In this document: positions 1 through 64,000 of the stretch, piece by piece
How the letters are laid out: the number at the start of each line of letters is the position of its first letter
Position numbering within the stretch: the stretch's first letter is position 1
DNA from: Bilabrum cf. latius
Taxonomy: Eukaryota
Direction: 5' to 3'
DNA: 64,000 nucleotides
Assembly (NCBI GenBank): GCA_965178125.1
Contig: OZ237762.1
Coordinates: 310,001-374,000, forward strand
The notes under the pieces: model-generated
Seen by the model: the letters and a program-made list of their open reading frames with translations, nothing else
Database searches by the model: none
Told to the model about the DNA's origin: nothing
Made by a program: the position numbers and the translations under genes

Positions 1-2509
1 CACCTTTCTCACCCCCCCGTCGCTCCCTGCCGGGGAACAGACCCAGCCCGGCCCCCCTGGACCTGCTCACCCGCGCCACGCGACTGCACACGCCTGCAGC
101 CGCCAGCTCGCAGTCGGCCTGGGGCAGGTCACCCTCGCCCACCTCTTCGGCGGCCGGCCGCAGCAGCAAGCACGCGTCCAACTCCGCCTCCAGCTGCCCC
201 TCCGCACCCCGCGCACCGGATCGCAATGGCACATCCACAACCAGTTCAACAGCAAAGGCACCGCGCACATCGCAGGCCAGCCCGTGCCAAAGGGCACCAG
301 GACCCTTCCGAGGGCACCAGAGAACAGGCCTGCGCTCTGCCAGCCGCTCCAGGTCGTCTGTACCCGCAACACCACCGACCTTGCTGCCCTTTGCGAGGCC
401 GTCTCCGTCTTGATCTGCCCCTTTGGAGGCAGCACCCGTGCCGAGGCCGTCCTCCTCCTCAACGGTCTCCGCGCTGGCGATGCTCTCGCGCTGCAGTGCG
501 CTGCACATGTGCTCGAGCGCCGCACCCACAGGCACGCACCTTCGATCCGCCGCCAGCAGCCCAGCCACCACCCGAGCGCTACCCCCGCCGTCTCGCCGCC
601 TTATAAACCCTGGGCCAGGCCCCGACCCGCCTGTAAATTCGCGTCCACTGTGCCCACCCCCCAACCGGTCTGGCCATGCCAATGCAAAGCACCGGGGAAC
701 AAATCCAAGCCGAAAGCAGTCTCCTGCGCGCTGCAGCACGGGGTTGGCAGAGCCCCCGTCCACGGCATCCAGCCCCTCCCCACTACCGGACACCCAATCA
801 GCCGCAGCGCGGCCCAGCGCGGCGCTGATGACCCGCCCGATCAAGCCCGCATCGGGCATGGCACACCCGTTGGACAGCTCCTCCGCGATCGCCCGCCGCT
901 GCGCAATGGACAGCACAGACCCACCAGCGCCCGTTCTCCCGCCCCGGCCTATGCTATGCCCCCGCCCTTCTCCCCTTCCTTTCCCTCTCCCTCTCGCCCG
1001 CCTCTCCTGCAGCGTCATGCCACAGGCCTCCCAGGGCCGCCAGCTAGACAATAGCGCCATCGATTCCTTCTCTTCACCTCCCCCGACACCGCTATGGTTG
1101 CCCCCGACCCCGACGCCGCCAGCAGCAGCATCACCCGCGCGCCCCCCAATGGGGGCAAGGGGCACGCAGTTGGCAGCAGCAACGGAAGGTCCCTTTGTCT
1201 CCAGCAGTGCAGCGGAGAGCAAGCCGTCTCCTTGCAGGACCGTGTGACGAGTTGCGACCAAGTGGTCGAGCAGGTGCCCGGGACCCACGCACAGCTGCCA
1301 CACCCTGGACAGCAGCAGCGACTCGATCCGCCTCGTGCAGAGGTCCACGCTCAGAGAGTGCCAGGCCCCCTGCTCCGCCAGCGCGCCCACGGCTTCCAAT
1401 ATGAGCTCCGAGTCCGTCCCGAGCTGCCGCCGCAGAACCGCGACGCCTGTCTTGCTTTCGTCTCCGTCCTCCCCCTCCTCTGCTTCATCGTTGTCCTCAC
1501 CAGCGGGAGCCCCCCTCCCCTGCGCCAGCACCAGCCCGCCGCCTCCCATGCCACCTGACCCCGCTCGCGACGACACCCGCCGGAGGTGCAGCAGCAGCTC
1601 CTCGGAGCTCGCACTCGTCACACCATGATCCCCCGGTCCATCAAGTTCGGCGCGCACCCCGTCCACCCCGGCACCCTCTCCACCCACGCCTGCCCCATCG
1701 GCCCCGCTGCCCCAGCCCCCGCTTGTCTCCGTCGCCACCCGAAGCAGGTTGGATATCTTGCCCAGACGAAGCACCCTCTTGGCCAGCCCGACGGGCATGA
1801 GCGCGTGGGGGATGTTGGCCGGCTGCAGGGCAAACGCAGATGTCCACGCTCTCTCGCTGCTCACTCGCGGGGCCCAGCCAGGGCGAGCGCGCACGAAGAA
1901 AATACCGGTCGTAGAGGCCATCGAGGCGGCGACCTGGTCTCCAGACCCGGCAAACCAGCTGATATCCGATGCGGGCAGCTGTCCTAGTGCCATCCAGCCC
2001 CCCATCGCTTGCAACAGGGGGCGGGCGGCCTGCTGCTGCACGCGAAGAGCGATGCCATGCATGACGGACGAGCCGCGGAGCAGCTCCGCAGCGGTCGCAA
2101 TCTCGCTCAGAAGGGCGCCTGGTGGGATGTACTTGGTGCTAATAGAGCCAAATTCAGTGGATGTCGAGTGCTCTTCTCCGCCGATAGCGGTGGCTTGGCG
2201 CAAGCCGCGCGCAAACCTTGGGCTTGCGGTGGACGCGACGTCTACGATCCAGTCGGCGGCCCTAGACACTGGTTCGAGCTCGTTGACGGCCCACGTATAC
2301 GGCAAGGAAGGATCGTCTGCTAGCTCGTTCTTGATGTCGTTTACGATCGCCTGCAGCTCATCCACCAGGTGCATGACAGTTCGAACGACTTGCTGATGAG
2401 TCAGCGTGCACCGAATTCCACCGTCCGCCAGAGCGTATTCGGCTGAGGCACGGATGCCCTAAAGCACGTTGTTCGAGGCCTCAACAGGATCTGGCACATG
2501 GGCACCCAT
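1..2509 (-). CDS. TUBGCP4: Gamma-tubulin complex component, GCP4-like; 3' end runs off the window, start approximate
   Basis: Long minus frame absent from the ORF track, consistent with no stop before the window edge. Reads 'LLQAMGGWMALGQL..IFFVR..FALQPANIPHALMPVGLAKRVLRLGK..SVDLCTRRIESLLLSRVWQLCVGPGHLLDHLVATRHTVLQGDGLL', resembling GCP4/Spc97-98 grip motifs. One in-frame TAG at 2459-2461. Confidence 0.75.
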
Positions 2510-2644
2510 AAGGGCTAGGAATGCCGCAGCGACGCCCTCTGTTCAAAAAGATGCGTATGTGATGAGTGTGCGCGGCGCCGGCAGAGCGCCCGCGGAACCT
2601 CACAGATGGTTTCGTCGGAGGCAGGAAATCACAAGATTATCGAC

Positions 2645-4370
2645 ATGTCTGGAGCCGCGAGCGGAAGATCGGGAGGATCTAAATCTGCCAGTATCACTGC
2701 TAGTGTCGATGATTCGGCAAGGGCTGTCGAACTGGCGGAAACGGCTCATGGTGGCGTAGTTGCAGCTGCGCGGGATCGGGTGGGACACCCCATCGGGTGG
2801 AGGCGCCACCAGCTCAAGCAGCTCATCAAGCTAGTCGACGAGAATAGAGACAGGTTTGCAGCTGCGCTGAAGAGCGACCTCGACAAGTCGTAGTGAGTCC
2901 GCAGCACGGTTGCTATCTGCATCGGTGGCACTTGGCTCCGAACCGCCCAAGCTCGAGACACCCGTCTGATCGCCATGTCACCGCAGTGGAGCTAGCATGC
3001 TATCGTGTGTCGAGCCGATCCTCGGCGAGTGCAGGGACGCGCTCGAGAACCTGGACTCGTGGACGGCCATGGAGCGCGTCGGGGCCCCCTTCGGCGTGTC
3101 TGGGATCGACGGCACGGCCTACATCAGCCGGGAGCCCCTGGGCGCCGTGCTAATCATCAGCGCATTCAACTACCCCATCCAGCTGCTGCTCGCTCCTCTC
3201 GCTGGCGCCATCGCGGCGGGCAACTGCTCGGTGCTCAAGCCGAGCGAGATGTCCCCGGCGTCGTCGAACCTCATGGCAGAGCTCATCCCCAAGTACATGG
3301 ACAAGAACGCAGTCCGGGTAGTGGAGGGTGCCATCGAGGTGGGCAGGAAGCTGCTGGACCTCCGATGGGACCATATCCTCTTCACTGGGAGCGAGAGGGT
3401 GGGCAAGATCGTGGCAGCGGCCGCAGCCAAGTACCTCACCCCCATCACGCTAGAGCTCGGCGGCAAGTGCCCGGCCATCATCGACAGGTCGGCTGACATG
3501 CTCGTAGCCGCCCGCAGGATTGCGCAGGGGCGCTGGCTGAACGCGGGCCAGACCTGCCTCTCCCCTGACTACGTGCTCGTGGAGCGGGGGGGGGCTAGGG
3601 AGGCCTTCGTGAAAGCCATCCAGCAGGTGGTGAAGGAGTGGTACGGGGAACAGGGTGACAGGCTGGACGACTTCTGCAAGCTGATCACCAAGTCGAGCTT
3701 CAGGCGGGTGCGGGCCATGCTCGAAGAGGAGCACGGGGGAACAGTGGTGGCGGGGTCGCTCGGGGACGAAGAGGGCGGGCCCACCGGCTCCAAGCTGGGC
3801 CCCGTGGTTGTGCTCAACCCCTCTAGAGACAGCGCCATGATGCAGGAGGAAATCTTCGGGCCCATCCTCCCCATCCTGGAGGTGGATGACGTGTCTGCAG
3901 CCATCGCTGAGGTCAACGCCAAGCCCCACCCACTGGCACTCTACTGCTTCACCTCCAGCACAGCCGTCGCCGAAAAGGTCCGCAGCGCGACGAAAAGCGG
4001 CGCGTTCTGCATGAACGAGGCAGTGGTGCACATGGTGTGTCCCGAGCTGCCCTTCGGGGGTGTGGGTTCCTCGGGCATGGGGCGGTACCATGGCAAGGCG
4101 GGCTTCGACGCCATGACCAACCCTAGGGCGTTGCTGTACAAGAGTAGCCTGCTTGACCTGGCCGTGAGGTATCCGCCGCACACCCCCACTAACCTGGCCA
4201 TCACGCGCGCGGCGATGTTCACACCGCGGCTGCCGAGGCTGTCGGCAACCACGCTGGCCATTGGGACGACTCTGGCGGCGGGTGCGGCATACTTTGCCTA
4301 CAAGTCTGGCTTCCTGCCGGGAGCCGCCGAGGCAGCCCTGCAGGCTTGGCTGCCTGCCTTTCTGCAGTGA
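2645..4370 (+). CDS. ALDH3: Aldehyde dehydrogenase family 3 (fatty-aldehyde dehydrogenase-like) with C-terminal hydrophobic anchor; intron 2893-2986
   Basis: Motifs EPLGAVLIISAFNYP, LKPSE, FTGS, TLELGGKCP, NAGQTC, EEIFGP and LPFGGVGSSGMG. The GTGAGT..CCGCAG intron joins DLDKS|YGASMLSC in frame. Ends TGA. Confidence 0.95.
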
Positions 4371-4592
4371 TGGGTTGGTCGCTGGCGCGCGGCCCCCATT
4401 TCTTTGAATGATGTTCATGCATGCTCCTTGTATTGCTGGTTTCTGGCGTGATTCTTCTCAAGGCAGAACTAGGTAGACTTGCTCCGAATCGACTCCGACT
4501 CGCACCGGATCCCATCCTGCATCCTGTGTGCACCAAGCATAGCTCACCTCCCTCTACAAGCTATACATTTGTGACATCGCGTTTAACTAAGT

Positions 4593-5840
4593 ATGACATT
4601 TCTTGGGTCTAAGCTTGCGCTGTGTGCACTTGCACTCGCAGACGTACAGGAAGTTTGGTCGGCGAAGTACACGAATCCAGTTGTGCATGAAAACAGCCCG
4701 GACCCCGGCGTAGTCAAAATTGACGACATCTTTTATCAGGTGACGACGGGGACGAGCTAGGCGGGCATCTTTCCGATTCGAACCTCGAAAGATCTGGTCA
4801 GCTGGACAGACGCCGGTGCTATCTGGGCCTCTGCCGACGCCCCTGGCGTTCCAGCGTGGGCACAGCCTCATGGTGATTTCTGGGCGCCAGAAATCCATGT
4901 TTGGGACGTATCATAGGGCAACATGACCGGGGCTGGCCAAGCAAAGCTCGTGCTTGTGTTCGCCGCAAGGCGAATTTCCAACGGGCAGCTCAGCGTAGGA
5001 GTGGCGAATGCTGAGCATCCCCTGGGTCCATGGACTTCAAGCAAGGAACCGGTTGTGTCTGCGGATTGGACTGGCTATATTGATGCGACGTTCTACCGCG
5101 ATGTAGACCGGACACCGTATCTCTTCTGGAAGACTGACGGGAACGCTCACGGTCTCCCAACGCCAATCTGGCTCGCCCCGCTGGACCCGAATATGAACGG
5201 TACAAAGCTAGCTGGAAGTGGCGACAACAGCACGTGGACGGAGCTGATCCGGAACGACCTGCCGTGGGAGGGTCCTCTCGTCGAGGCACCGTGGATGCTC
5301 CGGGACGAGCCTTCGGGGCAGTACTTCCTGTTCTACGCCGGCAATGGGGCACAGAGCTACACCATCGCTGTCGCGAGGGCTTCTTCCATCCGCGGGCCCT
5401 ACACGAAACTGGGCGTCCCCATCATGCAGCACGCCAGCTACAATGCCAGTGCAGACCCCAACCCCCCCCTGGTCGGCACGGGCCACTGCTCAGTGCTGCC
5501 CGCCTCGTGGGGCCAGGGAACAGTGGACCAGGGAACAGCGGTACAGGGAACAGCGGTACAGGGAACAGTCGACCAGGGAACAGCCGATGATGCTAACAGC
5601 GTGCCGGCACCAACCTACGCGGTCATGTACCACGCGTGGCAGCACAAGCCCCCGGTCAGCTTTGCCATACCGAGGTTCACTTGTTTGGACGCTATTTCCA
5701 TCGTGGATGCGCAGGTGCTCCGGGCCCGAGCCGGCATGGAGCACGAGAGAATCCCCTCGGGCCCGTGGCCGTGTGTGGTCAGGGACGGTGCGTGCGTCAC
5801 CAAGCCGTCCCAGTACCCCCGCGATGCTCCGGGGCTGTGA
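4593..5840 (+). CDS. Secreted glycoside hydrolase family 43; needs TAG read as sense at 4758 and 4914
   Basis: Signal-like N-terminus, then YTNPVV..PDPGV..SKDLVSW..FWAPEI upstream of the TAGs and GYIDA..VEAPW..GTGHCS downstream, all in one frame. Ends TGA. Confidence 0.9.
5514..5588 (+). repeat. 15-bp coding tandem repeat x5 (QGTxx) inside the GH43 gene
   Basis: CAGGGAACAG-N5 unit repeated five times. Confidence 0.9.
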
Positions 5841-6036
5841 TCAGATGGGGCGGGCCCATCGCTGCGATGCAGCGGCTATTCGGTGGCATTAGATCTAGTG
5901 CACGACGGACGCTCTTCATGATGTACCGCATTGTAGGACAAATCAAAATCTTAAGCTTCTAACGCATACACGCATTCGTTCCCCCTATAGCTCAAACGAA
6001 CCCACACGCTCTCACCCCAGCCCACACACTCGGCTC

Positions 6037-9000
6037 TCACCCCAGCCCGAGCCTGAGCGACCTCCTGCTGCCCCTGCCTCCACCGAAGGACTACTCCACA
6101 CGCACCCCGCGAGGTGATCCCCCCCCTAGTCCCAGATGATCCGATCCCTGGCTGCTATCCAGCTCCGAATCCACTCGGTCCAGCAGAGCCGCCGCCCGGG
6201 CAGCCACCTTGTGCAGCTGACTCTCTCGGTACCTCCTCCGCCCGTCTATGCCCCGCCTCACCAGCGACTCCTCGTCCCCAGAGGCCGGCCAGCCGGAGTC
6301 GCCGCTCGCATCCAGGTCGGTGCCACTCGTCACACCTCCGCTGCGGAACCGCCTCGGAAGCCCCCCTCTCCGCACCCTCCCGCCGTAGTTGGCACCCGTG
6401 TCGATGTCGGACGACTCCGTCCCTGCATGGACCGGGCCCACAGCACCGCGCACCTGCATCGCTGGCTCGCTGCCACGCTGTTGTGCCCTGGGGGGTGACC
6501 CGCGGGAGGGCTTGCCCACGGCCAGTCGTGTGGTCCTCTCCCTCTGCCTGGCAGCCTCCTCCTCCATCGCAGACCCAGACCCGCTGCCCCAGTAATTGGT
6601 CTCGTCCTCCTCTTCGTCCTCCTCCTCATTATCATCATCATCATCATTTTCTTCGCGGCGAGACCTGCCCAGCGCAACGTCCCAGTCCCTGGCCGTGGCC
6701 CTTGCAGAGCCCCTGCCCCCGCTCCTTTCAGGGCCATGCCCGGGCCCCTTGTTCCCTCGCCCCTTGTTCCCTCCTCTCCGGAGCGCCCTCTCCAGCTGAG
6801 AGGCCGCCATGACCACCTCGGGAGACAACCTGCCCCTGGTCCTGGGGTCCCTCGCCAGCCGCTTGAGCGCCCTCGCATGACGCCTCACGTCCCGCTCCAT
6901 GTCCCGAGGCGACCCGCCCTCCCACCGAAGCTCCCGCTCTTCCGCTGCAAGCACGGCATCCAGGCGACCCAGCTCGGGGCCCGAGAGCCGTGACCCGGAA
7001 GCAGCAGCCGCGCCTCCCTTGGCGAAGAAGGCTCCTTCGTCGTCGTACTCCGACTCTGACTCAGCTCCTTGCGCCTCCTAGCTGGGACGGTACAAGCCAG
7101 CCATCCTGCCATCGTGCGCTGCACCCGCCTTGGAGCGGACAGAGGGGCCTTCTGCCGCGAGGCTGTACCCTGGACCCCGCGGCTGCCCCCGCTGGCGGCG
7201 CGGTGAGCGAGAGCTCCCCCGACCTCGCCGGATCTCTGGCACAAACTCGCGCTGACGATATTCCGCACGGCCACCCGAGCCCCCAACGCCGCGAGTGGCA
7301 CGCTGACCCGGCTTTGCCCCGCGCCCAGAATACGCCGCCGGGCTGCGAGGGGGCGGGGGCGGCAGCGACACCATGGACTCGCCCAGGACGTGCTCCCACT
7401 CGCGCGCCTGGGAGGCCGTCGAGGGGCTCACCCACCGGGCTGCACCAGCACTAGCACCGCCGCCACGAGGGCTCGCTCCGTGTGGGGTGCCGCGCCTGGG
7501 TGCCGCGGGCGATGCATGGCCAGAATGGGGGTGGCCAGAGTGGGGGTCCACTTTGGCTGCGTCTCGCAGAGCACCCTGCACCTGCGGCGTTGCGCCAGCC
7601 AGCAGCCGGATGGCGTGCAGCCTCGACCGCATATCCACGGAATCGGTCTCTCCCTCTCCATCAGCTAGTACCCCCTCCGTGGGCCCCCCTGCAGATCTCC
7701 CGGTGATCGCGCGCTCTGTGATGCCGGTATAGAAGGATCGCAGCACCACCCGAGGACCCTCGGCGGCGGCCTCTCTCTCTCTCCTCCTCTGCGCGTCGGC
7801 AGCAGCCTCCTCCTCGGCATTGGGCGAGTGCACCTGGGCAGCGCCCGAGACAACGCGACTGTCCGAGCTTGGTGCCGCACCGGTCTCCTCCTCGTTGGGC
7901 TGCTGCGAGGATGACAGCTGCATGCGAAGCACAGGGGATGCAACGACGGTCGGCGAGGAGGACCCAAGGCCGCTCGCTTCCTACTTCCGCGCGGATCGCG
8001 CGAGCTGCTCAAACTGCCTGGCTCTGGGGCTGCGGAGTGCAGGCGCAGCCTTTCCAGGCATGCCTCTAAGAGCCGGCTGATGCTGGTGCTGCTGGTGCTA
8101 TCCCTAGCCTTGCATCGATGCAGGCGCCCGGGCCACCGGCTGATTCCTCGCTGGGCTCGTAGTGAGCGGTGCGGGCCCCGTGCCCATCCCGAGCACGACC
8201 GCCGTGGCATGTGGCATGGTTTGCTTAGCCGTGCGAACAAGCGGGTCCTCGTTCCCGTCCTGGTAGGCAGCACTCCCTGGTAATAGCGCGTTTCCCTCCG
8301 CATGCGAAGGTGCAACAGCCCGGTCAGTCTTGGGTTCAGCCCTCTCCCGAAGTTGGATCTCCGGCAGGTGGGGGCTGCCAGCAGTGGAGCCCGCAGTGAA
8401 TTCGCACAGTCTCCGTTCCCATTCCTCCTTGCCTACCACTACTGCAACTGCCCTCAGTGTGTTGACCCGCTGCTCTTTTTCCCTCTGAAGCGCGCTCTCA
8501 AGCTCGTGCACCCTCTGAAGACTTGCTGTCAACTCGGGTGTCATCTGTGCAGCCACAACCGCAGCTGATGATTGCAGCTCATCCTTATCGGCAGCTACTG
8601 CACCTGTAGTAGCTGTGGCCTTGGCTGCAGCCTCAGCTTCCTGCTCTGCCTTGGCCTTGGCTGCAGCCTCAGCTTCCTGCTCTGCCTTGGCCTTGGCTGC
8701 AGCCTCAGCCTCCTGCTCTGCCTTGGCCTTGGCTGCAGCCTCAGCCTCCTGCTCTGCCTTGGCCTTGGCTGCAGCCTCAGCTTCCTGCTCTGCCTTGGCC
8801 TTGGCTGCAGCCTCAGCTTCCTGCTCTGCCTTGGCCTTGGCTGCAGCCTCAGCCTCCTGCTCTGCCTTGGCCTTGGCTGCAGCCTCAGCCTCCTGCTCTG
8901 CCTTGGCCTTGGCTGCAGCCTCAGCTTCCTGCTCTGCCTTGGCCTTGGCTGCAGCCTCAGCTTCCTGCTCTGCCTTGGCCTTGGCTGCAGCCTCAGCTTC

Positions 9001-12000
9001 AGCTTCCTGCTCTGCCTTGGCCTTGGCTGCAGCCTCAGCTTCCTGCTCTGCCTTGGCCTTGGCTGCAGCCTCAGCCTCCTGCTCTGCCTTGGCCTTGGCT
9101 GCAGCCTCAGCCTCCTGCTCTGCCTTGGCCTTGGCTGCAGCCTCAGCTTCCTGCTCTGCCTTGGCCTTGGCTGCAGCCTCAGCTTCCTGCTCTGCCTTGG
9201 CCTTGGCTGCAGCCTCAGCCTCCTGCTCTGCCTTGGCCTTGGCTGCAGCCTCAACCTCCTGCTCTGCCTTGGCCTTGGCTGCAGCCTCAGCCTCCTGCTC
9301 TGCCTTAGCAGATGTCTTGCCAGCCTTGGGTGGCGCCTTGGATCCAGCTGCCTTGCCAGCCTTGGGCGGCGCCTTGGATCCAGCTGCCTTGCCAGCCTTG
9401 GGCGGCGCTTTGGGCGCTGATGCCTTGCCAGCCTTGGGCGGCGCCTTGGATGCAGCTGCCTTGCCAGCCTTGGGTGGCGCCTTGGATCCAGATGCCTTGC
9501 CAGCCTTGGGTGGCGCCTTGGATCCAGATGTTTTGCCAGCTTTGGGCGGCGCCTTGGATCCAGATGCCTTGCCAGCCTTGGGTGGCGCCTTGGATCCAGC
9601 TGCCTTGCCGGCCTTGGGTGGCGCCTTGGATCCAGATGCCTTGCCAGGCTTGGGCGGCGCCTTGGATCCAGATGCCTTGCCAGCCTTGGGTGGCGCCTTG
9701 GAGGCAGATGTCTTGCCGGCCTTGGGTGGTGCCTTGGATCCAGATGCCCTGCTTGCCTTGGGAGTGGGCTTAACGGCATCCGAATGAGATTCATCGCTGA
9801 CCTCTTCTATCGGTTCCATTGAGGGTAATGCAGCGTCGACGTTGACATGACTCGGTTGCGACTACCCCACACTCTCCTGCTCGGTTTGCTCGGTGTGCTC
9901 TGTCTCCAAGGGGTCGTGCTCGTCTTGTTCGTCATCCGCCTCGAAGTCTCGAACCAGGGCCTAACCCTAACCCCCACGTTGCGGCTGCAATTTTGGCTGC
10001 CCATTGACACCTCCTTCGTGGTCTGCTGGATTGTGGTCAGTGACGATGGCACCATCAACAGCGTGGGGCTGTGTGTCCTGTACGATGCCCTCTCCGACCC
10101 CCACACCGGGTGGTGAATCCTGATCCAGTTGCGACTCGTCTGCCACACCGGGTGGTGAATCCTGATCCAGTTGCGACTCGTCTGCCACACCGGGTGGTGA
10201 ATCCTGATCCAGTTGCGACTCGTCAGGGCCATTAGCTGCACTGGCAGCATCCGAGGGTAGATTGGCTTCCAGCGATCCAGGCTTCAAGGCCTCATCTGCT
10301 GGTGGCTCATCCGTGTCATCATCTGCATCGGGCTGCTGGGCATGGGCCGTGTCTTGCGGTTCGTGTTGAGCTTGCCCGCCACCTTCGCTTATCGCTACTT
10401 TCACCGCTGATGCCTTGCCAGCCTTGGGTGGCGCCTTGGGCGCTGATGCCTTGCCAGCCTTGGGTGGCGCCTTGGATCCAGATGCCTTGCCTGACTTGGG
10501 CGGCGCATTGGGTTCAGATGCCTTGCCAGCCTTGGGTGGCGCCTTGGATCCAGATGCCTTGCCAGCCTTGGGCGGCACATTGGGTTCAGATGCCTTGCCA
10601 GCCTTGGGTGGCGCATTGGGTTCAGATGCCTTGCCAGCCTTGGGTGGCGCCTTGGACCCAGCTGCCTTGCCAGCCTTGGGTGGCGCCTTGGATGCTGATG
10701 CCTTGCCAGCCTTGGGCGGCGCCTTGGATCCAGCTGCCTTGCCAGCCTTGGGCGGCACATTGGGTGCTGATGCCTTGCCAGCCTTGGGCGGCGCATTGGG
10801 TGCAGGTTCCTTGCCTGACTTGGGCGGCGCCTTGGATCCAGATGCCTTGCCTGACTTGGGCGGCGCATTGGGTGCTGATGCATTACCTGACTTGGGCGGC
10901 GCCTTGGATCCAGCTGCCTTGCCAGCCTTGGGTGGCGCATTGGGTGCTGATGCATTACCTGACTTGGGCGGCGCCTTGGATCCAGCTGCCTTGCCAGCCT
11001 TGGGCGGCGCATTGGGTGCAGGTTCCTTGCCTGACTTGGGCGGCGCATCGGGTGCTGATGTCTTGCCAGCCTTGGGCGGCGCCTTGGGCGCTGATGCCTT
11101 GCCAGCCTTGGGTGGCGCCTTGGATCCGGCTGCCTTGCCAGCTTTGGGTGGCGCCTTGGATCCAGCTGCCTTGCCGGCCTTGGGTGGCGCCTTGGATCCA
11201 GATGCCTTGCCAGCCTTGGGTGGCGCCTTGGATCCAGCTGCCTTGCCTGACTTGGGCGGCGCGATCACGTGTGGTATTGTGCCTTGCGCATTCTACTAAC
11301 CGCTACTTAAAACAAGCCCGTCCATATACTTCGCCTCTCCGCCGGACGACTCTGGTGGATCAGCTGCAGCATCTTGCCTCGCGGGCTTCCGTTTTGGGGG
11401 CGCCACGGCTTTGCGAGGCGCAGAAGCTCCGCCAGTTTTTGGGACAGGCAAATCAGCTGCAATCTCTACAGCACTATTACTGGCTTCATCAGTCGCATCA
11501 GGAGCTGAATCGCCCGTTGACGCGGTTGGCGCAGACTGGGGCTTTGCTGGCGGTCGCTTCAGCTTGGGGGGCGCCTTGGCACCTGGCCGTTTGGGCTTGC
11601 TTGGTGCGTTCATGCCAACAACACCATCATTTCCTTGTTCCAGGCCACTGCTTTCAGCAGTGGCGGCTTCCTAGTGGACACCCTCACTGCCAGCCGATCC
11701 ATCCTCCAGCTCTTGAGAAGACCCCTATTTCGACTGCAGTATACTTGGTGGTTTCTTCGAGGGTTTAATCGTCTTTTTTGGTGGTTTTGCTCCACCAGGT
11801 AGAGCTGCAGCCGCTGGTTTTGCTCCAGGCGGTCTGCTCGCAGGCTTGGAAGGCAGCCGCGCCTTTGGCTTGCCTCCTGGAGGCAACTTCGCCGGTTTTA
11901 CAGCCGGCGGCGTCTTTGATACCTTCACACTCGCACTTGGTTTTGGCGGAAGCTTGCCCTTTGCAGGTGCTTTCGGCGGACCTGCTCCTTTGCTAGGAGT

Positions 12001-12078
12001 CAAGCCAGACGGCTTCGCGCCAGGAGGCACTGTCGACTTTGCTCCCAACCTTCTCGGCTTTCGTTGCCTTGCCTCCAT
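6037..12078 (-). CDS. ~2013-aa low-complexity repeat protein (KAPPKAGK and AEQEAEAAAKAK arrays), function unknown
   Basis: Six track ORFs share one frame and are separated only by 12 TAGs (11725, 11671, 11296, 11293, 9967, 9961, 9862, 8104, 8098, 7981, 7078, 6091). The first other stop is TGA at 6037-6039. ATG at 12078 (MEARQRKP) is the inferred start. Confidence 0.8.
8617..9307 (-). repeat. 36-bp coding tandem repeat, ~19 copies (AEQEAEAAAKAK)
   Basis: Near-identical GGCCTTGGCTGCAGCCTCAGCYTCCTGCTCTGCCTT units; one unit carries a 6-bp insertion. Confidence 0.95.
9308..9760 (-). repeat. 36-bp coding tandem repeat, ~12 copies (ASGSKAPPKAGK)
   Basis: Direct reading of the repeated units. Confidence 0.95.
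10101..10224 (-). repeat. 42-bp coding tandem repeat, ~3 copies (DESQLDQDSPPGVA)
   Basis: CCACACCGGGTGGTGAATCCTGATCCAGTTGCGACTCGTC repeated three times. Confidence 0.95.
10405..11262 (-). repeat. Second, more degenerate block of the 36-bp KAPPK repeat, ~24 copies
   Basis: Direct reading of the repeated units. Confidence 0.95.
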
Positions 12079-12286
12079 ACCAGACAATAAAAGCTTCAAA
12101 AGGTTTCTTGTCCTATGGAAATGGAAGCCTGATCCGGTCGCGATGCTGGGGCGAAGCGAGCGCGACGCCGCAAAAAGCCACGGAATTGCGGAACATAGCT
12201 CATCACACCAACAGAGGACCAAGCAAGCAAAGCACCGGGTCCCAGCCGCAATGGAGGCACCACTGCGCGGAACGTGTAATATCGAT

Positions 12287-15200
12287 TCATTGGGGAACCA
12301 TATGCTGCAGCGCATGCCTCCGGTCGAGCAGCAGGCGCCGGGCGGCATCGCTCCGCACCTCGCCCCCCTTGCCGGTGGCACCCACCGGCGCCGCACTCGC
12401 GGTTACAACCGCCCTGGCTGCCCGGAGCGCCGCCTTTGCGTCGCCCAGAACCGCCGCCCCAGCCGCTGCCTCCCCGGTTGCAACCGCACCCACGTCAGCC
12501 ACACCCACCTCCCTCCCCACCAGGTGCAGCGCACGCCGCCGCACAAGTCTCGCACGATGCAGCAGGCCACTCCCGATCCCGATCCCGATCCCACTAGTGT
12601 CTCCGCTCGAGTCACCATACTGCTGTTCCCCGGAGCCAGAGGGCGTTTCCTCACCGGACAAAAAGGGCTCCGCGCTACGCAGATCCACGGAACGCATAGG
12701 CGCCGCGCAATCTGCGGAACCGATGAGCGACTCGGCGGCATGTCTCGCAGCCCGAGCAGCCGCCAGGCACTCGGCGTGGTGATGGGCCGCAGCGGCCCTC
12801 GCCGAACGTTCAGTGGCAGTCGTGGACGACCCGAAGATGCCCCCAGACGCCACCAGGGGAAGCAGTAGCGCCCTCGCCGAACGTTCACTAGATCGGGCCG
12901 CCGCGAACCGAAGCGTGTCCGTTGCGATGCTGGCAATCGCTCGACCGACCGAGGCTCTAGATTCTGGCTCCGAGTCGGCCGCCACCTCGGCCCCTTTGCC
13001 GCCCGCGAGCAGCGCCAGCTGAGCAGCGGCAGTGCCGGGGAGAGGCACCGTGTCCATGGCCACCGCTCTGGTTGCAGCGCACTGCAGCGCGCGCAGGCAC
13101 CCGCTCCGGTACGCCCTTTCCTCTGGCCTCCTGGGCTGGCAGTACTGGCTCTGCTCTTCTACGCAGCCCAGCACTGCAGTGCACTGCGCCAGAGCGTCCA
13201 GCACCTTCAAGCTGGCCTCCTCTGGGGCCAAGGGAACTGCGGCCACATTTGGAGACGCCGATGATGCCGATGATTTGGGGGCTGAGGCAGTACCAGAAGT
13301 TTCACTTCCTCCTGGCTTTGATCCGGAAGCCCCTGCTCCTGCTGTTACTGCTGCCTGCGGCTGCAAGCCGTCAGCTGCATCCGCCCCGGGCCCCACCGCT
13401 CCCGCCACCCAAGGCGCTGCCTGCAGACGGACCAGCGTGCAGACAATCGCCTCATCTCCCTCTCTTCCCAGAGAACAAGCCTAGGGGCCTTCAATGCTAC
13501 CCGAGGATACCGCAGGGCCACCCATTCCCGTGTTCCCTGTCTGCTTCCCTGCCTTGTTCTCCGGCTCCTCCCCCTGCAGCGCCACTCGGCACGCTTGCTC
13601 AATACAGCTCTTGACAGACTCCAGCAGCTGCCGGGCGTCGGGTGATGACCACGCACCACCATGCAATGCATCCAAGTCACCCTCTTCACTGGCGCCTTCT
13701 GCCGCAGCAAGGTGGAGCATGAGTTGGATCGCCCTGCCCTGCGACCACCTGTCCCCACTCCCGGTGCTGTCCGCTGAGCAGGTCCCTAGCATTCGTCCAT
13801 CGAGCGCGCCTCGTTGCCGCAGCAACCTCCAGCAAATTGCACCCACCTGTGCCGCAGCTGACCCAGCCTCCACCACGGCAGCATACGCACGAAACACGGC
13901 CCCGCACATCTCCGCCTTGAATCGGCCCCCCGGCGCCAACGGAGTCGTCGCCTTGGCCAGGCCCTGGGCCTCCTCTGCATCGTGTGCAGCGGGTTCCAGC
14001 AGCGCTGCAGCTGCCTCCACGGCTGCCCCCGCGCGCCCCTTGAGCACCACGCCGTCGGGGGCCTGGCCCCTGGTCCGCTCGCTGACCTGGCCGCCCGCCA
14101 CCGCGGCACACGCGTGCACAACCCCGTCAACAGCGAGGCGAGCATCGGCGGCCCGGCCCGCGAGGCACAGGACCTCGCGCAGCCACGCGACAGGGAACAA
14201 GCCAGCCCGTGCCTTTGCGACCATCTCGAGGGAGCACCTGCTTTCTTGTTCCCTGGCTGACCGGAGAAGCTCCCTCGCTTCATCCCGTACAGCCTCCGCC
14301 AAGGAACACAAAGACCTCATCCCCGCGCGGCCGGTGGTCGGCATGCCAGCAGCAGAAGCGTACCCAGCCCGTGTCGCGATGGGCCCGGGCAACAGAGGAC
14401 CTTCACTCTCCGAATGGCCCGACCCGCTGCCAGCACCTGCAGCTGCTGCTCCTTTCGCGGACCCGACCGCGACACTCGTCACAGTATCTGCCTTGAAATC
14501 GTCCTCCCCCACTGCGCCCATGGCCCACCAACCCGGCCATTTCCTCACCGGCGACCCCTTGCCCTTGCCCTTGCCTTGGCCTTTAGCCTTGGTATGATGA
14601 CCCCCGGTTCCTCGCCCGGAACTAAGGGGGCCTTGGTCAGCAGCACCGGCTGGCATCTCCACGTCTGACGCGTCCAGCCACTCGTCACACAGCGACTCCA
14701 TGCCCTTCTACACCCCGATGGCTTGGTCCCCTTCGCCACCCGCCTCGGTCCCGCTGTTCCTTGCGGACATCGCGGTGGCCTGAAGACCTGCCCACCGCCA
14801 GCGCCACACGCACATCTCCCAGGCACACTTGGCCACCGCCCCGGTGGTTGCAACCACGGCGGGCCCCGCGTGCAGCTGCATGGCCACGTCGGCCCCCAGC
14901 CGCAAGGAGCGGGGATCCAGCGCGCCAGCGGGGCCCATCACCCGGGCACCTGGGATTCGTTTCGCTGCCGCGCGCGTGGCCCGCACGAGGGCCACTTCCA
15001 GGGGCTTCAATTGTTCCCTCAAATCCCGGGCGCCCTGGCCGGCCCTCCGCACGTGCCCCCCCCGGCTTAGAGCGAGCAGGGCGGTGGCGGCCGTCCTGAG
15101 GCCCTGCACCTGGCGGATGACGTGCGGCCTGGACAAATCCACTCGAAGAAACTGGTGGAGGGCCTGTTCCATGAGGCGGGGGCGCACCGGCACCAGCGCC

Positions 15201-15670
15201 GGTATGCTCCGCGCGGCATCAAACGAGCCAGAGGGGCCTCCTGGGCTCGCGTCACCCGCCGCCCGGCTTCCAAGGAAGGCTAGAGCCGCTCGCGCCTGCA
15301 TGGCATACTGATGGGCAGACTCGAAGTTTTGCTCGTGCAGGAGTTGCTCTGCTGTCGCAACAAGCTCAGCTACAACTGCCCCTCTAGCCTCGCTCCATGC
15401 TGCCGACTGCATCAAGATACCGCGCATCAACGTATGCAGGACCCGCATGGACTTGTTTTCGTCGTTATTTCGTTTGGACTCAACGAACGACCCGTAGCCC
15501 AGCACAACTGGTTCGACCAGCGCAGACGATGCGGCTGACGAACCTAGCACGGATCGCAAGGGGGTTAGCATAGCTGATCGTGCGCTTGAGTCCCCATGGC
15601 GGCCTGCTAGCGTCCTCAGCTTATCTATGGACTCGATGAACAGTTGCGGGGGCTTGGAATCTTCCTCCAT
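12287..15670 (-). CDS. ~1127-aa Ala/Gly-rich helical protein, function unknown
   Basis: Three track ORFs in one frame joined by TAG at 14708 and 13481. Starts ATG 15670 and ends TGA. Confidence 0.75.
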
Positions 15671-15787
15671 GAGTCGTTACAGTGACGATAAAGTCATCGA
15701 TTTTTTGCCTGATTCGCACTCGTCACAGGACACCCGTTGTGTGCGCCGGGAGAACGGGAGCACAAAGCGGCCCTGCAATCCCACGCA

Positions 15788-17931
15788 ATGAGCAATCTTG
15801 CCTTGCTCGTAACAAGGAGTCTTTCTTTCTTGCCTTAGGAGCCGCAGCCGCTGTGTCTTCCGCCCGTGCCAGCTGGTTTTGTGGACGCGGCTTGCGTCGC
15901 ATCGTGCGCAGCGTTCATGCCCAGAGCGTTCGAGCCGGCTGGAAAGGCATACCATGTTGCGATGCTCGCGAAAGCTCGTGCGTTAGTGGGGAAAGCCAGC
16001 GGCAGCTCGGAGCCCAGTGGGCCAGCTTCCGGGGCTGGAGCTGACAACCCGAGACAACAGGTCTCGCGTGTCAAGGCGCCCAAGATCAAGGTGCCTACTC
16101 TGGAGCAGTGCGAGGAGGGTAATTTGTATGATATTCTTGGCCTGGGCGAGCAGGGTTGCGATGCGACCGAAGAGGAGATTCGCAGAAATTGTAAGAAACG
16201 TTTCGAACTGCAGTTGTCGTTGGAAGCTGCGTTTTTGCCCACTTGAGCGCGTCGCAGCAAATACCGCGTCGAAGTTATTTGGCACCCTAATGTTGATCAA
16301 GAATCTCCGCAGACCGCAAATTGATTCTCTTGATTCATCCTGACAAGGCGGGAGGCGGCTCTACGCCGAAAAAGGGTCGCAGCACCGACGACGATACGGA
16401 CCCGCGGTTTACCGCCGTGAGCAAGGCTTGGGACACGCTAAGTAACCCAGTTAAGCGTCGCGAATACGACTCACAGTTCGAGTTCGATGAAGACATCCCC
16501 TCGGGCAAGGAATCGCTCAAGACCGACGAGGCTTTCTTCGAGCTGTACGGACCCGTGTTTCGCCGCAATGCTCGCTTCAGCAAGACGACCCCAGTGCCTC
16601 GCCTGGGTGATGCAAGCACTACAATCGAAAAGGTACTCGCGTTCTACGATTTCTGGTACCGGTTCCAGTCCTGGCGCGAGATGCAGGGCGATGACGAGCA
16701 CAACCTGGACGAGGCCGACAACCGAGAGGAGCGAAGGTGGATGCAGCAGCAGAATGAGAAGCAGAGGCGCAAGCTCAGAGCGGCGGAAGGCAAGCGGGTG
16801 CTCCTGCTCGTGAAGCGAGCGCGCGCCAACGACCCCAGGGTGCAGCGGTACGAGGCGCAGCAAAAGGCCGACCAGGAAGCTGCCAAGGCCGCCAAGAAGG
16901 CCGAGGCAGCGGCAAAGGCAAAGGCGGAAGCCGATGCTAAGGCCGTTCAGGAAGAGGCCGCCAAGGTAGCAAAGGAGCAGGCAAAGGCCTCCAAGAAGGC
17001 GATGAAGGAGGCCAAGAGGATCGCCAGGAAGCGAGCGAGGTTCGCCCTCAAGCCGCTCCTAGCCCAGGGAACAATCGCGAGCTGCGACGTGGACGAATGG
17101 ATCCAGGCATTCACGGACATTGGGGAACTCTCGGCAGTGGCCGACAGGATGGGCAGCCCAGCCGACCCTGACAAGGCGAGCAAGGACCCCGAGGCACCTG
17201 CTCGGCTGGACCTGGAGCAGGTGCTCCGCGTGTACATGCAGGAGCTGGAGGGCATGAAGAAGGAGGAGGCGGCTGCGGTGGAGAGGCAGAAGGAGCGCAT
17301 CCAGGCGGCCGCGGGGGGTGCGGCAGGTGCTGGCAAGAGGGGGGGCGCGCAGATGCCTTGGACCGCGCAGGAGCTTGCGCTGCTCGCTAAGGGGGTGGTC
17401 AAGTTCCCCGCGGGGACCAAGGCCAGGTGGCAGCTCATTGCCGAGTACGTCAACTCGGCGAGGCTGCCATCGCATACCCGGAACAAGGAGGAGTGCATCG
17501 CGCGGGCGATGAGTGTGACGAGTGCCGACAAGGCCGCGCCAGTGGCCGTACCCGCCGCCGCGGCTGCCGCCCCCAAGGAGGAGGAGGAGAAGGCGGGCAG
17601 CTCTAGCGGTGCAGCCACCGGTGGTGCGGCGGCTGCGGGGGCCAAGTCGAAGGGCGCAGATGGCGGGTCACCAGGCAAGGGGAAGGGCGGTAAGGGCAAG
17701 TCGGGGGACAAGAAGAAGAAGGAGAAAGAGGGGGCGGGCGTGTGGACGAGCGAGCAGCAGAAGGCCATGCTGGCGGCCCTGAAGAAGTATCCCGCGACGA
17801 TGGACAAGAACGAGCGGTGGGCCTCGATCGCAGGCGAGGTGGAGGGCAAGAGCAAGAAGGACTGCTTCGCGAGGTTTAAGGAAATCAGGGCAGAGCTCAA
17901 GAAGCAGAGGGAAGGAAAGGCTGCCAAGTAA
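15788..17931 (+). CDS. DNAJC2: DnaJ homolog subfamily C member 2 (zuotin/MPP11) with two SANT/Myb domains; intron 16191-16312
   Basis: EPAG motif, J domain LYDILGL..RRNY|RKLILLIHPDK, FYDFWYRFQSWRE zuotin domain, and WT..ELALL / WT.EQQK SANT repeats. Ends TAA. The start needs TAG 15836 as sense or a 30-nt intron, so it is uncertain. Confidence 0.93.
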
Positions 17932-18003
17932 TTGTTCACGGGATACGCACCTTTGATTTACTCCATTCGTGTCTCGCCATGCATGTTGTGGTCAAGCCCG
18001 TGT

Positions 18004-18023
18004 TCCGGAATCCGGATTCCGGA
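18004..18023. repeat. Perfect 20-bp intergenic palindrome TCCGGAATCCGGATTCCGGA
   Basis: Self-reverse-complementary; three TCCGGA units at 7-bp spacing. Confidence 0.9.
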
Positions 18024-18193
18024 GGTAGTTTCGAGTGGTAGCGAATAGTTTCACAGCAAAAATCAGATGAAGCCGGCGTGCTTGCAAAACCGAGTAGCGC
18101 CCAGCTTGTTCGGCTATTGGAAATTTCGGGGCGCTAATCCATTGATCAAATCCTTTCAAACGAGCTTCGCGCGCCAAAAGCCTCCCAGCGAGA

Positions 18194-19507
18194 ATGGCGG
18201 CAGCAGGTTACACCCATCTTCGCACCGCCTGCATGCTGGGACTGGTTGTATTGATAGCCTCTGCACCAACCACAACTCGCGGCGCAAAGATGAGCTGGAG
18301 ATGTCAAGTCTGTTAGGACTCAGTGAAAGCGGTCCGGGCTATCGTCGAGGATCTCGTAGCGCCCACATCATCGAACAGCGAAAAGTCGGACGCGGCTTCG
18401 CTGCTGCCGCAGTACGGCTGCTCACAGTTTCAGGGCCCCATGCGTCAGCTCTGCCAAGCAATGCGATAGAATTTCATAGATGACTCATCGCGGGCGCTGC
18501 AGCTGCAGCAGGCTGTTCTGGACAACGGTGTATTCCCGGAAAACGAGGCTCCGCATGCCGAAACAAACTTGAAGGAAGACCGCCTGAGCGAAATCGTCAG
18601 CGGAATCAGCGCCAGGCATCCCGCCCGTGCATACCACATTTGCCACAAGGCCGGCGAGTGCGCGGAGCGGCCTCACACGGACTGCGCCAAGTAGCTCATG
18701 GCACCGAGCTGCTCGCGGCCGGGCAACTGCGGGCGAGCGAGCGCCGAGTGCTCGCCCCGGTGCCAGGTGTGCGCATGGCTGGTGCGCACGTGGCCCAAGT
18801 TCATGCCGGATACTCTGTGCGGGGACCAGGTCGCGCTGCAAGTGGAGACCCAGGGAGGGCAAGGCGGAGGCGGAGGCGACGAGCGGAAGGGACTCGGGTT
18901 CGTGCAGGAGCAGGCTGCAAGCGGCAGCGGCAGTGGCGGCGAGAGCGAGAGCGGGGGAGGATCTAGCGCAGATGGTCCGAAGGGGACGGGTGCATAGGGC
19001 GGGGGCAAAGGAACCACAGGAGGAAAGGGTGCCTAGGGCGGGGGCAAAGGAACCACAGGAGGAAAGGGTGCCTAGGGCGGAGGGGCTGCAGCTGACCCTG
19101 CCTCCAGCCAGAAGGCGTACGACGACTGGTCCACAAGCGCGGTACGGGAGGCTGGGATGGGATCCCCCCCTTTGGCCACCAGGGATTTCAGCATCACGGG
19201 GTTGGGTGGCAAAAGTCAGAGCCCAGGGGCGGGCAAGTTGGCGCAGCACTGCCACCACATGGCGTGGGCGAGCATGGACCTCCCCTCTGCGAGCGGGATG
19301 GTGCTGGGGCAGTCGGCTTCGCTGGGACCCTGGCCGTGGAGCTCGGGCATGGTGTGCGCGTGCATGGGGAGGTGTGCCTACGACTCCATGGATGGGTTGG
19401 CCGTGGAGGAGGCGTGCCCTTCCGCGCTGGCCACGCTTGGGAGGCAGCTGCAGAAGATCAGGGAGCCGGATTCGGCGGTGAGAGGAATGGAGCCAGAGGG
19501 AGGCTAA
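18194..19507 (+). CDS. Secreted Cys-rich protein with two saposin-B-like cysteine patterns
   Basis: Signal-like MAAAGY..MLGLVVLIAS, then CQVC*DSVKAV..GC..QLC..ICHKAGEC and CQVCAWLV..LC..HC..VCACMGRC. Six in-frame TAGs (18314, 18467, 18692, 18995, 19034, 19073). Ends TAA. Not visible as one ORF under the standard code. Confidence 0.7.
18988..19080 (+). repeat. 39-bp coding tandem repeat (GA*GGGKGTTGGK), ~2.4 copies, each containing an in-frame TAG
   Basis: GGGTGCMTAGGGCGGGGGCAAAGGAACCACAGGAGGAAA units. Confidence 0.9.
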
Positions 19508-19661
19508 TTTGTTAAGGTGCGATCCAAGGAGTAAGGTAAAGAACCTGACTACAATGCAGAACAATCAAAAGTGTGCACGATTTTCAATTTTCAATTTTGG
19601 AAGAAGAAGATAATCAAAGTGGCTCCATAGATATATTCTACTCACAGTGACGTCTACTAGT

Positions 19662-21554
19662 ATGCAGGCGTTCAACAAGGAAGGCAGAGAAATTCCGTGG
19701 AGATAGGGAATGTATGTGTACCCAGAGATGGCTTATTTTGATGAGCTTTCGCCCATCCAGCAGGAGGATTTGGTTGATCTTAACGTAAGCATTGTCTTCG
19801 ATTCAACCTTAAAGCATGAAGATGTTTGCCGACGGCTAGAATGGATACAATATATGGCATCTATTAGTGTTGATTGTGCTGACGAGCCGGAAACCAAGAC
19901 TCTTGAAGCCATTCTGCAAAGATTGGCTGAGCAAACGAGCACCACAACTAGGATTGAGCTGAGCGAGGCGGCAATCCGTCTATTGAGCACCAAGAAAGCA
20001 ATGCGTACTTTCGCATCAGTTCTACGAAAGAATCCAGTTTTAGATATGCTGTGCCTGCCGAGCGGACCGCCAGACGGGTCAGAATGGGATGTGGACGAGC
20101 ACTTGCTTGAGGCTGTAGGAGCGTGCACCTAGTTGAGACAAGTGCGGGTCTACGATGTATGCAGCCTCAACCCATATCAAGAGACGATCAGTAGAACCCT
20201 GGGTAGCGTTGAGTTTGTTGGATCACTTCACGTAACTGGAAGAAGAGCAGGGGCCTTTGCAGCAAGAGTCCTGCAGTGGAGCGGTAGTCTCGAGAGCATC
20301 TTCGTTAGCCATGGATAGGAACCGCGAAGCATTCAGAACGACAAAATCTTCTGGAGTGCAGTGCCACGATGCTTGACTCTGAAACGCATTCGGTGTAGCC
20401 CCCCGCTGTCAGCGTCTTCGGCAGTTGAGGAGATGCTGTCGAGTGCCCTTAGGCAACATGCTGGGGTGGAGGAGTTGCTGCTAGATGATGACCAGCAAGG
20501 AGCGGCAAAGCAGAGCGTGCAATGCTTTTAGGCCATCACAAAGGGACTTGCTATGAATCCGTGCAGCAGTCTACGAGTGCTACGAGTCTCGGCCGAATCT
20601 GTCGCAAGCGGCGACGAGGAGTACCTCCGGCTGCTTCTGCAGCAGGATTTGCACTGCCTGAGAGTGCTTGATCTGCACAACGTCCAGATGGACGGTTTCA
20701 ATATGGTGCCACTGTTTGAAGGCCTACAAGCTCCTCGCTGCCAGCTCGAAACGCTGCGGCTGTGCAGGGTGAAGATTTCGAGGCCTTCGGCAGCCGCTCT
20801 GCAGGACGCGCTTCGAATCAACCGCAAACTCAAGAAACTCGCGATTGTCGAGTGCGATGTTGATGGAGATAGTGTAGACCAAATTTGCGCTGGGATGACC
20901 GAGAACTTGGGTTTGGAGCAGCTCATTTGCGTGGGAACAGGGTCACGTGGATGGGGGGGTCGCCTGGGCCCAGCGCTGCGGAAGAACGACACATTGCGAA
21001 GGCTAGTACTGCCAGGGTTTATAAAAGCAGCGAGCTACGCTGACAGTCTGCGGGACATACTTGTAGAGAACATGGGACTAGAGCAAATCGAAGGTGAAGC
21101 CTTTGAAGCTTATTAGGACGATTCTGTGCAGTACCTGCGTCACAGGCCTGGGCTACGCTACGTCTCGATGAGCGGTGATGATGGTTTCAGCTTGGATCCT
21201 GGCGACTGGACTCGTGCTCACACTGCGATATCAGGCCTTCAATGCTTGCAGATTGCCAAGTTATGGGCCACAAGGCCCGATGATACTGACTGGTACCAGG
21301 CGGAGCAAGAGCCATGGCGTTCTGAGGATGAGGACGCCGACCCCGTCATCAAGAACACAGCTCCTGGGCTTACCATTCGATTCATGGACATTGAAAATAA
21401 AGAATTGGAGTACATCGGTGAGGTTTCTCACCCCCGTGCCAAGGTGGTGGCAACTGCCCGCAAGTGGCTGGCGCAGCACCCCAGGCCGGAGAGAGCCGCC
21501 TCCCTCCTCCGACTGCTGGCCAACGAGAAGGCCGCGGAACTAGACGCAGCATGA
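19662..21554 (+). CDS. RNI-like leucine-rich-repeat protein, ~630 aa, apparently intronless
   Basis: LRVLDLHN, LETLRL, ALRINRKLKKLAI, ENLGLEQL and LRKNDTLRRLVL motifs. One frame with five TAGs (19704, 20130, 20316, 20529, 21114). Ends TGA. Confidence 0.8.
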
Positions 21555-22129
21555 GTCTGCAAGTACGCCGCAGCTGCACTCAAGCAGCATGGGGCGACAA
21601 GGAGCCCGAGGACTGCCTCCTCGTGGCCTCTGCCGTGGTGGACGGCATGCGGGACCGCAAGCTGGACGAGGACCCAGAGGTCGAGCAGTTCCCTGACGAG
21701 TGCGCCGTGGTGGATTTCCTGCCCCCGAGCGCCACGGCTGGGTCCGGTCTGTGGCAGGCTGCGGAGGAGATTGTGACGGGCAGAGCGAACATCACTCGGG
21801 CCGGGCCGGGAGGCGAGTGGGCTGGTGCGGTGCATCGGTGCACGCAGGTGCTGCAGATGGAGGGCAGGAGGAGGAGGGGCAGGCTGGCCCTGTGGAGGCG
21901 GGCCGTGGCTGTGAAGAGAGATGCGGCGAGGGTGTTCGGGGCCGCGAGCAATGGCAGGCCCCTGGAGCTGAGCAAGCGGCTGCGGCTGGGTAAGCTGGCG
22001 GGCGAGCCCTCGACCAGAGGGCAGCTGTGCGTCGATGGGCAGCTTCGGACGGTGTCTGCCATGGAAGCGGCATGCCTCGGCGGGCACGGTAACTGCGAAG
22101 AAGTGCTGGAGCAAGTGGAATGGAGTTAA
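21551..22129 (+). CDS. 192-aa ORF whose ATG overlaps the LRR gene stop (ATGA); possibly the frameshifted C-terminus of that gene
   Basis: Open frame with GC-rich third positions typical of this genome's genes. Ends TAA. No recognisable domain. Confidence 0.45.
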   Translation: MSLQVRRSCTQAAWGDKEPEDCLLVASAVVDGMRDRKLDEDPEVEQFPDECAVVDFLPPSATAGSGLWQAAEEIVTGRANITRAGPGGEWAGAVHRCTQVLQMEGRRRRGRLALWRRAVAVKRDAARVFGAASNGRPLELSKRLRLGKLAGEPSTRGQLCVDGQLRTVSAMEAACLGGHGNCEEVLEQVEWS

Positions 22130-22267
22130 ATTGATGTTGCTGACCGTGATCCGAGCGGAGTGCGCCTGTTGCCAATTATTCTTCTTCTTCACTTTTTGCA
22201 AGCCAGCGGTTGCGACCGCCGCCGGCCTATCATTTGACCTTCACACTCTTTCTCGCCTTGTAGTGCG

Positions 22268-23958
22268 ATGGGATCAGATTCTGTCGGTAAATCGAGAAGA
22301 AATTCACATATAACTGGCGCTGGTGGCTGCGTTCGTGGCCCACCGCCGATTTGGGCGGCGCTGTAGACCTCGGACGAGTCCCCCGCGAAAGCACCGCGAC
22401 TGGTTCACAAGATCTGCTTCAACATCTGGCCCTTAATCGTTGTAGGGATCGCAGTGGCGCTTGCGTTTCTTCGTAATGTGCCGAAACCGCCACACGCAAC
22501 AAAGATTGGCCCAAAGCGCCTTCCGGCTGGTTCGGAAAGCCACGAGTGGTACTACCTCGACGAGGTGTTCGCAAACGAAACCATCAAGGAGCTTTACGGT
22601 CTCATCGAAGAGCATGGTACTTATCGTACTGCAGTGGATGATCGAACGAGCTCCGTGCAGCACATTGGCGAGGCCAGGCCGGTCGGCCCGGACGGCAACT
22701 GCCCGCACCCATTTTTAGTCAAGAACTTTGACGCTCCTTCCAACCAGACCCTGTGCGTGCTGCCGCAGCGCATCGATGTTGCCAGGCACCACCTCATGAC
22801 CGGCGGTCGCGGGGGCTACAAGGAGAAGTACGACCGGCTGGTCAGCCGCATGCTCACCTTCCTGTCGTACCACTTCGAAGAGGGCGTGGAGGACCCGAGG
22901 ATGAAGCCCCTCTTCGAGTCCAAGCAGTACCAGGAGAAGGCCGCCCTCGTCTGCCAGAACCGAACTCACTTCGACAACTTTCAGCTCAACATGGTGCTCG
23001 TCCTTCCCGGGCAGCAGCTGGGCTTCCACTGGGACGTGAGAGAGTGGCCGAATCTGCATACAGTGGCAAGCACATCGGCACGCAGTGCTGCTGGTGACAC
23101 GATCTGCCCGATGCGCCGCCACTGTCATGCTGACAGGCATAGATTGCTGCGAGCACACGCATATCCCCAAATCAATCGCACTCGTCACACCCTACTTCGT
23201 CGCGCGCTCCTCTCTCTCCGCAGGTGCCGTGGTTCTGGGGTGCCTCCCGCTGGACCCTGCCGCAGTGGCTGCTGGTGGTCATGGCCAACTCGAGGCTTTG
23301 GGAGGACAAGCAGCTGCCGCAGATCCAGGGGGTCTCGTGGCTGCACAACGACGGCTCCGTCAACAATACCAAGTCGGGAGCACGCTTCGTCTTTTACCCC
23401 GAGGGTGCAGCCCGCCCCGGCATCGCTGTGCCCTCCGCCTACAACAAGGCAGTGGTGGTAGATGGCTGCAAGGTGGCCCATGGCGTAGAACGCTACAAGC
23501 CGGCCGCTGACCTGCCCAAGCTGAGCAAGAAGGACCAGCACACTCTGGTGCACACGGGGGACCACCATTGGCAGCTCAGGACCAACGGTCAGACGCGCAA
23601 GGAGTATGACACGAAGGACTTCAGGCTGACTCTCGCCTGGCGCGCGCGGTGCTTTCAGGACGCGGAGGAACAGGCCGACTGGCGCAAGAGCATGGAGGAC
23701 GACCGCAAGATCGAGCTGAAGGACGTGCTGTCCACGCTCGAGGCTGACCTTAGGGACAGGGGACACCTGGCGGCGGGCAGCCCTCGACCGGCGCCGCTGC
23801 AGTTCGCCATGCTGCTGCTGGACGTGTACGGGTCGTACCCTGTGGATAACAGGCACAGCTCTGTGATCCCGTACAACTACTGCGTGCTGCCACGGATCGC
23901 ACCCGCGTGGGCCAGGGGCGCCCTTGACGCCCTGGTGACTCCGTTCTGCACCGAGTGA
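22268..23958 (+). CDS. Membrane-anchored putative 2OG-Fe(II) oxygenase-like protein; intron 23036-23223
   Basis: N-terminal hydrophobic segment, PGQQLGFHWD|VPWFWG (HxD), DGCKVAHGV (distal His) and RLTLAWR. GTGAG..CCGCAG intron. Ends TGA. Start uncertain because it needs TAG 22364. Confidence 0.65.
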
Positions 23959-24102
23959 CGGCAGTGCACTCAAGTGAATCCCGCGCGATCGCAAGGTCAG
24001 TGCGCAAAACCCGGCTTGGTGTACGTGTACACTGTACAGGCTATATCCTGGTCCAAATGGTGCATGATTTTATTTGTAATTCTACTGCAGACGGCGTGCA
24101 AC

Positions 24103-24124
24103 ATCCGGATTCCGGAATCCGGAT
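24103..24124. repeat. Perfect 22-bp intergenic palindrome ATCCGGATTCCGGAATCCGGAT
   Basis: Self-reverse-complementary; three TCCGGA units, located between two convergent genes. Confidence 0.9.
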
Positions 24125-24226
24125 CCGCAAGGGATCCGAAAAACGATTAGTTCAAGATAGGCCTTTGTACTGCAATTTCTCTCAAGCTGGCATCGTGCAA
24201 CGTTTACAGAGCGGGCATGGCCCGGA

Positions 24227-27200
24227 TCACGCCAGGGTTGACGATAACACATTGCACGCATGGACGCTTGCCCTTGACTGTCCAGAGTCACGCAACTGCT
24301 CGAGGCGAGGAATGGCCCCTGCGTCCCTGACACAGTGCAGCAGGTCCTCGGATAGTAGTGCAATGCCTGCAAGCATTTCAACGGCAAGGTCTCTCACGTC
24401 CTCTTTGGCTGATCCAAGCAACACCACGAGTGCCGGTAGTACACCCGAGTCTACGACACTTTGACAGCCATTTTCCGACATGAGCTGCACCTTCTGTAAA
24501 GCTTGCATGGCATACCACACCACATTGCACTTTCGCGACCCCATCAGCGCCACCAGGCACGGCAGCGCGCCCGCATCCACCACAAGTTGCTTTAGCTCGT
24601 CCGGTCCGCACACGATCCCCTACAGAGCCGCTGCCCCCATCTCGGCCTCTCTGCCCTTAGCGGATCCCAGCAGCCCTACCAGTCCCGGTGCCGCCCCAGC
24701 ATCCGCCACCTGCTATTTTCGCTCGTCTGAGCCATCGGCGATGTTGCCAATAGCATCTGCTGCTATCTATGCCTCCTTGCCTTCGCTCGAACCAAGCAGC
24801 GCAACCAGTCCCGGCAACGCGCCTGCATCCACCACTTGCTTAACATGATCCTCTGTACCCGCGGTAATACTCCGCAAGGCCCTTGCGCACAGTTCTCGCC
24901 CCATACCCCGGTCTGATCCCAGCAGCGCCACCAAGCCCGGCACCGCTCCAGCTTCCACCACATGCTGCTTGCACTCGACCGAATTTACAGCGATATTGGC
25001 CAAGGTTCCGGCTCCTTGCTCTGCTTCCTTGCCCTTGTCCGATCCAAGCAGTGCCACCAGTCCCGGTAACGCTCCAGCATTCACTACATCTTGCTTTCGC
25101 TCATCCGATCCAACGGCGATATTTCGCAGAACCCCTGCTCCTAGCTCGGCCTCCATGCCCTTGCCCGACCCAAGCATTGCTACTAGACGCAGCGTTGCGC
25201 CAGCATCCACCACTTGCCGCTTTCGCTCATCAGATCCAATCACAATCAGTCGCAGTGCACCTGCAGCATGCTCAGCTTCTCTACCTTTGTCCGAACCCAG
25301 CAGCGACACTAGATGAGGCAAAGCTCCCGCTCTGAGAACCTAGTCCTTTCTCTCCTGCGACCTACAAACGATGTTCCGCAGAACCTCAGCAGCATATTCT
25401 GCCTACGCTCCCTTGCTCATTCCCAGCAGCGCCACCAAGCCGGGCAATGCGCCAGCATCCACGACTTCCTGCCGTCTCCTGTTGGACTCGTTAACGATGT
25501 AGTATAATGCCTTGGCTCCAAGCTCGGCTTCCGTGCCCCTGCTCGAACCAAGCAGCGCCACCAAGCCGGGCAACGCACCAGCATCTACCACTTGCTTCTT
25601 TTGCTCCTCTGTTCCCGCGGCAATGTCCCGCAGAAGCTCAGCTGCAAATTCTCGTTCCCTACCTTCACGCGATCCCAGCAGCGCCACCAAGCCCGGCAGT
25701 ACCCCTGTATCCACCACTTGCTGCCGGCTCTCGTTGGAATCGTTGACGAAACAACGCAGAGCCCCCACCGCAGCCTCGACCACACTGTTCTTGTCTGACC
25801 TCAACAGCCCAACCAGCTTTGGGAGAGAGCCTAGATCTATCAGTGTCTTGCAGATCCCGCCCGACTTGGATGCTGTTGCTGATATAGCTAGCGCTGCGCA
25901 CTCTGCATCGCTTGCTCTGGTCGATGACAGCATGCCAACAAGTTGATGCACAGCGCCCGACAGGACCAAGTGGTCAACGAACTCCTCACCATCAGCCTGT
26001 ACTGCATGCCACAAAGCTAGGGCAGCCTAATCAGCCGCAGGTTCTGCGCACCTGCCCGCCATGTAGAAGTTGAGACGCTGGAGCTGCCTTGCATCCTCCA
26101 ATAGCATCTTCTGCAAGGCATGCCGGACGCTTGCTATCATGGGTTGCACCGCTGAGCCTACACCAGCCCAACCTGCACCGAACTCCACATGCAGTAGCAT
26201 CAGCGCCCTGTACACCCCTGTCCAGTTCGCGCCACGCATCATCGAACTGAGGAGCTGGTGCAGTTCGCTGACAGCATCTCCGTACATGGGCCCTTCTCCA
26301 GCCAAAGGAGCTAGTAAAGGCCTCACCTATGCTTCCACTGACTCGGAGCTGTGCTCGAGCGGTCGGCTGGCCTCGGTATCTGCCTGGCTCGCCTTGTCCC
26401 AGCACGGCAGACGTTCCAGTTCTTGCTGCAGGGTGGTGCACGCATCCCGCACCCCTGTTCTCCTCTGTTCCTCGCACTGCAGCAGCCCCTCCACTAGATC
26501 AATGAACCACGGAGGACACCCCGCAAGTCGGTCGCCTCGTGCCACTGCCACACCTTTCTCAAGTCGAGCCAATACGGTTCTTGCGCCACCTGCTGGTACA
26601 CGCCTCCCGCCACGCAGCTCCAGGGGATATGCATCCCCGAATGGGTGCTACCCTCCCGTGGCAAGCTCGTGCAGCAGCACGCCCAGCGCCCAAGAAGCTT
26701 GCTTGCCGAGGGGAACAATTGCATCATCGTCACCTGCCGCTCCCTAGCTCCACCCGTCTAGCACCTCGGGGGCCAGGTGGGCCTGGTTGCCCCAAGCGGC
26801 ACGATCTGTAGACCTCAGCTCCCCGTACGTGACCAGGTTTAGAGCCCTGCCAACTGACGTCTCTGTCCTAGTGGTGGTCGCCTCTGTCCCTGGGCCTGAG
26901 TGCTCGGCCAGCGGGTGCGTCTGTGCAGCTGCTTCAGCTGCCCCCTTGGCCTCCTCTTTGCCCCGTGCCGCAGCGGCTCCTGGCACTTGCGTCTTGGACG
27001 CTTCCAAACACGTATCACCTGTATCTACTTGGAACGCATAGTCAAGACCAGAGAGCACCACCCGCCCTGAGCCATCTGGATCCCCCTTCGAGTCCCACTT
27101 AAGGCTGTCCAGGCTCAGATTGAGGTGGACGACCCCATGCTGCAGCAGGTGGTGCACACCGTCCGCTACATCCTTCGACAGTTGAACCAGCACATCATCT

Positions 27201-27835
27201 GGTAAAGATCCTGCAGCACCTTCTTCAACGCTTGCTAGGTGATCGCGCAGCGTTTGCTCTGGGAGCTCTAGGCCCAACACTTTGGCGATTGGTCGAGGCG
27301 CAAAAGCTTGCGGTTCGGCTGGCATTTCAGGGCGACTGCAGTCATCGTCCGCAAAGTTCATCCAAGCAGCGGGTAATTGCACAAGCATCCAGGCGGGCAA
27401 TATCGCTTCGCCCTCAAAAATGAGTCGCACGATATTCCGATGAGTGGGCAGGCTAGAAATCAAATCAGTCTGTCGATATCCACCCTTTTTCGGCTCCAGC
27501 GATGTCAAAGGATCAGTGCGATTCATGATTGCCTTAACCATTATGTGTATCGGGCTAAAAGCTACCGTTGGTAGGTCGGGCTCAGCTCCTTCAACTTGCC
27601 GGCCAAACTCGGCACGGAAGACACAGGCTTGCTCGTCCAAGCCAAGAAGTGAGGAACCCGATGCAGGCTTGCGGCAACGATCAATACAAGACATAGCAGT
27701 TGTGCTGTCTTCACTTGAACTACTCGAGCTCGTCATGGAGGGCTTATCACCCACTGGCACTTGAAGAGGCCTGGAGCCAACGCCACTGCAAGCCGCACCA
27801 GCCCCGCTGTGAGCATTGCTAGACTCCATTTCCAT
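24227..27835 (-). CDS. ~1202-aa PINK1-like pseudokinase fused to ~13-14 armadillo repeats
   Basis: HRNIVRL, TLRDHL, GVHHLLQHGVVHLNL, GNQAHLAPEV and WALGVLLHELATGG*HPF, then 42-aa VVDAGALPGLVALLGS repeats. One frame with nine TAGs. Ends TGA. Confidence 0.85.
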
Positions 27836-28062
27836 TACAACAGAGATTAAACCGCGAGTTTCGATATAAGTGTTGCGGGACTAGTGACAGCCTTGCGATC
27901 TGATGATCCAGACCTGCTCGTTCTCAAGCTCTGCTGCCAGTGATGAGTGATGACCAACACTTGACAATGCAATGCAACGTGATGCAACCCAGTGGACGCA
28001 GATAATCTGATAGTACGCTACTATTATCAAGCGTCACTCAGAGGTTGCCCTGCGTCGTCCGC

Positions 28063-30527
28063 TCACCCTTGGGAGGGGAATCCCTCCGTCTTCCACGCGC
28101 CCCTGCACGCCTTGATCTGAGCTGGCTTCTCCTGCAAGAAGCTCTTCACCGCATCGAGGCTCTGGTCTGGCGCGAAGGCCCACGATCGGTCCCAGGTGAC
28201 CTGCTTGGCAAGCACGTCCTCCCAGCCCTAGCCCGTGCTGTCCACCCACCACTGGAAGCACTTCTGGTTGTAGTCAGCCACTGCCTGAGAGACTGAAGGG
28301 TAGTCGATCTCCTGCTTCAGCAAAAGCTCCAGCCGAACCACCTCCTGCGGCAGCTGCCCCGCCAGGTCGTGCATCTCCCCCGGGTCCTCCGTCAGGTTGA
28401 ACAGGAGCGGGCGCACCTCGCTGCCGGTGCCCCAGGTGATCAGCTTGAAGTCCCCCTGCCTGACGAGATACCACGACATTGTAATATCGGCCCCGTGGAA
28501 CTGCGCCCACGCCACGTTGTCCTTGGGCATGGGCTGCTCCCCCTTGAGGATGGGCAGGAGACTCTTGCCCTCCACCACAGGGGGCAGCTCAGAGTCGGGC
28601 ACCGCGGCGATGTCCGCGAACGTCCTGAACAAGTCCAGTGTGGACACGGGCTCGCTGATGGTCTGCGCCTGGATGCCCGGCCCCCATGCCAGGAACGGCA
28701 CGCTGGCGGATGCTTCGTAGGGTGACATCTTGTAGTATCCCTGGTGCTCCATGTTCATGTCGCCGTGGTCCGCGATCACCACGAAGACTGTGTCCTCCGT
28801 GGCACCGATGTCCTCCACAGCGTCCACGTACTGCCTCACCATGTGCAGGAACTCGAGGATGGACGCACTACGGGAGATACGTAGGCGTGGGAATGCGTGG
28901 GAAGGAGAAGAAGAAGAAATAGGCCGGCAGGACACTTTCAATGGGGACTGGCGCGCACTGGAAGTAGCAGATTAGGTGGTCCCGGATGGGGGTGCTGCGC
29001 CGCAACATACACCGCTCAATCCCCTTCGGTGCACCAATCCATGCATCCATCCATTCATTGGTATGCCTTACGCGTACACCCTCCTGTACTCATGCCTCCT
29101 GTCCTTCGAGTAGAAATCCTCGGCAGCCCCTGGAATGTCCATCCTCGGGAGGCATCCCTTGAGCATGATCTGGTCCGCGTGGCATGGGTGCGTGCTGTTC
29201 CAGTCCTCCCACTCGGGAACAGTCACAGCTGGGCAAAGCATTAAAGAAATAAATCGTGAAAGAAGGAAGGCTAGGATTTATCACATGGAGTCGCTACGGT
29301 CGGATGCTGCCGCTGGCACATGACGGCAGGCTCGGTGTGCTGCTGCCCGAGGCGGGCAGCTGTCCAGGCAGATCGCCAGCATCCCGCCCTATGCCTCTCG
29401 ACTATGCAAAACAATAGCATCTTTCCCCCTCTCACCGTCAGGGTCAATTTGATCGTAGTACTGCCTCGCACCACGGACAGGAGGGTGGACGATATTCATG
29501 CCCTGGTACGCGAAGAACGACTGCCCCTGCTCGTTGGCCGCCTTGCCGCTTGTGCGGATCCATTCAACGGAGCTGTTCAGCGTCTTCCAGTCGCCTACGT
29601 TGGACTCTGTGCCGTTCACGACGGTCGGATGCTGCCGGCAGTCGTTGGGCTGCGGCTGCTCGTTCCAGCCGCCAAAGTAGCCGTCCCACTGCCAGTCGAC
29701 GTAAGTGCCGGCAGCCTGCAAGAGATCTGCGATTCGAGATACGGCTCAAATTCCAATGGGAACGCTGCACCTCATCAGCTGTTGTCAGAAATATGCAAGC
29801 GGTGGCGCTGCGCGTCATTCGGGCCACGAAGTGCAACTGTCTGCTGGAGCCCTGCTCACTCCATACTGTGTGGCCTCCAACAGTCCAATCTTCCTTTCCC
29901 CTGCATAGTAAAACAGAACGGAGAAAATATGTCAGTCGCACGATATGACTTTCTCAGGCTGCATCTCACGAAAGAAGCAGCGCTCACGAAAGAAGGATCT
30001 TGTAGTTGCTAGATCGGTTCAGCGAATCGAAAATAAAGTCAGAGTAGTTTGCTGGATTGCCTTCCTTATTATTCCACACGCCGGCAGTTTCGAATCTGCC
30101 TGCGAGAGAAATAGTTTGCTGGGTTGCCATACGAGAGTATCCCATGTAATTTCGGACTGCCAGCACAAGCGCCGATAGTAGTGCAACCTCCTACTTAAAC
30201 ATGCCTACCAAGCTAGTGAAAGCAGTGCCGTACATCACGAGGCTCACACTGTGATTCGTGCGGGATCTTGTGTATCGGCCTTCCAGTCCAAAGGCTGCTG
30301 CGGCTAGGGGCGCATACAGGTGACGTAACATAGGCACTAGAGAAGCGTGTTGCCTTCTTCACTTGATCAGCAATGACGTCGAACGGGATAGGAGACCCAT
30401 CATTCAGCATTCGTCCGTCGATAGACTCGCAAATAAGAAAAACTATGTTTGGGGTCTTGATGGCGCTCCCAAACGCCATCGGCATTGCGGACGCAGCGAG
30501 GACATAAAATGAGTAGCAGATTTTCAT
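28063..30527 (-). CDS. ARSK: Arylsulfatase K-like secreted sulfatase, multi-exon
   Basis: Signal-like N-terminus, PNIVFLICESIDGR, SPVCAPSR (CxPxR), VWNN, GMNIVHPP, ADHGDMNMEH..YKMSPYE and LFNLTEDPGE. Several GTGAG..CAG introns. TAG at 28228 is internal; ends TGA at 28063. Confidence 0.88.
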
Positions 30528-32588
30528 GATGTCGAAGCAGCAGCTGTTTGTACGCTTCTGTACAGTGGCATAGTCGCCGAGATCCGTCGAATGTAACGGA
30601 ACAATACACAATTTACTGGTTTTTGCCGGTTCCGGATCAGCAATTTGCGCGGCGCCCAGATAATTCGGAGAAGAAATCATGATGCAATTCGATTCAGCGC
30701 GCTCTTGCGAGTCTGCTGGTGCGCCTTTCAACTCAATACGATGAGATTAAGTCTGTTAACATGCCATTCAAAGAATTGGCCTCTAGCAGGGAGCTGCAGC
30801 TTTGCGCGGCGCCAAAACTGTGTGATTAGTGTCGCACGACACCCCGACACTGCCCGGATACCCCTTTCTAGTCTACAAAATAGACCTAAAAATATACCTG
30901 TATGATAATGATGCTAAATTATACGCTGCTGTGCAGACGAATGTCTGAATAAGATTCATTTGGACACGACAGGGTCCACGGTCATCCCTCTGGCAGCCGC
31001 AACAAACTTGCTTCGATTGGCCCTCTGAGATACTGAATTTGATTACACTCCTCATAATTCTGAGCAAATTGATGACTTTATTCAAATAACGCGCTCATAT
31101 TCTGCTGTGCGGTTCATGAGTAGGGTGTTTCCCGTGAGGATGACTGAACCAGGCCGCAGAGTTAGCTATTGCACATTTACCTCACCAATCTGCAGCTTAC
31201 CGCGAATTGAGACCAACCACTACATTTTTTGTATTGATCGTATTCAGAAAATCGAACAGGAGGCTACTATGGCCATCATTAGGACCCGAGCAGCACCAGC
31301 AGCTGTGCGGGTGGCCAGATCCAGAAGACCTGAAGTACGCCATGCTATTCTACACCATTGGGACTGAAAATCCGTACACTGCCTTTTATTAGGTATATTA
31401 ATACCATGATTAGTCTCAAACTAGTACTGGCCTCATAGATTTGACACAATTGTGTTCTGAATGGTACCAAACCACTGGAAACAGCCACAACTTGCGAAAT
31501 TGTAGGACCTGTACAAATACAGTACCATACACAAACAAATCGTATGTATAAATAAACTATAAGTGTATCAGGACAGTGGTGAATTGGATTCTGCCCAAAA
31601 TGAATCGAGATCTGACGTCAAATGAGACCATCCTCGGTTCTAATGGACTCTCTGTGACATACTGGAGCGGTGATTTGTTTTAAATACCTATTTGATCTGT
31701 AATGAAGTCGACCAATAGCGCATTCTATTCGTCGAAATGATTGCACAATAGGGATGCAGCGTGGACTGTGGTTTCAGTGGCATTTGAATCAGCGTGCTGC
31801 TCCTCTCGTTAGCCTTACGGTGGTTGTATGGTAATTCACTAATTACACAATGAAAAAACCTCATTACATGGAAGATACGCTATTGATGTCGCGTGATAAT
31901 CGACGAGTTGTATTGTGTCGGGGATCGTTGCGGTCAAGAATTGGTGTGATGAATGTGTCGGGGTAAGTTACAACCGACGGATTCGTTGGTAATTTGTAAC
32001 GAGTCAAATCCGTGTTTGGCCCGGGGGGGATAATAAGTTGTCCGCTGGCTTTGTTGACCTGGATCAGCGGGGTAATTCTTGAGCGTATGTTGAGCGGACT
32101 ATTCCAGGCAATGTCCACTCGAATAGTTTTGCTCCCGTCTGATTCTGGAATCATGGTGGCACTTAAGAGGCTAGCAGTCCTGCCCCGTATGCGCCGTATC
32201 GGGATCCCTGATTCGGCTGCGGCAAGGTCCGCGGACATAGAAGATTGTGCTTAATAGTGGAAATAAACTATATTCTGGTTAGTTGCTACCAGCAACTTGC
32301 ACACGCCCCCCCAGGTACCCAGGGAGTGCAGCAGGGAGTTTTCCCGCAAGTGGTATAAAGGAGACTGAGTCTGATTCGTTTGTCGATGTCTTTTAGTAGT
32401 GAGATGATACGTGTCTGTACAATAAGGATGGCTCTGTATTTTGGTGGTTGATTCTGCAAATGAAGCTTTCATGGAAGCCGTGGTGTCAGCCAGTGTCCGC
32501 AGCGGTGAAATGGTCCGGGGGCACGCCGCGGCCGGTGTCAAACCGGAAGTCGTGACGGTCCACTCACGAAGCCCTCACAATTTACCCT

Positions 32589-33938
32589 ATGGCCGCCGTC
32601 GCTGGAGCTAGCAAGGTCGCAAGAGTTCCATCATCAACTAAATCCGTAGATGGAAATGTGCCGCTCGTGCTTGTAAGCGGGGCTACCGGCTATGTAGGAT
32701 CATGGTGCGTGAACACTCTCCTCGGTGCTGGCTACCGTGTCCGGGGAACCGTGCGATCCCTTACTTCAAAGAAAGTAGAGGTACTTAAGTCACTTCCAGG
32801 AGCCCATGAGAGGCTAGAGCTGGTGACGGCCGATCTGTTGCAGCCTGCCGACAAGTGGAAGCCCGTAGTTGCTGGCTGCGATTTTATTCTTCACGTTGCT
32901 TCACCATTTTTCATCAGCGACAACGAGGACGAGTGAGGAATATCACGCTGCATTGTAATTACCCTACACCCGCTGTATGTGCTCGCGCCATGATGCGCAA
33001 GTGGCTGCGCGTTTCCGACATTTGTGTGTACGTGTCGCAGACTTGTGAAGCCAGCGGTAAGCGGCACCCGCGTTGTGCTTCAGGCAGCCAAAGAAACCCC
33101 AAGCGTAAAAAGAGTGGTGCTGACTGCATCGATGGCTTCCATCATGTACGGCCACGGAAGCCTCAACAAGAAGACGTGGACGCCCGAAGATTTCTCAGTC
33201 CCCGACGGGCCCGACATCGACGCCTACTGCAAGTCCAAGACGCTCGCGGAGCAAGAGGCATGGAAAATCGTCCGCGGTGAAGGCGATTACGCCAAGGACG
33301 GCCCCGCCAAGTTCGACCTGGCCACAATCCACCCGGGTCTCATCACCGGCCCGGTGCTCGGCCACATCGGCAAGTTCACTTCCATGGACATTATGATGCA
33401 GGTGCTGGACGGCAACTCCATGGTGGACGGGGGATTCCCCTCTGTGGACGTGCGTGACGTGGCCCGGGCCCACGTACTCGCCATGGTGACTCCCGCGGCG
33501 GGCGGCAAGCGGTTCATCACGACCCACAGCGCTATGCCCCTCATCGACGTGCAAAAGGCCCTCGCTGCTGAGTTCAACGGTAAGGGGTATTCCGTGTCAA
33601 CGGGACTGACCCCCACGTGGCTGATCAACTGCCTCGCCTGCTGCGTGAAGCAAGCAGCCACGGCTCAGTCGCTGATCGGCAAGTTCCCTCAGGTGGACAG
33701 CAGCGCCACCCAATCGGTGCTTGGCCTCAGGTTCATGGGCCAGCTGGACTCTTACATCGACATGGGACACTCCGCCATCCAGCACGGGTATGCAGAGGAC
33801 AAGTCCGAGGACAAGTCGCTGAGCAGAAAGCAGCCCGGGCTGATGGAGCCGTTTGTGGACGGTATCAAGATCAAGGGCAGGGAGGCCGTGGAGGAGGGTG
33901 CGGGAGGTGGAGCAGCTGCCTAGGGTGAGGACAAGTGA
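32589..33938 (+). CDS. NAD(P)-dependent epimerase/dehydratase (dihydroflavonol/cinnamoyl-CoA reductase-like extended SDR); intron 32933-33040
   Basis: VSGATGYVG, GYRVRGTVR, HVASP, YCKSK (YxxxK) and VDVRDVA. TAG 33921 read through gives *GEDK-TGA. Confidence 0.92.
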
Positions 33939-34115
33939 GCCAAGGGTGAGGCCAAGTGACCGATCCTGGCTGGTGCTGCACGATCCCGGGTGTGATATGC
34001 GTGCTGAAAGGATGCGATAGAGTGCAAGTTTCCATTTTGTTTGTTTCGAAGATCCATCGCCGGGCAGAGGCGAGAGATCACCGAGCCGCGATCAAAGCCC
34101 AAGCTGCCTGGCTCT
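33601..34115 (+). repeat. 515-bp direct repeat, left copy
   Basis: Matches 41155-41669 with four substitutions found by eye (33665, 33671, 33960, 33996). Confidence 0.95.
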
Positions 34116-34234
34116 CTATTGGTAAGGCCAGCAAGGTCTCTGAGATTGAGGTCGCTCGGTGGGCGCAGGACCCACTCGAGGAGCAGGCTCAGATGCGACG
34201 TAGCGATACGGAGGAGTGTGAGAGAGAGAGCGGC

Positions 34235-34355
34235 TAGGGAGGGGAGTTGCAGGGGTGGGGTGGGGTGGGTGAATGAAGGGGTTAGAGGGGGTGGGATGGG
34301 CGAATGGAAGGGGTTGGGGGGGGTGGGATGGGCGAATGGAAGGGGTTGGGGGGGG
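34235..34355 (+). repeat. G-run-rich tract with a ~32-bp tandem duplication and G-quadruplex potential
   Basis: GGGGTGGGATGGGCGAATGGAAGGGGTTGGGGG twice, plus further G3-G7 runs. Confidence 0.75.
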
Positions 34356-34775
34356 CAGAGCGGAGGGAGAGAGGGACGACGGTTCACCGGAAAGGGGGAG
34401 GAAGTAGTGGAGGAGAAGATGATTGGTGGGGTCATCGGGTTGATGCGGCGGATTGGAAGGGGGAGGTACAGGCCGGGAAGGTGGGGGATTTGGGCATGTA
34501 TGTGACGGGTGACTCGGATCAGGGGGATCGGATCACCCGACCACATGCGGATGTGGAAGTTGAGAGGTCACAATTAGACTCGAGCGGCAATCAAGCCGGG
34601 CGCTGAGGGGCAGCGCTCGGAACAAGAATGCGGCCGTGCCAGTGGCGGGGTCCAGATTCCCTTGGCGGGGTCTGGTCTCCGCAGCAGGCAGTCACAACCC
34701 AGCACCGTCAATACGCAAAGGGAGCAAGCTAGCAGGCCACCATTCCGTAAAATCTCATACTGGTCTTCATTTTCC

Positions 34776-37700
34776 ATGATTCGGGGCTTTCGGACGGTTT
34801 GCGTCGCTTTGAGTCCGCGCGTCATTCGACGAATTGCCGTCCGCAGCCTCGCGACAGATATGCGCAATGTGCACGGCTTGATGAGATAGCAGCGTATCAT
34901 TTCGAGCAAGTGTAGCGCACGTCTTGAGTACTATGGCAGAGGGATGCAGCGCACGCTTTTGTCAGATGCTGTGGTTGGCCCAGGCACTACATTATCATCA
35001 ATCAACCAGAAATGGACGATGACTTTGGGGACAGCTTGGCACGGTTAGCGGTCCATGGAGGCATTCATTTTGCAAGTCCCCTTATTTTTTGAAGAACTTC
35101 AGAGGCAATCGCGGGAGACTGTAGAGCAATCTGCTTCAGCCATGTTGAGCTGCCAGCGTCGGGCAATTATTGTTGCTAGGCAACACAAAGACAAGACTCC
35201 AGGCGAAGTTGCTGAATCGATTCACACTCTGATATCACGTGAAGCTGCTTCTGATGATCGCATCCTCTAGGGTGGCGATGAGTTACAAGCTGCAGATGCC
35301 GACAACGTGCAATACCTTCTCAATCAAGGCCTACTGAGCTATATGGCGCACAAGGGCTCGATTGATTACCTTCGCAGCGATCAGGCAATACTAGATATGA
35401 AGGAGATGAGAGACATCATCCGCGAGTCGCTTGAGCAAGATGATTCGAAGCGTAGGAAGGAGGAGGAACGGCAAGAACAGAAGCGTAAAGAGGATGAGCG
35501 GCTTGCGAGTGAGGGCCTGCCTCCTGCAGACTACCTCGAACAGATTCGTGGGCAACAGATCGCGATCGACGCTGAGGCTATTGTTTCCTCCATCAGCAAG
35601 GCAGCGGCAAGGACCGGCTTTCAGATCCCACGGCCATTCGAGGGGGGTACTGTCGCAGAGGCTATCAAGAGGCATATCTAGGCAAACTGTAGAGGAGTGG
35701 AACTTGCTGACGCCGTGCGCGAGTCTCTGCGGCTACTTGGAGATGCCATGGTGGACTTGAACGCAAGTGCGAACGCTAACCCTAAGAACGCTATGGAGTG
35801 GTCAGCAAAATGGAAGGTGGCCATGTTCCCGATTGTCGATGCGCCGGACAGCCAGTCTCCACGGCGGCAAAAGCTTGATGTGTTATTGAAATTGTGCTTT
35901 GGCACGGATCCGGTGGGTCTGAGAGGTGGGACGTTGATGGGATACGAGGGCTTGGGCAAATCGCAGATAGTCAAGAACCTTGTGCTTGGCAAGCAACTCG
36001 CTGGGTGGGCCCTGAAGGGCCACCCTGGCAGTGATCGCAGGCATCACGTTGGGATCTTTGTAGAGGACCCCAGCATGTCCACTCTCGGATTGATGCGCGT
36101 GCGGCCACCATGGGCCCATGTCGCCGTGGAGTTGGATCGATTGGGTCTGCTTAGGGATGAGAACGGAGATATTCCATCCTGGGCACATTCAGAGGTTGCG
36201 TGCTACCGGGAGGCTCAAATGAATTTTTGGATGGTGGACAGAGACATCGACTGCTTGATCGCCTACGACGAGGCCCAGCACGCGCGCGAAGTGGTACAAG
36301 AAAATCGCGGAGGAATGGTCAAATACACTGCGCGATCCAAGCGATTTTGGGATGGGATTGACGATTGCGTTCGGATCGACACCCAAGCGATTATGATTGT
36401 GCTCACTGGCACTGGCAGCGACTTGGGTCGCATCGTGTACGGGAGACGCGAGGAGACTGGCCAGTTTCCCGGGTCTGATCTGCAGCGCGACAAGTTCAAG
36501 TCGCGGTGGATGGAGTTCACGTACTCCGAGGCTGAGATCTGCCTCATGCTGCTTCGACAGCTGGCTGGGACAGAACGGGATAGAAATTGGGTGCCAGATG
36601 ACGGTAGTGACCCTGCTGCAGCATTGAGGCCAGTGTGTGGGCAAGATGCCGTGCTGGCCCTAGCCCTTGCCATTCGTGATGTTCCGGCCTCGAGTCCTTG
36701 GGCAAGCACGGGACAAGTGGTCCACCCTGGCCTTGAAGCCGTGCATGCAGCCGTGCAGTCGTACTACAGAGAACTAGAGGAGGGTAAAGCTGGAGATGCA
36801 GCTGGTTCGGTTTCACTTGACATTGCGCCGGCTGGCAGAATGACGAAGCAAATCGCTGAGCATGCCTTTAGCGACGACAGACTGATGCAAGTGGCAACGA
36901 GATCCAGGGAAAAGGTGATGCTCAGGGCGTGGTAGACGGGTGGCCTGGCCCGCAGTCTGGCTGACATCAACGGATAGGGTGAAGTGGATGGGTCTTCGAC
37001 CACGGAGGGAAAGATGGTGGAGTGGTTCCGGCACATGAACGAGAACATCGGAGGTTTCCGAGACGTTATGATTGCTATGGTCAGCTACATGAACAAGTTC
37101 CGACCGTCGTGGCTGTCTGACTCAATCGTGAATCCGATGGCGGAGATGCCGACGATACTCGTGGTTGAGCTGGTGGGAGAGATGGAGACCCTTGTAGGTG
37201 ACAGCAATACCAATGGAGAGGAGTTGGCGAAGAAAGTGACGCTGCTGAAGAGGCACCTAGCTCGTTGGCGTATCAAGTAGCTGATTGGGTATCGCACCCA
37301 GTAGGAGGGGCTGTACACGTCGCAGGGGCAATCTATCTCAGAACCGTCTGCCAGCTTTCTCGGAGGCTCATTTGCATTTCTGACGCAGCAATACACCGCC
37401 ATCATGAAAGGTGTGTACGTGACTAGGCGAGAGCTTGCATCACTGCAGACGCAGGAAGGCCAGTTTGGCAAGGACTTTGAGATGGTTGTGGCCGAGTCGC
37501 TGCACCGCGGGCTGGTGTCCAAGATACTGGCGAAGGGGGTGCTGCCCAATGTGCCCAAGGAAGTGTGGGAGGGCAAAGAGGATCCCATTGTAGAGCACGA
37601 TCGCGCGAATAGCTTGCTGGATGAGGACTGCCTCTTCTACATCAACAAGCCATGCGAGCACTCCCGGGAAGAGCTCGTGGGACGCGTGATGCGGGAGCAC

Positions 37701-38312
37701 CCTGACTGGGCTGGAGTGGATCTTTCGGTGGTCCTAGAGGCAACCAATCGGGACAATGGGACTGCTGTCAAATCTGGCCCGCGATACCATGTCATTCGAG
37801 TTCAAGTGAAGGGTGGAAAGGCCAGTGTTCCCTTGAATCGCATCAAGCCTTTCCTGAGCAAAGCGAATGTTGACAAGGCGAGAGGTGCCTACGCTCGTGC
37901 GCTTGGCGTGGGAGAGGACGAGATCCAGTTCCATCGCCTGCTGGCTACCATGCCACCTGTGGCGCCGAAAGTTCGAAAACTGTTTGCGCCGGCGGCCGGG
38001 GCTGAGTCAGAATCGCCAGCGGCTGGGAAGTTGGATGCGAAATCTGACGAGCACGTAAATGATTCTTCGTTGGATGGCTACGACCTGTCGGACATGTGGC
38101 TTCTAGAAGACAAGGAATTCGTGGACTTCCTATTCCCTGATGCCCAGATAACGCTGCATCGACTGGGACACAAGGTCGTGACTAAGGAGAGGGAGAGCGA
38201 GCTGATGCAGGCTGTCAACCCATTGGACAGGCAGGTACCCAGACACTCTCCGGCACAAGTCGATTTCTGGGCCCCATTGAGGGAAAAGGCCGAAGACAAC
38301 GGCCCGATTTGA
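34776..38312 (+). CDS. ~1178-aa P-loop NTPase plus PD-(D/E)xK restriction-endonuclease-fold protein (Crinkler/RHS-type architecture)
   Basis: Walker A GYEGLGKS, Walker B LIAYDEAQ, sensor-like VLTGT, and C-terminal GKDFE..GVDL..RVQVK. Six track ORFs in one frame joined by eight TAGs (34887, 35046, 35268, 35679, 36933, 36975, 37278, 37302). Ends TGA. Start ATG inferred. Confidence 0.72.
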
Positions 38313-39146
38313 GACTATTTCGTGAGTAGGAGTGCCAAGGCTTGTTCTCCACATCAAGCCTCTGATCGTGGTGGTGGGCGTTCGGAAAGACCAACTGCGA
38401 CCATGCGACTGCCACCATGCGTGACTGTCTGCGAGATTATATACCTATCGTCGGATGTGGTTTGGGTTTGATGCGACGAAGAGAGCGAAGGTGGGGATGT
38501 CTCCCGGTTTCTGTTCTGGTGTAGGGACCGGCCGCAACCGGTGGCAAATGCCCACCATAGTCTCTATGAGTTGCAGCTCTCTCTGTATTCAGGAGAAGGA
38601 CGGAGTTCGGGTTAATTCGTTTTACTATGTCTGATTGATCCGGATTGGGAGGCCAGCTTGCGCGTTATCTCTACGACCATCAAAGTGGTGTGTATAGTGT
38701 GTGATCCAGCCTAGATCTACGGTGTTCATGGCATCTTGCCTTTCACCCCTTTCTTCCAACACGAAGTCCAGACACACCGACTAGGCTTGTCTGCGTCTGG
38801 CAGCCTGCCCGCTCCTGGCCTCGTCCCTGTTCCCTCCATGCTGGGGCGATTGGGCCCCGCCCGATGCCGATGCCTCGCCATCCTTCGGATCCTGCTGCAG
38901 AGGGAGGCGTCTAGCATCTCTAAAGGATCGATTGCACGCAGAGCATCCTTGGCCTCAGCCACCGCTGGCGCACTTTTTCGACCATGACCTGGAGAGGTCT
39001 TGTAATGCTGAGTTCAGTAACAAATGTGTAGACCTACCAGTTAACTCAAAGGTGCTGAGAAAGAGGGCGACGGTGCACAGGACCTGGGCAGAACCATGTT
39101 CATCGGGTGTCAGGCCCGTCGACGCTCCGCGGCGGACCGGTAGTAT

Positions 39147-40948
39147 CCGTGACCCCACAGATCTTGTCGTGTAGTTGACTCGGAATATTTAAAAAAGGAA
39201 GCACTCAGGAACGTTCATTAACACGGCATAATGCAACTGAATTATATCTCCGTGTGAAGTCGTTAGTTTCTAGTTTTTAGATCAAAAAGAAGATTTTTGA
39301 TATCTTGTATACTGCAAGAGATATGCGCGATCAAAAACCGTGGATTTGGGCTTCAGCTGGGCTCAATATCGTGACGAGTGTCCCCACACATCTTGACAGG
39401 TAGTTTGTATCTCCAAAATCATTGTACTCTAAGCAAACCCATTGATGTCGTATCAGTACATGCAGAACATGACTATTAAAACTATCGATACAGCCAAACA
39501 ATTTTGGTGCTTATTCAAATTTAGGCACGCTGTAGCTCGTTGAACCAGGCCTCTTTGGACTGCCACTAAATTTGCTTTCTTTCATCTCTGTATTCTACAG
39601 TATCGGCTTGCAGCGCAAACTGTAGGCAACATTTCCAATATGAGCGCTTTCAAAAACAAATGCGTAGCATGGAATTCCGATAGTTGTTTCCGATGGGCCC
39701 GTTTTGTCGACTAAACATGCGTTTGTGCAGATCAAGTCAGAACCTGGCAACACCAATGCGAGATGAGCGCAGCATACTACACGCAGGATCGTATCAATGC
39801 AATCTTTATATGGAAGTAGACGATATAGTCCAAAGCTTAACTTGCACATGTTGCAGAGCCCGTCTGTAACGGCAGGTCTCTACACCAGTATGCGGATCTT
39901 GCATCACGGGCGAATCCACCGATCCTCGCTCTTTAATGAGGCATACAGCCATCTAAGCCAGAATTTATGCATTAAATATTAGTGAGGATTCTATTCATGC
40001 GATGATATGCGTATTGATTGAATATTGGCGAGCATGGCCCACGCAGTCCTGCCGTCGGTCAATCGGTAGAGGTGCGCGAAGCATGTATCCTGTGCCCAAG
40101 TCGTTTGCTGTTCTGCAATTTCCTGTACCTGAAATCATGCCATACATTGGTATTCTATCCAACCGGCTAGGTCGGAGTTATCTACCACCCTGAATAATGG
40201 CCTGGGACCTGGTTCAGTGACACGAGGTGCTAGGTCAGCCAGCGACACGAACAACTACCGTTTATGCTCCTTCAATAATGCATCAACAGTAGATTCACTC
40301 ATACCAATGGTTCAATGAAGTCCTAATTTTACCAAGAGTGCGTTTTCAGTCTCTAGCTTTCTCATGGACGCCCAAGTCGGGCGACTCTGTCTCATGTGTA
40401 CCAGCCAGCGAATCTGGCCACGGGCAACGACCTCAGTAATGTATGATTATGGAGCGGTAAAACTCCAAGAATGATGAGGCCTATAATAGTATAAACCAAA
40501 ACAACGCAAAAATCGAATCAGTTTGGTCTGCATGCATCATGCAAAGTGCACGTAGTTATGATGCCCAATCGATCCAACCTCCGGCTTCAACTCAGTGCAC
40601 AAAAGTGACGCAAAGCATAAAATAGAGCCAATCACACATGTACATGCTATATGTGGCTTAGTTGGGAGAGTCGTAGTTTACGTTTCATACAAATCGGCCC
40701 GCATCCAAGTATCAATAGTAAAGATGATCCAACACGTACGGTACACAGCCCTAGTACAGTGCATGAAGCCTACTTCGAGGTTTACTCCTGACCATACTAC
40801 GATTACGATATATATAAATGCTTGAAGCAAAGACTTCCCAAAGAATACTCATTAAATCTCGCGTAAAATAGGAGTTTGTGCCAAACACGCCAAGATGTGT
40901 GGGCGTGCTCGTCACACTTACTACACGACAAGATCTGTGGGGTCACGG
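39147..40948. mobile_element. 1.8-kb AT-rich element with perfect 29-bp terminal inverted repeats and apparent AT target duplication; non-autonomous or decayed DNA transposon
   Basis: CCGTGACCCCACAGATCTTGTCGTGTAGT at 39147-39175 and its exact reverse complement at 40920-40948. AT flanks both ends. No long ORF seen inside. Confidence 0.8.
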
Positions 40949-41154
40949 ATCAGTGTGCTGATGCCGACAAACACTCGCCAAGCTCGCCACGGGGGCTCTT
41001 TGCTTTGTTCCAAATGGTGCGGATCTTTGCATCCTGTGCACGAGGCGGCTCGCCTGATTGCGGTCCACCACACCAAGCTCCTTCGCATGGCAGTCCAAGC
41101 ACTTGCTACAATAAGCTGTGAGACGGCACCATGCCTGTCAATCTGTGACCACAC

Positions 41155-41492
41155 CGGGACTGACCCCCACGTGGCTGATCAACTGCCTCGCCTGCTGCGT
41201 GAAGCAAGCAGCCACGGCCCAGTCTCTGATCGGCAAGTTCCCTCAGGTGGACAGCAGCGCCACCCAATCGGTGCTTGGCCTCAGGTTCATGGGCCAGCTG
41301 GACTCTTACATCGACATGGGACACTCCGCCATCCAGCACGGGTATGCAGAGGACAAGTCCGAGGACAAGTCGCTGAGCAGAAAGCAGCCCGGGCTGATGG
41401 AGCCGTTTGTGGACGGTATCAAGATCAAGGGCAGGGAGGCCGTGGAGGAGGGTGCGGGAGGTGGAGCAGCTGCCTAGGGTGAGGACAAGTGA
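41155..41492 (+). pseudogene. 5'-truncated duplicate of the SDR gene 3' end
   Basis: GLTPTWLINCLACC..GGGAAA identical in protein to the 33601-33938 segment, but lacks the N-terminal Rossmann and catalytic parts. Confidence 0.85.
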
Positions 41493-41669
41493 GCCAAGGG
41501 TGAGGCCAAGTGAGCGATCCTGGCTGGTGCTGCACGATCCCGGGTGTGACATGCGTGCTGAAAGGATGCGATAGAGTGCAAGTTTCCATTTTGTTTGTTT
41601 CGAAGATCCATCGCCGGGCAGAGGCGAGAGATCACCGAGCCGCGATCAAAGCCCAAGCTGCCTGGCTCT
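41155..41669 (+). repeat. 515-bp direct repeat, right copy
   Basis: Matches 33601-34115 and contains the functional stop of the 41646 gene. Confidence 0.95.
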
Positions 41670-44600
41670 GAACCAGAAGGCGGCCGTAGTGGCTGCCACC
41701 ACCACGAAGCAGATGATCATGGTCCTCTCCGCGTAGAAAGCCGACCACTGCATCTCCTTCCTCTGCCTCCTCCTCTCCGCCTTCTTCTGCGCTTTCTTCG
41801 AGGATCTCCTCCTCTTCATTCTCTCCACGCCGTCTGCCTCCAGCCGAGGCGATATCACCCTCCTGCCCCTGAAGTCAGACTCGCCAGACACTGCGCTGCT
41901 GGCGGTGGCAGTGGCACCAGCCCTCTCGCCACCAGACGAAGCCTGACCCGCCCCCCTGTTGTTCCCTGACGCATTGATGGGTCGCCTCGCTCCCGCTGAC
42001 ACGTCTCTCTCGTACTGGTTCCGCCTGTACACTGGCCCTTTGATCGCCAGCATGTGCCTCATTGCGTGGTACCCGTCAGAGGCACGCCTCCCTCTGCCCT
42101 TGCCTCCCCCTCTGCCCGTGCCCGTGCCCGTGCGAGCGCCCCCTCTCTGGGCACCGCCACCCCCGGGACCCTCCTTTGTTCCCTGGTTAGCCTCGGTGTC
42201 CTCCAGCGGATCGCTATCTGGTCCCCCCGCCAGGCCACCTGCCACGTGCCGCACCGGGCTGAGTTCCCCAGAGAACAGCAGCCCGGCTTGCGCGACCCGG
42301 CCTCCTGCAAGCCTCCTCGCCCGGTTGTCCACCACTGCAGGCACGCCGTCATCGAGCACCCCCTGAAGGAAATCGTCCTCCCTGGCCAGCCCATGGGCGG
42401 CATGTCCAGGCACGAATTCGTCCTCCTCGTCGCTGTGCGCCTCATAGCCCGGGATGAAGGGAACGTTCGCCACCGAGTTCCTCCGGCCGATGCTGGAGGT
42501 GCTGGAGATGTACCGGCTGATCCTGCTGTCCCCTGAGTCGCTCCTGCCCTCCTCGCTGTCTGCCGCAATGTGGCCAGAGATCCCTGTGCTGGCTTGCACC
42601 GCATCATGGCCTTGCATCCTCCTCCCCCCTGCCCTGTCCTGCACCCGACCCTTTCCACCTCCTGGTGTCACCCCTGTCGCCTGCTCGGGCCGATGGTCGA
42701 GCCTGCCCGCGCTGCCACTGCCGCTCGGCATGATCTTGCCACTGCCGTACGCAGACACCCTACTCTGTCGTGTGCGACCGGCCCATCTCTACTTGTGGCT
42801 GGGTGAACTGGGCGCTTGTGGCACCTGCACACCGGCAGCTTCTGCAAGCGTTTCTGCAGCGTGCTGCTCCGTCGCTGCTGCCGCCATGCTGCCCTGCCCA
42901 TTTGCCTCAAGCACCGGGCTGCTCCCCGGTTCCACCAGCGGTGCCGTCACTTCTACTCGCATGGGTGGCGGGAGCCCGCCCATCTCGCTGTTGAGGGCAG
43001 GGGCCTCGAAGGTCGCTGGACCACCGTGACCAGTAGCACTCGAATCGTGCGACACGTCCTGCGTATCATCCGCAGCAATGCTGCTTGACCCGTCCTAGTT
43101 CTTACCCGACCCCTGAGCCTGAGTCTGCTGGCCCCTGCTCGATATGAGCTCCGCCTCCCCCACGACGGCTCCACCAGCCCCGGCTGCCGAGCCACCAGAG
43201 GCCAAGAGGCTGGCACTGCTAGCCCTGCCCTTGAACCCCATACGAGGCGGCGCATCAACGCCGCCCTCCTCCAGGTCCTCGCCAGCGCTGCGCTGCGAGT
43301 CGCTGGAGGACCCACTTGAGCTGTCGCTGTTCCTGGCACGGTCTGGACTCTGCATCAGCAGGCCAGAGGCAACGCCCATGTGGAACGAGCGCTTCCTCGA
43401 AACGTCATTAGGGCCGCCTTGCAGCTCGTATCGTGGCATGCGGTGCTCCCCGTCGCGAGCTGTCTGTAGCAGCGAGCTGCTGTCACCATCAGCAGTCACC
43501 TCCACTTCCTTCTGCGAGTCGCGCTGCGAATTTGAGGCACCGCTGGACCCGCGGGAGCGACCCGTGTCCTTGTTCTCAGACGTGCCGTCGCTCGAGTCCA
43601 AGATGCCGTCCCTTGTGGCCGTATTCGCAGTGATAACGGCAGCCGTGTCGGTGCGCTTGTTGGAGTTCCTATTGGCTTCAATCAGGTCCTGGTTCACGAG
43701 CTGCTGAGAGAGTGACAAGCTCTAGGACACGCGGCGCACGTGCTAAGCGCTGTAGTCGGCCCCGTGGTGCGCCCTGGGTTGGGTAGACCCCAGCACCCGC
43801 TTGCTCCTCTGCCGCTCCTGGCTCATGCTTTCCGCGCGAGAGCGGGAGCTGCGACCCACGCTGCCGCTGAGGAAGTGCCTGCTGCCGTGGCTTGCCGAGG
43901 ACTTGCTCCGATTCCGCTATTCCCCCAGGTTGGCCATGGACACCACGGCGCCCGCGTCTTCGCTCTGTTTCCCGTGGGGTGGGGTCCCTCCGGCATCTCC
44001 GGCGCTGGCGTTTCCAGAGGGCAACACCGCACTGACCCGCTGACCTCCTGGACCGCTGGCGATTGAATGCCGACTCAAAGACCTCGATCGATCCCTCCTC
44101 TCCTGGTTGATGTGACGTGCGGACTCCCGCATGTCCTTGGCCTCTGCATGCGTTGCCAGTCGCATGTGGGCCTGGTGCACGAACCGAACCATCACGAGTG
44201 CCATCTTGCCGCCCCACCGCAGGCGAGCGTACGCGTGGTGCCTCCGAGTGATGATGTAACCCACACCCGAGGCCACGATGGTGATGATGAAGATGAGAAG
44301 GAAACCCGTCCCGAAAAGCATGGACTGCAGCGAGTCCTGCTGCACCCCAATGCCAAGGTACCAGGCCCTCATCTTGCCGCTGAGCGAGTCCTGCTCGTCC
44401 TGGATGTCGTCGAATGACGCCGACAGCACCCTCGAACGGATGGCACCGATCCCAAACATGAGCTCCTCACCCAAAAAGGAAGCAGCCACGCAAGCAGTGG
44501 CGAGGATCTCTTGCAGCACGGCCGATTCGACCTTCTTGGCTGTGGCCTGTGCCTGCCAGAGCGGTTGCACGGGCCACATCACGAACCTCGAGTTGCATTG

Positions 44601-46260
44601 CGTGATTGCCTGCCACAAGTGCACGTAGAGCCGCGTCTCGATAAAGATGATGCGGCCCATCTTGACCAGCGCGGTGAAGCCGAACGCAAGCGAAAACGGG
44701 TCCAGCTGCACGAACGCCACGGCAAGGAACACCCGCGAAAGGAACCCGAACAGGAACTTTGCCGGTTCAGAAGCCACCGGGCTGACGGTAGACGCTGCGG
44801 CCAAGATATCGATGGCATACTGCGTCACACCCAGGACGCCGAGCACGAACGAGATGACCGCCATCTGAAAGATCGGGCTGTCTCGCGTGATGCTGAGCCC
44901 AAAGAAGAGAAACTCTCCGAGCGCGGGCGCGAATGCATCCAGCATCACCACGAGCACCACAACTGCCCCGGGGTCTAGCCGCCGCCGGCCTGCCTCTCTT
45001 CTTGCGTAGTCCCAGAAGATGACCACTCCGGCGAACAATGTTGCCAGCGCACCCATCGGCACCAGAAGAGCCTCGACACCCGACTGGAACGCGATCTAAC
45101 CCAGGGGGATGGCCAGTGCGAAGATCCATGCGGTGATGGACATTAGGCCGGGAGACCACACGGGATTGTGCCTCGCGCAGCACTGGTCATGATGGTTGCA
45201 ATACTCCCGGGCAGGGACGCAGCAGGCGTCGCAGCAGGTGAGGGGGCTGCAGTACCCGCAGCAGATCTTGTTCGTACGAATCCACCGCTGGCAGCTGCCA
45301 CAGACGAGGTAGGCTTCCTGATTTGCCACTTCAGCTACACGGATGTGTGCCTACACCTCGTGCTGCTGTGCCAGCATGACAACCCGCTAATAGTCCTCGT
45401 CCTGCTGCCTGACAGGGCCGTATCCGAGCCTGTCCTGTGGCACAGCCACGGGCCTGGGCACGGGCCGATCGCCACCACTTGTGCCAACCTTGACGGGGGG
45501 CGGCGGCATGGCAACCGCAGCAGGAGTTGCGTTCTGTGTTCCCTCGCCTGGGTGCTGCCTCGATGCCACGTCTTCTGCTTGCGGTGCCTCGCCGTTCTCG
45601 GCAGCCTGTCTCGCGATGACATCGGAATTCTTGGCGGTGTGAATACGCTTAACCTTCGGCATGTCCACGTCTGGGGTATTCCGGCCGTCGGCACTGCCAT
45701 TGCCGTCTCTGTCATCGTCCTGCGCGCCACCCACGTCAATGGTCCGCTCCATCGACCGCTTGCGGTTCATCCCACGGTCCCCGCCGGGACTAGGGTGGAA
45801 GTTGCCGCTCTGGACCAGCTGACCAGGCGAGGCGCCTGATGCCATACCCCCAGCTGCATCGCCTTCCGTGCGTCTTGGGCTCGTGAAGGTGGGCTCCGAT
45901 TCGGTGTTGCCGGTCATGCCTGTGATCACCTTGCCGCTTCCCAGCGAGCTAGTGGAGCTCTAGTGGTGCACATTCACCATGCTCGCAGATTGCCTCGGCG
46001 TGAAATCGTAGCTGGGGTGCTACTCGCCCGCAGGACGGGGCCCTCTACTAGGTGACCTCCCGTCCCCTGATCGGAGCAGCATTTCCTAGCCGTCTGCCGC
46101 CAAGCCGGCAGTGTCGTGGCTGGGGTGCGTCACCTCGCGCATCGCCAGCGTGCGGCTGAGTCCGCTGTTCGAGGAGTTCGTGTGGGCCGAGCTGGAGGTG
46201 CTGGCGGGCTGGCTGCCTCCACCACCGTCAATGGGTGCATCGACCTGCAGCGCGAATGGG

Positions 46261-46312
<52 letters not shown>

Positions 46313-47493
46313 AAGGGCTTGCTTGGGGAGAGCTATCCTGCCCTCTGTCTGGCTGCGGCGTGGACGCTAGTGGCAGCGAAAGCGAGGCAACGGCTCCTTC
46401 CTGCGTGGCTGCACTGGTGCCACCAGTGGACGTCTTCTTGGGAGCTGCACTCGCAGGCTGCAGGGAGTCTGACCCTGTGGATGGCTGCTTGCGAGGAGCA
46501 TCGATGCGAAGCGCACTCGAGCTGCTTCGGTCACCAGCGGCTGGGCGGGCGGCGGTGGGGCTGCCTGCAGGGTGCTCCTTCCCGTCGGCCTCTACTTCTG
46601 CCTCGCTAAACATCCTGTCCACGCGCTTGCCGTCGCCTGTTTCGAACCAACCGCCAGCTGGGGTGTTTGTGGGGTTCGCGGTCGGTGCGGCCAACATGGA
46701 GGCAGCAGCAGCAGCGCCGGCGGTACGGCTGGCACTGGCACTGCTGTCCTGCTTTGACTCTCTGCGAGCCACCACTCGATGAGAGCCACCTGTCTAGTGC
46801 GAGTCTTCGGGCCTGGGCGCCCGATCGAACCCTCCTTCACTGGCAGAGTGCGCCTCGGTGGGTGGTGCATGGCTTGCAGATGTGGTCCTGGACGGGCGCG
46901 GCCCTGATTTGCTGTCTACTCCATTGGCATGAGAGGCATCAGCAGAGCTTGCGGCACTGTGAGGCTCTGCATGCAGGTGCAGCGAACCGTCGGCTTGGCC
47001 CACCGCCAGCACCGCCGCTTTAGCCATGGTCATGGGAGCGTTTGGCAATGCCGCCACCCTCGCCGAGGAGGAGGAAGGGGAGGGGCGCGCGGCAGCGATG
47101 GAGCTCCGCCGCCTGGCCTTTGCCCTGCTGATTGCTGCCAGCGCCTTGCGAGCGAGCCTGTCCCTCGTGGCCTGCGAGGCAGACTGCACCCTGGCCCTCT
47201 CGGCATCAAGGCACAGTACCTCCAGGTCGATTTCCTCCTGCAGTGTAACGGACCCGCAGCAGCACCATGTGTGCGAAGGGCTGAATGCGGGGAGCACTTC
47301 CTCCTGGAACTCGATCTGCGTGCCCTTCATGTCGTGTCTGGCCAAAGCCCGCATCACTGTCGTCACGCTCTCGCCCCCGCTGGGTGCCTTGGCAGAGGAC
47401 GCTGAGGAGAGAGCTCGTTCCCGGCGTGAGACCCCGCCGTTGGGAGGGTCAGGGATGCCTGCCGTCTGCGTTTGCGTTTGCGTTTGCGTCTGC

Positions 47494-47527
<34 letters not shown>

Positions 47528-49178
47528 GGCCTCCTCCAGTGGACGAGGAGGAGGACCCTAGCCCGGTGGGGGTCTGGCGGTCCGTGTCAGACTCTGTGAT
47601 CTTGGGGTAGGCGAGGGCGCTCTTGTGCTCCAGCTCGTGCTTCTTCGACTACAGCTGGCTCTGCCCGCCGTAGGAACCACCCGGCGGATCAGACCCATCT
47701 GGCTCTCCTGCAGGCCTGGTCCCAGCAGCCAGTTGCACCCCCCCACCCCGGGGTACACCCCCGCTGCCCCCACTCGGGGGCATTCTGGTGGAGGGGAGTC
47801 GAAGGGAGGACGAGGAGAAAGCGGCGTGCTTCCTCTGCTCAGAATCCATGTCTGCAGCTGTGGCAACGTGTGACGAGTGGTTGCGCCTGCCAGCATCACG
47901 TTCGCCGCCAGCAGCTGCTTCAGTCCCATCGTGGTGAAACGACTGCCTTCCCTTTGTTGACTGTGGCTGCCTACCGGCTGAGGCAGCATCCGCCCCGCTT
48001 GAGTTATCCAGGCTGCTCCTGCTCCTGGACCTGGATCCGTTGCCATTGCTATTTTCCATGCCCTAGACATCGCCTGCTCCACTGGTGGAGTGGCGGCGCC
48101 GGCGGCGAGTCGCCGCGGCGCCAGTCCCGCTAGCGCCTGCCTTTAGTTCCGCACCGCTGCTTGCGCTTCCGCTGCGGCTGCGTCCCCCGCTGCGATTGGA
48201 CCGCACGCTGCGAGACGATTCGCCGCGCTTTCCACTGGCAGACCGTCCTCCGCCTCGCGACGGACTGGACTGTCCCAAATCTTGTTCGTCGAAACGACGG
48301 CTCACTCCCATGTACTCATAAAAGCGCCCAGATGTGCTTCTTCGATTGTCGTTGCCTGAGCGCGGGCTTTCTGCGCCCTTCGCGAATTGCGGCGAATCGA
48401 TGAGGGTTCTCGCGGCTCGGTGCAACAGTCGGCGTGTGTGCAGCAGCCTGCGGCGATACGCGTAATGCCTCGTCGCAAATAATACCCACGGGATACCAAC
48501 CTAAAGAATCAGCACGGCGCCAATAAAGAACGCCGCTCGGAGCCAGAAGAAGGCCGGTATGGACCGCATTATTTCGCTCCGCTCGGTCAATGTCACATTG
48601 CCGGGTGCCGCCTGCAGGCTCGCAGCTCGAATGCCTCCTCGAAACACAGAACCACCTATTGCGTATCCCCACCACATGGCAGGGGAGTAGCCCCCTCCCA
48701 TGCACGCGGCGTACCACCGAAAGGTCTGTTGCCAGTGGCTGAGCCCCTGACTGAGCCCTACCACGACCGATCTCCAGTGCTTCGTCGACTCCTGTCCGGA
48801 GTATCCTAGAGCACACATACTACCAACCAGAAGTGCGAACGTGAGAGCAAACACAGTGTCGAACAAGCGCTAGTTAGTGACAGACGGGCACGCGAATCGA
48901 GTCCAACATCGCTTGGAACCAGCAGCACGGGGCTCATCCTCTCCATCTCCATTTCCATCGTTGATGAGGGGCTACTCATTCAAGTCCTGGCCATCTAGAC
49001 GAGTCCGCGTGCCATCTCGCATGGTATCGAGCGCGAGTGTGGGTACGTTGAGCGCTGCTTCGCCGTCATCTCCAGCTCCGGATGACCCTCGAATAGCGGC
49101 GTTTGACGGCGCGTTGTTCGCTGGTATAGCGTCTGTAGTCTGCATGTACACTTCCTCTCGCTTGGACTGTTCGTTCAT
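41646..49178 (-). CDS. ~2510-aa multi-pass membrane protein with long disordered loops and poly-Gln tracts, function unknown
   Basis: Twelve track ORFs lie in one frame; 19 in-frame TAGs and no TAA/TGA over 7.5 kb until TGA 41646. Hydrophobic clusters near 48450-48870, 44250-45150 and 41670-41720. Start inferred. Confidence 0.8.
46263..46313 (-). repeat. Coding TAG(CAG)16 poly-Gln tract
   Basis: (CTG)16 followed by CTA on the + strand, in the frame of the large gene. Confidence 0.95.
47490..47528 (-). repeat. Coding (CAG)4-TAG-(CAG)8 poly-Gln tract
   Basis: (CTG)8 CTA (CTG)4 on the + strand, in frame. Confidence 0.95.
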
Positions 49179-49816
49179 GTACACGAACCGAGGTATTCGA
49201 TCGAGTGGCGCGTGCGCATCCACAGAACGCACCAACTTACACGTAGTTCTTGTACGAGTTGGTGGACTAGCGAAAAATGCCTGCGATACTGACTGTAGAA
49301 TATGAAACAAGTGCCAAGGTAGGAGAATACCGCTGCGACTGAATCTCGTAGGCCGTCTCAGGCGGCACCGCCGGTGCTGGGTTCGCCACCCGCGCATGCT
49401 TGGTGCGTCTGTCCTGCACTGCCGTAGTTGGCAGCCAGCAGGAGATGCAGACAATTTATCAAATTTGAACGAACCTGATTGGCAGAGCCACTTCAAAAAG
49501 TGCGCCTTGGTATCCGCCCAGCGGCAAGACTAGACTCCCGAACGTTTGCTTTGGCACAAGCAAACAAAAGCCGAAGAAATCCGGTAATTTCCCGAAGACA
49601 GCCGCAAAGGTTCTCACTGTCAGATATGATAATATATTCCACTCCTGTAGACGTATAATATGGGCTGTATCAGTGGTTCAGCACATGTTGTGCGATGGTC
49701 GCTGTTGGTCGCAAGCCAGTGCGCTCGGCCAAAGGTCTGGTTTGTGTGGAAGTAACGCGTCATTATAGCTGCTCGTGGCGACCACCACCCAGCTCTTCCG
49801 TTCACTACAAATATAC

Positions 49817-50775
49817 ATGTCAAACGTAGGATGTAAGCAAATTTTGCAGATAGTGTTGCTTCGCTGTTCGGAACTTCCGGTGCGGGCTTGCACCATTGGG
49901 TTTTCATCCTGGTTTCACGGTGCATCAAGACCTGGCCTTTGCTCGCAGCGTCTGTGTCATACCGGCGAGCCGAGGGCGAGTCTACCGAATGGGAAGATTT
50001 GCAACGCAAGTATGGCAACTTACCGCCGAAGCCAAAGAAGAAAAAATCGCCCAAGGCAGACGAACCGGACATGACTTCGGTGCCCGAAGGCGTGATGAGG
50101 CTTACCGAAGCTGGCTCGTCGGCTTTGAAGGTGGAAGCGCTGGAAGACAAATCAGAATTTGCTGATGATAGGGAAATGGAAGAACTTCGCAGGCGAAGAC
50201 TCGCAGATTTGAAAGCAATGGCCTCGAAGAGACGTTTTGGTTCTGTGACGGAATGCGACCGCGCTGGATTTGTGGTAGAAGTGACCGAATCCAGCAAAGA
50301 AGGCGGTGGACAGTGGGTTGTTGCGTAGCTGTACAGTCCTACGGCGCCTGCGTCGCGTTACATGGATGAGATTGTCGCTGTTCTCGCCCGGGAGCACTCT
50401 GGCACGAAGTTCGTGCGAATCCGCGCCCAGGACTGCATCCCAGGATACCCAGACAAGAACGTGCCCACATTGCTGCTTTATTTCAACGGCAAAATGCAGC
50501 AGCAGCTGGTGGGAACGGGAGAGTACGGCAGCGGTGCCCCCACGAAGGATTCGGTCGAGTGGGTGCTCGCCCAGAGGCGCGTGCTCAAGACAGACATGAC
50601 CGAGGACCCCAGATCTGGCATGGCTTCCGCAGGGGGTTCCGGAGCAGGCAGCAGTGGATTCGCTGGGTTCGGGGGCTCTGGAGGGGGGAAGATGACGATG
50701 GCGATCGGCCGCGGCGGAGCTGGCAGGAGGCGGGGCGGGGACGAGGACGAGGAGGACGACGACGATGACTTTTGA
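49817..50775 (+). CDS. PDCL3: Phosducin-like protein (PhLP2/PDCL3 type); probable first intron ~49833-49948
   Basis: STEWEDLQRKYGNLPPK, RRRRLADLK..RFGSV..FVVEVT..WVVA*LY..TKFVRI..CIPGYPDKNVPTLLLY. TAG 50326 lies within the thioredoxin-like domain. Ends TGA. Confidence 0.9.
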
Positions 50776-50867
50776 GCTGTGCATACCGATCGCGATGTTT
50801 TTTGTATATGCCATCATTTGGTCTGGACGCGGCGAATGTGAATAAATAAGCAGAAAGCACTGATCTA

Positions 50868-51983
50868 TCACTGTGAGTCGTCGCCACCACCCTGGACCAT
50901 TGCCGCCGAGCAGGTGCCCCCAGTGCCGTTCACCAGAAGGCCAGCGCCGTGCTTGGCAGTCCATGTCATAGAGGCAGGCATGCTCTCTGGGACGATGTGC
51001 AGCGGAAAATCGTACCATGTCTCGAAATCGGCCTCGTCGAGCAAGTGCTCCGCGCTCGCTCCCGCTCGAGAGGCTGCTGCTCGCACGCCCCGGACATCCT
51101 GCATTGTTCCGGCGCAGAAGGCCAAGTCAGATGTTTCTCCGCCCTGTTGGGTGTTGAATATCTTTCCAGCTTTCACTCCAATGGGAGGCAGCACTTTCTG
51201 GAGCGTGTAGACGACCTTGTCGAAGCCCGTGCCGTTCGGCATGTGCAGGCTGTAGTCCAGGGGGCAATCGGCCCAGTACACCTCCAGATCACGGCCCAGC
51301 CTGTTTTTGATTGCTGCCTTAAGCACCGAGATCGCGTCACCGATCTGTCCTAGGCCCCCTGGCCCTTGGTCTTTCTGATAGGTTGGATCGCAGTGGTAGG
51401 GGCCCGCGGCGAAGTGTGGCAGAGCATCAATCAGACCGATCGCCACAGGCGTTCCGCTCGCCCTCTCAATAGCGGGAAGCAAAGCCTCGAGGTACTCGGC
51501 AGCCTGCTCTGCTACGTCAGCGAAGGTCCAAGCAGGGTGCATGCTCTTGCATTTGGGCCCAGTCATGGTTCTCGAGAAGATAGACTCTAGCATGAACCGA
51601 TCGATCCTGCCGCCGGCTGCTAAATAGAGTGACAACTGGGCCAGAGTCTCATTTGCGGTTGCCGTTCCGGGGCAAAGATACCCTCCAGCTTCGACAGAGA
51701 CTTGAATACGCCGTCCCATGGAAGAGCGCATGAACTGTGCAATCGAAGCAGCCTGGGTGACGTTCAGCTTTGCAAATAGACGCTCATGCCAGTGATATCC
51801 CCCGTTTGACTCGGAGAGCAGCTAAAATGTCGAAGGCCATTGCGTGTTTACGGATTGCTCGGACAGCACGTGACGCAGCTCAGCGCCTGGATCCGCCCAC
51901 TTCTGCAAGTCTGGGCCCATCCATATGCGACTAGCAGTTGCGCAATGAAGTAGTATAGCAGTAACGCACGCAGCTTGCTGCAT
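50868..51983 (-). CDS. Secreted protein of unknown function, ~371 aa
   Basis: Signal-like MQQAACVTAILLHCATAS reached through TAG 51822. Globular composition. Ends TGA. Confidence 0.7.
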
Positions 51984-52227
51984 TTATATGCTCGTCTGGT
52001 CAAAGGGTTTTGATGGGAGCGTCTGCTTCGTGCAATGTCAATTGGATTCGTCACGCTGCTGGGCCCAAACTGCAACTGCAAGTGCGCTCCGCTTCTCCGG
52101 GCCTTTCGAGTGTAGCCAAATATATGTGCATCCCTGGCTAGAACGTGCACTCAAACAAGTAGATACTTTATACTTATTTGCCATGCATCAACAATCGACA
52201 AGCCGATTCTCACCGCCGCAGGGACCC

Positions 52228-53574
52228 TCATGCCTGGAAGAACCAAGTATCGTACTTCTAAATGTCGGGCTGCACGTCAACTCCGCCGTAGAGGAGCACA
52301 CCGCTCGCCACACCCTCGGGAGAAGACGCACCGGCCCCGCTCCACACGGTTGCCGCACTCGAGTACGCCCGGGCGCTCGGGGCACCCGCCCCCGAGGAGC
52401 CCCCCGAGGACGACGAAACGGGGGCAGTTGCACCGGACACGTGCTCCCAGCGCACACCGAGTCCCGCGACCCAAGCAGCCGGCATGGAGCCGGGCACGTG
52501 CAGCAGCCACGTGTCCTCAAACACCTGCCCCTGGGCGTCGGCACCGCCGAACAGGAGCAGGGCAGTATCGTTGCCGAACCTCTTGCCGCCATGCCCGGCC
52601 ACGCGCAGGCTTGCCCCCACGCGACCCTTCGGCGCCCCCATGTTGGGGTCCGGGGTCACTCCCCCCGTGAGGTTGGCCCACATGAACTCTCCCAAAGAGT
52701 ACATCCACAGCTCCTGGCTCACAGCCCCCTCGGGGTTCTGGCCCCCGAAGACCACGAGGGCGGGGTGCGACTCCCCCGCGGGCCCGCCCCCCTGGCCCCT
52801 TCCGATCTGGGGCACAACGGCGGCGGCGGGCTGGACCGATGGTCCCGGCTGCTTGGGGTATCCCGGCGGTGGGTTTCCGTCGTTCAGCAGGTGCGCCTCC
52901 CGCGTGCCCAGGTCAAGCATCCACGCGTCGGCGAGAGCCGCGGTCCCGTTGAAGCCCCCGAATAGGATGGCGTAGGGGCCCTTTGTTCCCTGGATGGGCG
53001 ACCAGTCAGGGTCGGCGGCTTCCACGGGGACCAGCGCATGACCCGCACGAGGGCCGGGGGTCCCAGCGCCCGATCCACCCGGCCGTAGGGGCGCACTCGT
53101 CCAAGTGGCCGCGGCGTCAGGGTCGTCAGAGGCGAGCGAGAGGAGCCAGGAGCCGCCGTCGGGGCCTGTGGCTGTATTGCCGCCGTACACAAATACAGAA
53201 TTACCGAACGTTCCATCTGAAGTCCGTTTGTTGGCAGCCCGGGTCGCTTGGGAGTACACGCGGGGTGATGGGGCCGTGCTGGGCTCGGCCACGTCATGGC
53301 TGCCCCATGTTGCACTCCCGTTCACGGACCCTACAGTGACAGACACGACTGCATTCACGGTCGGAGATGTTGGACATGTACCTAGTGAACCTCCAAAAAT
53401 GACGAGTTCGGGCTGCTGGTCTGCCTTTGTTGGCAAGACCACGGCTGAAGCGCCGGATCGCCCGTGCGGGGAATTGGGGGCGGCTAGTTCGGTCCACCCA
53501 GACGCAGACAACCCGCTCTTTACGAGACAAACGGAAGCAACCAATCCTAAGAATTGATATGATCGCAACTTCAT
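52228..53574 (-). CDS. Secreted kelch-repeat beta-propeller protein
   Basis: Signal-like N-terminus and six (F/Y)GG..W blades. The last blade LLYGG..DI*KYDTWFF is completed only through TAG 52258. Ends TGA. Confidence 0.85.
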
Positions 53575-53982
53575 GGTATTTAAAAGAGGATCTCGGAAGA
53601 AATTGTGGACCGAACGTAGTTGCAGTTGCATTGTGGCGTGTAGTTCAGTGATCTGTATTTACACCGGCGGTTCTAACTTCTCAACGGATCCCGAAGGTTG
53701 CGCCAGCGCGCTAATGCACAGGTCCTGTCACAAAATGGCAGGGTATAACAATGACGGGGCTCCCAGGTGTCTTGTTGGTAACTGGTAGGAGGAGCGGGTT
53801 TTGAAAGTGAGAAGTGCGGTCATGCGACCCGGTTGCAGCCTGACAAGTTCCACACCACCTGTTTGCCTTCGTCCGTGCTGGCTACTGCACGTATTCGACA
53901 CACCGTGATTTAATTTTCGCTGATTCGCACGTCGCAGGACCTCACTGGTGTTGCTCGTCTCACTACAAGTGGAGATAAAACA

Positions 53983-55986
53983 ATGTCAACGTCCAAGCGT
54001 GTTATGCCGGCCGATGGTGTAAGGTCTTAATGACATGCTGCGATGTTTCACGCCCATGCAGTGTTGCCGCCTTTTTGCATTCGATCATAAGCTGTAGTCT
54101 CATCGTCTGGCGTGCGCCCCACTCCCAATCCGCAGTCTCTGCGAGGCATCAAGAGCACGGCTTAGGAGACGCTCGACTACACGCAGTACAAGCACGTGGC
54201 CGCAGTATCCAGTGAGGGTCCCAGGGCCCGTCGCCAGCGGGCCATGCTGGCTCGCCAGGCAGAGCAGAGAATTGCCGAGCGCACGGCCAACATGCGCGCG
54301 AGCCTGCGGTCGGACACTCGCTACCAGACGAGCACGCAAGAGGCGCTCCCCACGTTCGGGGGGGAGGCCTACGACCCCTCCAAGATAGGAAGGAGGGTCA
54401 TGAAAACGCTAGAGGGCAAGGAACTCGCTCCCGGTTGTCGGGACGAGGAGTTTCTCGCCGGGTTTCACCTCAGCAAGATGAGGCCAAAGCTCACTGCAGA
54501 GGAGCACCGGAGGGTGAGGGACATCGCCAGCGGAACCGGCGCCGCGTCAGCGGGCCCCGGTGGCGAGATGCCGGTGACCCTGTACTCTCAGCGTCTCTCC
54601 GAAGGCGTGTTCCCTGGGACAGCAGCCAAAGGGGGCAACCCCTTCGCCCGCTCCGCCGAGTTCTCCACGGACGTGCGCGAGCCCACCAAGCAGCACGCTT
54701 TGGCCACGGACACGTTCGATGAGAGCCAGCGGGGCTCCTTGCGCTCCCTGGAGCACACCGGAGTGTCCGTCCGTGCCCCCGCGGCCGACCTCAGCAGGGC
54801 GCAGGTGCTGCGGTCGCTGAGGAGGAGGGTGAGGGCGGCGCACGGCCCGCTGGGCATGCTCGGGGTGGTGACGGAGATTCGCAGGTGCGACGGGTTCGCG
54901 GCCCGCGCGGCGCCCCGAAGCACGGACGCGATCGCGATGAGCAGCACGCTCAGCGGTGCCGCCAGGGCGGCCGCAGGGGGCCGTCTGGCGGGCCGCGATG
55001 CGGACGGGCGCCTGTCGTGGGAGGAGCTGAGCGAGGCTATGAGAAGGGCGGGCGTGCCTCTGCCTGGTGCCGAGCTGCGGGCGGTGCTTGCGTGTTTGGA
55101 CACCTCTGGAGACGGCAAGGTGTCACCCGAAGAGGCAGAGGAGGCCGTGGTGGGCACGGGTGAGATCGGCGCCTGCAACCTAGAGGGGGCGCTGGAGGCG
55201 GCCAGGGAACAAGTGCTGGGGCGGTTGGACGCGGCGGGCACCGGGCGCGTGCCAGTAGAGGCCGTGCTGCGCATGTACAGCCCCGGCAGCGACCCGGCCG
55301 TGCTTGCGGCGGCCAAGGCCATGAGCGGGGCAGCGGCGGCGGCACCCGGGGCCCGGAGGCGGGGCCCTCCGGGAGGCAGCAGCAGGGGGGCGGCGGGGGC
55401 CCTAGGTATCGGTGGGGGCTCCGCGCGCGCCCCCGCGGCGTCCCGCGAGGACACCGCCTCGACGGGGGTCTCGATGCGGCAGGCCCTGCAGGCTGTGAGC
55501 GCCTTCCTGTCGCCTCCCGAGAGGCCCGTCAGGCACGTGCCCGTGGACGAGGTGCGGCACATGATCGGGGTGCTATGCAGCGCGTACGCGTGGAGGGATG
55601 ACCCCGAGGAGGGGGGGATGCTGGGGAGGTACCTCGCGGGGTGCTGGGGCTTGCGGGTGAGGGAGGAGGACGTGCGGGCGCTGGCGGGTGTGACGAGTGA
55701 GAGGGGCAGCGAGTCCAAGGAGGGCGGGGGTTCTTCTTCTTCCTCCTCCTCCTCGTCCTTTGGTGGGCTCGGGGAGACGGGTGCTAGTAGCTTCAAGGTG
55801 GCAACGGGGAGGGGGGCAAGCACGGGCCGCCGTCGCCGCGTGCTGGTGCACCACCACGACGCTACGGAGGAGGAAGTGACGATCTTCGATGACGTGGGCC
55901 TGCTACCTGCGGACGAGCCCGCACTCCGCGCGAAGCTTCGGCTCGCGGGGATCAAGAGCGTGCACAGTGCCGTTCTGCTGGACTGA
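53983..55986 (+). CDS. EF-hand protein (calcyphosin-like arrangement); intron 54019-54135
   Basis: DADGRLSWEE, LDTSGDGKVSPEE and LDAAGTGRV motifs. GTAAG..CCGCAG phase-0 intron. TAG at 54163. Ends TGA. Confidence 0.7.
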
Positions 55987-56088
55987 GATGAAGAGCCTCT
56001 CGATAGAAGAGGCTGCTGCTGCTTGACATTGAATCAGCCTACGAGTATGCGCTATATTAACTCTGTATCAACAAGATCATTCTATACA

Positions 56089-56439
56089 TCACTGTCCTGC
56101 TGCGTCTCCGGACTGCTGAGGTAACAATCGCCTGAACTCTTCCTGCGCGAGCTCGTGTGCTTGGACGTACTTAGGCACGCACCTATCAATGCATGTCAGC
56201 TCTCCTATCTCCAACTCGCCCAGCTTTACCTTTGGTGTAATGCACTTCTTGAAGCACACTCGCAGTATTCTGCGGGCCAAAATCGAGACGTGAGGCGCAC
56301 CACGAAGCAATGTGCCGGGTGGACGACTGGGTGTCGCATTCCGCTCGCTCTGTAGCTCTCACCGTGTCTGCATGTCCTGCAGAGACTCCATTTCAATCTG
56401 GCTGAATGCCTTGATGTCCTCAGTCGACATTTTCGCCAT
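56089..56439 (-). CDS. TIM10: Mitochondrial intermembrane-space small Tim chaperone, Tim10-like; intron 56270-56362
   Basis: IEMESLQDMQTR|ILRVCFKKCI..GELEIGELTCIDRCVPKY..H twin CX3C motif. Ends TGA. Confidence 0.88.
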
Positions 56440-56567
56440 GGCTACGGGGTGCTCGTCGAAGTCGCAGTTGCCTCTTGGATGCCTCACGAGCCTCGTGAGA
56501 TCGGAGCCGATGCCAGGCCTGGGTCGCAGCACGGGATCTATTCCGTGCCAACAGCTAGGTAAAGGCC

Positions 56568-59500
56568 ATGGCGGTCATACGAGATCGCTCTGGCCATGAG
56601 GCTCTCATGGAGCGTATGAGATTCGACACGCACTTTGCGGATCTAGTCCTTCAGTGCGGTCCGCCAGCCGCTCCAGGCGCCGCACTGGTAGGACGAGCCC
56701 ACGAGTCTGGCAAGCACACGGTGCTGGCCCACTCATGCATCCTTGTGAGGGACTTTGAATGGTACCGTGTTGTGCGTTGCGATTTCTGGCGTTTACCGGA
56801 GGGTGCGCAACGATGCCACGTTCAGTTAATCACCAGCTCCGGCAGCATGGCCCCCTCTATCGCATCGCAGGCAAACTCCAGCACTTCGCTCGCCCGTTTG
56901 ATCATGCTGGCAAAAGATGAGGAAAGCACGGACCGCGCATCCGAGGATGGTGGCCCTGGTTCAGGATGGCTGCCGGGCAAGGCGGCACACGCCAAGGCTG
57001 GCGCAGACGGCGGACTTGATCTCGCGCTAAGCAACTCGTTTCTTCCGGACCCCAAGGCCTCGGATTCTCTTATGGCGGGGTCGTTCCTCCTCGACGATCC
57101 CGCACTGGGCTAGGTTGATCCGTTCGATGACCTTGGTCGGGGCGGGGTCGCACTCGGCGAATCGGGCACGCAGCCGCTTCAAGTTGGTCGCACACCGAGC
57201 GCGAGCAGACGCTCACGCCCGTCCGAATCGAAGCAGTCGCAGTCGTCCAGCGGCACAGGCCGTCATAGGCTTATTGTGGACATGCGCGAAGTACCCTGCG
57301 ATACGATGCACCTGCTGCTGGACTACTGCTATACTGGCGTGCTGCGCATGGCGGGCCAGCCGCCCCGCAGTGCGGTGCACCTCATGCTGGCGGCGGAGAG
57401 GTACGGGATGGGGCGACTGAGAGACAGGCTTGCGCGGCTGGCGCTTCGGGCGGTTGACGAGGAGAACGCACTCGATCTGCTTCAGGTAGCCGAGCGGGGG
57501 CACTCGCCCGTTCTCCGTGGGCACGTGATGCAGTTCATTCTCAGGCACGCGGAAGGAGTCCTCGCTTCGCCAGCCGCCCCGAAAATATCTCTCGAGCTCG
57601 CCACGCAGCTGCTCTCCAGCGATGACCTGTGCATCCAGTCGGAAGAACTATTGTTCCGGTTTGTGTTGCGCTGGGGGCTCGCCCACCAGCCAGAGAGGCA
57701 GGACCTCAGGTCTACTGTGCTCCCTCTGGTCAGCAGGCTTCGGTTGGGGCACCTGTCCATCCCATCCCTCAGGCACCGCACGTGCACGGGGCTCGCACCC
57801 CCAGACATGATCACCGCCGCGCTGTTCGCGAAGGTTCGCTGGGCGCATGAGACCATGGAGCGGCGGGCAGACGTGGTCGCAGCCAGGTCCGTGTCGCCGT
57901 CATCGTCGGCGGAAAGTGGCCGTGCTGGAGCAGGGGCAGGAGCGGTCAAGGCGCGGCCGGGGAGCTCTCCGGGGGGCAGGAGCGTGCGGTTTCACGACAG
58001 TGTGACGAGTGCGGACGGCCCTCCGGAGCCTCCTTCGATGCACCTCGGCGCGATCCTCCGGCGGGGCTCCACCATCAGCGGCGGGGGAGTGCACGGACAC
58101 GGGAATGGAGGGGGAGCGCTGTCGCCTACATCGCTGGCTCAGATGGCTGGGGAGCAGGACGACGAGGAGACCGATGAGTTCCATCGCAGCTACGACGCAG
58201 CTATGCGCCCGAGGAGGTACGGCTGTCTGCTGTCCTCGTGCGCCATGAGGTCAGGAGATTCGGGTGCTGGGGCCGGCCTGCTTCTGGGATCGGCATCAGG
58301 TGCGAGGGTGGGGGGAGGAGGTTGCGACTAGGGCACTTCTTGGCTGTCCACTTCGGTGAGGACCGGGAGGTAGGGAACAAGCAGGTTCTGCGCGGTGTAT
58401 CCACCCGTGCAACTCGCTGCAGATGGCCGGGATTCGCCTGGTGAGGTGAACCATTGCGCCGTCACCGTGTCCAATGGAGGCAGGTCGGTTTGGTGGAGGG
58501 CGCGAGGAGAGGAAGGCAGGGGTAGATCCGGGTGCATGCCCCCATGGCTGTGGGCGGCAGCAGCGCCGTGCGTTGATGCGGTGCGGTATCCGGGCGGTTA
58601 CGTGTGGCAGCTGACCATAGAGCAGTGGGATGGGATGGAAGGCGAAGAGGAGGAATGGCGTGGTCGGGACTGCAACACACAGGGCGAAGGGCTGGGTACT
58701 GGTGAGGCAAGGAGCAGACAGAGTACCGGAGGTAGCTCGAACGGTGGTAGTGCAAGCGATGGAACTGATCACCGGCTCATGCCTGCCGCCATTGCTCTCG
58801 TTGAGGTGGTACAGGACGGCAGGACCGGTGCGGGTCCATCCAGCTCCAGCGTCCCGGTCCCGCAGTTCCGCTTCCCCGCCGGTCTGCGGCGGGATGGCAA
58901 AAGAACGGGCAAGGGCAAGGGCCAGAGCAAATCTGCAGGTGGCAACAGCCACGGCGCGAAGCAAAATAGCCCGCAGGCCGCTCTCCAGGAGCTCAAGAGG
59001 GTATTCGGCGAGCAGCTGCTGTGGAGCTCCTCCTCCCCATCTTCATCAGCGACACCGGGCGGGACATCGGCCGCTTCCGATTCCGAATCTTCAGGTGGAT
59101 CTTCGTAGCAGCTGAAAGAAGGTGACACTGTGACGGTTGTGGTCTCGCCGCGGTCTAGTGCTGGCGGCGCCTCTGCTCCGATGATGGGATACGACGTGCT
59201 GTGGGAGGTGCAGCACTCGGCTCACGGGGAGGCCCTTCAGCACGGAGATAGCCTCGCAGAGGACGGTGCTGGCAGTGATGCAGAGGCGGGCAGCAATGCT
59301 TCAGCCTCGAGCGCGCTGTATGGAAGTAGAGGAGTAGGGGAGGGGGGGGGAGGGGAGGGGGAGGGGGAGGGGGAGGCCGATGTCCCTGTGCTGGCACAGT
59401 CCCGTGTCCCTGAGCAAATTGGATGGTCTTTACTGGCAGGAAGGAATGACAGGGGGCTAGGTGGGCCTGTCACAGGGAATGGGTCGGAAGGGCCGGTGAA

Positions 59501-59627
59501 GAGGAGCTCGATCAGCGGGGTGCAGGGATCGTTGGCGATGGTGGTTCTGCTGGGGTCGGCTGGGGGCAGCACGTGCTCCGTGACCTTGTCGCCCGTCGTG
59601 CCTGCCGACGTGCTCGGCGGGCGATGA
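56568..59627 (+). CDS. BTB/POZ-BACK domain protein, ~1019 aa if unspliced
   Basis: FADLVLQC..VLAHSCIL and LLLDYCYTG..LAAERY halves of BTB joined via TAG 57111. BACK motif LLSSDDLCIQSEELLFRFVLRW. Further TAGs at 58329, 58371 and 59106. Ends TGA. Confidence 0.82.
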
Positions 59628-59781
59628 GCTTGTCTTGCGCTACTGTTCTAGCCCGCCTTGCTGTTGATTCACTTTTACTGGAATGGTTTTAATCTTCTTC
59701 TTGAAAGTTCAACACCGGAACGGTTACAACCGCCGCTGCTTCAATTGCAAAAAACGCTGCAGACAAGTCGCGTGCCCAGTA

Positions 59782-62147
59782 ATGTCCCGCCATAAACTAA
59801 CGATAAGAGAAATTGCCAAAGAATTTTCGCTCCAGTCCCTTGCTATCCAGCAAGATGCGTTGGAGGCTGTGGCAAAGCTGATGCAAGGGTTAGCAACGAC
59901 TGAATTCAAAAGTGCAAGCCAGAGATACCGCAGAGTTGACGTCTGTGGGTTGATTCTTCTGTGATTTTCCCACAAAATGTCTATGTATATATTATTGTTC
60001 GCAGCGAATAGCCTGGAAGCGCGCAGTATGAGGTGCTGGACACTGTAATTGAGCACACCACTGAACTGTTGGGCAAGCTTAGTGAGAATACGTCGTATTA
60101 CGGCGCTTTTTGGTGTTATAGCTGCAATACTCGTGCTTGTGTGCCGTTTCATTTCGCTGCGCATCGCAGACCGTACAATGGTAGACCGCGAGGTAATTTA
60201 GTCCGTGGTTGCTCAGCTCACGAGAGCGGCCGAAGATATACAAGACTAGCGGTTGCAAATCGTCTCGGCATTCAAGATGCCCAGGTACACCTTCAACCAC
60301 GCCAGAAAATCCTACCACCTCGACACATCACCTCGGCCGCTGCACGCCGGCGCGGGGGCGAAAGTCGCTATGTTCCGGGACAGGTTCGTGCAGGTCCGGG
60401 AGCGCCTAGCCAGGCACAAGCACATCGATGTCACGGGAGGCAGCAGCGCCGCGGTGGCGGCTGCCCGTGGCAGCGCCGTGGCCGCTGCCACCGGGGGGGC
60501 GTCCGCCGCGTCGATCGGGGGCGGTGCGGCCATCACGCTCACCCCCATCGAGAGCACGCGGGCCATGACCGGCCACGGGGTGACCGTGCTGGGCATGATC
60601 ACGCAGACACCGGACGGCACCTTCGAGATTGAAGACCTGGAAGCAAAGATCCCACTGGATCTCACTCACTGCCGCTGCAGCACGGGCCTCTTCACCGAGT
60701 CGAGCGTGGTGCTGGTGGAGGGCGAGATCAGGCACGACGGAGCTCTCGTCGCGACCCTCATGGGCAACCCCCCGCCCGAGAGAAGGAGCGACTCCTTGCG
60801 AGCGATGGGGCTGGTGGACCAGTTCCAGGTGCTCAAGACGCCCGCGGAGTATTCAACTGCGCTTGAGCTCGAGACTAGGGGGGAGGGCGCCGATGAGGTG
60901 AGCCTGTCCTTCCTGTCCGGGTGCCACCTGGACGACCCCTCCGTGGTGCGCAACTTGGACAGGATGATGGAGGGATTCAGCCTGATGGACATGCCACCCG
61001 CCGTGGTTGTTCTCTCGGGACCCTTCTTACAGAGGCCCTATGGGTCGGGGAGGGACGACCGCCGCGCCTTTGCCCACCACATGGATGCCCTGGCTGGCAT
61101 CATCAACAAGTACGAGGCGGTGGCAACGCAGACCCAGTTCGTCCTCGTGCCTGCGGCAACCGACCCGGGCTCGGCAAGGGTTCTGCCCCGCCCTGCGCTG
61201 CCCAAATGCCTGTGCAAGGGCTTGCTGGAGCGGGCGCGCGCTGGCGGTGCTCGGGTCACGCTAGCCTCGAACCCCTGCCGCTTGCGGTACCACACTCAGG
61301 AGATCGTGGTGTTCCGGGAAGACCTGGGGAACAAGCTGCAGCGGCTGACTGTGCTGCAGCCCGACAAGTCCGTCAAGGTGCAGAGGCACCTGCTGAGCAC
61401 ACTGCTGTCCCAGTCGCACATGTGCCCGCTGCCCTCCATGCAGCAGCCCGTGTACTGGGAGCACGATTGCGCCCTGAGGCTCTTCCCTCTGCCAGACATC
61501 GTAAGTACGCATCGTTTTCCCCTGCAGCTTGCACTCGCACTATCAGCTGCATTCGTTACACTCCATCCCATTCGCCCTATATCCCGCCGCAATCATTCGC
61601 TGCTGTCTCGCCAATCCCCTGACGTTGCTCGCAGATGGTGGTTGCCGAGGACGGAGACCCCTATAGCCTGTCTGACGCTGGCACAGGCACCGTGCTGATG
61701 AGCCCGGGGAGCTTCGCGTCAGATGGGTGCGGGAGGTTCATGACGTACTCCCCTGCCTCCCGCAAGATGCTGGCTTGCACCGTGCTGGAAGAAGACGAGG
61801 CCGCAGCGGAGCAGCGCGCTAGGCAGAACAGGAGCTCTGCAACTTCCGGCCCGGGGATGCTTTCGGACCAAGACAGGTCTGGCAAGCGCAAGAAGAAGAG
61901 TAGGCTAGCAGACGAGGCTGGGGGCGGGGCAGCAAGCGGCAAGGGCACCAAGGCACCGGCAGCCAAGGCAACGAAGAAGCCGCGCAAGCTAGCGGGGGCA
62001 AGTCGCGGAAGCGAGCATGCAGCAGCCAGGGGTGCTCATTCCAAGGGCGGCAAGACAATCGAGACGAAGGGATTCTTCACTCGGAAGAGCGAGGGTAGCG
62101 GCAGCGGTGTTGTGAACATGGTGGATAGCGACAGAGATGATGATGGA

Positions 62148-62178
<31 letters not shown>

Positions 62179-63116
62179 TTGATGAATTTGACGCGGCCGT
62201 GTCCGGAGCAGCAGCCAGCAGATCAGGCCGTGCTGGATCCAGCAGTGCCCTGCGAGCCATGGAAGACGAATTAGACGACATTCTCGGGCTAGGCGAGGAC
62301 GAAGAGAGTCGAAATCGTGGTGATAGCAGCAGCAAGCGGCGCTCGCAATTCGCTGCAGGGGACACGCCGGAGAAGCGGCACGCAACGGATACTCGGTAGA
62401 GCGCAGGGTCTGAATTGGACGGGCACGATACTGACGATGACTTGTTCCCCGTTACTTCGAGCCCCCGGCTGCCGGCACGTGATGCGGTTCACGGCCTGGG
62501 CGGGGGCAGCACGGATGGGACTGGGAGGGGGAGGGGGGCAGTGACAAGCAGCAGCAGCAGCGGCGGCAGCAGCAGCAGTACGCAGGCAGGCGCTGGTGCT
62601 GGCGGCATGGACACGTGGGGAGACTCTGAGGCCAGAGGGGTCGGATCAATCGATCAGATGGACTCTGAACGGACGGACGGTCGCGTGCCAGGTGGCCTAG
62701 AGGACGTTGGCGGTGGCCTTGATCTCGATCTTGGCCTGCCGGGGCCCGGCGATATGCTCGCGATGGAAGCCTAGGATGACGCGCGGGCTGGCATGGAGGA
62801 GACACGGGCCTACGCGCCTTCTGGCTCCGGGTCCTCTAGGCTCGCTGCGGCGCGTGACGCGAGGCGGCAGAGGATGCGGCAGGGAGCGGGCGGGTTGGGG
62901 AACAGCGCTGGGGCGGGGCAGGTGGGCATGGACGGTGGCCTGGAGCTGGAGCTGGGGGGCGATGCCGCGGCGATGGGCAACGTGGGTGGCGCGGGGGCGG
63001 CAGGCTTCAAGTATTCTCAGGTTAGCGCTTCGGCGGGCGATGCCAGCCAGCGCCCGGGGAACAGTCAGGGCGAAGTGCCTGGCGCTGGTGCTGCTGCCAT
63101 GGACGATGGCCTTTAA
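59782..63116 (+). CDS. POLE2: DNA polymerase epsilon subunit B (Dpb2) with long low-complexity C-terminal extension; introns ~59889-60004, ~60082-60169 and 61501-61634
   Basis: SAFKMPRY, MFRDRF, VLGMITQ..IEDL..GLFTESSVVLVEG, FVLVP..DPG..LPRP, SNPCRL and QSHMCPL..PVYWEHDCALRLFPLPD. TAGs at 60009, 60199, 60247, 62397 and 62772. Ends TAA. Confidence 0.92.
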
Positions 63117-63428
63117 GAGCGGCATGCTTTGTCCCGTTGCATGATAGGCGTACAAAAATCTACATTTTCATGATAGTGGTGATTCTGCGGGGAGTACATA
63201 CAGAGGTCTACTCCCTGCCCAGAGGCTGAGCCCCAGCCAGGATCTAATCTCTGAATCCTGAGTGTCACGCCCCACCATGCATTGCAGGCGGACCGACAAC
63301 AGCAAGCCTCTCAAGTACTCCAGTACACCCATCTGTGCCTCCTATACCACCCTTCCATCCGTTTGTGGATTGCGGCTCGACAGTCCCCCACCGGTCCATT
63401 CACCTCTATCCGATCCGGAGATCCAGCA

Positions 63429-64000
63429 TCAGTCCATCTTGATCTGGCTGTAGATGGCCCTCACGAACGCGAGCGTGGACAGGAAACCGATGGCCCCAGT
63501 CATCAGGAAGAAGGCCCACGAGGCGATGGCCATGTACGCGAAGTAGACGAGCGCCGCCGTGCCGGTGGAGAAATCCAGGGCGAGGTAGTAGTAGTAGATG
63601 GCGTACAGGAACAGGTACCCCCCCGAGGCAGCGGGCGTCAAGAAGCTCCTCCACTGCCAGTTGGGATCTTCGTGCCCCAGGTGGAAGTAGCACAGCACGA
63701 TGGAGATCTCGGCGCTGACCACGCCCAGCGACAGCATCACCACGAAGAGGAAGCCAAACATGTAGTACACGTGGCTGAGCCAGACCGAGCTCATGATGAA
63801 CACGGCCTCCATGAACACCGCCCCGAAGGGAAGCAGCCCGCCCACGAAGATGCCGACCAGCGGCTGCACAAATAGGGGCGTGGGCACTGGGATCCGCTCA
63901 AGGTCGTTGGGCTTGATCACCGGCTCTACCTTGTCCTGGGTGAACCCGATGTACGCGCCCAGCGCCACCAGCGGTAGCGACACAAAGAACCAGAGGGCCA
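63429..64000 (-). CDS. TM9SF: Transmembrane 9 superfamily (nonaspanin/EMP70) protein, 3' part
   Basis: GGLLPFGAVFME, YYMFGFL, EDPNWQWRSF and FVRAIYSQIKMD-TGA, the canonical KxD C-terminus. Confidence 0.95.
   Translation of the reverse strand, partial: ALWFFVSLPLVALGAYIGFTQDKVEPVIKPNDLERIPVPTPLFVQPLVGIFVGGLLPFGAVFMEAVFIMSSVWLSHVYYMFGFLFVVMLSLGVVSAEISIVLCYFHLGHEDPNWQWRSFLTPAASGGYLFLYAIYYYYLALDFSTGTAALVYFAYMAIASWAFFLMTGAIGFLSTLAFVRAIYSQIKMD

Follow-up and report, generated by a model that had tools for sequence, protein, structure and literature searches.

The window, a stretch of 64,000 nucleotides of nuclear DNA (G000:C28:310001-374000), belongs to a 48.6-Mb, 111-contig assembly with a GC content of about 60%. 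It contains a gene for DNAJC2 (zuotin, MPP11-like), which ends in TAA, together with further long open reading frames (ORFs), some of which carry in-frame TAG codons. The features considered were as follows.

15962..16190, + strand: DNAJC2 exon 1; the in-frame ATG at 15962 is the inferred start, and contigs of four runs join 16190 to 16313
16191..16312, + strand: DNAJC2 intron, GT..AG, with the joint in four of four runs
16313..17931, + strand: DNAJC2 exon 2 (end of the J domain, ZHD, and two SANT domains), without an in-frame TAG or TAA before the stop
17929..17931, + strand: TAA stop of DNAJC2, from the sequence, the SANT2 alignment, and the coding score
18194..19507, + strand: cysteine-rich, secreted-type ORF with six in-frame TAG codons and TAA at 19505-19507, putatively labeled saposin-like; contigs show 0 differences over 18098-19024 and 19051-19525
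22127..22129, + strand: TAA of the 21551 ORF; weak, without a Pfam hit
24227..28033, - strand: kinase-like/ARM-repeat ORF with 10 in-frame TAG codons and a TGA end (ORF list, Pfam)
41646..49613, - strand: 2655-codon ORF with 20 in-frame TAG codons, two of them within polyglutamine runs, and a TGA end (ORF list)
63114..63116, + strand: TAA of the last POLE2 ORF; weak, behind a long low-complexity tail

The DNAJC2 ORF had Pfam support for the ZHD, the DnaJ domain, and two Myb/SANT domains. The last of these aligned to SANT2 of human DNAJC2 (2m2e), and the alignment ended seven codons before the TAA, so that the sequence-only reading, which had this gene ending in TAA shortly after its last SANT domain, was correct. 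The coding score was 0.32 before this codon and -0.46 after it. The context of the TAA, GTAATT, is donor-like. Splicing was checked over 15600-24300 in contigs of four of 14 listed public runs, none of which is on record as RNA; no joint was listed at 17928, and the sole DNAJC2 joint was the intron at 16191-16312, present in contigs of four runs. One contig continued unspliced to 17955 with 0 differences, which, at 27 letters past 17928 and thus below the 31-letter bridging rule, counts as a hint.

Among 20 long ORFs checked in the window, 4 ended in TAA and 16 in TGA; the TGA majority noticed earlier was thus confirmed, with 16 TGA ends in place of about 18. The three TAA ends that had been named besides that of DNAJC2 were all present but differ in quality, two of them being weak examples. 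The ORF ending at 19505 lies under contigs from runs that also show spliced joints, and its saposin-like identity was not borne out, no Pfam hit being found at E<=1 except one chance hit. The 21551 ORF had neither a Pfam hit nor full-length contig cover (the contig gap at 19674-21710 carries no evidential weight), and the POLE2 TAA stands behind a low-complexity tail of about 440 residues; therefore, neither represents a conserved C-terminus.

Two other observations concern the ORFs of the window. The 21551 ORF starts within ATGA (21551-21554), so that its ATG shares letters with the TGA of an upstream 646-codon ORF. Its tail matches repeats elsewhere, and the two ORFs may belong together as a single family member that has been split or frameshifted. 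On the minus strand, a 2121-codon ORF without a Pfam hit (6037-12402) contains long arrays of KAPPKAG and AEQEAEAAAKAK repeats.

Meaning of TAG and use of TAA and TGA as stops

Codon meaning was scored in paralog alignments of five families, comprising 18 dynein heavy-chain stretches plus C-termini and 38 kinase, 29 Ras-family, 15 proteasome, and 25 ubiquitin-conjugating loci, with all three stop codons translated as X and only the coding strand and best frame kept. A first alignment that included antisense and shadow-frame pairs gave spurious readings of TAA as Tyr and of TGA and was discarded. The 47,161 paralog-aligned codons included 173 TAG, 0 TAA, and 0 TGA codons, and as a control, 61 of 61 sense codons were recovered. 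The log-likelihood of TAG was 129 for Gln versus -34 for Glu. In columns conserved at 80% or more, TAG stood on Gln columns in 17 of 22 cases, CAG in 202 of 253, and CAA in 21 of 28. Among 44 conserved TAG columns, none was a Tyr or Leu column and 7 were Glu columns, a share similar to those of CAG (51/508) and CAA (10/65). TAG thus scored as Gln, and it makes up about 8% of the Gln codons (173/2118 aligned).

The Gln codon of the Rab G3 box was TAG at 8, CAG at 8, CAA at 4, and TAA at none of 20 loci, and 85 TAG codons were spread over 57 of 148 kinase Pfam matches (hand count), which also contained two TAA and three TGA codons. The eRF1 gene has one TAG at Gln44 (Gln in 108/110 homologs) and a second at the Leu69 position (Leu in 105/110 homologs); the latter counts against Gln, as do the two alignable TAG codons of Prp8, which lie on Pro (36/36) and His (35/36) columns. 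No TAG in the Prp8 alignment fell on a Gln-conserved column. Autoregulation of eRF1 through its own TAG codons was considered and dropped, the two codons fitting the genome-wide share.

The sequence-only reading held that UAG and UAA are decoupled, having seen no in-frame TAA inside any exon, and the assembly-wide counts agree on both points. If the ratio of TAA to TAG equaled that of CAA to CAG (219:1726), about 22 aligned TAA codons would be expected, versus the 0 observed. A total of 294 Pfam matches in the five families contained 4 TAA and 8 TGA codons; in the nine matches inspected, which included all four with TAA, the stop lay within a few codons of one or the other end of the match and adjoined an intron end (intronic overhang). 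Two matches with internal TGA lay outside these nine (C13:416403 and, below the cutoff, C20:1018244).

Stop usage was then counted at 39 homology-defined C-termini, namely, those of 20 Rab/Ras proteins, 17 dynein heavy chains, eRF1, and DNAJC2. These ended in TAA in 9 cases, in TGA in 30, and in TAG in none. Neither of the two findings named in advance as contradicting the sequence-only reading, internal TAA at conserved positions and conserved proteins ending at TAG, appeared in these data. The 20 prenylation motifs (CC, CxC, or CaaX; from 30 Ras-family loci) were followed directly by TGA in 16 cases, by TAA in 4, and by TAG in none; the 17 dynein ends used TGA 14 times and TAA 3 times, with tails free of TAG; and the eRF1 C-terminus reads DDFI and then TAA, as in its homologs. 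Proteasome ends (TGA in 14/14) and UQ_con ends (TGA in 16 and TAA in 3 of 19) did not count toward the 39, their tails being variable. UAA is predicted to be a minor stop, used in about one-sixth of the genes, and UGA the major one.

A self-trained coding score collapsed past 15 of 16 ORF ends in TAA and 91 of 96 in TGA, and past 7 of 47 internal TAG codons; these 112 ends (34 at a strict instead of a relaxed threshold) include intron-terminated ORFs and so do not amount to a count of stop usage. The score dropped past CAG in 2.6% of cases, versus 7/47 for TAG. Of the seven TAG codons concerned, two lie inside Rab domains, four lie in the 2655-codon ORF, and one continues into a GS repeat.

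The CUA-anticodon tRNA, eRF1, and competing explanations

A tRNA gene with a CUA anticodon, which had been predicted from the window, was found at G000:C23:907607-907679 (69.8 bits, second best of 48 matches). It was the only one found among the 63 of 780 candidates scored, with search patterns that miss intron-bearing and long-arm tRNAs. No UUA-anticodon tRNA occurred among the 48 scored matches or among 2 and 81 pattern matches, in an inventory that is incomplete; a short anticodon pattern gave 56 matches, and none of the 30 cut out contained a tRNA. The Ala, Thr, and Pro tRNAs of the same genome have A34 anticodons. Two nuclear tRNA-Ile genes (L013, C32:91173-91245, and L075, C4:952092-952164) have a GAT anticodon, which is unusual for eukaryotes.

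Compared with 20 other nuclear tRNAs, the CUA tRNA was most similar to tRNA-Tyr (50/73 identical positions), followed by tRNA-Glu (44), tRNA-Gln(CUG) (44), and tRNA-Gln(UUG) (43). With tRNA-Tyr, it has six of seven acceptor pairs in common, including C1-G72, and the same 5-base variable loop, with GUA replaced by CUA; the chance of such an acceptor match is about 0.001 per comparison and 0.03 over 20. Outside the acceptor stem it ties with all four (38 to 40), its D arm resembles those of the genome's own Gln(UUG) and Glu tRNAs, its G73 is common with Gln(UUG), and the loop residues A37 and C38 are of the Glu type. A Tyr origin of this tRNA is a lead and is taken as no more because the nuclear tRNAs compared did not include those for Trp, His, Leu, and Ser(CGA). 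Eukaryotic Tyr identity requires A73 and G34, and a bacterial Lys amber tRNA inserted Gln in part after its A73 was changed to G (PMC9976931). The CUA tRNA has G73 and C34, so both eukaryotic Tyr determinants are gone. In the E. coli Tyr amber tRNA, the A73-to-G change reportedly has an outcome similar to that in the Lys tRNA.

A search with PF03463 returned one eRF1 (G000:C35, L005) and one Pelota. The motifs that the sequence-only reading had singled out (GTS, NIKS, and YxCxxxF) are kept in this eRF1, with G31-T32-S33, E55, T58, NIKS, S70, Y125, C127, and F131 intact; the Iotanema-specific change in GTS, T32G, is absent. Substitutions occur around the motifs. Six of them, which cluster in the N domain, were found in 0 of 110 homologs (G29A, N30D, I35V, S60V, E107Q, and K130H), and three were rare (R28K in 2/110, L69Q in 3/110, and N129S in 11/110); residues K28-A29-D30 rest on an exon 1/2 junction inferred from GT/AG. 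The nearest homolog, P0031, its sister in the eRF1 tree, has L69Q, L84Q, and N129S in common with it and is also changed at residue 30. N129 has been proposed as a reader of third-position G, L69A raises UAG readthrough slightly more, and N30A has no effect in yeast (PMC4381064); yeast N126S, which corresponds to N129S, was enriched in a screen for UAG readthrough (PMC12440015). Since L69Q is also present in the plant-type eRF1 8ip8 and N129S in 11/110 homologs, neither is diagnostic, and L69Q as the sole cause was rejected for its presence in 8ip8. With the protein altered near these motifs, eRF1 has probably lost recognition of UAG.

As a whole, the data are very probably best explained by a nuclear code in which UAG would be Gln everywhere and UAA and UGA would terminate, through the CUA tRNA and an altered eRF1. 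The tRNA from G000:C23:907607-907679, charged with Gln, would pair with UAG and not with UAA, and UAA, without a UUA tRNA, would be left to eRF1. In the single eRF1, affinity for a third-position G in the stop codon would be largely gone, owing to changes around, and not in, GTS, NIKS, and YxCxxxF, for which N129S/K130H, S60V, and G29A/N30D, with L69Q, are the best candidates.

The same code could be produced by a different mechanism if eRF1 were still omnipotent and an abundant CUA tRNA outcompeted it at UAG. The intact eRF1 residues listed above, with Thr32 (lost in Iotanema) kept, and the small share of TAG among Gln codons fit such competition, but a single CUA tRNA gene was found, as many as 20 TAG codons occur in long genes and two in eRF1 itself, and the six N-domain substitutions are unmatched in the homologs; this mechanism is considered unlikely, though worth serious weight. 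Another reading, to which the Tyr-type acceptor, the Glu-type loop, and the overall identity of the CUA tRNA might point, makes UAG a sense codon for Tyr, Glu, or a mixture of amino acids. None of the 44 conserved TAG columns is Tyr, the share of Glu columns is like that of CAG and CAA, and G73 and C34 remove two Tyr determinants (PMC9976931), which leaves little probability for this reading. An explanation of the TAG codons by assembly errors or by mRNA editing has close to negligible probability: nothing was found in its favor, spliced-joint contigs of an independent run match TAG stretches with 0 differences, TAG also stands at orthologous sites in a divergent relative, and there is a dedicated CUA tRNA.

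Two further alternatives concern the code itself. In a context-dependent code of the Condylostoma or Blastocrithidia type, UAG would be Gln inside genes but, in some of them, also a stop close to the poly(A) tail. A UQ_con gene (L197), in its low-complexity tail, and the window ORF at 32994-33938 each have a TAG five codons ahead of TGA, and 7/47 TAG codons show a downstream score drop, as such a code might predict. It is nevertheless improbable, as TAG is absent from the 39 termini (a small sample for rare terminal UAG), TAA is absent internally, and TAG density does not fall toward stops (12 in 4480 codons over the last 40 positions versus 11 in 8960 further upstream). An ordinary coupled code would make UAA and UAG both Gln, with TAA merely rare in a GC-rich genome and with genes running on or splicing at it. 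TAA is indeed rare at 60% GC, the DNAJC2 TAA is donor-like, 6 of 16 automatic TAA ends follow G, and the TAA of L200 is ambiguous. Yet internal TAA is missing against the expectation of about 22, TAA follows directly on CC, CxC, and CaaX motifs, dynein ends, and the eRF1 DDFI, and no UUA tRNA was found among the pattern matches; UAA as a sense codon, the feature of table 6, was not seen in the aligned codons, Pfam matches, or termini. The coupled code thus has only a minute probability and, as far as sequences can decide, is refuted by the termini.

Lineage, relatives, and known codes

The trees place the organism as a long-branch bicosoecid-like stramenopile, apparently a marine-type single-celled flagellate. 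The eRF1 tree of 111 sequences (FastTree) grouped it, on a long branch, with Bicosoecida sp. CB-2014 in a clade of 10 tips with a support of 0.998, and in the mitochondrial cox1 tree it fell in a clade with Cafeteria (support, 0.817; FastTree), with 75% identity to that cluster; cox1 had no match in phage records. In the Prp8 tree it was sister (1.0) to P0123/P0241, next to oomycetes and ochrophytes. The mitogenome (G000:C111, L081-L084; 38.4 kb, 24% GC) has UGA as Trp with a UCA tRNA and TAA stops, and UGA is likewise Trp in Cafileria mitochondria (PMC6723347). Two codons are read differently in the nucleus and in the mitochondrion. The 18S genes of the rDNA array on C12 (L139) measure 1700 nt, which is short, and diverge at the 5' end. 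A second 18S gene on a 17.9-kb contig (L138, G000:C95:6099-7900), unlike those of the array and presumably diatom-like, is probably contamination or prey DNA.

A metagenome scan for a TAG-bearing Rab motif yielded 93 loci, 43 of which had a complete Cys-motif end. As a control, in-frame TAA also occurred in 37 of these 43 Rab ORFs, which shows that the approach readily reveals a coupled code. Two near-identical loci (99.98%), L286 and L331, represent a syntenic relative with about 70% nucleotide identity, whose PH-kinase ORF (677 codons) contains four TAG codons and no TAA. In the alignment with L331, two orthologous sites have TAG in both sequences and a third pairs CAA with TAG; no TAA stop was seen in either of the two loci. 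The in-frame TAG code is thus, as judged from these orthologs, shared beyond one strain. Three other metagenomic Rab loci (L260, L324, and L273) carry TAG, but no TAA, in frame with Rab and are too short for a code call. A further metagenomic locus (L301, 1-4450) is gene-dense, intron-free, and 34% GC; its three same-strand ORFs (dioxygenase-like, 811-codon, and Rab) contain 16 in-frame TAG codons and no TAA, and all end in TGA. It looks like a giant virus with only UAG as Gln.

UAA and UAG nearly always change meaning together. How a eukaryotic eRF1 might drop UAG yet keep UAA becomes directly testable in this genome, which combines the code with a CUA tRNA and one eRF1 carrying few candidate substitutions; the question also bears on amber-suppression engineering. 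Annotation with the standard code would truncate many genes, such as the 57/148 kinase matches with TAG, and such truncation may hide these flagellates in protein databases.

UAG as Gln with UAA and UGA as stops is a rare split, known from a few unrelated protists, so the code itself is not new; the literature searched, consisting of abstracts and the papers cited here, contained no bicosoecid or other stramenopile nuclear case. It may be the first nonstandard nuclear code of a stramenopile, reached by a new route in which a Tyr-derived amber tRNA turned to Gln (G73 and a Gln-type D arm) and eRF1 lost third-position G with Thr32 intact, a possibility that is offered tentatively. On the same tentative footing, flagellates of this kind could also be hosts for any giant viruses with TAG as Gln and TAA as a stop. 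In coupled UAR=Gln codes (NCBI table 6, many ciliates), UAG is likewise read as Gln through a CUA tRNA, but UAA is also Gln, whereas here UAA is never internal. The rhizarian exLh, the TARA phyllopharyngeans (UAG=Leu), Scotinosphaera (UAG=Ser), and the PL0344 ciliate (UAA=Lys and UAG=Glu; PMC10553269) assign another amino acid. Those of their suppressor tRNAs that have been found are similar to the cognate isotype, in contrast to the one described here, which is closest to tRNA-Tyr. The ciliates Hartmannula sinica, Trochilia petrani, and Protocruzia tuzeti have the same code (PMC11687900) but prefer UAA as the stop, which here is in the minority at about 60% GC; a suppressor tRNA is reported as not detected in H. 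sinica or T. petrani (PMC11687900). Iotanema spirale, from a different supergroup, has the same codon table (a reading of NCBI table 15), with UAG as Gln and UAA and UGA as stops (PMC5304391, PMC9161772). In that organism, eRF1 carries T32G, UAA is the main stop, and the CUA tRNA is described as predicted (PMC5304391), whereas here Thr32 is intact, UGA dominates, and the tRNA gene was found. By its sequences, the present genome is a new, independent member of this rare UAG=Gln group, set apart by UGA as the main stop, an intact Thr32, and an odd amber tRNA.

Follow-up and report, generated by a model that had tools for sequence, protein, structure and literature searches.

The locus studied here, in a window of 64,000 nucleotides from contig OZ237762.1 of Bilabrum cf. 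latius, is on balance best read as belonging to a scattered family of selfish genes for NTPase-nucleases, which moves by inserting with a long duplication of the target and is later held by selection. The agent is probably the NTPase-nuclease gene itself, a role missing from the interpretation given in an earlier note on this DNA, and we infer that the gene is self-mobile.

Exact sequence comparison within the window revealed that 33601-34115 and 41155-41669 form a 515-bp direct repeat at an offset of 7554, with sharp edges and mismatches at 33665, 33671, 33960 and 33996. This confirmed the claim of the earlier note that a 515-bp duplication of host sequence with four mismatches surrounds an insert. 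No further copy of the repeat was found in the ~0.8 Mb of genome DNA compared. The left copy holds the last 112 codons and stop of an SDR gene and the right copy the final 7 codons and stop of a convergent ORF (49397-41646); each neighbour is completed by one copy and both genes are whole, as the note had described. The SDR intron was absent (spliced) from contigs of two runs, X5 and X6. The features of the locus are as follows.

32589 to 33938, plus strand: host SDR/epimerase-type gene (exons 32589-32932 and 33041-33938, intron 32933-33040)
33601 to 34115: left duplication copy, with the SDR 3' end, 153 bp of intergenic DNA and a dead copy of the last 8 codons of the convergent gene
34118 to 34619, plus strand: 5' part of SE, a short multicopy non-coding repeat, 97-98% identical to the family majority sequence
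34545 to 38312, plus strand: NTPase-REase ORF, intronless and intact, 1255 codons, nine TAG read as Gln
35940 to 36500, plus strand: motifs of the NTPase: Walker A at 35940-35963, Walker B at 36255-36278 and a conserved basic motif at 36480-36500
37479 to 37817, plus strand: PD-(D/E)XK nuclease core, with an E..H helix, an E.PD..G.D strand and a QxK motif
38383 to 38709, plus strand: old remnant of an SE 3' end, interrupted by a ~190-bp dispersed repeat at about 38440-38623
38703 to 41158: decayed copy of part (~1.1 kb) of a host gene on contig C8, present as 38703-39146 and 40949-41158
39147 to 40948: nested young non-autonomous TIR element of 1802 bp, with 29-bp perfect inverted ends and a 2-bp AT target duplication
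41155 to 41669: right duplication copy, with a dead SDR 3' end, the intergenic DNA and the live end of the convergent gene
41646 to 49397, minus strand: convergent host ORF of 2583 codons, matching no Pfam family

TAG is a sense codon in this organism, since long ORFs appear only under that reading, and the residue most often opposite TAG was Gln (116 counts; 6 of 18 conserved columns in the alignment). Paralog alignment makes ATG 34776 the likelier start of the NTPase-REase ORF, because the first ATG falls inside SE. Foldseek on the model placed the NTPase fold closest to ORC1/Cdc6 and STAND proteins (ORC1/Cdc6 E 2e-4), and Pfam matched AAA_22 in 7 of 11 paralogs, under the curated cut-off. 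Structure comparison of the nuclease domain returned mostly PD-(D/E)XK nucleases in its top rows (best Z 7.5, rmsd 2.7, 111 aligned), with modest fold scores (Z below 8; a TM to target of about 0.3 for the whole model), and Foldseek with this domain alone gave nothing at E<=0.001. The E.PD motif was present in 20 of the 22 tabulated ORFs (two truncated), and a His three residues past the active-site Glu was shared by the window protein and eight paralogs and substituted in the others. Judged from these motifs, the predicted ATPase and nuclease active-site pattern is intact. No Crinkler or RHS family was matched in Pfam and no methyltransferase family was found; the insert has one ORF only, so there is no restriction-modification pair.

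A profile search recovered 71 relatives, all unnamed or hypothetical. Distant two-domain relatives were present in unrelated metagenomes, where three loci lay on contigs of 2.1-2.3 kb each, with flanks beyond the contig ends; in viral contigs, 0 of 81 candidate stretches qualified, and a word-indexed protein search with the family alignment returned 0 matches. The ORF was covered in two runs with spliced introns, by which criterion a run was judged RNA-like (no run being recorded as RNA), and the nested TIR element had zero depth there; this gives only a hint of expression.

The insert is a composite of SE pieces, the NTPase-REase ORF, the C8 host fragment and the nested TIR element. The left end of SE copies is fixed; they have a hairpin, form tandem arrays and lack a target duplication, and the window copy ends just past the hairpin, like many others. 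One further, weak flanking match at SE (71-75%) was seen in a paralog pair. SE was considered as the terminus of the element and rejected, being an independent short repeat. The C8-derived piece has lost internal segments and contains a dispersed repeat of ~95 bp (38995-39090), shows microhomology to the SE remnant (7 bp) and to the right repeat copy (4 bp), and differs from its source at 48 of 485 aligned sites (9.9%). The TIR element has a depth of about 4x, and its empty site is visible in the C8 source. Inverted ends with a short fixed duplication occur only at this nested 1.8-kb element, and the insert as a whole does not fit a DDE DNA transposon. Pfam detected no integrase, transposase or reverse transcriptase (RT) family in the insert ORF, in agreement with the earlier note, and the nested elements are non-coding or decayed.

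The same architecture was found elsewhere in the family. Among 17 family loci (C26 counted as one event; C32, with two partial matches, left out), 10 were bracketed by their own locus-specific direct repeat of 140 to about 1260 bp, seven clearly and three in eroded form (73-76% identity; C38a, one of these, is partly dispersed repeat). Without the focal locus, 9 of 16 family loci were bracketed versus 3 of 56 control ORFs (p=2e-5), the controls coming from one 204-kb stretch without any other recently dispersed gene family and the three positives all belonging to one tandem paralog array. Counting clear brackets only, the figure was 6 of the 16 other loci (p=0.003). The check proposed in the earlier note, whether further copies of the NTPase-REase are likewise enclosed by long duplications of host DNA, was accordingly positive at these nine loci. 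One of five held-out loci, added after the hypothesis and with about 3.3 kb visible per side, was bracketed (C10; 295 bp, 99%). The unbracketed loci were C11b, C27, C38b, C31, C25b, C8b and C2; they include both members of a close ectopic pair, C31 and C38b (91% over 3 kb).

Each bracket was unique to its locus except for the final 100 bp at C38a. Cross-locus blast found no flanking repeats common to several loci, which excludes LTRs or other long terminal direct repeats, as the earlier note had argued for this insert. By eye, no conserved ends or target motif were seen at the family junctions. The neighbouring genes are ordinary and unrelated (PEPCK, sulfite reductase, a beta-helix protein and SDR), the nearest paralogs sit on other contigs, and no near-identical donor was found for any young-looking bracket. 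Later tandem doubling at family loci is consistent with unequal exchange between brackets.

Unlikely, in our estimate, is that host repair alone produced the brackets: fast-evolving conflict or defence genes would undergo birth and death, break repair (template switching, re-replication) would bracket any ectopic copy, and the nuclease would have no part in movement. The ragged ends, filler DNA and microhomologies fit this, as do purifying selection in place and the 7 of 17 loci without a bracket; filler from host genes appeared in just three places, the window (the C8 piece), C27 (705 bp of its neighbour) and, by eye, C29, and when the extra DNA of other inserts was searched for remains of old targets, mostly nested dispersed repeats came up. 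At L057, outside the family, a unique stretch of 1.3 kb that lacks an NTPase-REase gene lies between repeat copies of 515 bp (99.8%), so the genome is able to build such structures otherwise. In Arabidopsis, transposed genes are reported to have flanking repeats >30 bp in 14% of cases versus 2% of controls (PMC2869330). Against host repair alone, most of the other long repeats met at 39 SE-centred loci were satellites or tandem paralogs, both the rate (9 of 16) and the lengths (up to about 1.3 kb) are greater than in the plant case, and the cargo is in each instance a nuclease, as in the bacterial cases discussed below.

We regard as improbable that a Dualen-like LINE made the genes in trans as retrocopies; insertions of such a LINE bring duplications of several hundred bases (median 900 bp for Dualen-4b in Chlamydomonas, according to PMC9977147). 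The genes lack introns, the shortest inserts (C39 and C26, 3.9-4.2 kb) have about the size of a transcript, C31 is 5'-truncated and the genome has 84 RT matches; however, where 10 of these 84 were inspected, none of the five LINE copies (RLE and APE types) with both ends visible had a flanking repeat of at least 40 bp. By eye, neither poly(A) nor a shared 3' tail was seen at the 3' junctions of family loci, the insert ORF lacks an RT domain, and the RT-element pieces within two inserts are internal decayed fragments only.

For the window locus alone, it is more doubtful still that a rolling-circle-like SE captured and moved the gene in the fashion of Replitron-1, which has fuzzy ends and variable duplications (PMC10288648), the fixed left end being that of SE and the fuzzy right end coming from donor flank (the C8 piece). 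The fixed SE end lies 2 bp from the left repeat copy, and an SE 3' remnant follows the ORF. Against this, a long flanking duplication was found at 0 of 31 SE copies (own-tandem and minisatellite matches set aside; 5 raw), the other bracketed loci lack SE ends, and the two SE pieces of the insert are of unequal age.

The assembly itself was compared with contigs of other runs. The left junction is crossed with zero differences by contigs of X6 and X7, runs from two other studies, while an X1 contig runs from the insert into the right copy by 30 letters, one below the 31-letter bridging rule; X1 depth was 51 and 48.6 in the insert ORF versus 48.5 and 45.6 in the flanks. One X5 contig skips the 7554 bp. 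It was not accepted as an empty allele, X5 being RNA-like and also holding the ORF (0 differences over 2949 letters), and the skip may reflect two convergent transcripts merged via the repeat they share. A haplotype mis-join or collapsed repeat is thus scarcely credible: no contig among the listed pieces of the runs spans the entire locus and the X5 contig lacks the insert, but the left junction is bridged independently, depth is even, the X5 skip is explicable and nine other loci share the architecture.

Returning to the favoured reading of a mobile gene later held by selection, we considered its age. The nearest paralog of the window ORF is only about 55% identical, and dN/dS was 0.25-0.42 between paralogs and 0.36-0.60 between near-identical tandem twins; on these codon comparisons, the family is under purifying selection, with dN/dS about 0.3. 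All five coding differences between repeat copies in the two youngest pairs are silent, and over seven genes 26 differences were silent and 19 replacement. The earlier note had read the four mismatches as a recent event or an allelic origin. Allelic origin is favoured because the copies differ mostly at silent sites; recency is disfavoured by the 9.9% diverged C8 fragment, the deletions, the nested elements and the distance to the nearest paralog. Of the two mechanisms offered in that note, single-crossover integration of a circle is not the whole story, because every unrelated locus would need its own target DNA pre-joined to the gene. A plain staggered cut in a single chromatid should leave identical copies decaying neutrally and is disfavoured by the silent-site excess, unless later conversion is added. 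The note's interpretation is therefore supported in part: insertion with host duplication stands, recency is not supported, and neither the circle nor the plain staggered cut suffices by itself.

Known systems offer several parallels, described here as far as the accessible text of each source goes. Bacterial restriction-modification (RM) insertion (Nobusato 2000; Furuta 2010, PMC2853133) likewise combines a nuclease gene, a long variable target duplication and no other mobility gene; the repeats often span a start or stop codon, the target gene stays intact and amplification occurs through the repeats. Double-strand breakage is its proposed cause (PMC2853133). The present family differs in its eukaryotic nucleus, its single fused NTPase-nuclease ORF, the lack of any methyltransferase seen and duplications reaching about 1.3 kb; it behaves as in the RM case, yet is not an RM system. 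The order of NTPase then REase and the ORC/Cdc6-STAND-like fold recall CR (Crinkler-RHS) proteins (CR-NTPase8/CR-REase7, Tribolium Medea1; PMC5289972, PMC11342252). The window protein and closer paralogs have a CR-REase-like active site, in which a His follows the helix Glu three residues on and the first core strand bears a Glu (PMC11342252), and mosaic exchange among paralogs is common to CR proteins and the family (PMC5289972, PMC11342252). Unlike CR proteins, the family has no Pfam Crinkler/RHS match, and its likeness to CR/Medea1 is by published descriptions.

Variable duplications of hundreds of bases also surround the Dualen-4b LINE (PMC9977147), and duplications of 126 bp for the R9 LINE (cited in PMC9977147) and 111-250 bp for HERV-K (PMC5488345) are described; those elements have RT with endonuclease or integrase and defined ends, whereas the insert has neither. 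In transposed Arabidopsis genes (PMC2869330), non-TE host sequence is similarly repeated on both sides of the moved gene and is single at the orthologous empty site. There it concerns a minority of cases and many gene classes (30-400 bp searched), with homology-driven circle integration; here it concerns one nuclease family and the majority of loci, with no donor-target homology. The fish AACRNL (PMC12957317) is likewise a Crinkler-like gene acting as a genomic parasite in a free-living eukaryote; unlike the NTPase-REase insert, it is an ADP-ribosyltransferase mobilised by adjacent hAT/mariner ends, and target-site or direct-repeat terms are absent from the accessible text of that paper.

In the mechanism we propose, the ATPase would load on DNA and license the nuclease to nick or break the chromosome. 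Recombinational repair would then copy the gene-bearing segment, with ragged ends and neighbouring filler, into the break and rejoin 0.2-1.3 kb upstream of the departure point, leaving the target present twice. One repeat copy would come from, or later be refreshed by, an empty homologous chromosome, which could explain the silent-site differences. In a genome that is roughly 78% coding, insertions would survive only where the duplication covers a gene boundary, which could explain why both neighbours are whole; the computed chance that no single ORF contains the whole duplication rises from 0.22 for 5 bp to 0.36 for 500 bp and 0.50 for 1 kb. Clean loop-out between the repeats would be possible, yet the gene would be kept by selection, most likely through a toxin-antidote or drive effect, as has been reported in Medea-type relatives.

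Tentatively, and with less confidence than in the reading of the locus itself, the family could represent an undescribed class of eukaryotic mobile DNA: a lone STAND/ORC-like ATPase-nuclease gene without fixed ends, self-inserting via two widely spaced cuts or a collapsed fork, duplicating 0.2-1.3 kb of target with both neighbours surviving, open to scarless loop-out or amplification through the repeats, and kept by addiction or drive. It would be a still-mobile form of the Crinkler/RHS/Medea-type genes, for which a transposon origin, perhaps with continuing mobility, has been proposed. In the literature covered (few subscription papers; Repbase and supplements outside it), long target duplications for eukaryotic NTPase-REase genes were not found, nor was any earlier insertion footprint for Crinkler/RHS/Medea-type genes, and the present family has a consistent one. 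Since this footprint matches that of bacterial restriction genes, the question of mobility becomes testable in one strain, culturable by its looks, for which DNA and RNA-like runs are public. Such elements may be widespread and would be missed by standard TE annotation, because they have no shared ends, low copy number and repeats made of host exons. The long duplications would also offer a way to duplicate genes in part and to insert safely into gene-dense genomes.

Positions 33601-34115 and 41155-41669 of the window (C28:310001-374000 in a eukaryotic assembly of 48.6 Mb) were found by sequence comparison to be the same sequence with 4 substitutions and sharp edges, which confirmed the 515-bp duplication described in the earlier note. 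Both neighbouring genes are intact, as had also been claimed: the left copy holds the end of the SDR gene and the right copy the end of the convergent 2583-codon ORF, with TAG as a sense codon. Host genes and insert alike decode TAG, in all likelihood as Gln, and this code is nuclear. TAG is sense throughout the window and the other fetched loci of the genome, with TAA and TGA apparently still stops, and table 11 gene callers break TAG-containing proteins into fragments. Once the insert and one repeat copy are taken out, the two genes form a normal tail-to-tail pair whose stops lie 153 bp apart, which suggests that the locus was originally empty. The window also carries long coding tandem repeats (8468-11300 and 24515-25750; units of 36 bp and 126 bp), and at loci L033, L035 and L050 the members of a host family in tandem, which have ankyrin or kinase domains, share a short conserved C-terminal module. 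The parts of the insert are listed below.

Components of the insert, from left to right
34118-34619: 5' 500 bp of SE, a short multicopy repeat; leftmost part
Right of the SE 5' piece: intronless ORF of 1255 codons
After the ORF: older remnant of SE 3' sequence, in two parts with another repeat between them
Right part: decayed 1.1-kb host-gene piece (source on contig C8), interrupted by a TIR element
39147-40948: the TIR element, 1802 bp, young and non-autonomous, inside the C8 piece; 2-bp AT duplication, CC...GG ends

The C8 piece differed from its source at 48 of 485 aligned sites and by several deletions, and meets the right repeat copy at 4 bp of microhomology. The empty site in the C8 source proved the AT duplication of the TIR element, which has about four near-identical copies, judged by depth. 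The suggestion of a recent event is doubtful, as this host fragment is 10x more diverged than the repeats and the closest paralog stands at about 55%. An allelic origin fared better, the coding differences between repeat copies being mostly silent: 2/2 in the window and 3/3 at C10, another family locus. Across seven genes, 26 silent and 19 replacement differences were counted (p 0.002-0.04), against an expectation of 36-44% silent for a dead copy in neutral decay; an eighth gene, whose start is uncertain, brought the counts to 34 and 31 (p 0.005-0.10). With this silent excess the copies look like two alleles, through two homologs joined at birth or through later conversion from empty homologs.

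Searches of the same genome identified at least 18 loci of the NTPase-REase family, 17 of which were examined for a bracket, that is, a locus-specific direct repeat on both sides of the family gene.

Brackets found at family loci (contig, length, identity, state)
Window: 515 bp, 99%, clear
C39: about 1090/870 bp, two parts, 99.8% and 93%, clear
C25: 1101 bp, 95-97%, clear
C26: 235 bp (98%) and 1025 bp (96%), clear; read as a single duplication of ~1260 bp, later trimmed
C7: 374 bp, 81-93%, clear
C29: 220 bp, 86-95%, clear
C10: 295 bp, 99%, clear
C42: 140 bp, 76%, eroded
C11a: 187 bp, 73%, eroded
C38a: 311 bp, 76%, eroded; final 100 bp a dispersed repeat

No bracket was found when the flanks were compared at C11b, C27 and C38b, or within the ~3.3 kb visible per side at C31, C25b, C8b and C2; among the five loci fetched last, as a held-out set, one was bracketed. 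The expectation that other copies would also sit between long host duplications held for 9/16 loci (focal locus excluded), compared with 3/56 other long ORFs in a contiguous 204 kb (p=2e-5), all three controls lying inside one tandem paralog array. With clear brackets only, the comparison was 6/16 versus 3/56 (p=0.003). In clear cases a gene boundary lies inside the repeat and both neighbours retain full ORFs. An LTR reading was ruled out, since the repeats are not common to different loci.

The twin genes at C25, C26 and C29 fit repeat-gene-repeat-gene-repeat arrays, which may have arisen via unequal exchange with partial deletion of the extra repeat. At C27 an internal telomere-type repeat array lies directly after the third family gene (L077, about 8800-9200), and the first two genes are truncated and carry 705 bp of a neighbouring host gene. 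The C27, C29 and C39 paralogs are mosaics of one another across contigs, a structure that suggests gene conversion inside this subfamily. At C29 the filler past one family gene (L081:9865-10000, L082:1-556) may, judged by eye, be a glycoside hydrolase coding piece.

The window's protein gave no Pfam match, and 7/11 paralogs matched AAA_22 weakly. Its structure model (pLDDT 73) was closest to ORC1/Cdc6 and STAND ATPases, and the C-terminal domain modelled alone (pLDDT 75) returned PD-(D/E)XK nucleases as most of its top rows (best Z 7.5). All full-length paralogs retain Walker A and the E.PD..D strand; the QxK motif is changed in the C25 pair and gave no match to the search pattern in four divergent copies. 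Seventy-one relatives came out of a profile search; most are fragments, and some distant ones have both domains. The predicted architecture resembles that of CR (Crinkler-RHS) NTPase+REase proteins, and the window's protein also has the His and the Glu that PMC11342252 gives for the CR-REase7/Medea1 clade.

On balance, we think it somewhat more likely than not that the family consists of selfish nuclease genes. The nuclease would provoke a chromosome break, repair of the break by recombination with overlap would copy in the gene, possibly in dependence on its own product, and the inserted gene would persist through addiction or drive. Host repair alone is less likely, though a serious alternative; L057:3255-5587, where a 515-bp direct repeat (99.8%) flanks 1.3 kb of unique DNA lacking a family gene, counts against specificity. 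Family genes, tandem twins included, are under purifying selection and are intact even where brackets have eroded to 73-81%, and are therefore not neutral dead copies.

Retroposition in trans by an unseen Dualen-like LINE is improbable. Dualen was the only eukaryotic element found with duplications of such length (available text of PMC9977147); ten of the 84 reverse transcriptase matches in the genome were fetched, and none of the five LINE copies with both ends in view was flanked by a repeat of >=40 bp. The remaining fetched loci comprised three DIRS/Ngaro-like elements with their own split repeats and two lacking the 5' end. The DIRS/Ngaro-like retroelements at L106-L108 are young, with RT, RNase H and a recombinase-like ORF and split direct repeats of 263 and 145 bp; several LINE families at L109-L115, both RLE and APE types among them, are also young, with copies >99% identical.

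Carriage of the gene by SE, pieces of which lie on both sides of the ORF, is more improbable still. SE (window 34118-34619; L023-L061; 60 matches in the genome) is non-coding, ~0.5-0.7 kb long and elsewhere solitary, with a fixed left end, a variable or fixed right end and a hairpin, just past which it is often truncated; it also forms head-to-tail tandem arrays. No target duplication was seen at the L023-L061 copies, and SE looks like a rolling-circle non-autonomous element. Upstream sequence recurred downstream in 5/31 copies (four being their own tandems or minisatellites, one a weak match in a paralog pair), giving target-type repeats in 0/31.

An assembly artefact is scarcely credible: in four of 11 listed public runs no contig spanned the whole locus and one X5 contig skipped 7554 bp, while contigs of X6 and X7 crossed the left junction, an X1 contig left the insert and continued for 30 letters in the right repeat copy, and X1 depth was uniform between insert and flanks. 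X5 is RNA-like (the SDR intron is spliced) and also holds the insert ORF with zero differences, so the skip may represent two convergent transcripts merged via the shared repeat. The ORF is covered in X5 and X6, a hint that it is transcribed; the nested TIR element has zero depth in both.

The closest described process is the insertion of bacterial restriction genes with long target duplication, for which PMC2853133 reports amplification by way of the repeats as well as repeats that span a start or a stop codon; accessible portions of PMC5289972, PMC2869330, PMC10288648, PMC5488345 and PMC12957317 were also compared. A long-duplication footprint for eukaryotic NTPase-REase genes was unreported in the literature searched, supplements excluded, and Zhang 2016 may discuss flanking repeats. 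The bracket phenomenon is real and general within the Bilabrum cf. latius genome, and the NTPase-nuclease family may, tentatively, be eukaryotic mobile DNA of a new class.

What the first reader, a model, noticed from the sequence alone, without database searches (positions are those of the whole stretch)
46263..47528. TAG inside CAG poly-Gln tracts points to UAG = Gln
The minus-strand frame reads QQQQ*QQQQQQQQTQTQ at 47514 and P*Q16H at 46311. Similar Gln-rich contexts occur at 8098/8104 (MQG*G*HQQHQHQP), 11293/11296 (SSG**NAQG) and 9961/9967 (QPQRGG*G*A). TAG behaves like a synonymous variant of CAG. A C-to-T change in a CAG run could be tolerated whatever residue TAG encodes, so this supports Gln without proving it alone.
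Basis: partly seen in the sequence, partly recalled or inferred. Interest (0 to 1): 0.8.

Follow-up and report, generated by a model that had tools for sequence, protein, structure and literature searches.

The report
TAG read as glutamine codon
In this GC-rich eukaryotic DNA the usual stop codon TAG sits inside many long genes and most likely encodes glutamine, while TGA and TAA still end genes, a rare variant of the genetic code.

Summary
On the minus strand, (CAG)4-TAG-(CAG)8 lies at 47490-47528 and TAG-(CAG)16 at 46263-46313. Both are in one 2655-codon frame with 20 TAG and no TGA or TAA.

TAG is a sense codon across the window. Reading it through lengthens the longest frame from 819 to 2655 codons. 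Six long frames (9112 codons) hold 56 in-frame TAG, 0 TGA and 0 TAA. Spliced transcript contigs carry 17 of that gene's 19 coding TAGs unchanged.

Gln is the best-supported meaning. In an 88%-identical relative, all 4 window TAGs inside the conserved membrane domain are Gln. Three relatives' fragments stop where the window has CAG. Four stop exactly at a window TAG.

The support is not clean:
- In a second, fast-evolving gene, 3 of 3 TAGs align with Tyr, Leu and Trp.
- In armadillo repeats, TAG sits in columns whose consensus is Glu, Glu, Gln, Gln and Arg.
- TAG neighbours are not Gln-enriched overall.

TAA behaves as a stop, so the code resembles NCBI table 15, not table 6. The organism was not identified, and no tRNA or eRF1 could be examined. 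It is probably a new member of a known kind.

The parts
41646..49175 (-). Coding sequence of a roughly 2500-residue multi-pass membrane protein with long low-complexity linkers. It is part of P0001 (frame 41646-49613). It holds 19 coding TAGs and ends in TGA at 41646-41648. This is the gene that contains the finding.
   Evidence: Searches give the frame and its 20 TAGs. One search shows the relative's fragment P0028 starting at Met157. One search shows transcript contigs over 41155-46251, 46320-47457 and 47539-49176. One search gives the TGA end.
47490..47528 (-). (CAG)4 TAG (CAG)8, with the TAG at 47514-47516.
46263..46313 (-). TAG (46311-46313) followed by (CAG)16.
43917..45389 (-). Conserved Cys-rich and transmembrane domain. 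Its four window TAGs (45387-45389, 45351-45353, 45096-45098, 43917-43919) are all Gln in the relative's fragment P0007.
   Evidence: One search gives the alignment (88% identity over 729 columns). One search gives the coordinates.
43743..43745 (-). TAG shared with the relative: P0007 ends one residue before it. The same holds at 48972-48974 (P0028) and 48501-48503 (P0026). At the latter position a 25%-identical homologue, P0032, has Gln.
43128..43130 (-). Window CAG at the point where the relative's fragment P0008 ends, which suggests a TAG in the relative. The CAG at 47172-47174 is the equivalent for the 60%-identical fragment P0027.
6037..12402 (-). 2121-codon frame of a repeat protein (P0002) with 12 TAGs.
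24620..25405 (-). Five TAGs inside the 13 armadillo repeats of P0004: 25403-25405, 25340-25342, 24767-24769, 24713-24715 and 24620-24622. The consensus residues of their columns are Glu, Gln, Glu, Gln and Arg.
   Evidence: Pfam Arm, E 2.6e-58. (42-residue register). Coordinates are my arithmetic from the frame start at 28033.
35046..35681 (+). Three TAGs of P0003 (35046-35048, 35268-35270, 35679-35681) that align with Tyr, Leu and Trp in the 82%-identical fragment P0009.
17929..17931 (+). TAA acting as a terminator of the zuotin/DNAJC2-like gene. It lies 7 codons after the second Myb/SANT domain, and the downstream sequence does not look coding.
   Evidence: (Myb_DNA-bind_6 at 483-537 of 544).

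Best explanation
The window is nuclear DNA of a GC-rich (about 60%) eukaryote with few, short introns. This organism has reassigned UAG, and only UAG, from stop to sense. UAG most likely encodes glutamine, while UGA (the main terminator) and UAA still end genes. The TAGs in the two CAG runs are then C-to-T transitions that leave the poly-Gln tract unbroken.

What is shown:
- TAG lies in frame in almost every long gene.
- It stays TAG in spliced transcripts.
- Its positions are partly shared with a relative about 10% diverged in DNA.
- Under purifying selection it exchanges only with Gln/CAG.

What is inferred and not seen:
- A tRNA-Gln with anticodon CUA. CUA is the only anticodon that reads UAG but not UAA, as argued for Iotanema in PMC5304391.
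- An eRF1 that no longer recognises UAG.

TAG makes up about 11% of Gln codons. It is rarer in the four most conserved genes. In weakly constrained genes it also arises from non-Gln neighbour codons as ordinary missense change.
For: **TAG is a sense codon.**
- With TAG read through, the longest frames grow from 819 to 2655, 2121, 1268, 1268, 1129 and 1042 codons. Reading TAA through gains nothing comparable.
- Six long frames (9112 codons) hold 56 TAG, 0 TGA and 0 TAA in frame. Off-frame counts are TAG 67 and 54, TGA 132 and 199, TAA 20 and 32.
- Nineteen frames (15,568 codons) hold 79 TAG, 481 CAG and 154 CAA.
- Runs X5-X7 show seven GT..AG or CT..AC joints of 88-131 nt, so they hold spliced RNA. 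X5 contigs cover 41155-46251, 46320-47457 and 47539-49176. Their only 4 differences all lie 3' of the stop. So 17 of 19 coding TAGs are neither spliced out nor edited.

**The meaning is Gln.**
- P0007 has Gln at 4 of 4 window TAGs.
- Fragments end before window CAG at Q2162, Q591 and Q814.
- Four of 8 close fragments end exactly at a window TAG.
- The distant homologue P0032 has Gln at X371.
- In an empirical likelihood over the 7 close pairs, Gln scores log10 L -8.8, against Tyr -12.7, Leu -16.7 and Glu -17.1.
- In a Poisson fit of TAG counts to residue content in 102 chunks, Gln is best at -112.5. Length alone gives -116.4, Ser -117.2 and Glu -126.8.

**TAA and TGA are stops.**
- Of 18 frame ends, 15 are TGA and 3 are TAA.
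- The zuotin-like gene ends at TAA just after its last domain.
Against: - Three of the 7 close-relative pairs are not Gln. X181, X255 and X392 of P0003 align with Tyr, Leu and Trp. In the same alignments Trp is otherwise conserved 32 of 32 times and Gln 31 of 35 in P0003.
- Armadillo-repeat columns under TAG have consensus Glu (7 of 12), Glu (10 of 12), Gln (5 of 12), Gln (6 of 12) and Arg (6 of 12).
- Single distant homologues give Arg at X1506. Human POLE2 gives Glu and His.
- The two GH43 TAGs fall in variable loops.
- TAG neighbours are not Gln-enriched, and a neighbour-profile likelihood does not favour Gln.
- All non-Gln partners are single-base neighbours of TAG, so mutation alone explains part of any pattern.
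- The two TAGs in the CAG runs are the two not covered by the listed transcript pieces.
- The window holds no tRNA and no genome is held. The decoding tRNA, eRF1 and any use of TAG as a terminator are untested.
- Frame ends were defined by TAA or TGA, so they cannot show a TAG terminator.
Confidence: 0.8

Rival explanations
1. UAG is decoded without one fixed meaning. Either near-cognate tRNAs read it after eRF1 lost UAG recognition, giving a mixture such as Gln, Tyr and others, or it is both sense and stop depending on context, as in Condylostoma or karyorelict ciliates.
For: TAG aligns with Gln, Tyr, Leu, Trp, Glu and Arg in different genes. In-frame TAG density equals off-frame density. The window has no tRNA. 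TAG is scarce in the four most conserved genes: 3 in 2364 codons, against 76 in 13,204 elsewhere.
Against: In the constrained domain, 4 of 4 partners are Gln, and 3 fragment ends fall on CAG. That is what one synonymous meaning predicts. The non-Gln partners come from one gene that shows many radical changes, for example 10 Glu-to-Lys, and from old repeat columns. In Iotanema and in ciliates with UAG = Gln, only 58-79% of conserved TAG columns are Gln (passages of PMC5304391 and PMC11687900).
Confidence: 0.08
2. UAG encodes one other amino acid. Candidates are Glu (as in peritrichs or Blastocrithidia), Leu (rhizarian exLh and some phyllopharyngean ciliates), Ser (Scotinosphaera), Tyr or Trp.
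For: Two armadillo TAGs lie in strongly Glu columns. Human POLE2 has Glu at one TAG. P0003 TAGs align with Tyr, Leu and Trp.
Against: No single alternative explains more than 1 of the 7 close pairs, whereas Gln explains 4. Likelihoods are 10^3.9 to 10^8 lower than for Gln. Glu and Ser content predict TAG counts worse than Gln content does. No Ser was seen opposite a window TAG.
Confidence: 0.05
3. Both UAG and UAA encode Gln (NCBI table 6, as in ulvophycean algae, hexamitin diplomonads, oxymonads, aphelids and many ciliates). On this reading TAA is merely rare because the genome is GC-rich.
For: TAA is rare everywhere in the window: 433 occurrences on both strands against 876 TAG. TGA is the main terminator, as in table 6 organisms.
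Against: There are 0 TAA in 9112 in-frame codons, against 20 and 32 in the two off-frames. If TAA:TAG followed CAA:CAG (154:481), roughly 15-20 would be expected (my arithmetic). TAA closes the zuotin-like gene right after its last domain, and what follows does not look coding. Reading TAA through only extends frames into neighbouring genes.
Confidence: 0.04
4. The in-frame TAGs are not translated at all. They would be introns, RNA-edited sites, pseudogene lesions or assembly errors.
For: The window does have introns. P0003 evolves fast.
Against: Transcript contigs run unspliced and unchanged through 17 of 19 TAGs of the main gene. Four TAG positions are shared with a diverged relative. In-frame counts of 56 TAG against 0 TGA and 0 TAA cannot come from decay or error.
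Confidence: 0.01

Closest known systems
UAG-only to Gln nuclear code of the fornicate Iotanema spirale (Panek et al. 2017, PMC5304391; passages read)
   Same: UAG is sense and most often aligns with Gln. UAA and UGA are kept as stops. UAG is a minor Gln codon: about 8% there and about 11% here. Not every conserved TAG column is Gln (79% there).
   Different: Iotanema ends genes mainly with UAA (104 of 119). This window uses TGA (15 of 18 frame ends) and is 60% GC. Its relationship to Iotanema was not tested.
UAG to Gln in the ciliates Hartmannula sinica, Trochilia petrani and Protocruzia tuzeti (NCBI table 15; McGowan et al. 2024, PMC11687900; passages read)
   Same: The codon table is the same. 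The share of TAG at conserved Gln positions is similarly imperfect (58-70%).
   Different: Those ciliates terminate almost only with UAA. The window has long intron-poor genes, GT..AG introns of 88-131 nt and high GC. From my own knowledge, not from a call, that is unlike ciliate macronuclear DNA.
UAR to Gln (table 6) in Ulvophyceae, Hexamitinae, Streblomastix and Amoeboaphelidium (listed in PMC11687900; Ulvophyceae in PMC8271138)
   Same: A stop is reassigned to Gln. TGA is the working terminator.
   Different: In those lineages TAA is also Gln. Here TAA is absent in frame and closes genes.
Other UAG-only reassignments: Leu in the rhizarian exLh (PMC5304391) and Ser in Scotinosphaera (PMC8271138)
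   Same: UAG is decoupled from UAA in a non-ciliate nuclear genome.
   Different: The residue differs. Leu explains 1 of the 7 close pairs and Ser none.
Code 15 in crAss-like and Lak phages (PMC9523058 and others; search listing only)
   Same: TAG is read as Gln.
   Different: Those are phage genomes that rely on a suppressor tRNA. This window is eukaryotic, with spliceosomal introns and eukaryotic gene families.

Membership tests
UAG = Gln with UAA and UGA as stops (NCBI table 15 type) | UAG occurs in frame inside bona fide, expressed coding sequences. | tested here: met
   There are 79 TAGs in 15,568 codons of 19 frames. Six long frames hold 56 TAG, 0 TGA and 0 TAA. Pfam domains lie on TAG-containing frames. 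Transcript contigs carry 17 of 19 TAGs of one gene.
UAG = Gln with UAA and UGA as stops (NCBI table 15 type) | UAG positions correspond to Gln in orthologues. | tested here: inconclusive
   Four of 7 close pairs are Gln, including all 4 in the constrained domain. The other 3 are Tyr, Leu and Trp. Three fragment ends fall on CAG. Distant homologues give Gln, Arg, Glu and His. Armadillo columns give Glu, Glu, Gln, Gln and Arg. Gln is the most likely residue, but the sample is small.
UAG = Gln with UAA and UGA as stops (NCBI table 15 type) | UAA is not a sense codon and still terminates. | tested here: met
   In-frame TAA is 0, against 20 and 32 off-frame. TAA follows the last domain of the zuotin-like gene.
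UAG = Gln with UAA and UGA as stops (NCBI table 15 type) | UGA still terminates. | tested here: met
   In-frame TGA is 0, against 132 and 199 off-frame. Fifteen of 18 frame ends are TGA.
UAG = Gln with UAA and UGA as stops (NCBI table 15 type) | UAG is never used as a terminator. | not testable with these tools
   Frames were delimited by TAA or TGA. No 3' end mapping or C-terminal orthologue set was available.
UAG = Gln with UAA and UGA as stops (NCBI table 15 type) | A tRNA-Gln with anticodon CUA, and an eRF1 with altered UAG recognition. | not testable with these tools
   ARAGORN found 0 tRNAs and Rfam gave 0 matches in the window. No genome is held.
UAR = Gln (NCBI table 6) | TAA as well as TAG occurs in frame as sense. 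| tested here: not met
   There are 0 TAA in 9112 in-frame codons. Table 6 lengthens no credible gene.
UAG = Leu, Ser or Glu variants | TAG aligns mainly with that residue in orthologues. | tested here: not met
   Among the 7 close pairs, Leu appears once, Ser never and Glu never. Log10 likelihoods are Leu -16.7 and Glu -17.1, against Gln -8.8.

The most novel reading that the evidence does not exclude
This would be an independent and so far undescribed origin of the UAG-only to Gln code, in a GC-rich, TGA-terminating, intron-poor, non-ciliate eukaryote. At least two species about 10% apart in DNA would share it, so it would belong to a clade rather than a single strain. In this lineage UAG is used almost as freely in frame as out of frame. 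New UAG codons arise not only from CAG but also from Tyr, Leu, Trp and Glu codons in weakly constrained genes.
Probability: 0.45. Interest if true: 0.7.

Novelty: new member of a known kind. Interest (0 to 1): 0.6.

Why it matters
Nuclear codes in which UAG and UAA mean different things are few. The passages I read name Iotanema, a rhizarian, Scotinosphaera and some ciliates. Each new case bears on how release-factor specificity and suppressor tRNAs can separate the two codons.

There is also a practical consequence. Any annotation of this genome under the standard code will cut most long genes into pieces. The public protein set already shows this for the relative: one gene appears as fragments of 87, 55, 724 and 194 residues.

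A GC-rich organism that ends genes with TGA and has long CAG tracts also offers a contrast to the AT-rich, UAA-terminating lineages where this code was described.

Tried and rejected
- **Whole genome:** none is held.
- **tRNA and Rfam scans of the window:** nothing found.
- **Sequencing-run search:** no listed holder is on record as RNA. Organism names are coded.
- **Read laying:** only 40 of 1551 differences were shown, so codon partners of TAG in the roughly 90%-identical run X8 could not be tallied. The two CAG-run TAGs lie in stretches where contigs break.
- **Metagenome scans:**
  - P0007 alone found no relative.
  - The alignment A1 found two distant loci of 72-73% GC with no in-frame TAG in the domain. 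They are of no use for the tally.
- **Protein searches:**
  - The word search for P0004 returned only armadillo paralogues and distant proteins, not the close orthologue.
  - The representative search on residues 100-1299 of P0001 returned 7 proteins. None spans a window TAG in a reliably aligned region (P0027's BLAST alignment runs over X700 in an unaligned low-complexity stretch), although three of them (P0026, P0027, P0028) gave informative fragment ends.
- **Solved-structure alignments:**
  - In GH43 both TAGs lie in variable loops or gaps.
  - In POLE2 a single homologue gives Glu and His.
- **Neighbour-profile test of TAG identity:** uninformative. Thr, Met and Gly ranked top and Gln low.
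- **Taxon leads:** the ESM Atlas and cluster look-up gave no usable organism lead.
- **P0003 relatives:** PHROGs gave nothing on the three fragments P0009-P0011; P0003 itself gave nothing in Pfam.
- **Literature:** six searches found no report of a GC-rich, UGA-terminating eukaryote with UAG-only to Gln. This covers only the held open-access library, and supplementary files were not seen.
- **Considered and rejected:** introns, editing, pseudogenes and table 6 (see the rival explanations).
Full report
**What the window is.** The window is 60% G+C. It encodes eukaryotic gene families:
- a gamma-tubulin complex component, an aldehyde dehydrogenase and a GH43 hydrolase
- a zuotin/DNAJC2-like protein, a kinase-like protein with 13 armadillo repeats and a sulfatase
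- Kelch, EF-hand and BTB/BACK proteins, and DNA polymerase epsilon subunit B

Contigs of runs X5-X7 join across seven short introns of 88-131 nt: six GT..AG and one CT..AC on the other strand. This is therefore nuclear DNA of an intron-poor eukaryote. No whole genome is held. Organism names of the runs are coded. I could not identify the organism.

**The observation.** It is correct to the base. (CAG)4 TAG (CAG)8 has its TAG at 47514-47516, and TAG (CAG)16 has its TAG at 46311-46313. Both lie in the minus-strand frame 41646-49613, which has 20 TAG, no TGA and no TAA, and ends in TGA.
- These are the only two in-frame CAG/CAA runs of 4 or more codons in the window, and both carry a TAG. That is about 0.17 expected against 2 observed (my arithmetic, P about 0.013).
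- TAG neighbours overall are not Gln-enriched: 15 of 310, or 4.8%, against 4.1% composition. Gly leads with 55 of 310.

**TAG is a sense codon.**
- With the three standard stops, the longest stop-to-stop frame is 819 codons. With TAG read through, frames of 2655, 2121, 1268, 1268, 1129 and 1042 codons appear.
- Six long frames (9112 codons) hold 56 TAG, 0 TGA and 0 TAA in frame. The two off-frames hold TAG 67 and 54, TGA 132 and 199, TAA 20 and 32. TAG is thus as common in frame as out of frame, while TGA and TAA are excluded.
- Across 19 frames (15,568 codons) there are 79 TAG, 481 CAG and 154 CAA, so TAG is about 11% of presumed Gln codons. A few of the 79 may lie upstream of the true start codons.
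- X5 contigs cover 41155-46251, 46320-47457 and 47539-49176. Their only 4 differences all lie 3' of the stop codon. So 17 of the 19 coding TAGs of this gene are present, unspliced and unedited, in material that also shows spliced joints.
- The tool labels these runs RNA only as a guess. The two TAGs at the CAG runs fall where the contigs break.

**Which residue: evidence from close relatives.** The public protein set holds ORF fragments of a close relative, broken as a standard-code gene caller would break them. The fragments share 82-97% amino-acid identity with the window's proteins. They are possibly from the organism of run X8, which matches at about 90% DNA identity, but this link is not shown.

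For the gene that holds the finding:
- P0007 (724 residues, 88% identical) spans four window TAGs and has Gln at all four.
- P0007, P0026 and P0028 each end exactly one residue before a window TAG (X1957, X371, X214), so these TAGs are shared.
- P0008 ends where the window has CAG (Q2162).
- A 60%-identical fragment, P0027, ends before CAG Q814.
- A 25-28%-identical full-length homologue, P0032, has Gln at X371 and Arg at X1506.

**Which residue: results against a clean Gln reading.**
- In the second gene with close fragments (P0003, 82% identical), the three TAGs inside P0009 align with Tyr, Leu and Trp. In the same alignments Trp is otherwise conserved 32 of 32 times, and Gln 31 of 35 times in P0003.
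- P0009 ends before CAG Q591. P0010 ends at the shared TAG X810. P0012 ends before AAG K924, which TAG X925 directly follows. P0011 ends before TCA S1168, which may be a true TGA or TAA stop in the relative.
- The overall tally is 4 of 7 close pairs Gln. Of 8 close fragment ends, 4 fall on a shared TAG, 2 on CAG, 1 on AAG and 1 on TCA.
- In the 13 armadillo repeats of P0004, the five TAGs sit in columns whose other 12 repeats read Glu 7, Glu 10, Gln 5, Gln 6 and Arg 6.
- Human POLE2 has Glu and His opposite the two TAGs of the polymerase subunit. The two GH43 TAGs lie in variable loops.

**How I reconcile the two sets.** A window TAG opposite a sense codon in the relative means that this codon changed after the split. 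The partner must then be a single-base neighbour of TAG.
- In the constrained membrane domain (90% identity) only synonymous change should survive. There every partner is Gln/CAG.
- P0003 shows many radical changes, for example 10 Glu-to-Lys. There, partners drawn from all neighbour codons are what near-neutral missense change predicts.
- P0003 still has 9 TAG but no TGA or TAA in 1268 codons. It is therefore not a decaying pseudogene.
- Quantitatively, an empirical likelihood over the 7 pairs puts Gln first: log10 L -8.8, against Tyr -12.7, Leu -16.7 and Glu -17.1.
- Gln content is the best single predictor of TAG counts across 102 chunks of 150 codons: -112.5, against length -116.4, Ser -117.2 and Glu -126.8.
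- Imperfect agreement is normal for this code. Only 79% of hyperconserved TAG columns are Gln in Iotanema, and 58-70% in two ciliates (passages of PMC5304391 and PMC11687900).

**TAA and TGA.**
- Fifteen of 18 frame ends are TGA and 3 are TAA. By construction none can be TAG.
- TAA is absent in frame.
- TAA closes the zuotin-like gene 7 codons after its last Myb/SANT domain, and the sequence that follows does not look coding.
- Table 6 only extends frames into neighbouring genes.

The code therefore looks like NCBI table 15 (UAG = Gln only), not table 6.

**Mechanism.**
- Shown: UAG is in frame in mature-looking transcripts and exchanges with CAG under constraint.
- Inferred from established knowledge and from the argument in PMC5304391: a tRNA-Gln with anticodon CUA, and an eRF1 that ignores UAG but still reads UAA and UGA. 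Neither could be examined, because the window has no tRNA gene.

**Comparison and novelty.** UAG-only to Gln is described for Iotanema spirale, Protocruzia tuzeti, Hartmannula sinica and Trochilia petrani. All of those terminate mainly with UAA. UAG-only to Leu (a rhizarian) and UAG-only to Ser (Scotinosphaera) also exist.
- This window differs in using TGA as its main stop and in its high G+C content.
- Six literature searches found no such case. They cover only the held open-access library, and I saw no supplementary files.
- I rate it a new member of a known kind. If the lineage turns out to be one already described, it is already known.

**Verdict.** Confidence that TAG is a sense codon is about 0.97. 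Confidence in the full statement (UAG = Gln, with UAA and UGA as stops) is 0.8.

Noticed in passing
window 34506-38312 (+): A 1268-codon frame (P0003) has no Pfam match, and the relative's fragments P0009-P0011 have no PHROG match. It lies in the lower-GC part of the window (52-56% over 28-40 kb). It differs from its 82%-identical relative by many radical changes, such as 10 Glu-to-Lys, and its TAGs align with Tyr, Leu and Trp. Its function is unknown and it appears to be evolving fast.
   Followed up: partly
window 6037-12402 (-): A 2121-codon frame (P0002) is made largely of two tandem repeat families: about 45 units of KAPPKAGKA(S/A)GS-like sequence and about 20 units of AKAKAEQEAEAAA. It has no Pfam family.
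   Followed up: no
window coding frames: TAG is scarce in the four most conserved genes (GCP, ALDH, zuotin-like and Pol epsilon B): 3 in 2364 codons. The other frames hold 76 in 13,204. A similar low use of reassigned UAG was noted for ribosomal protein genes of the rhizarian exLh (PMC5304391).
   Followed up: partly
window 50730-50770: Depth in all four laid runs spikes here (165-328, against about 5-50 elsewhere), with many joints and loose ends. The sequence is a GAC/GAG-rich acidic low-complexity motif shared by many unrelated contigs. This is a mapping artefact, not a feature.
   Followed up: yes
window 56270-56362: A CT..AC joint (a 93-nt intron on the minus strand) appears in runs X6 and X7. 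It lies between the EF-hand gene end and the BTB/BACK gene start, both on the plus strand. This suggests an unannotated minus-strand transcript.
   Followed up: no
window 18146-19507 (+): A saposin-like Cys-patterned frame has a threefold repeat, GGKGA-TAG-GGGKGTT, in which TAG recurs at the same place in each unit. The TAG was therefore copied along with the repeat.
   Followed up: no
L001 1-3624 and L002 1-4266: Two metagenome contigs of 72-73% GC encode 24-29%-identical homologues of the membrane domain of the finding's gene. They have no in-frame TAG within the domain. The family therefore exists in organisms that appear to use the standard code.
   Followed up: partly
window 24227-28033 (-) and 34506-38312 (+): Two unrelated frames have exactly the same length (1268 codons) on opposite strands. 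Their sequences are not similar, so this is a coincidence rather than an inverted duplication.
   Followed up: yes
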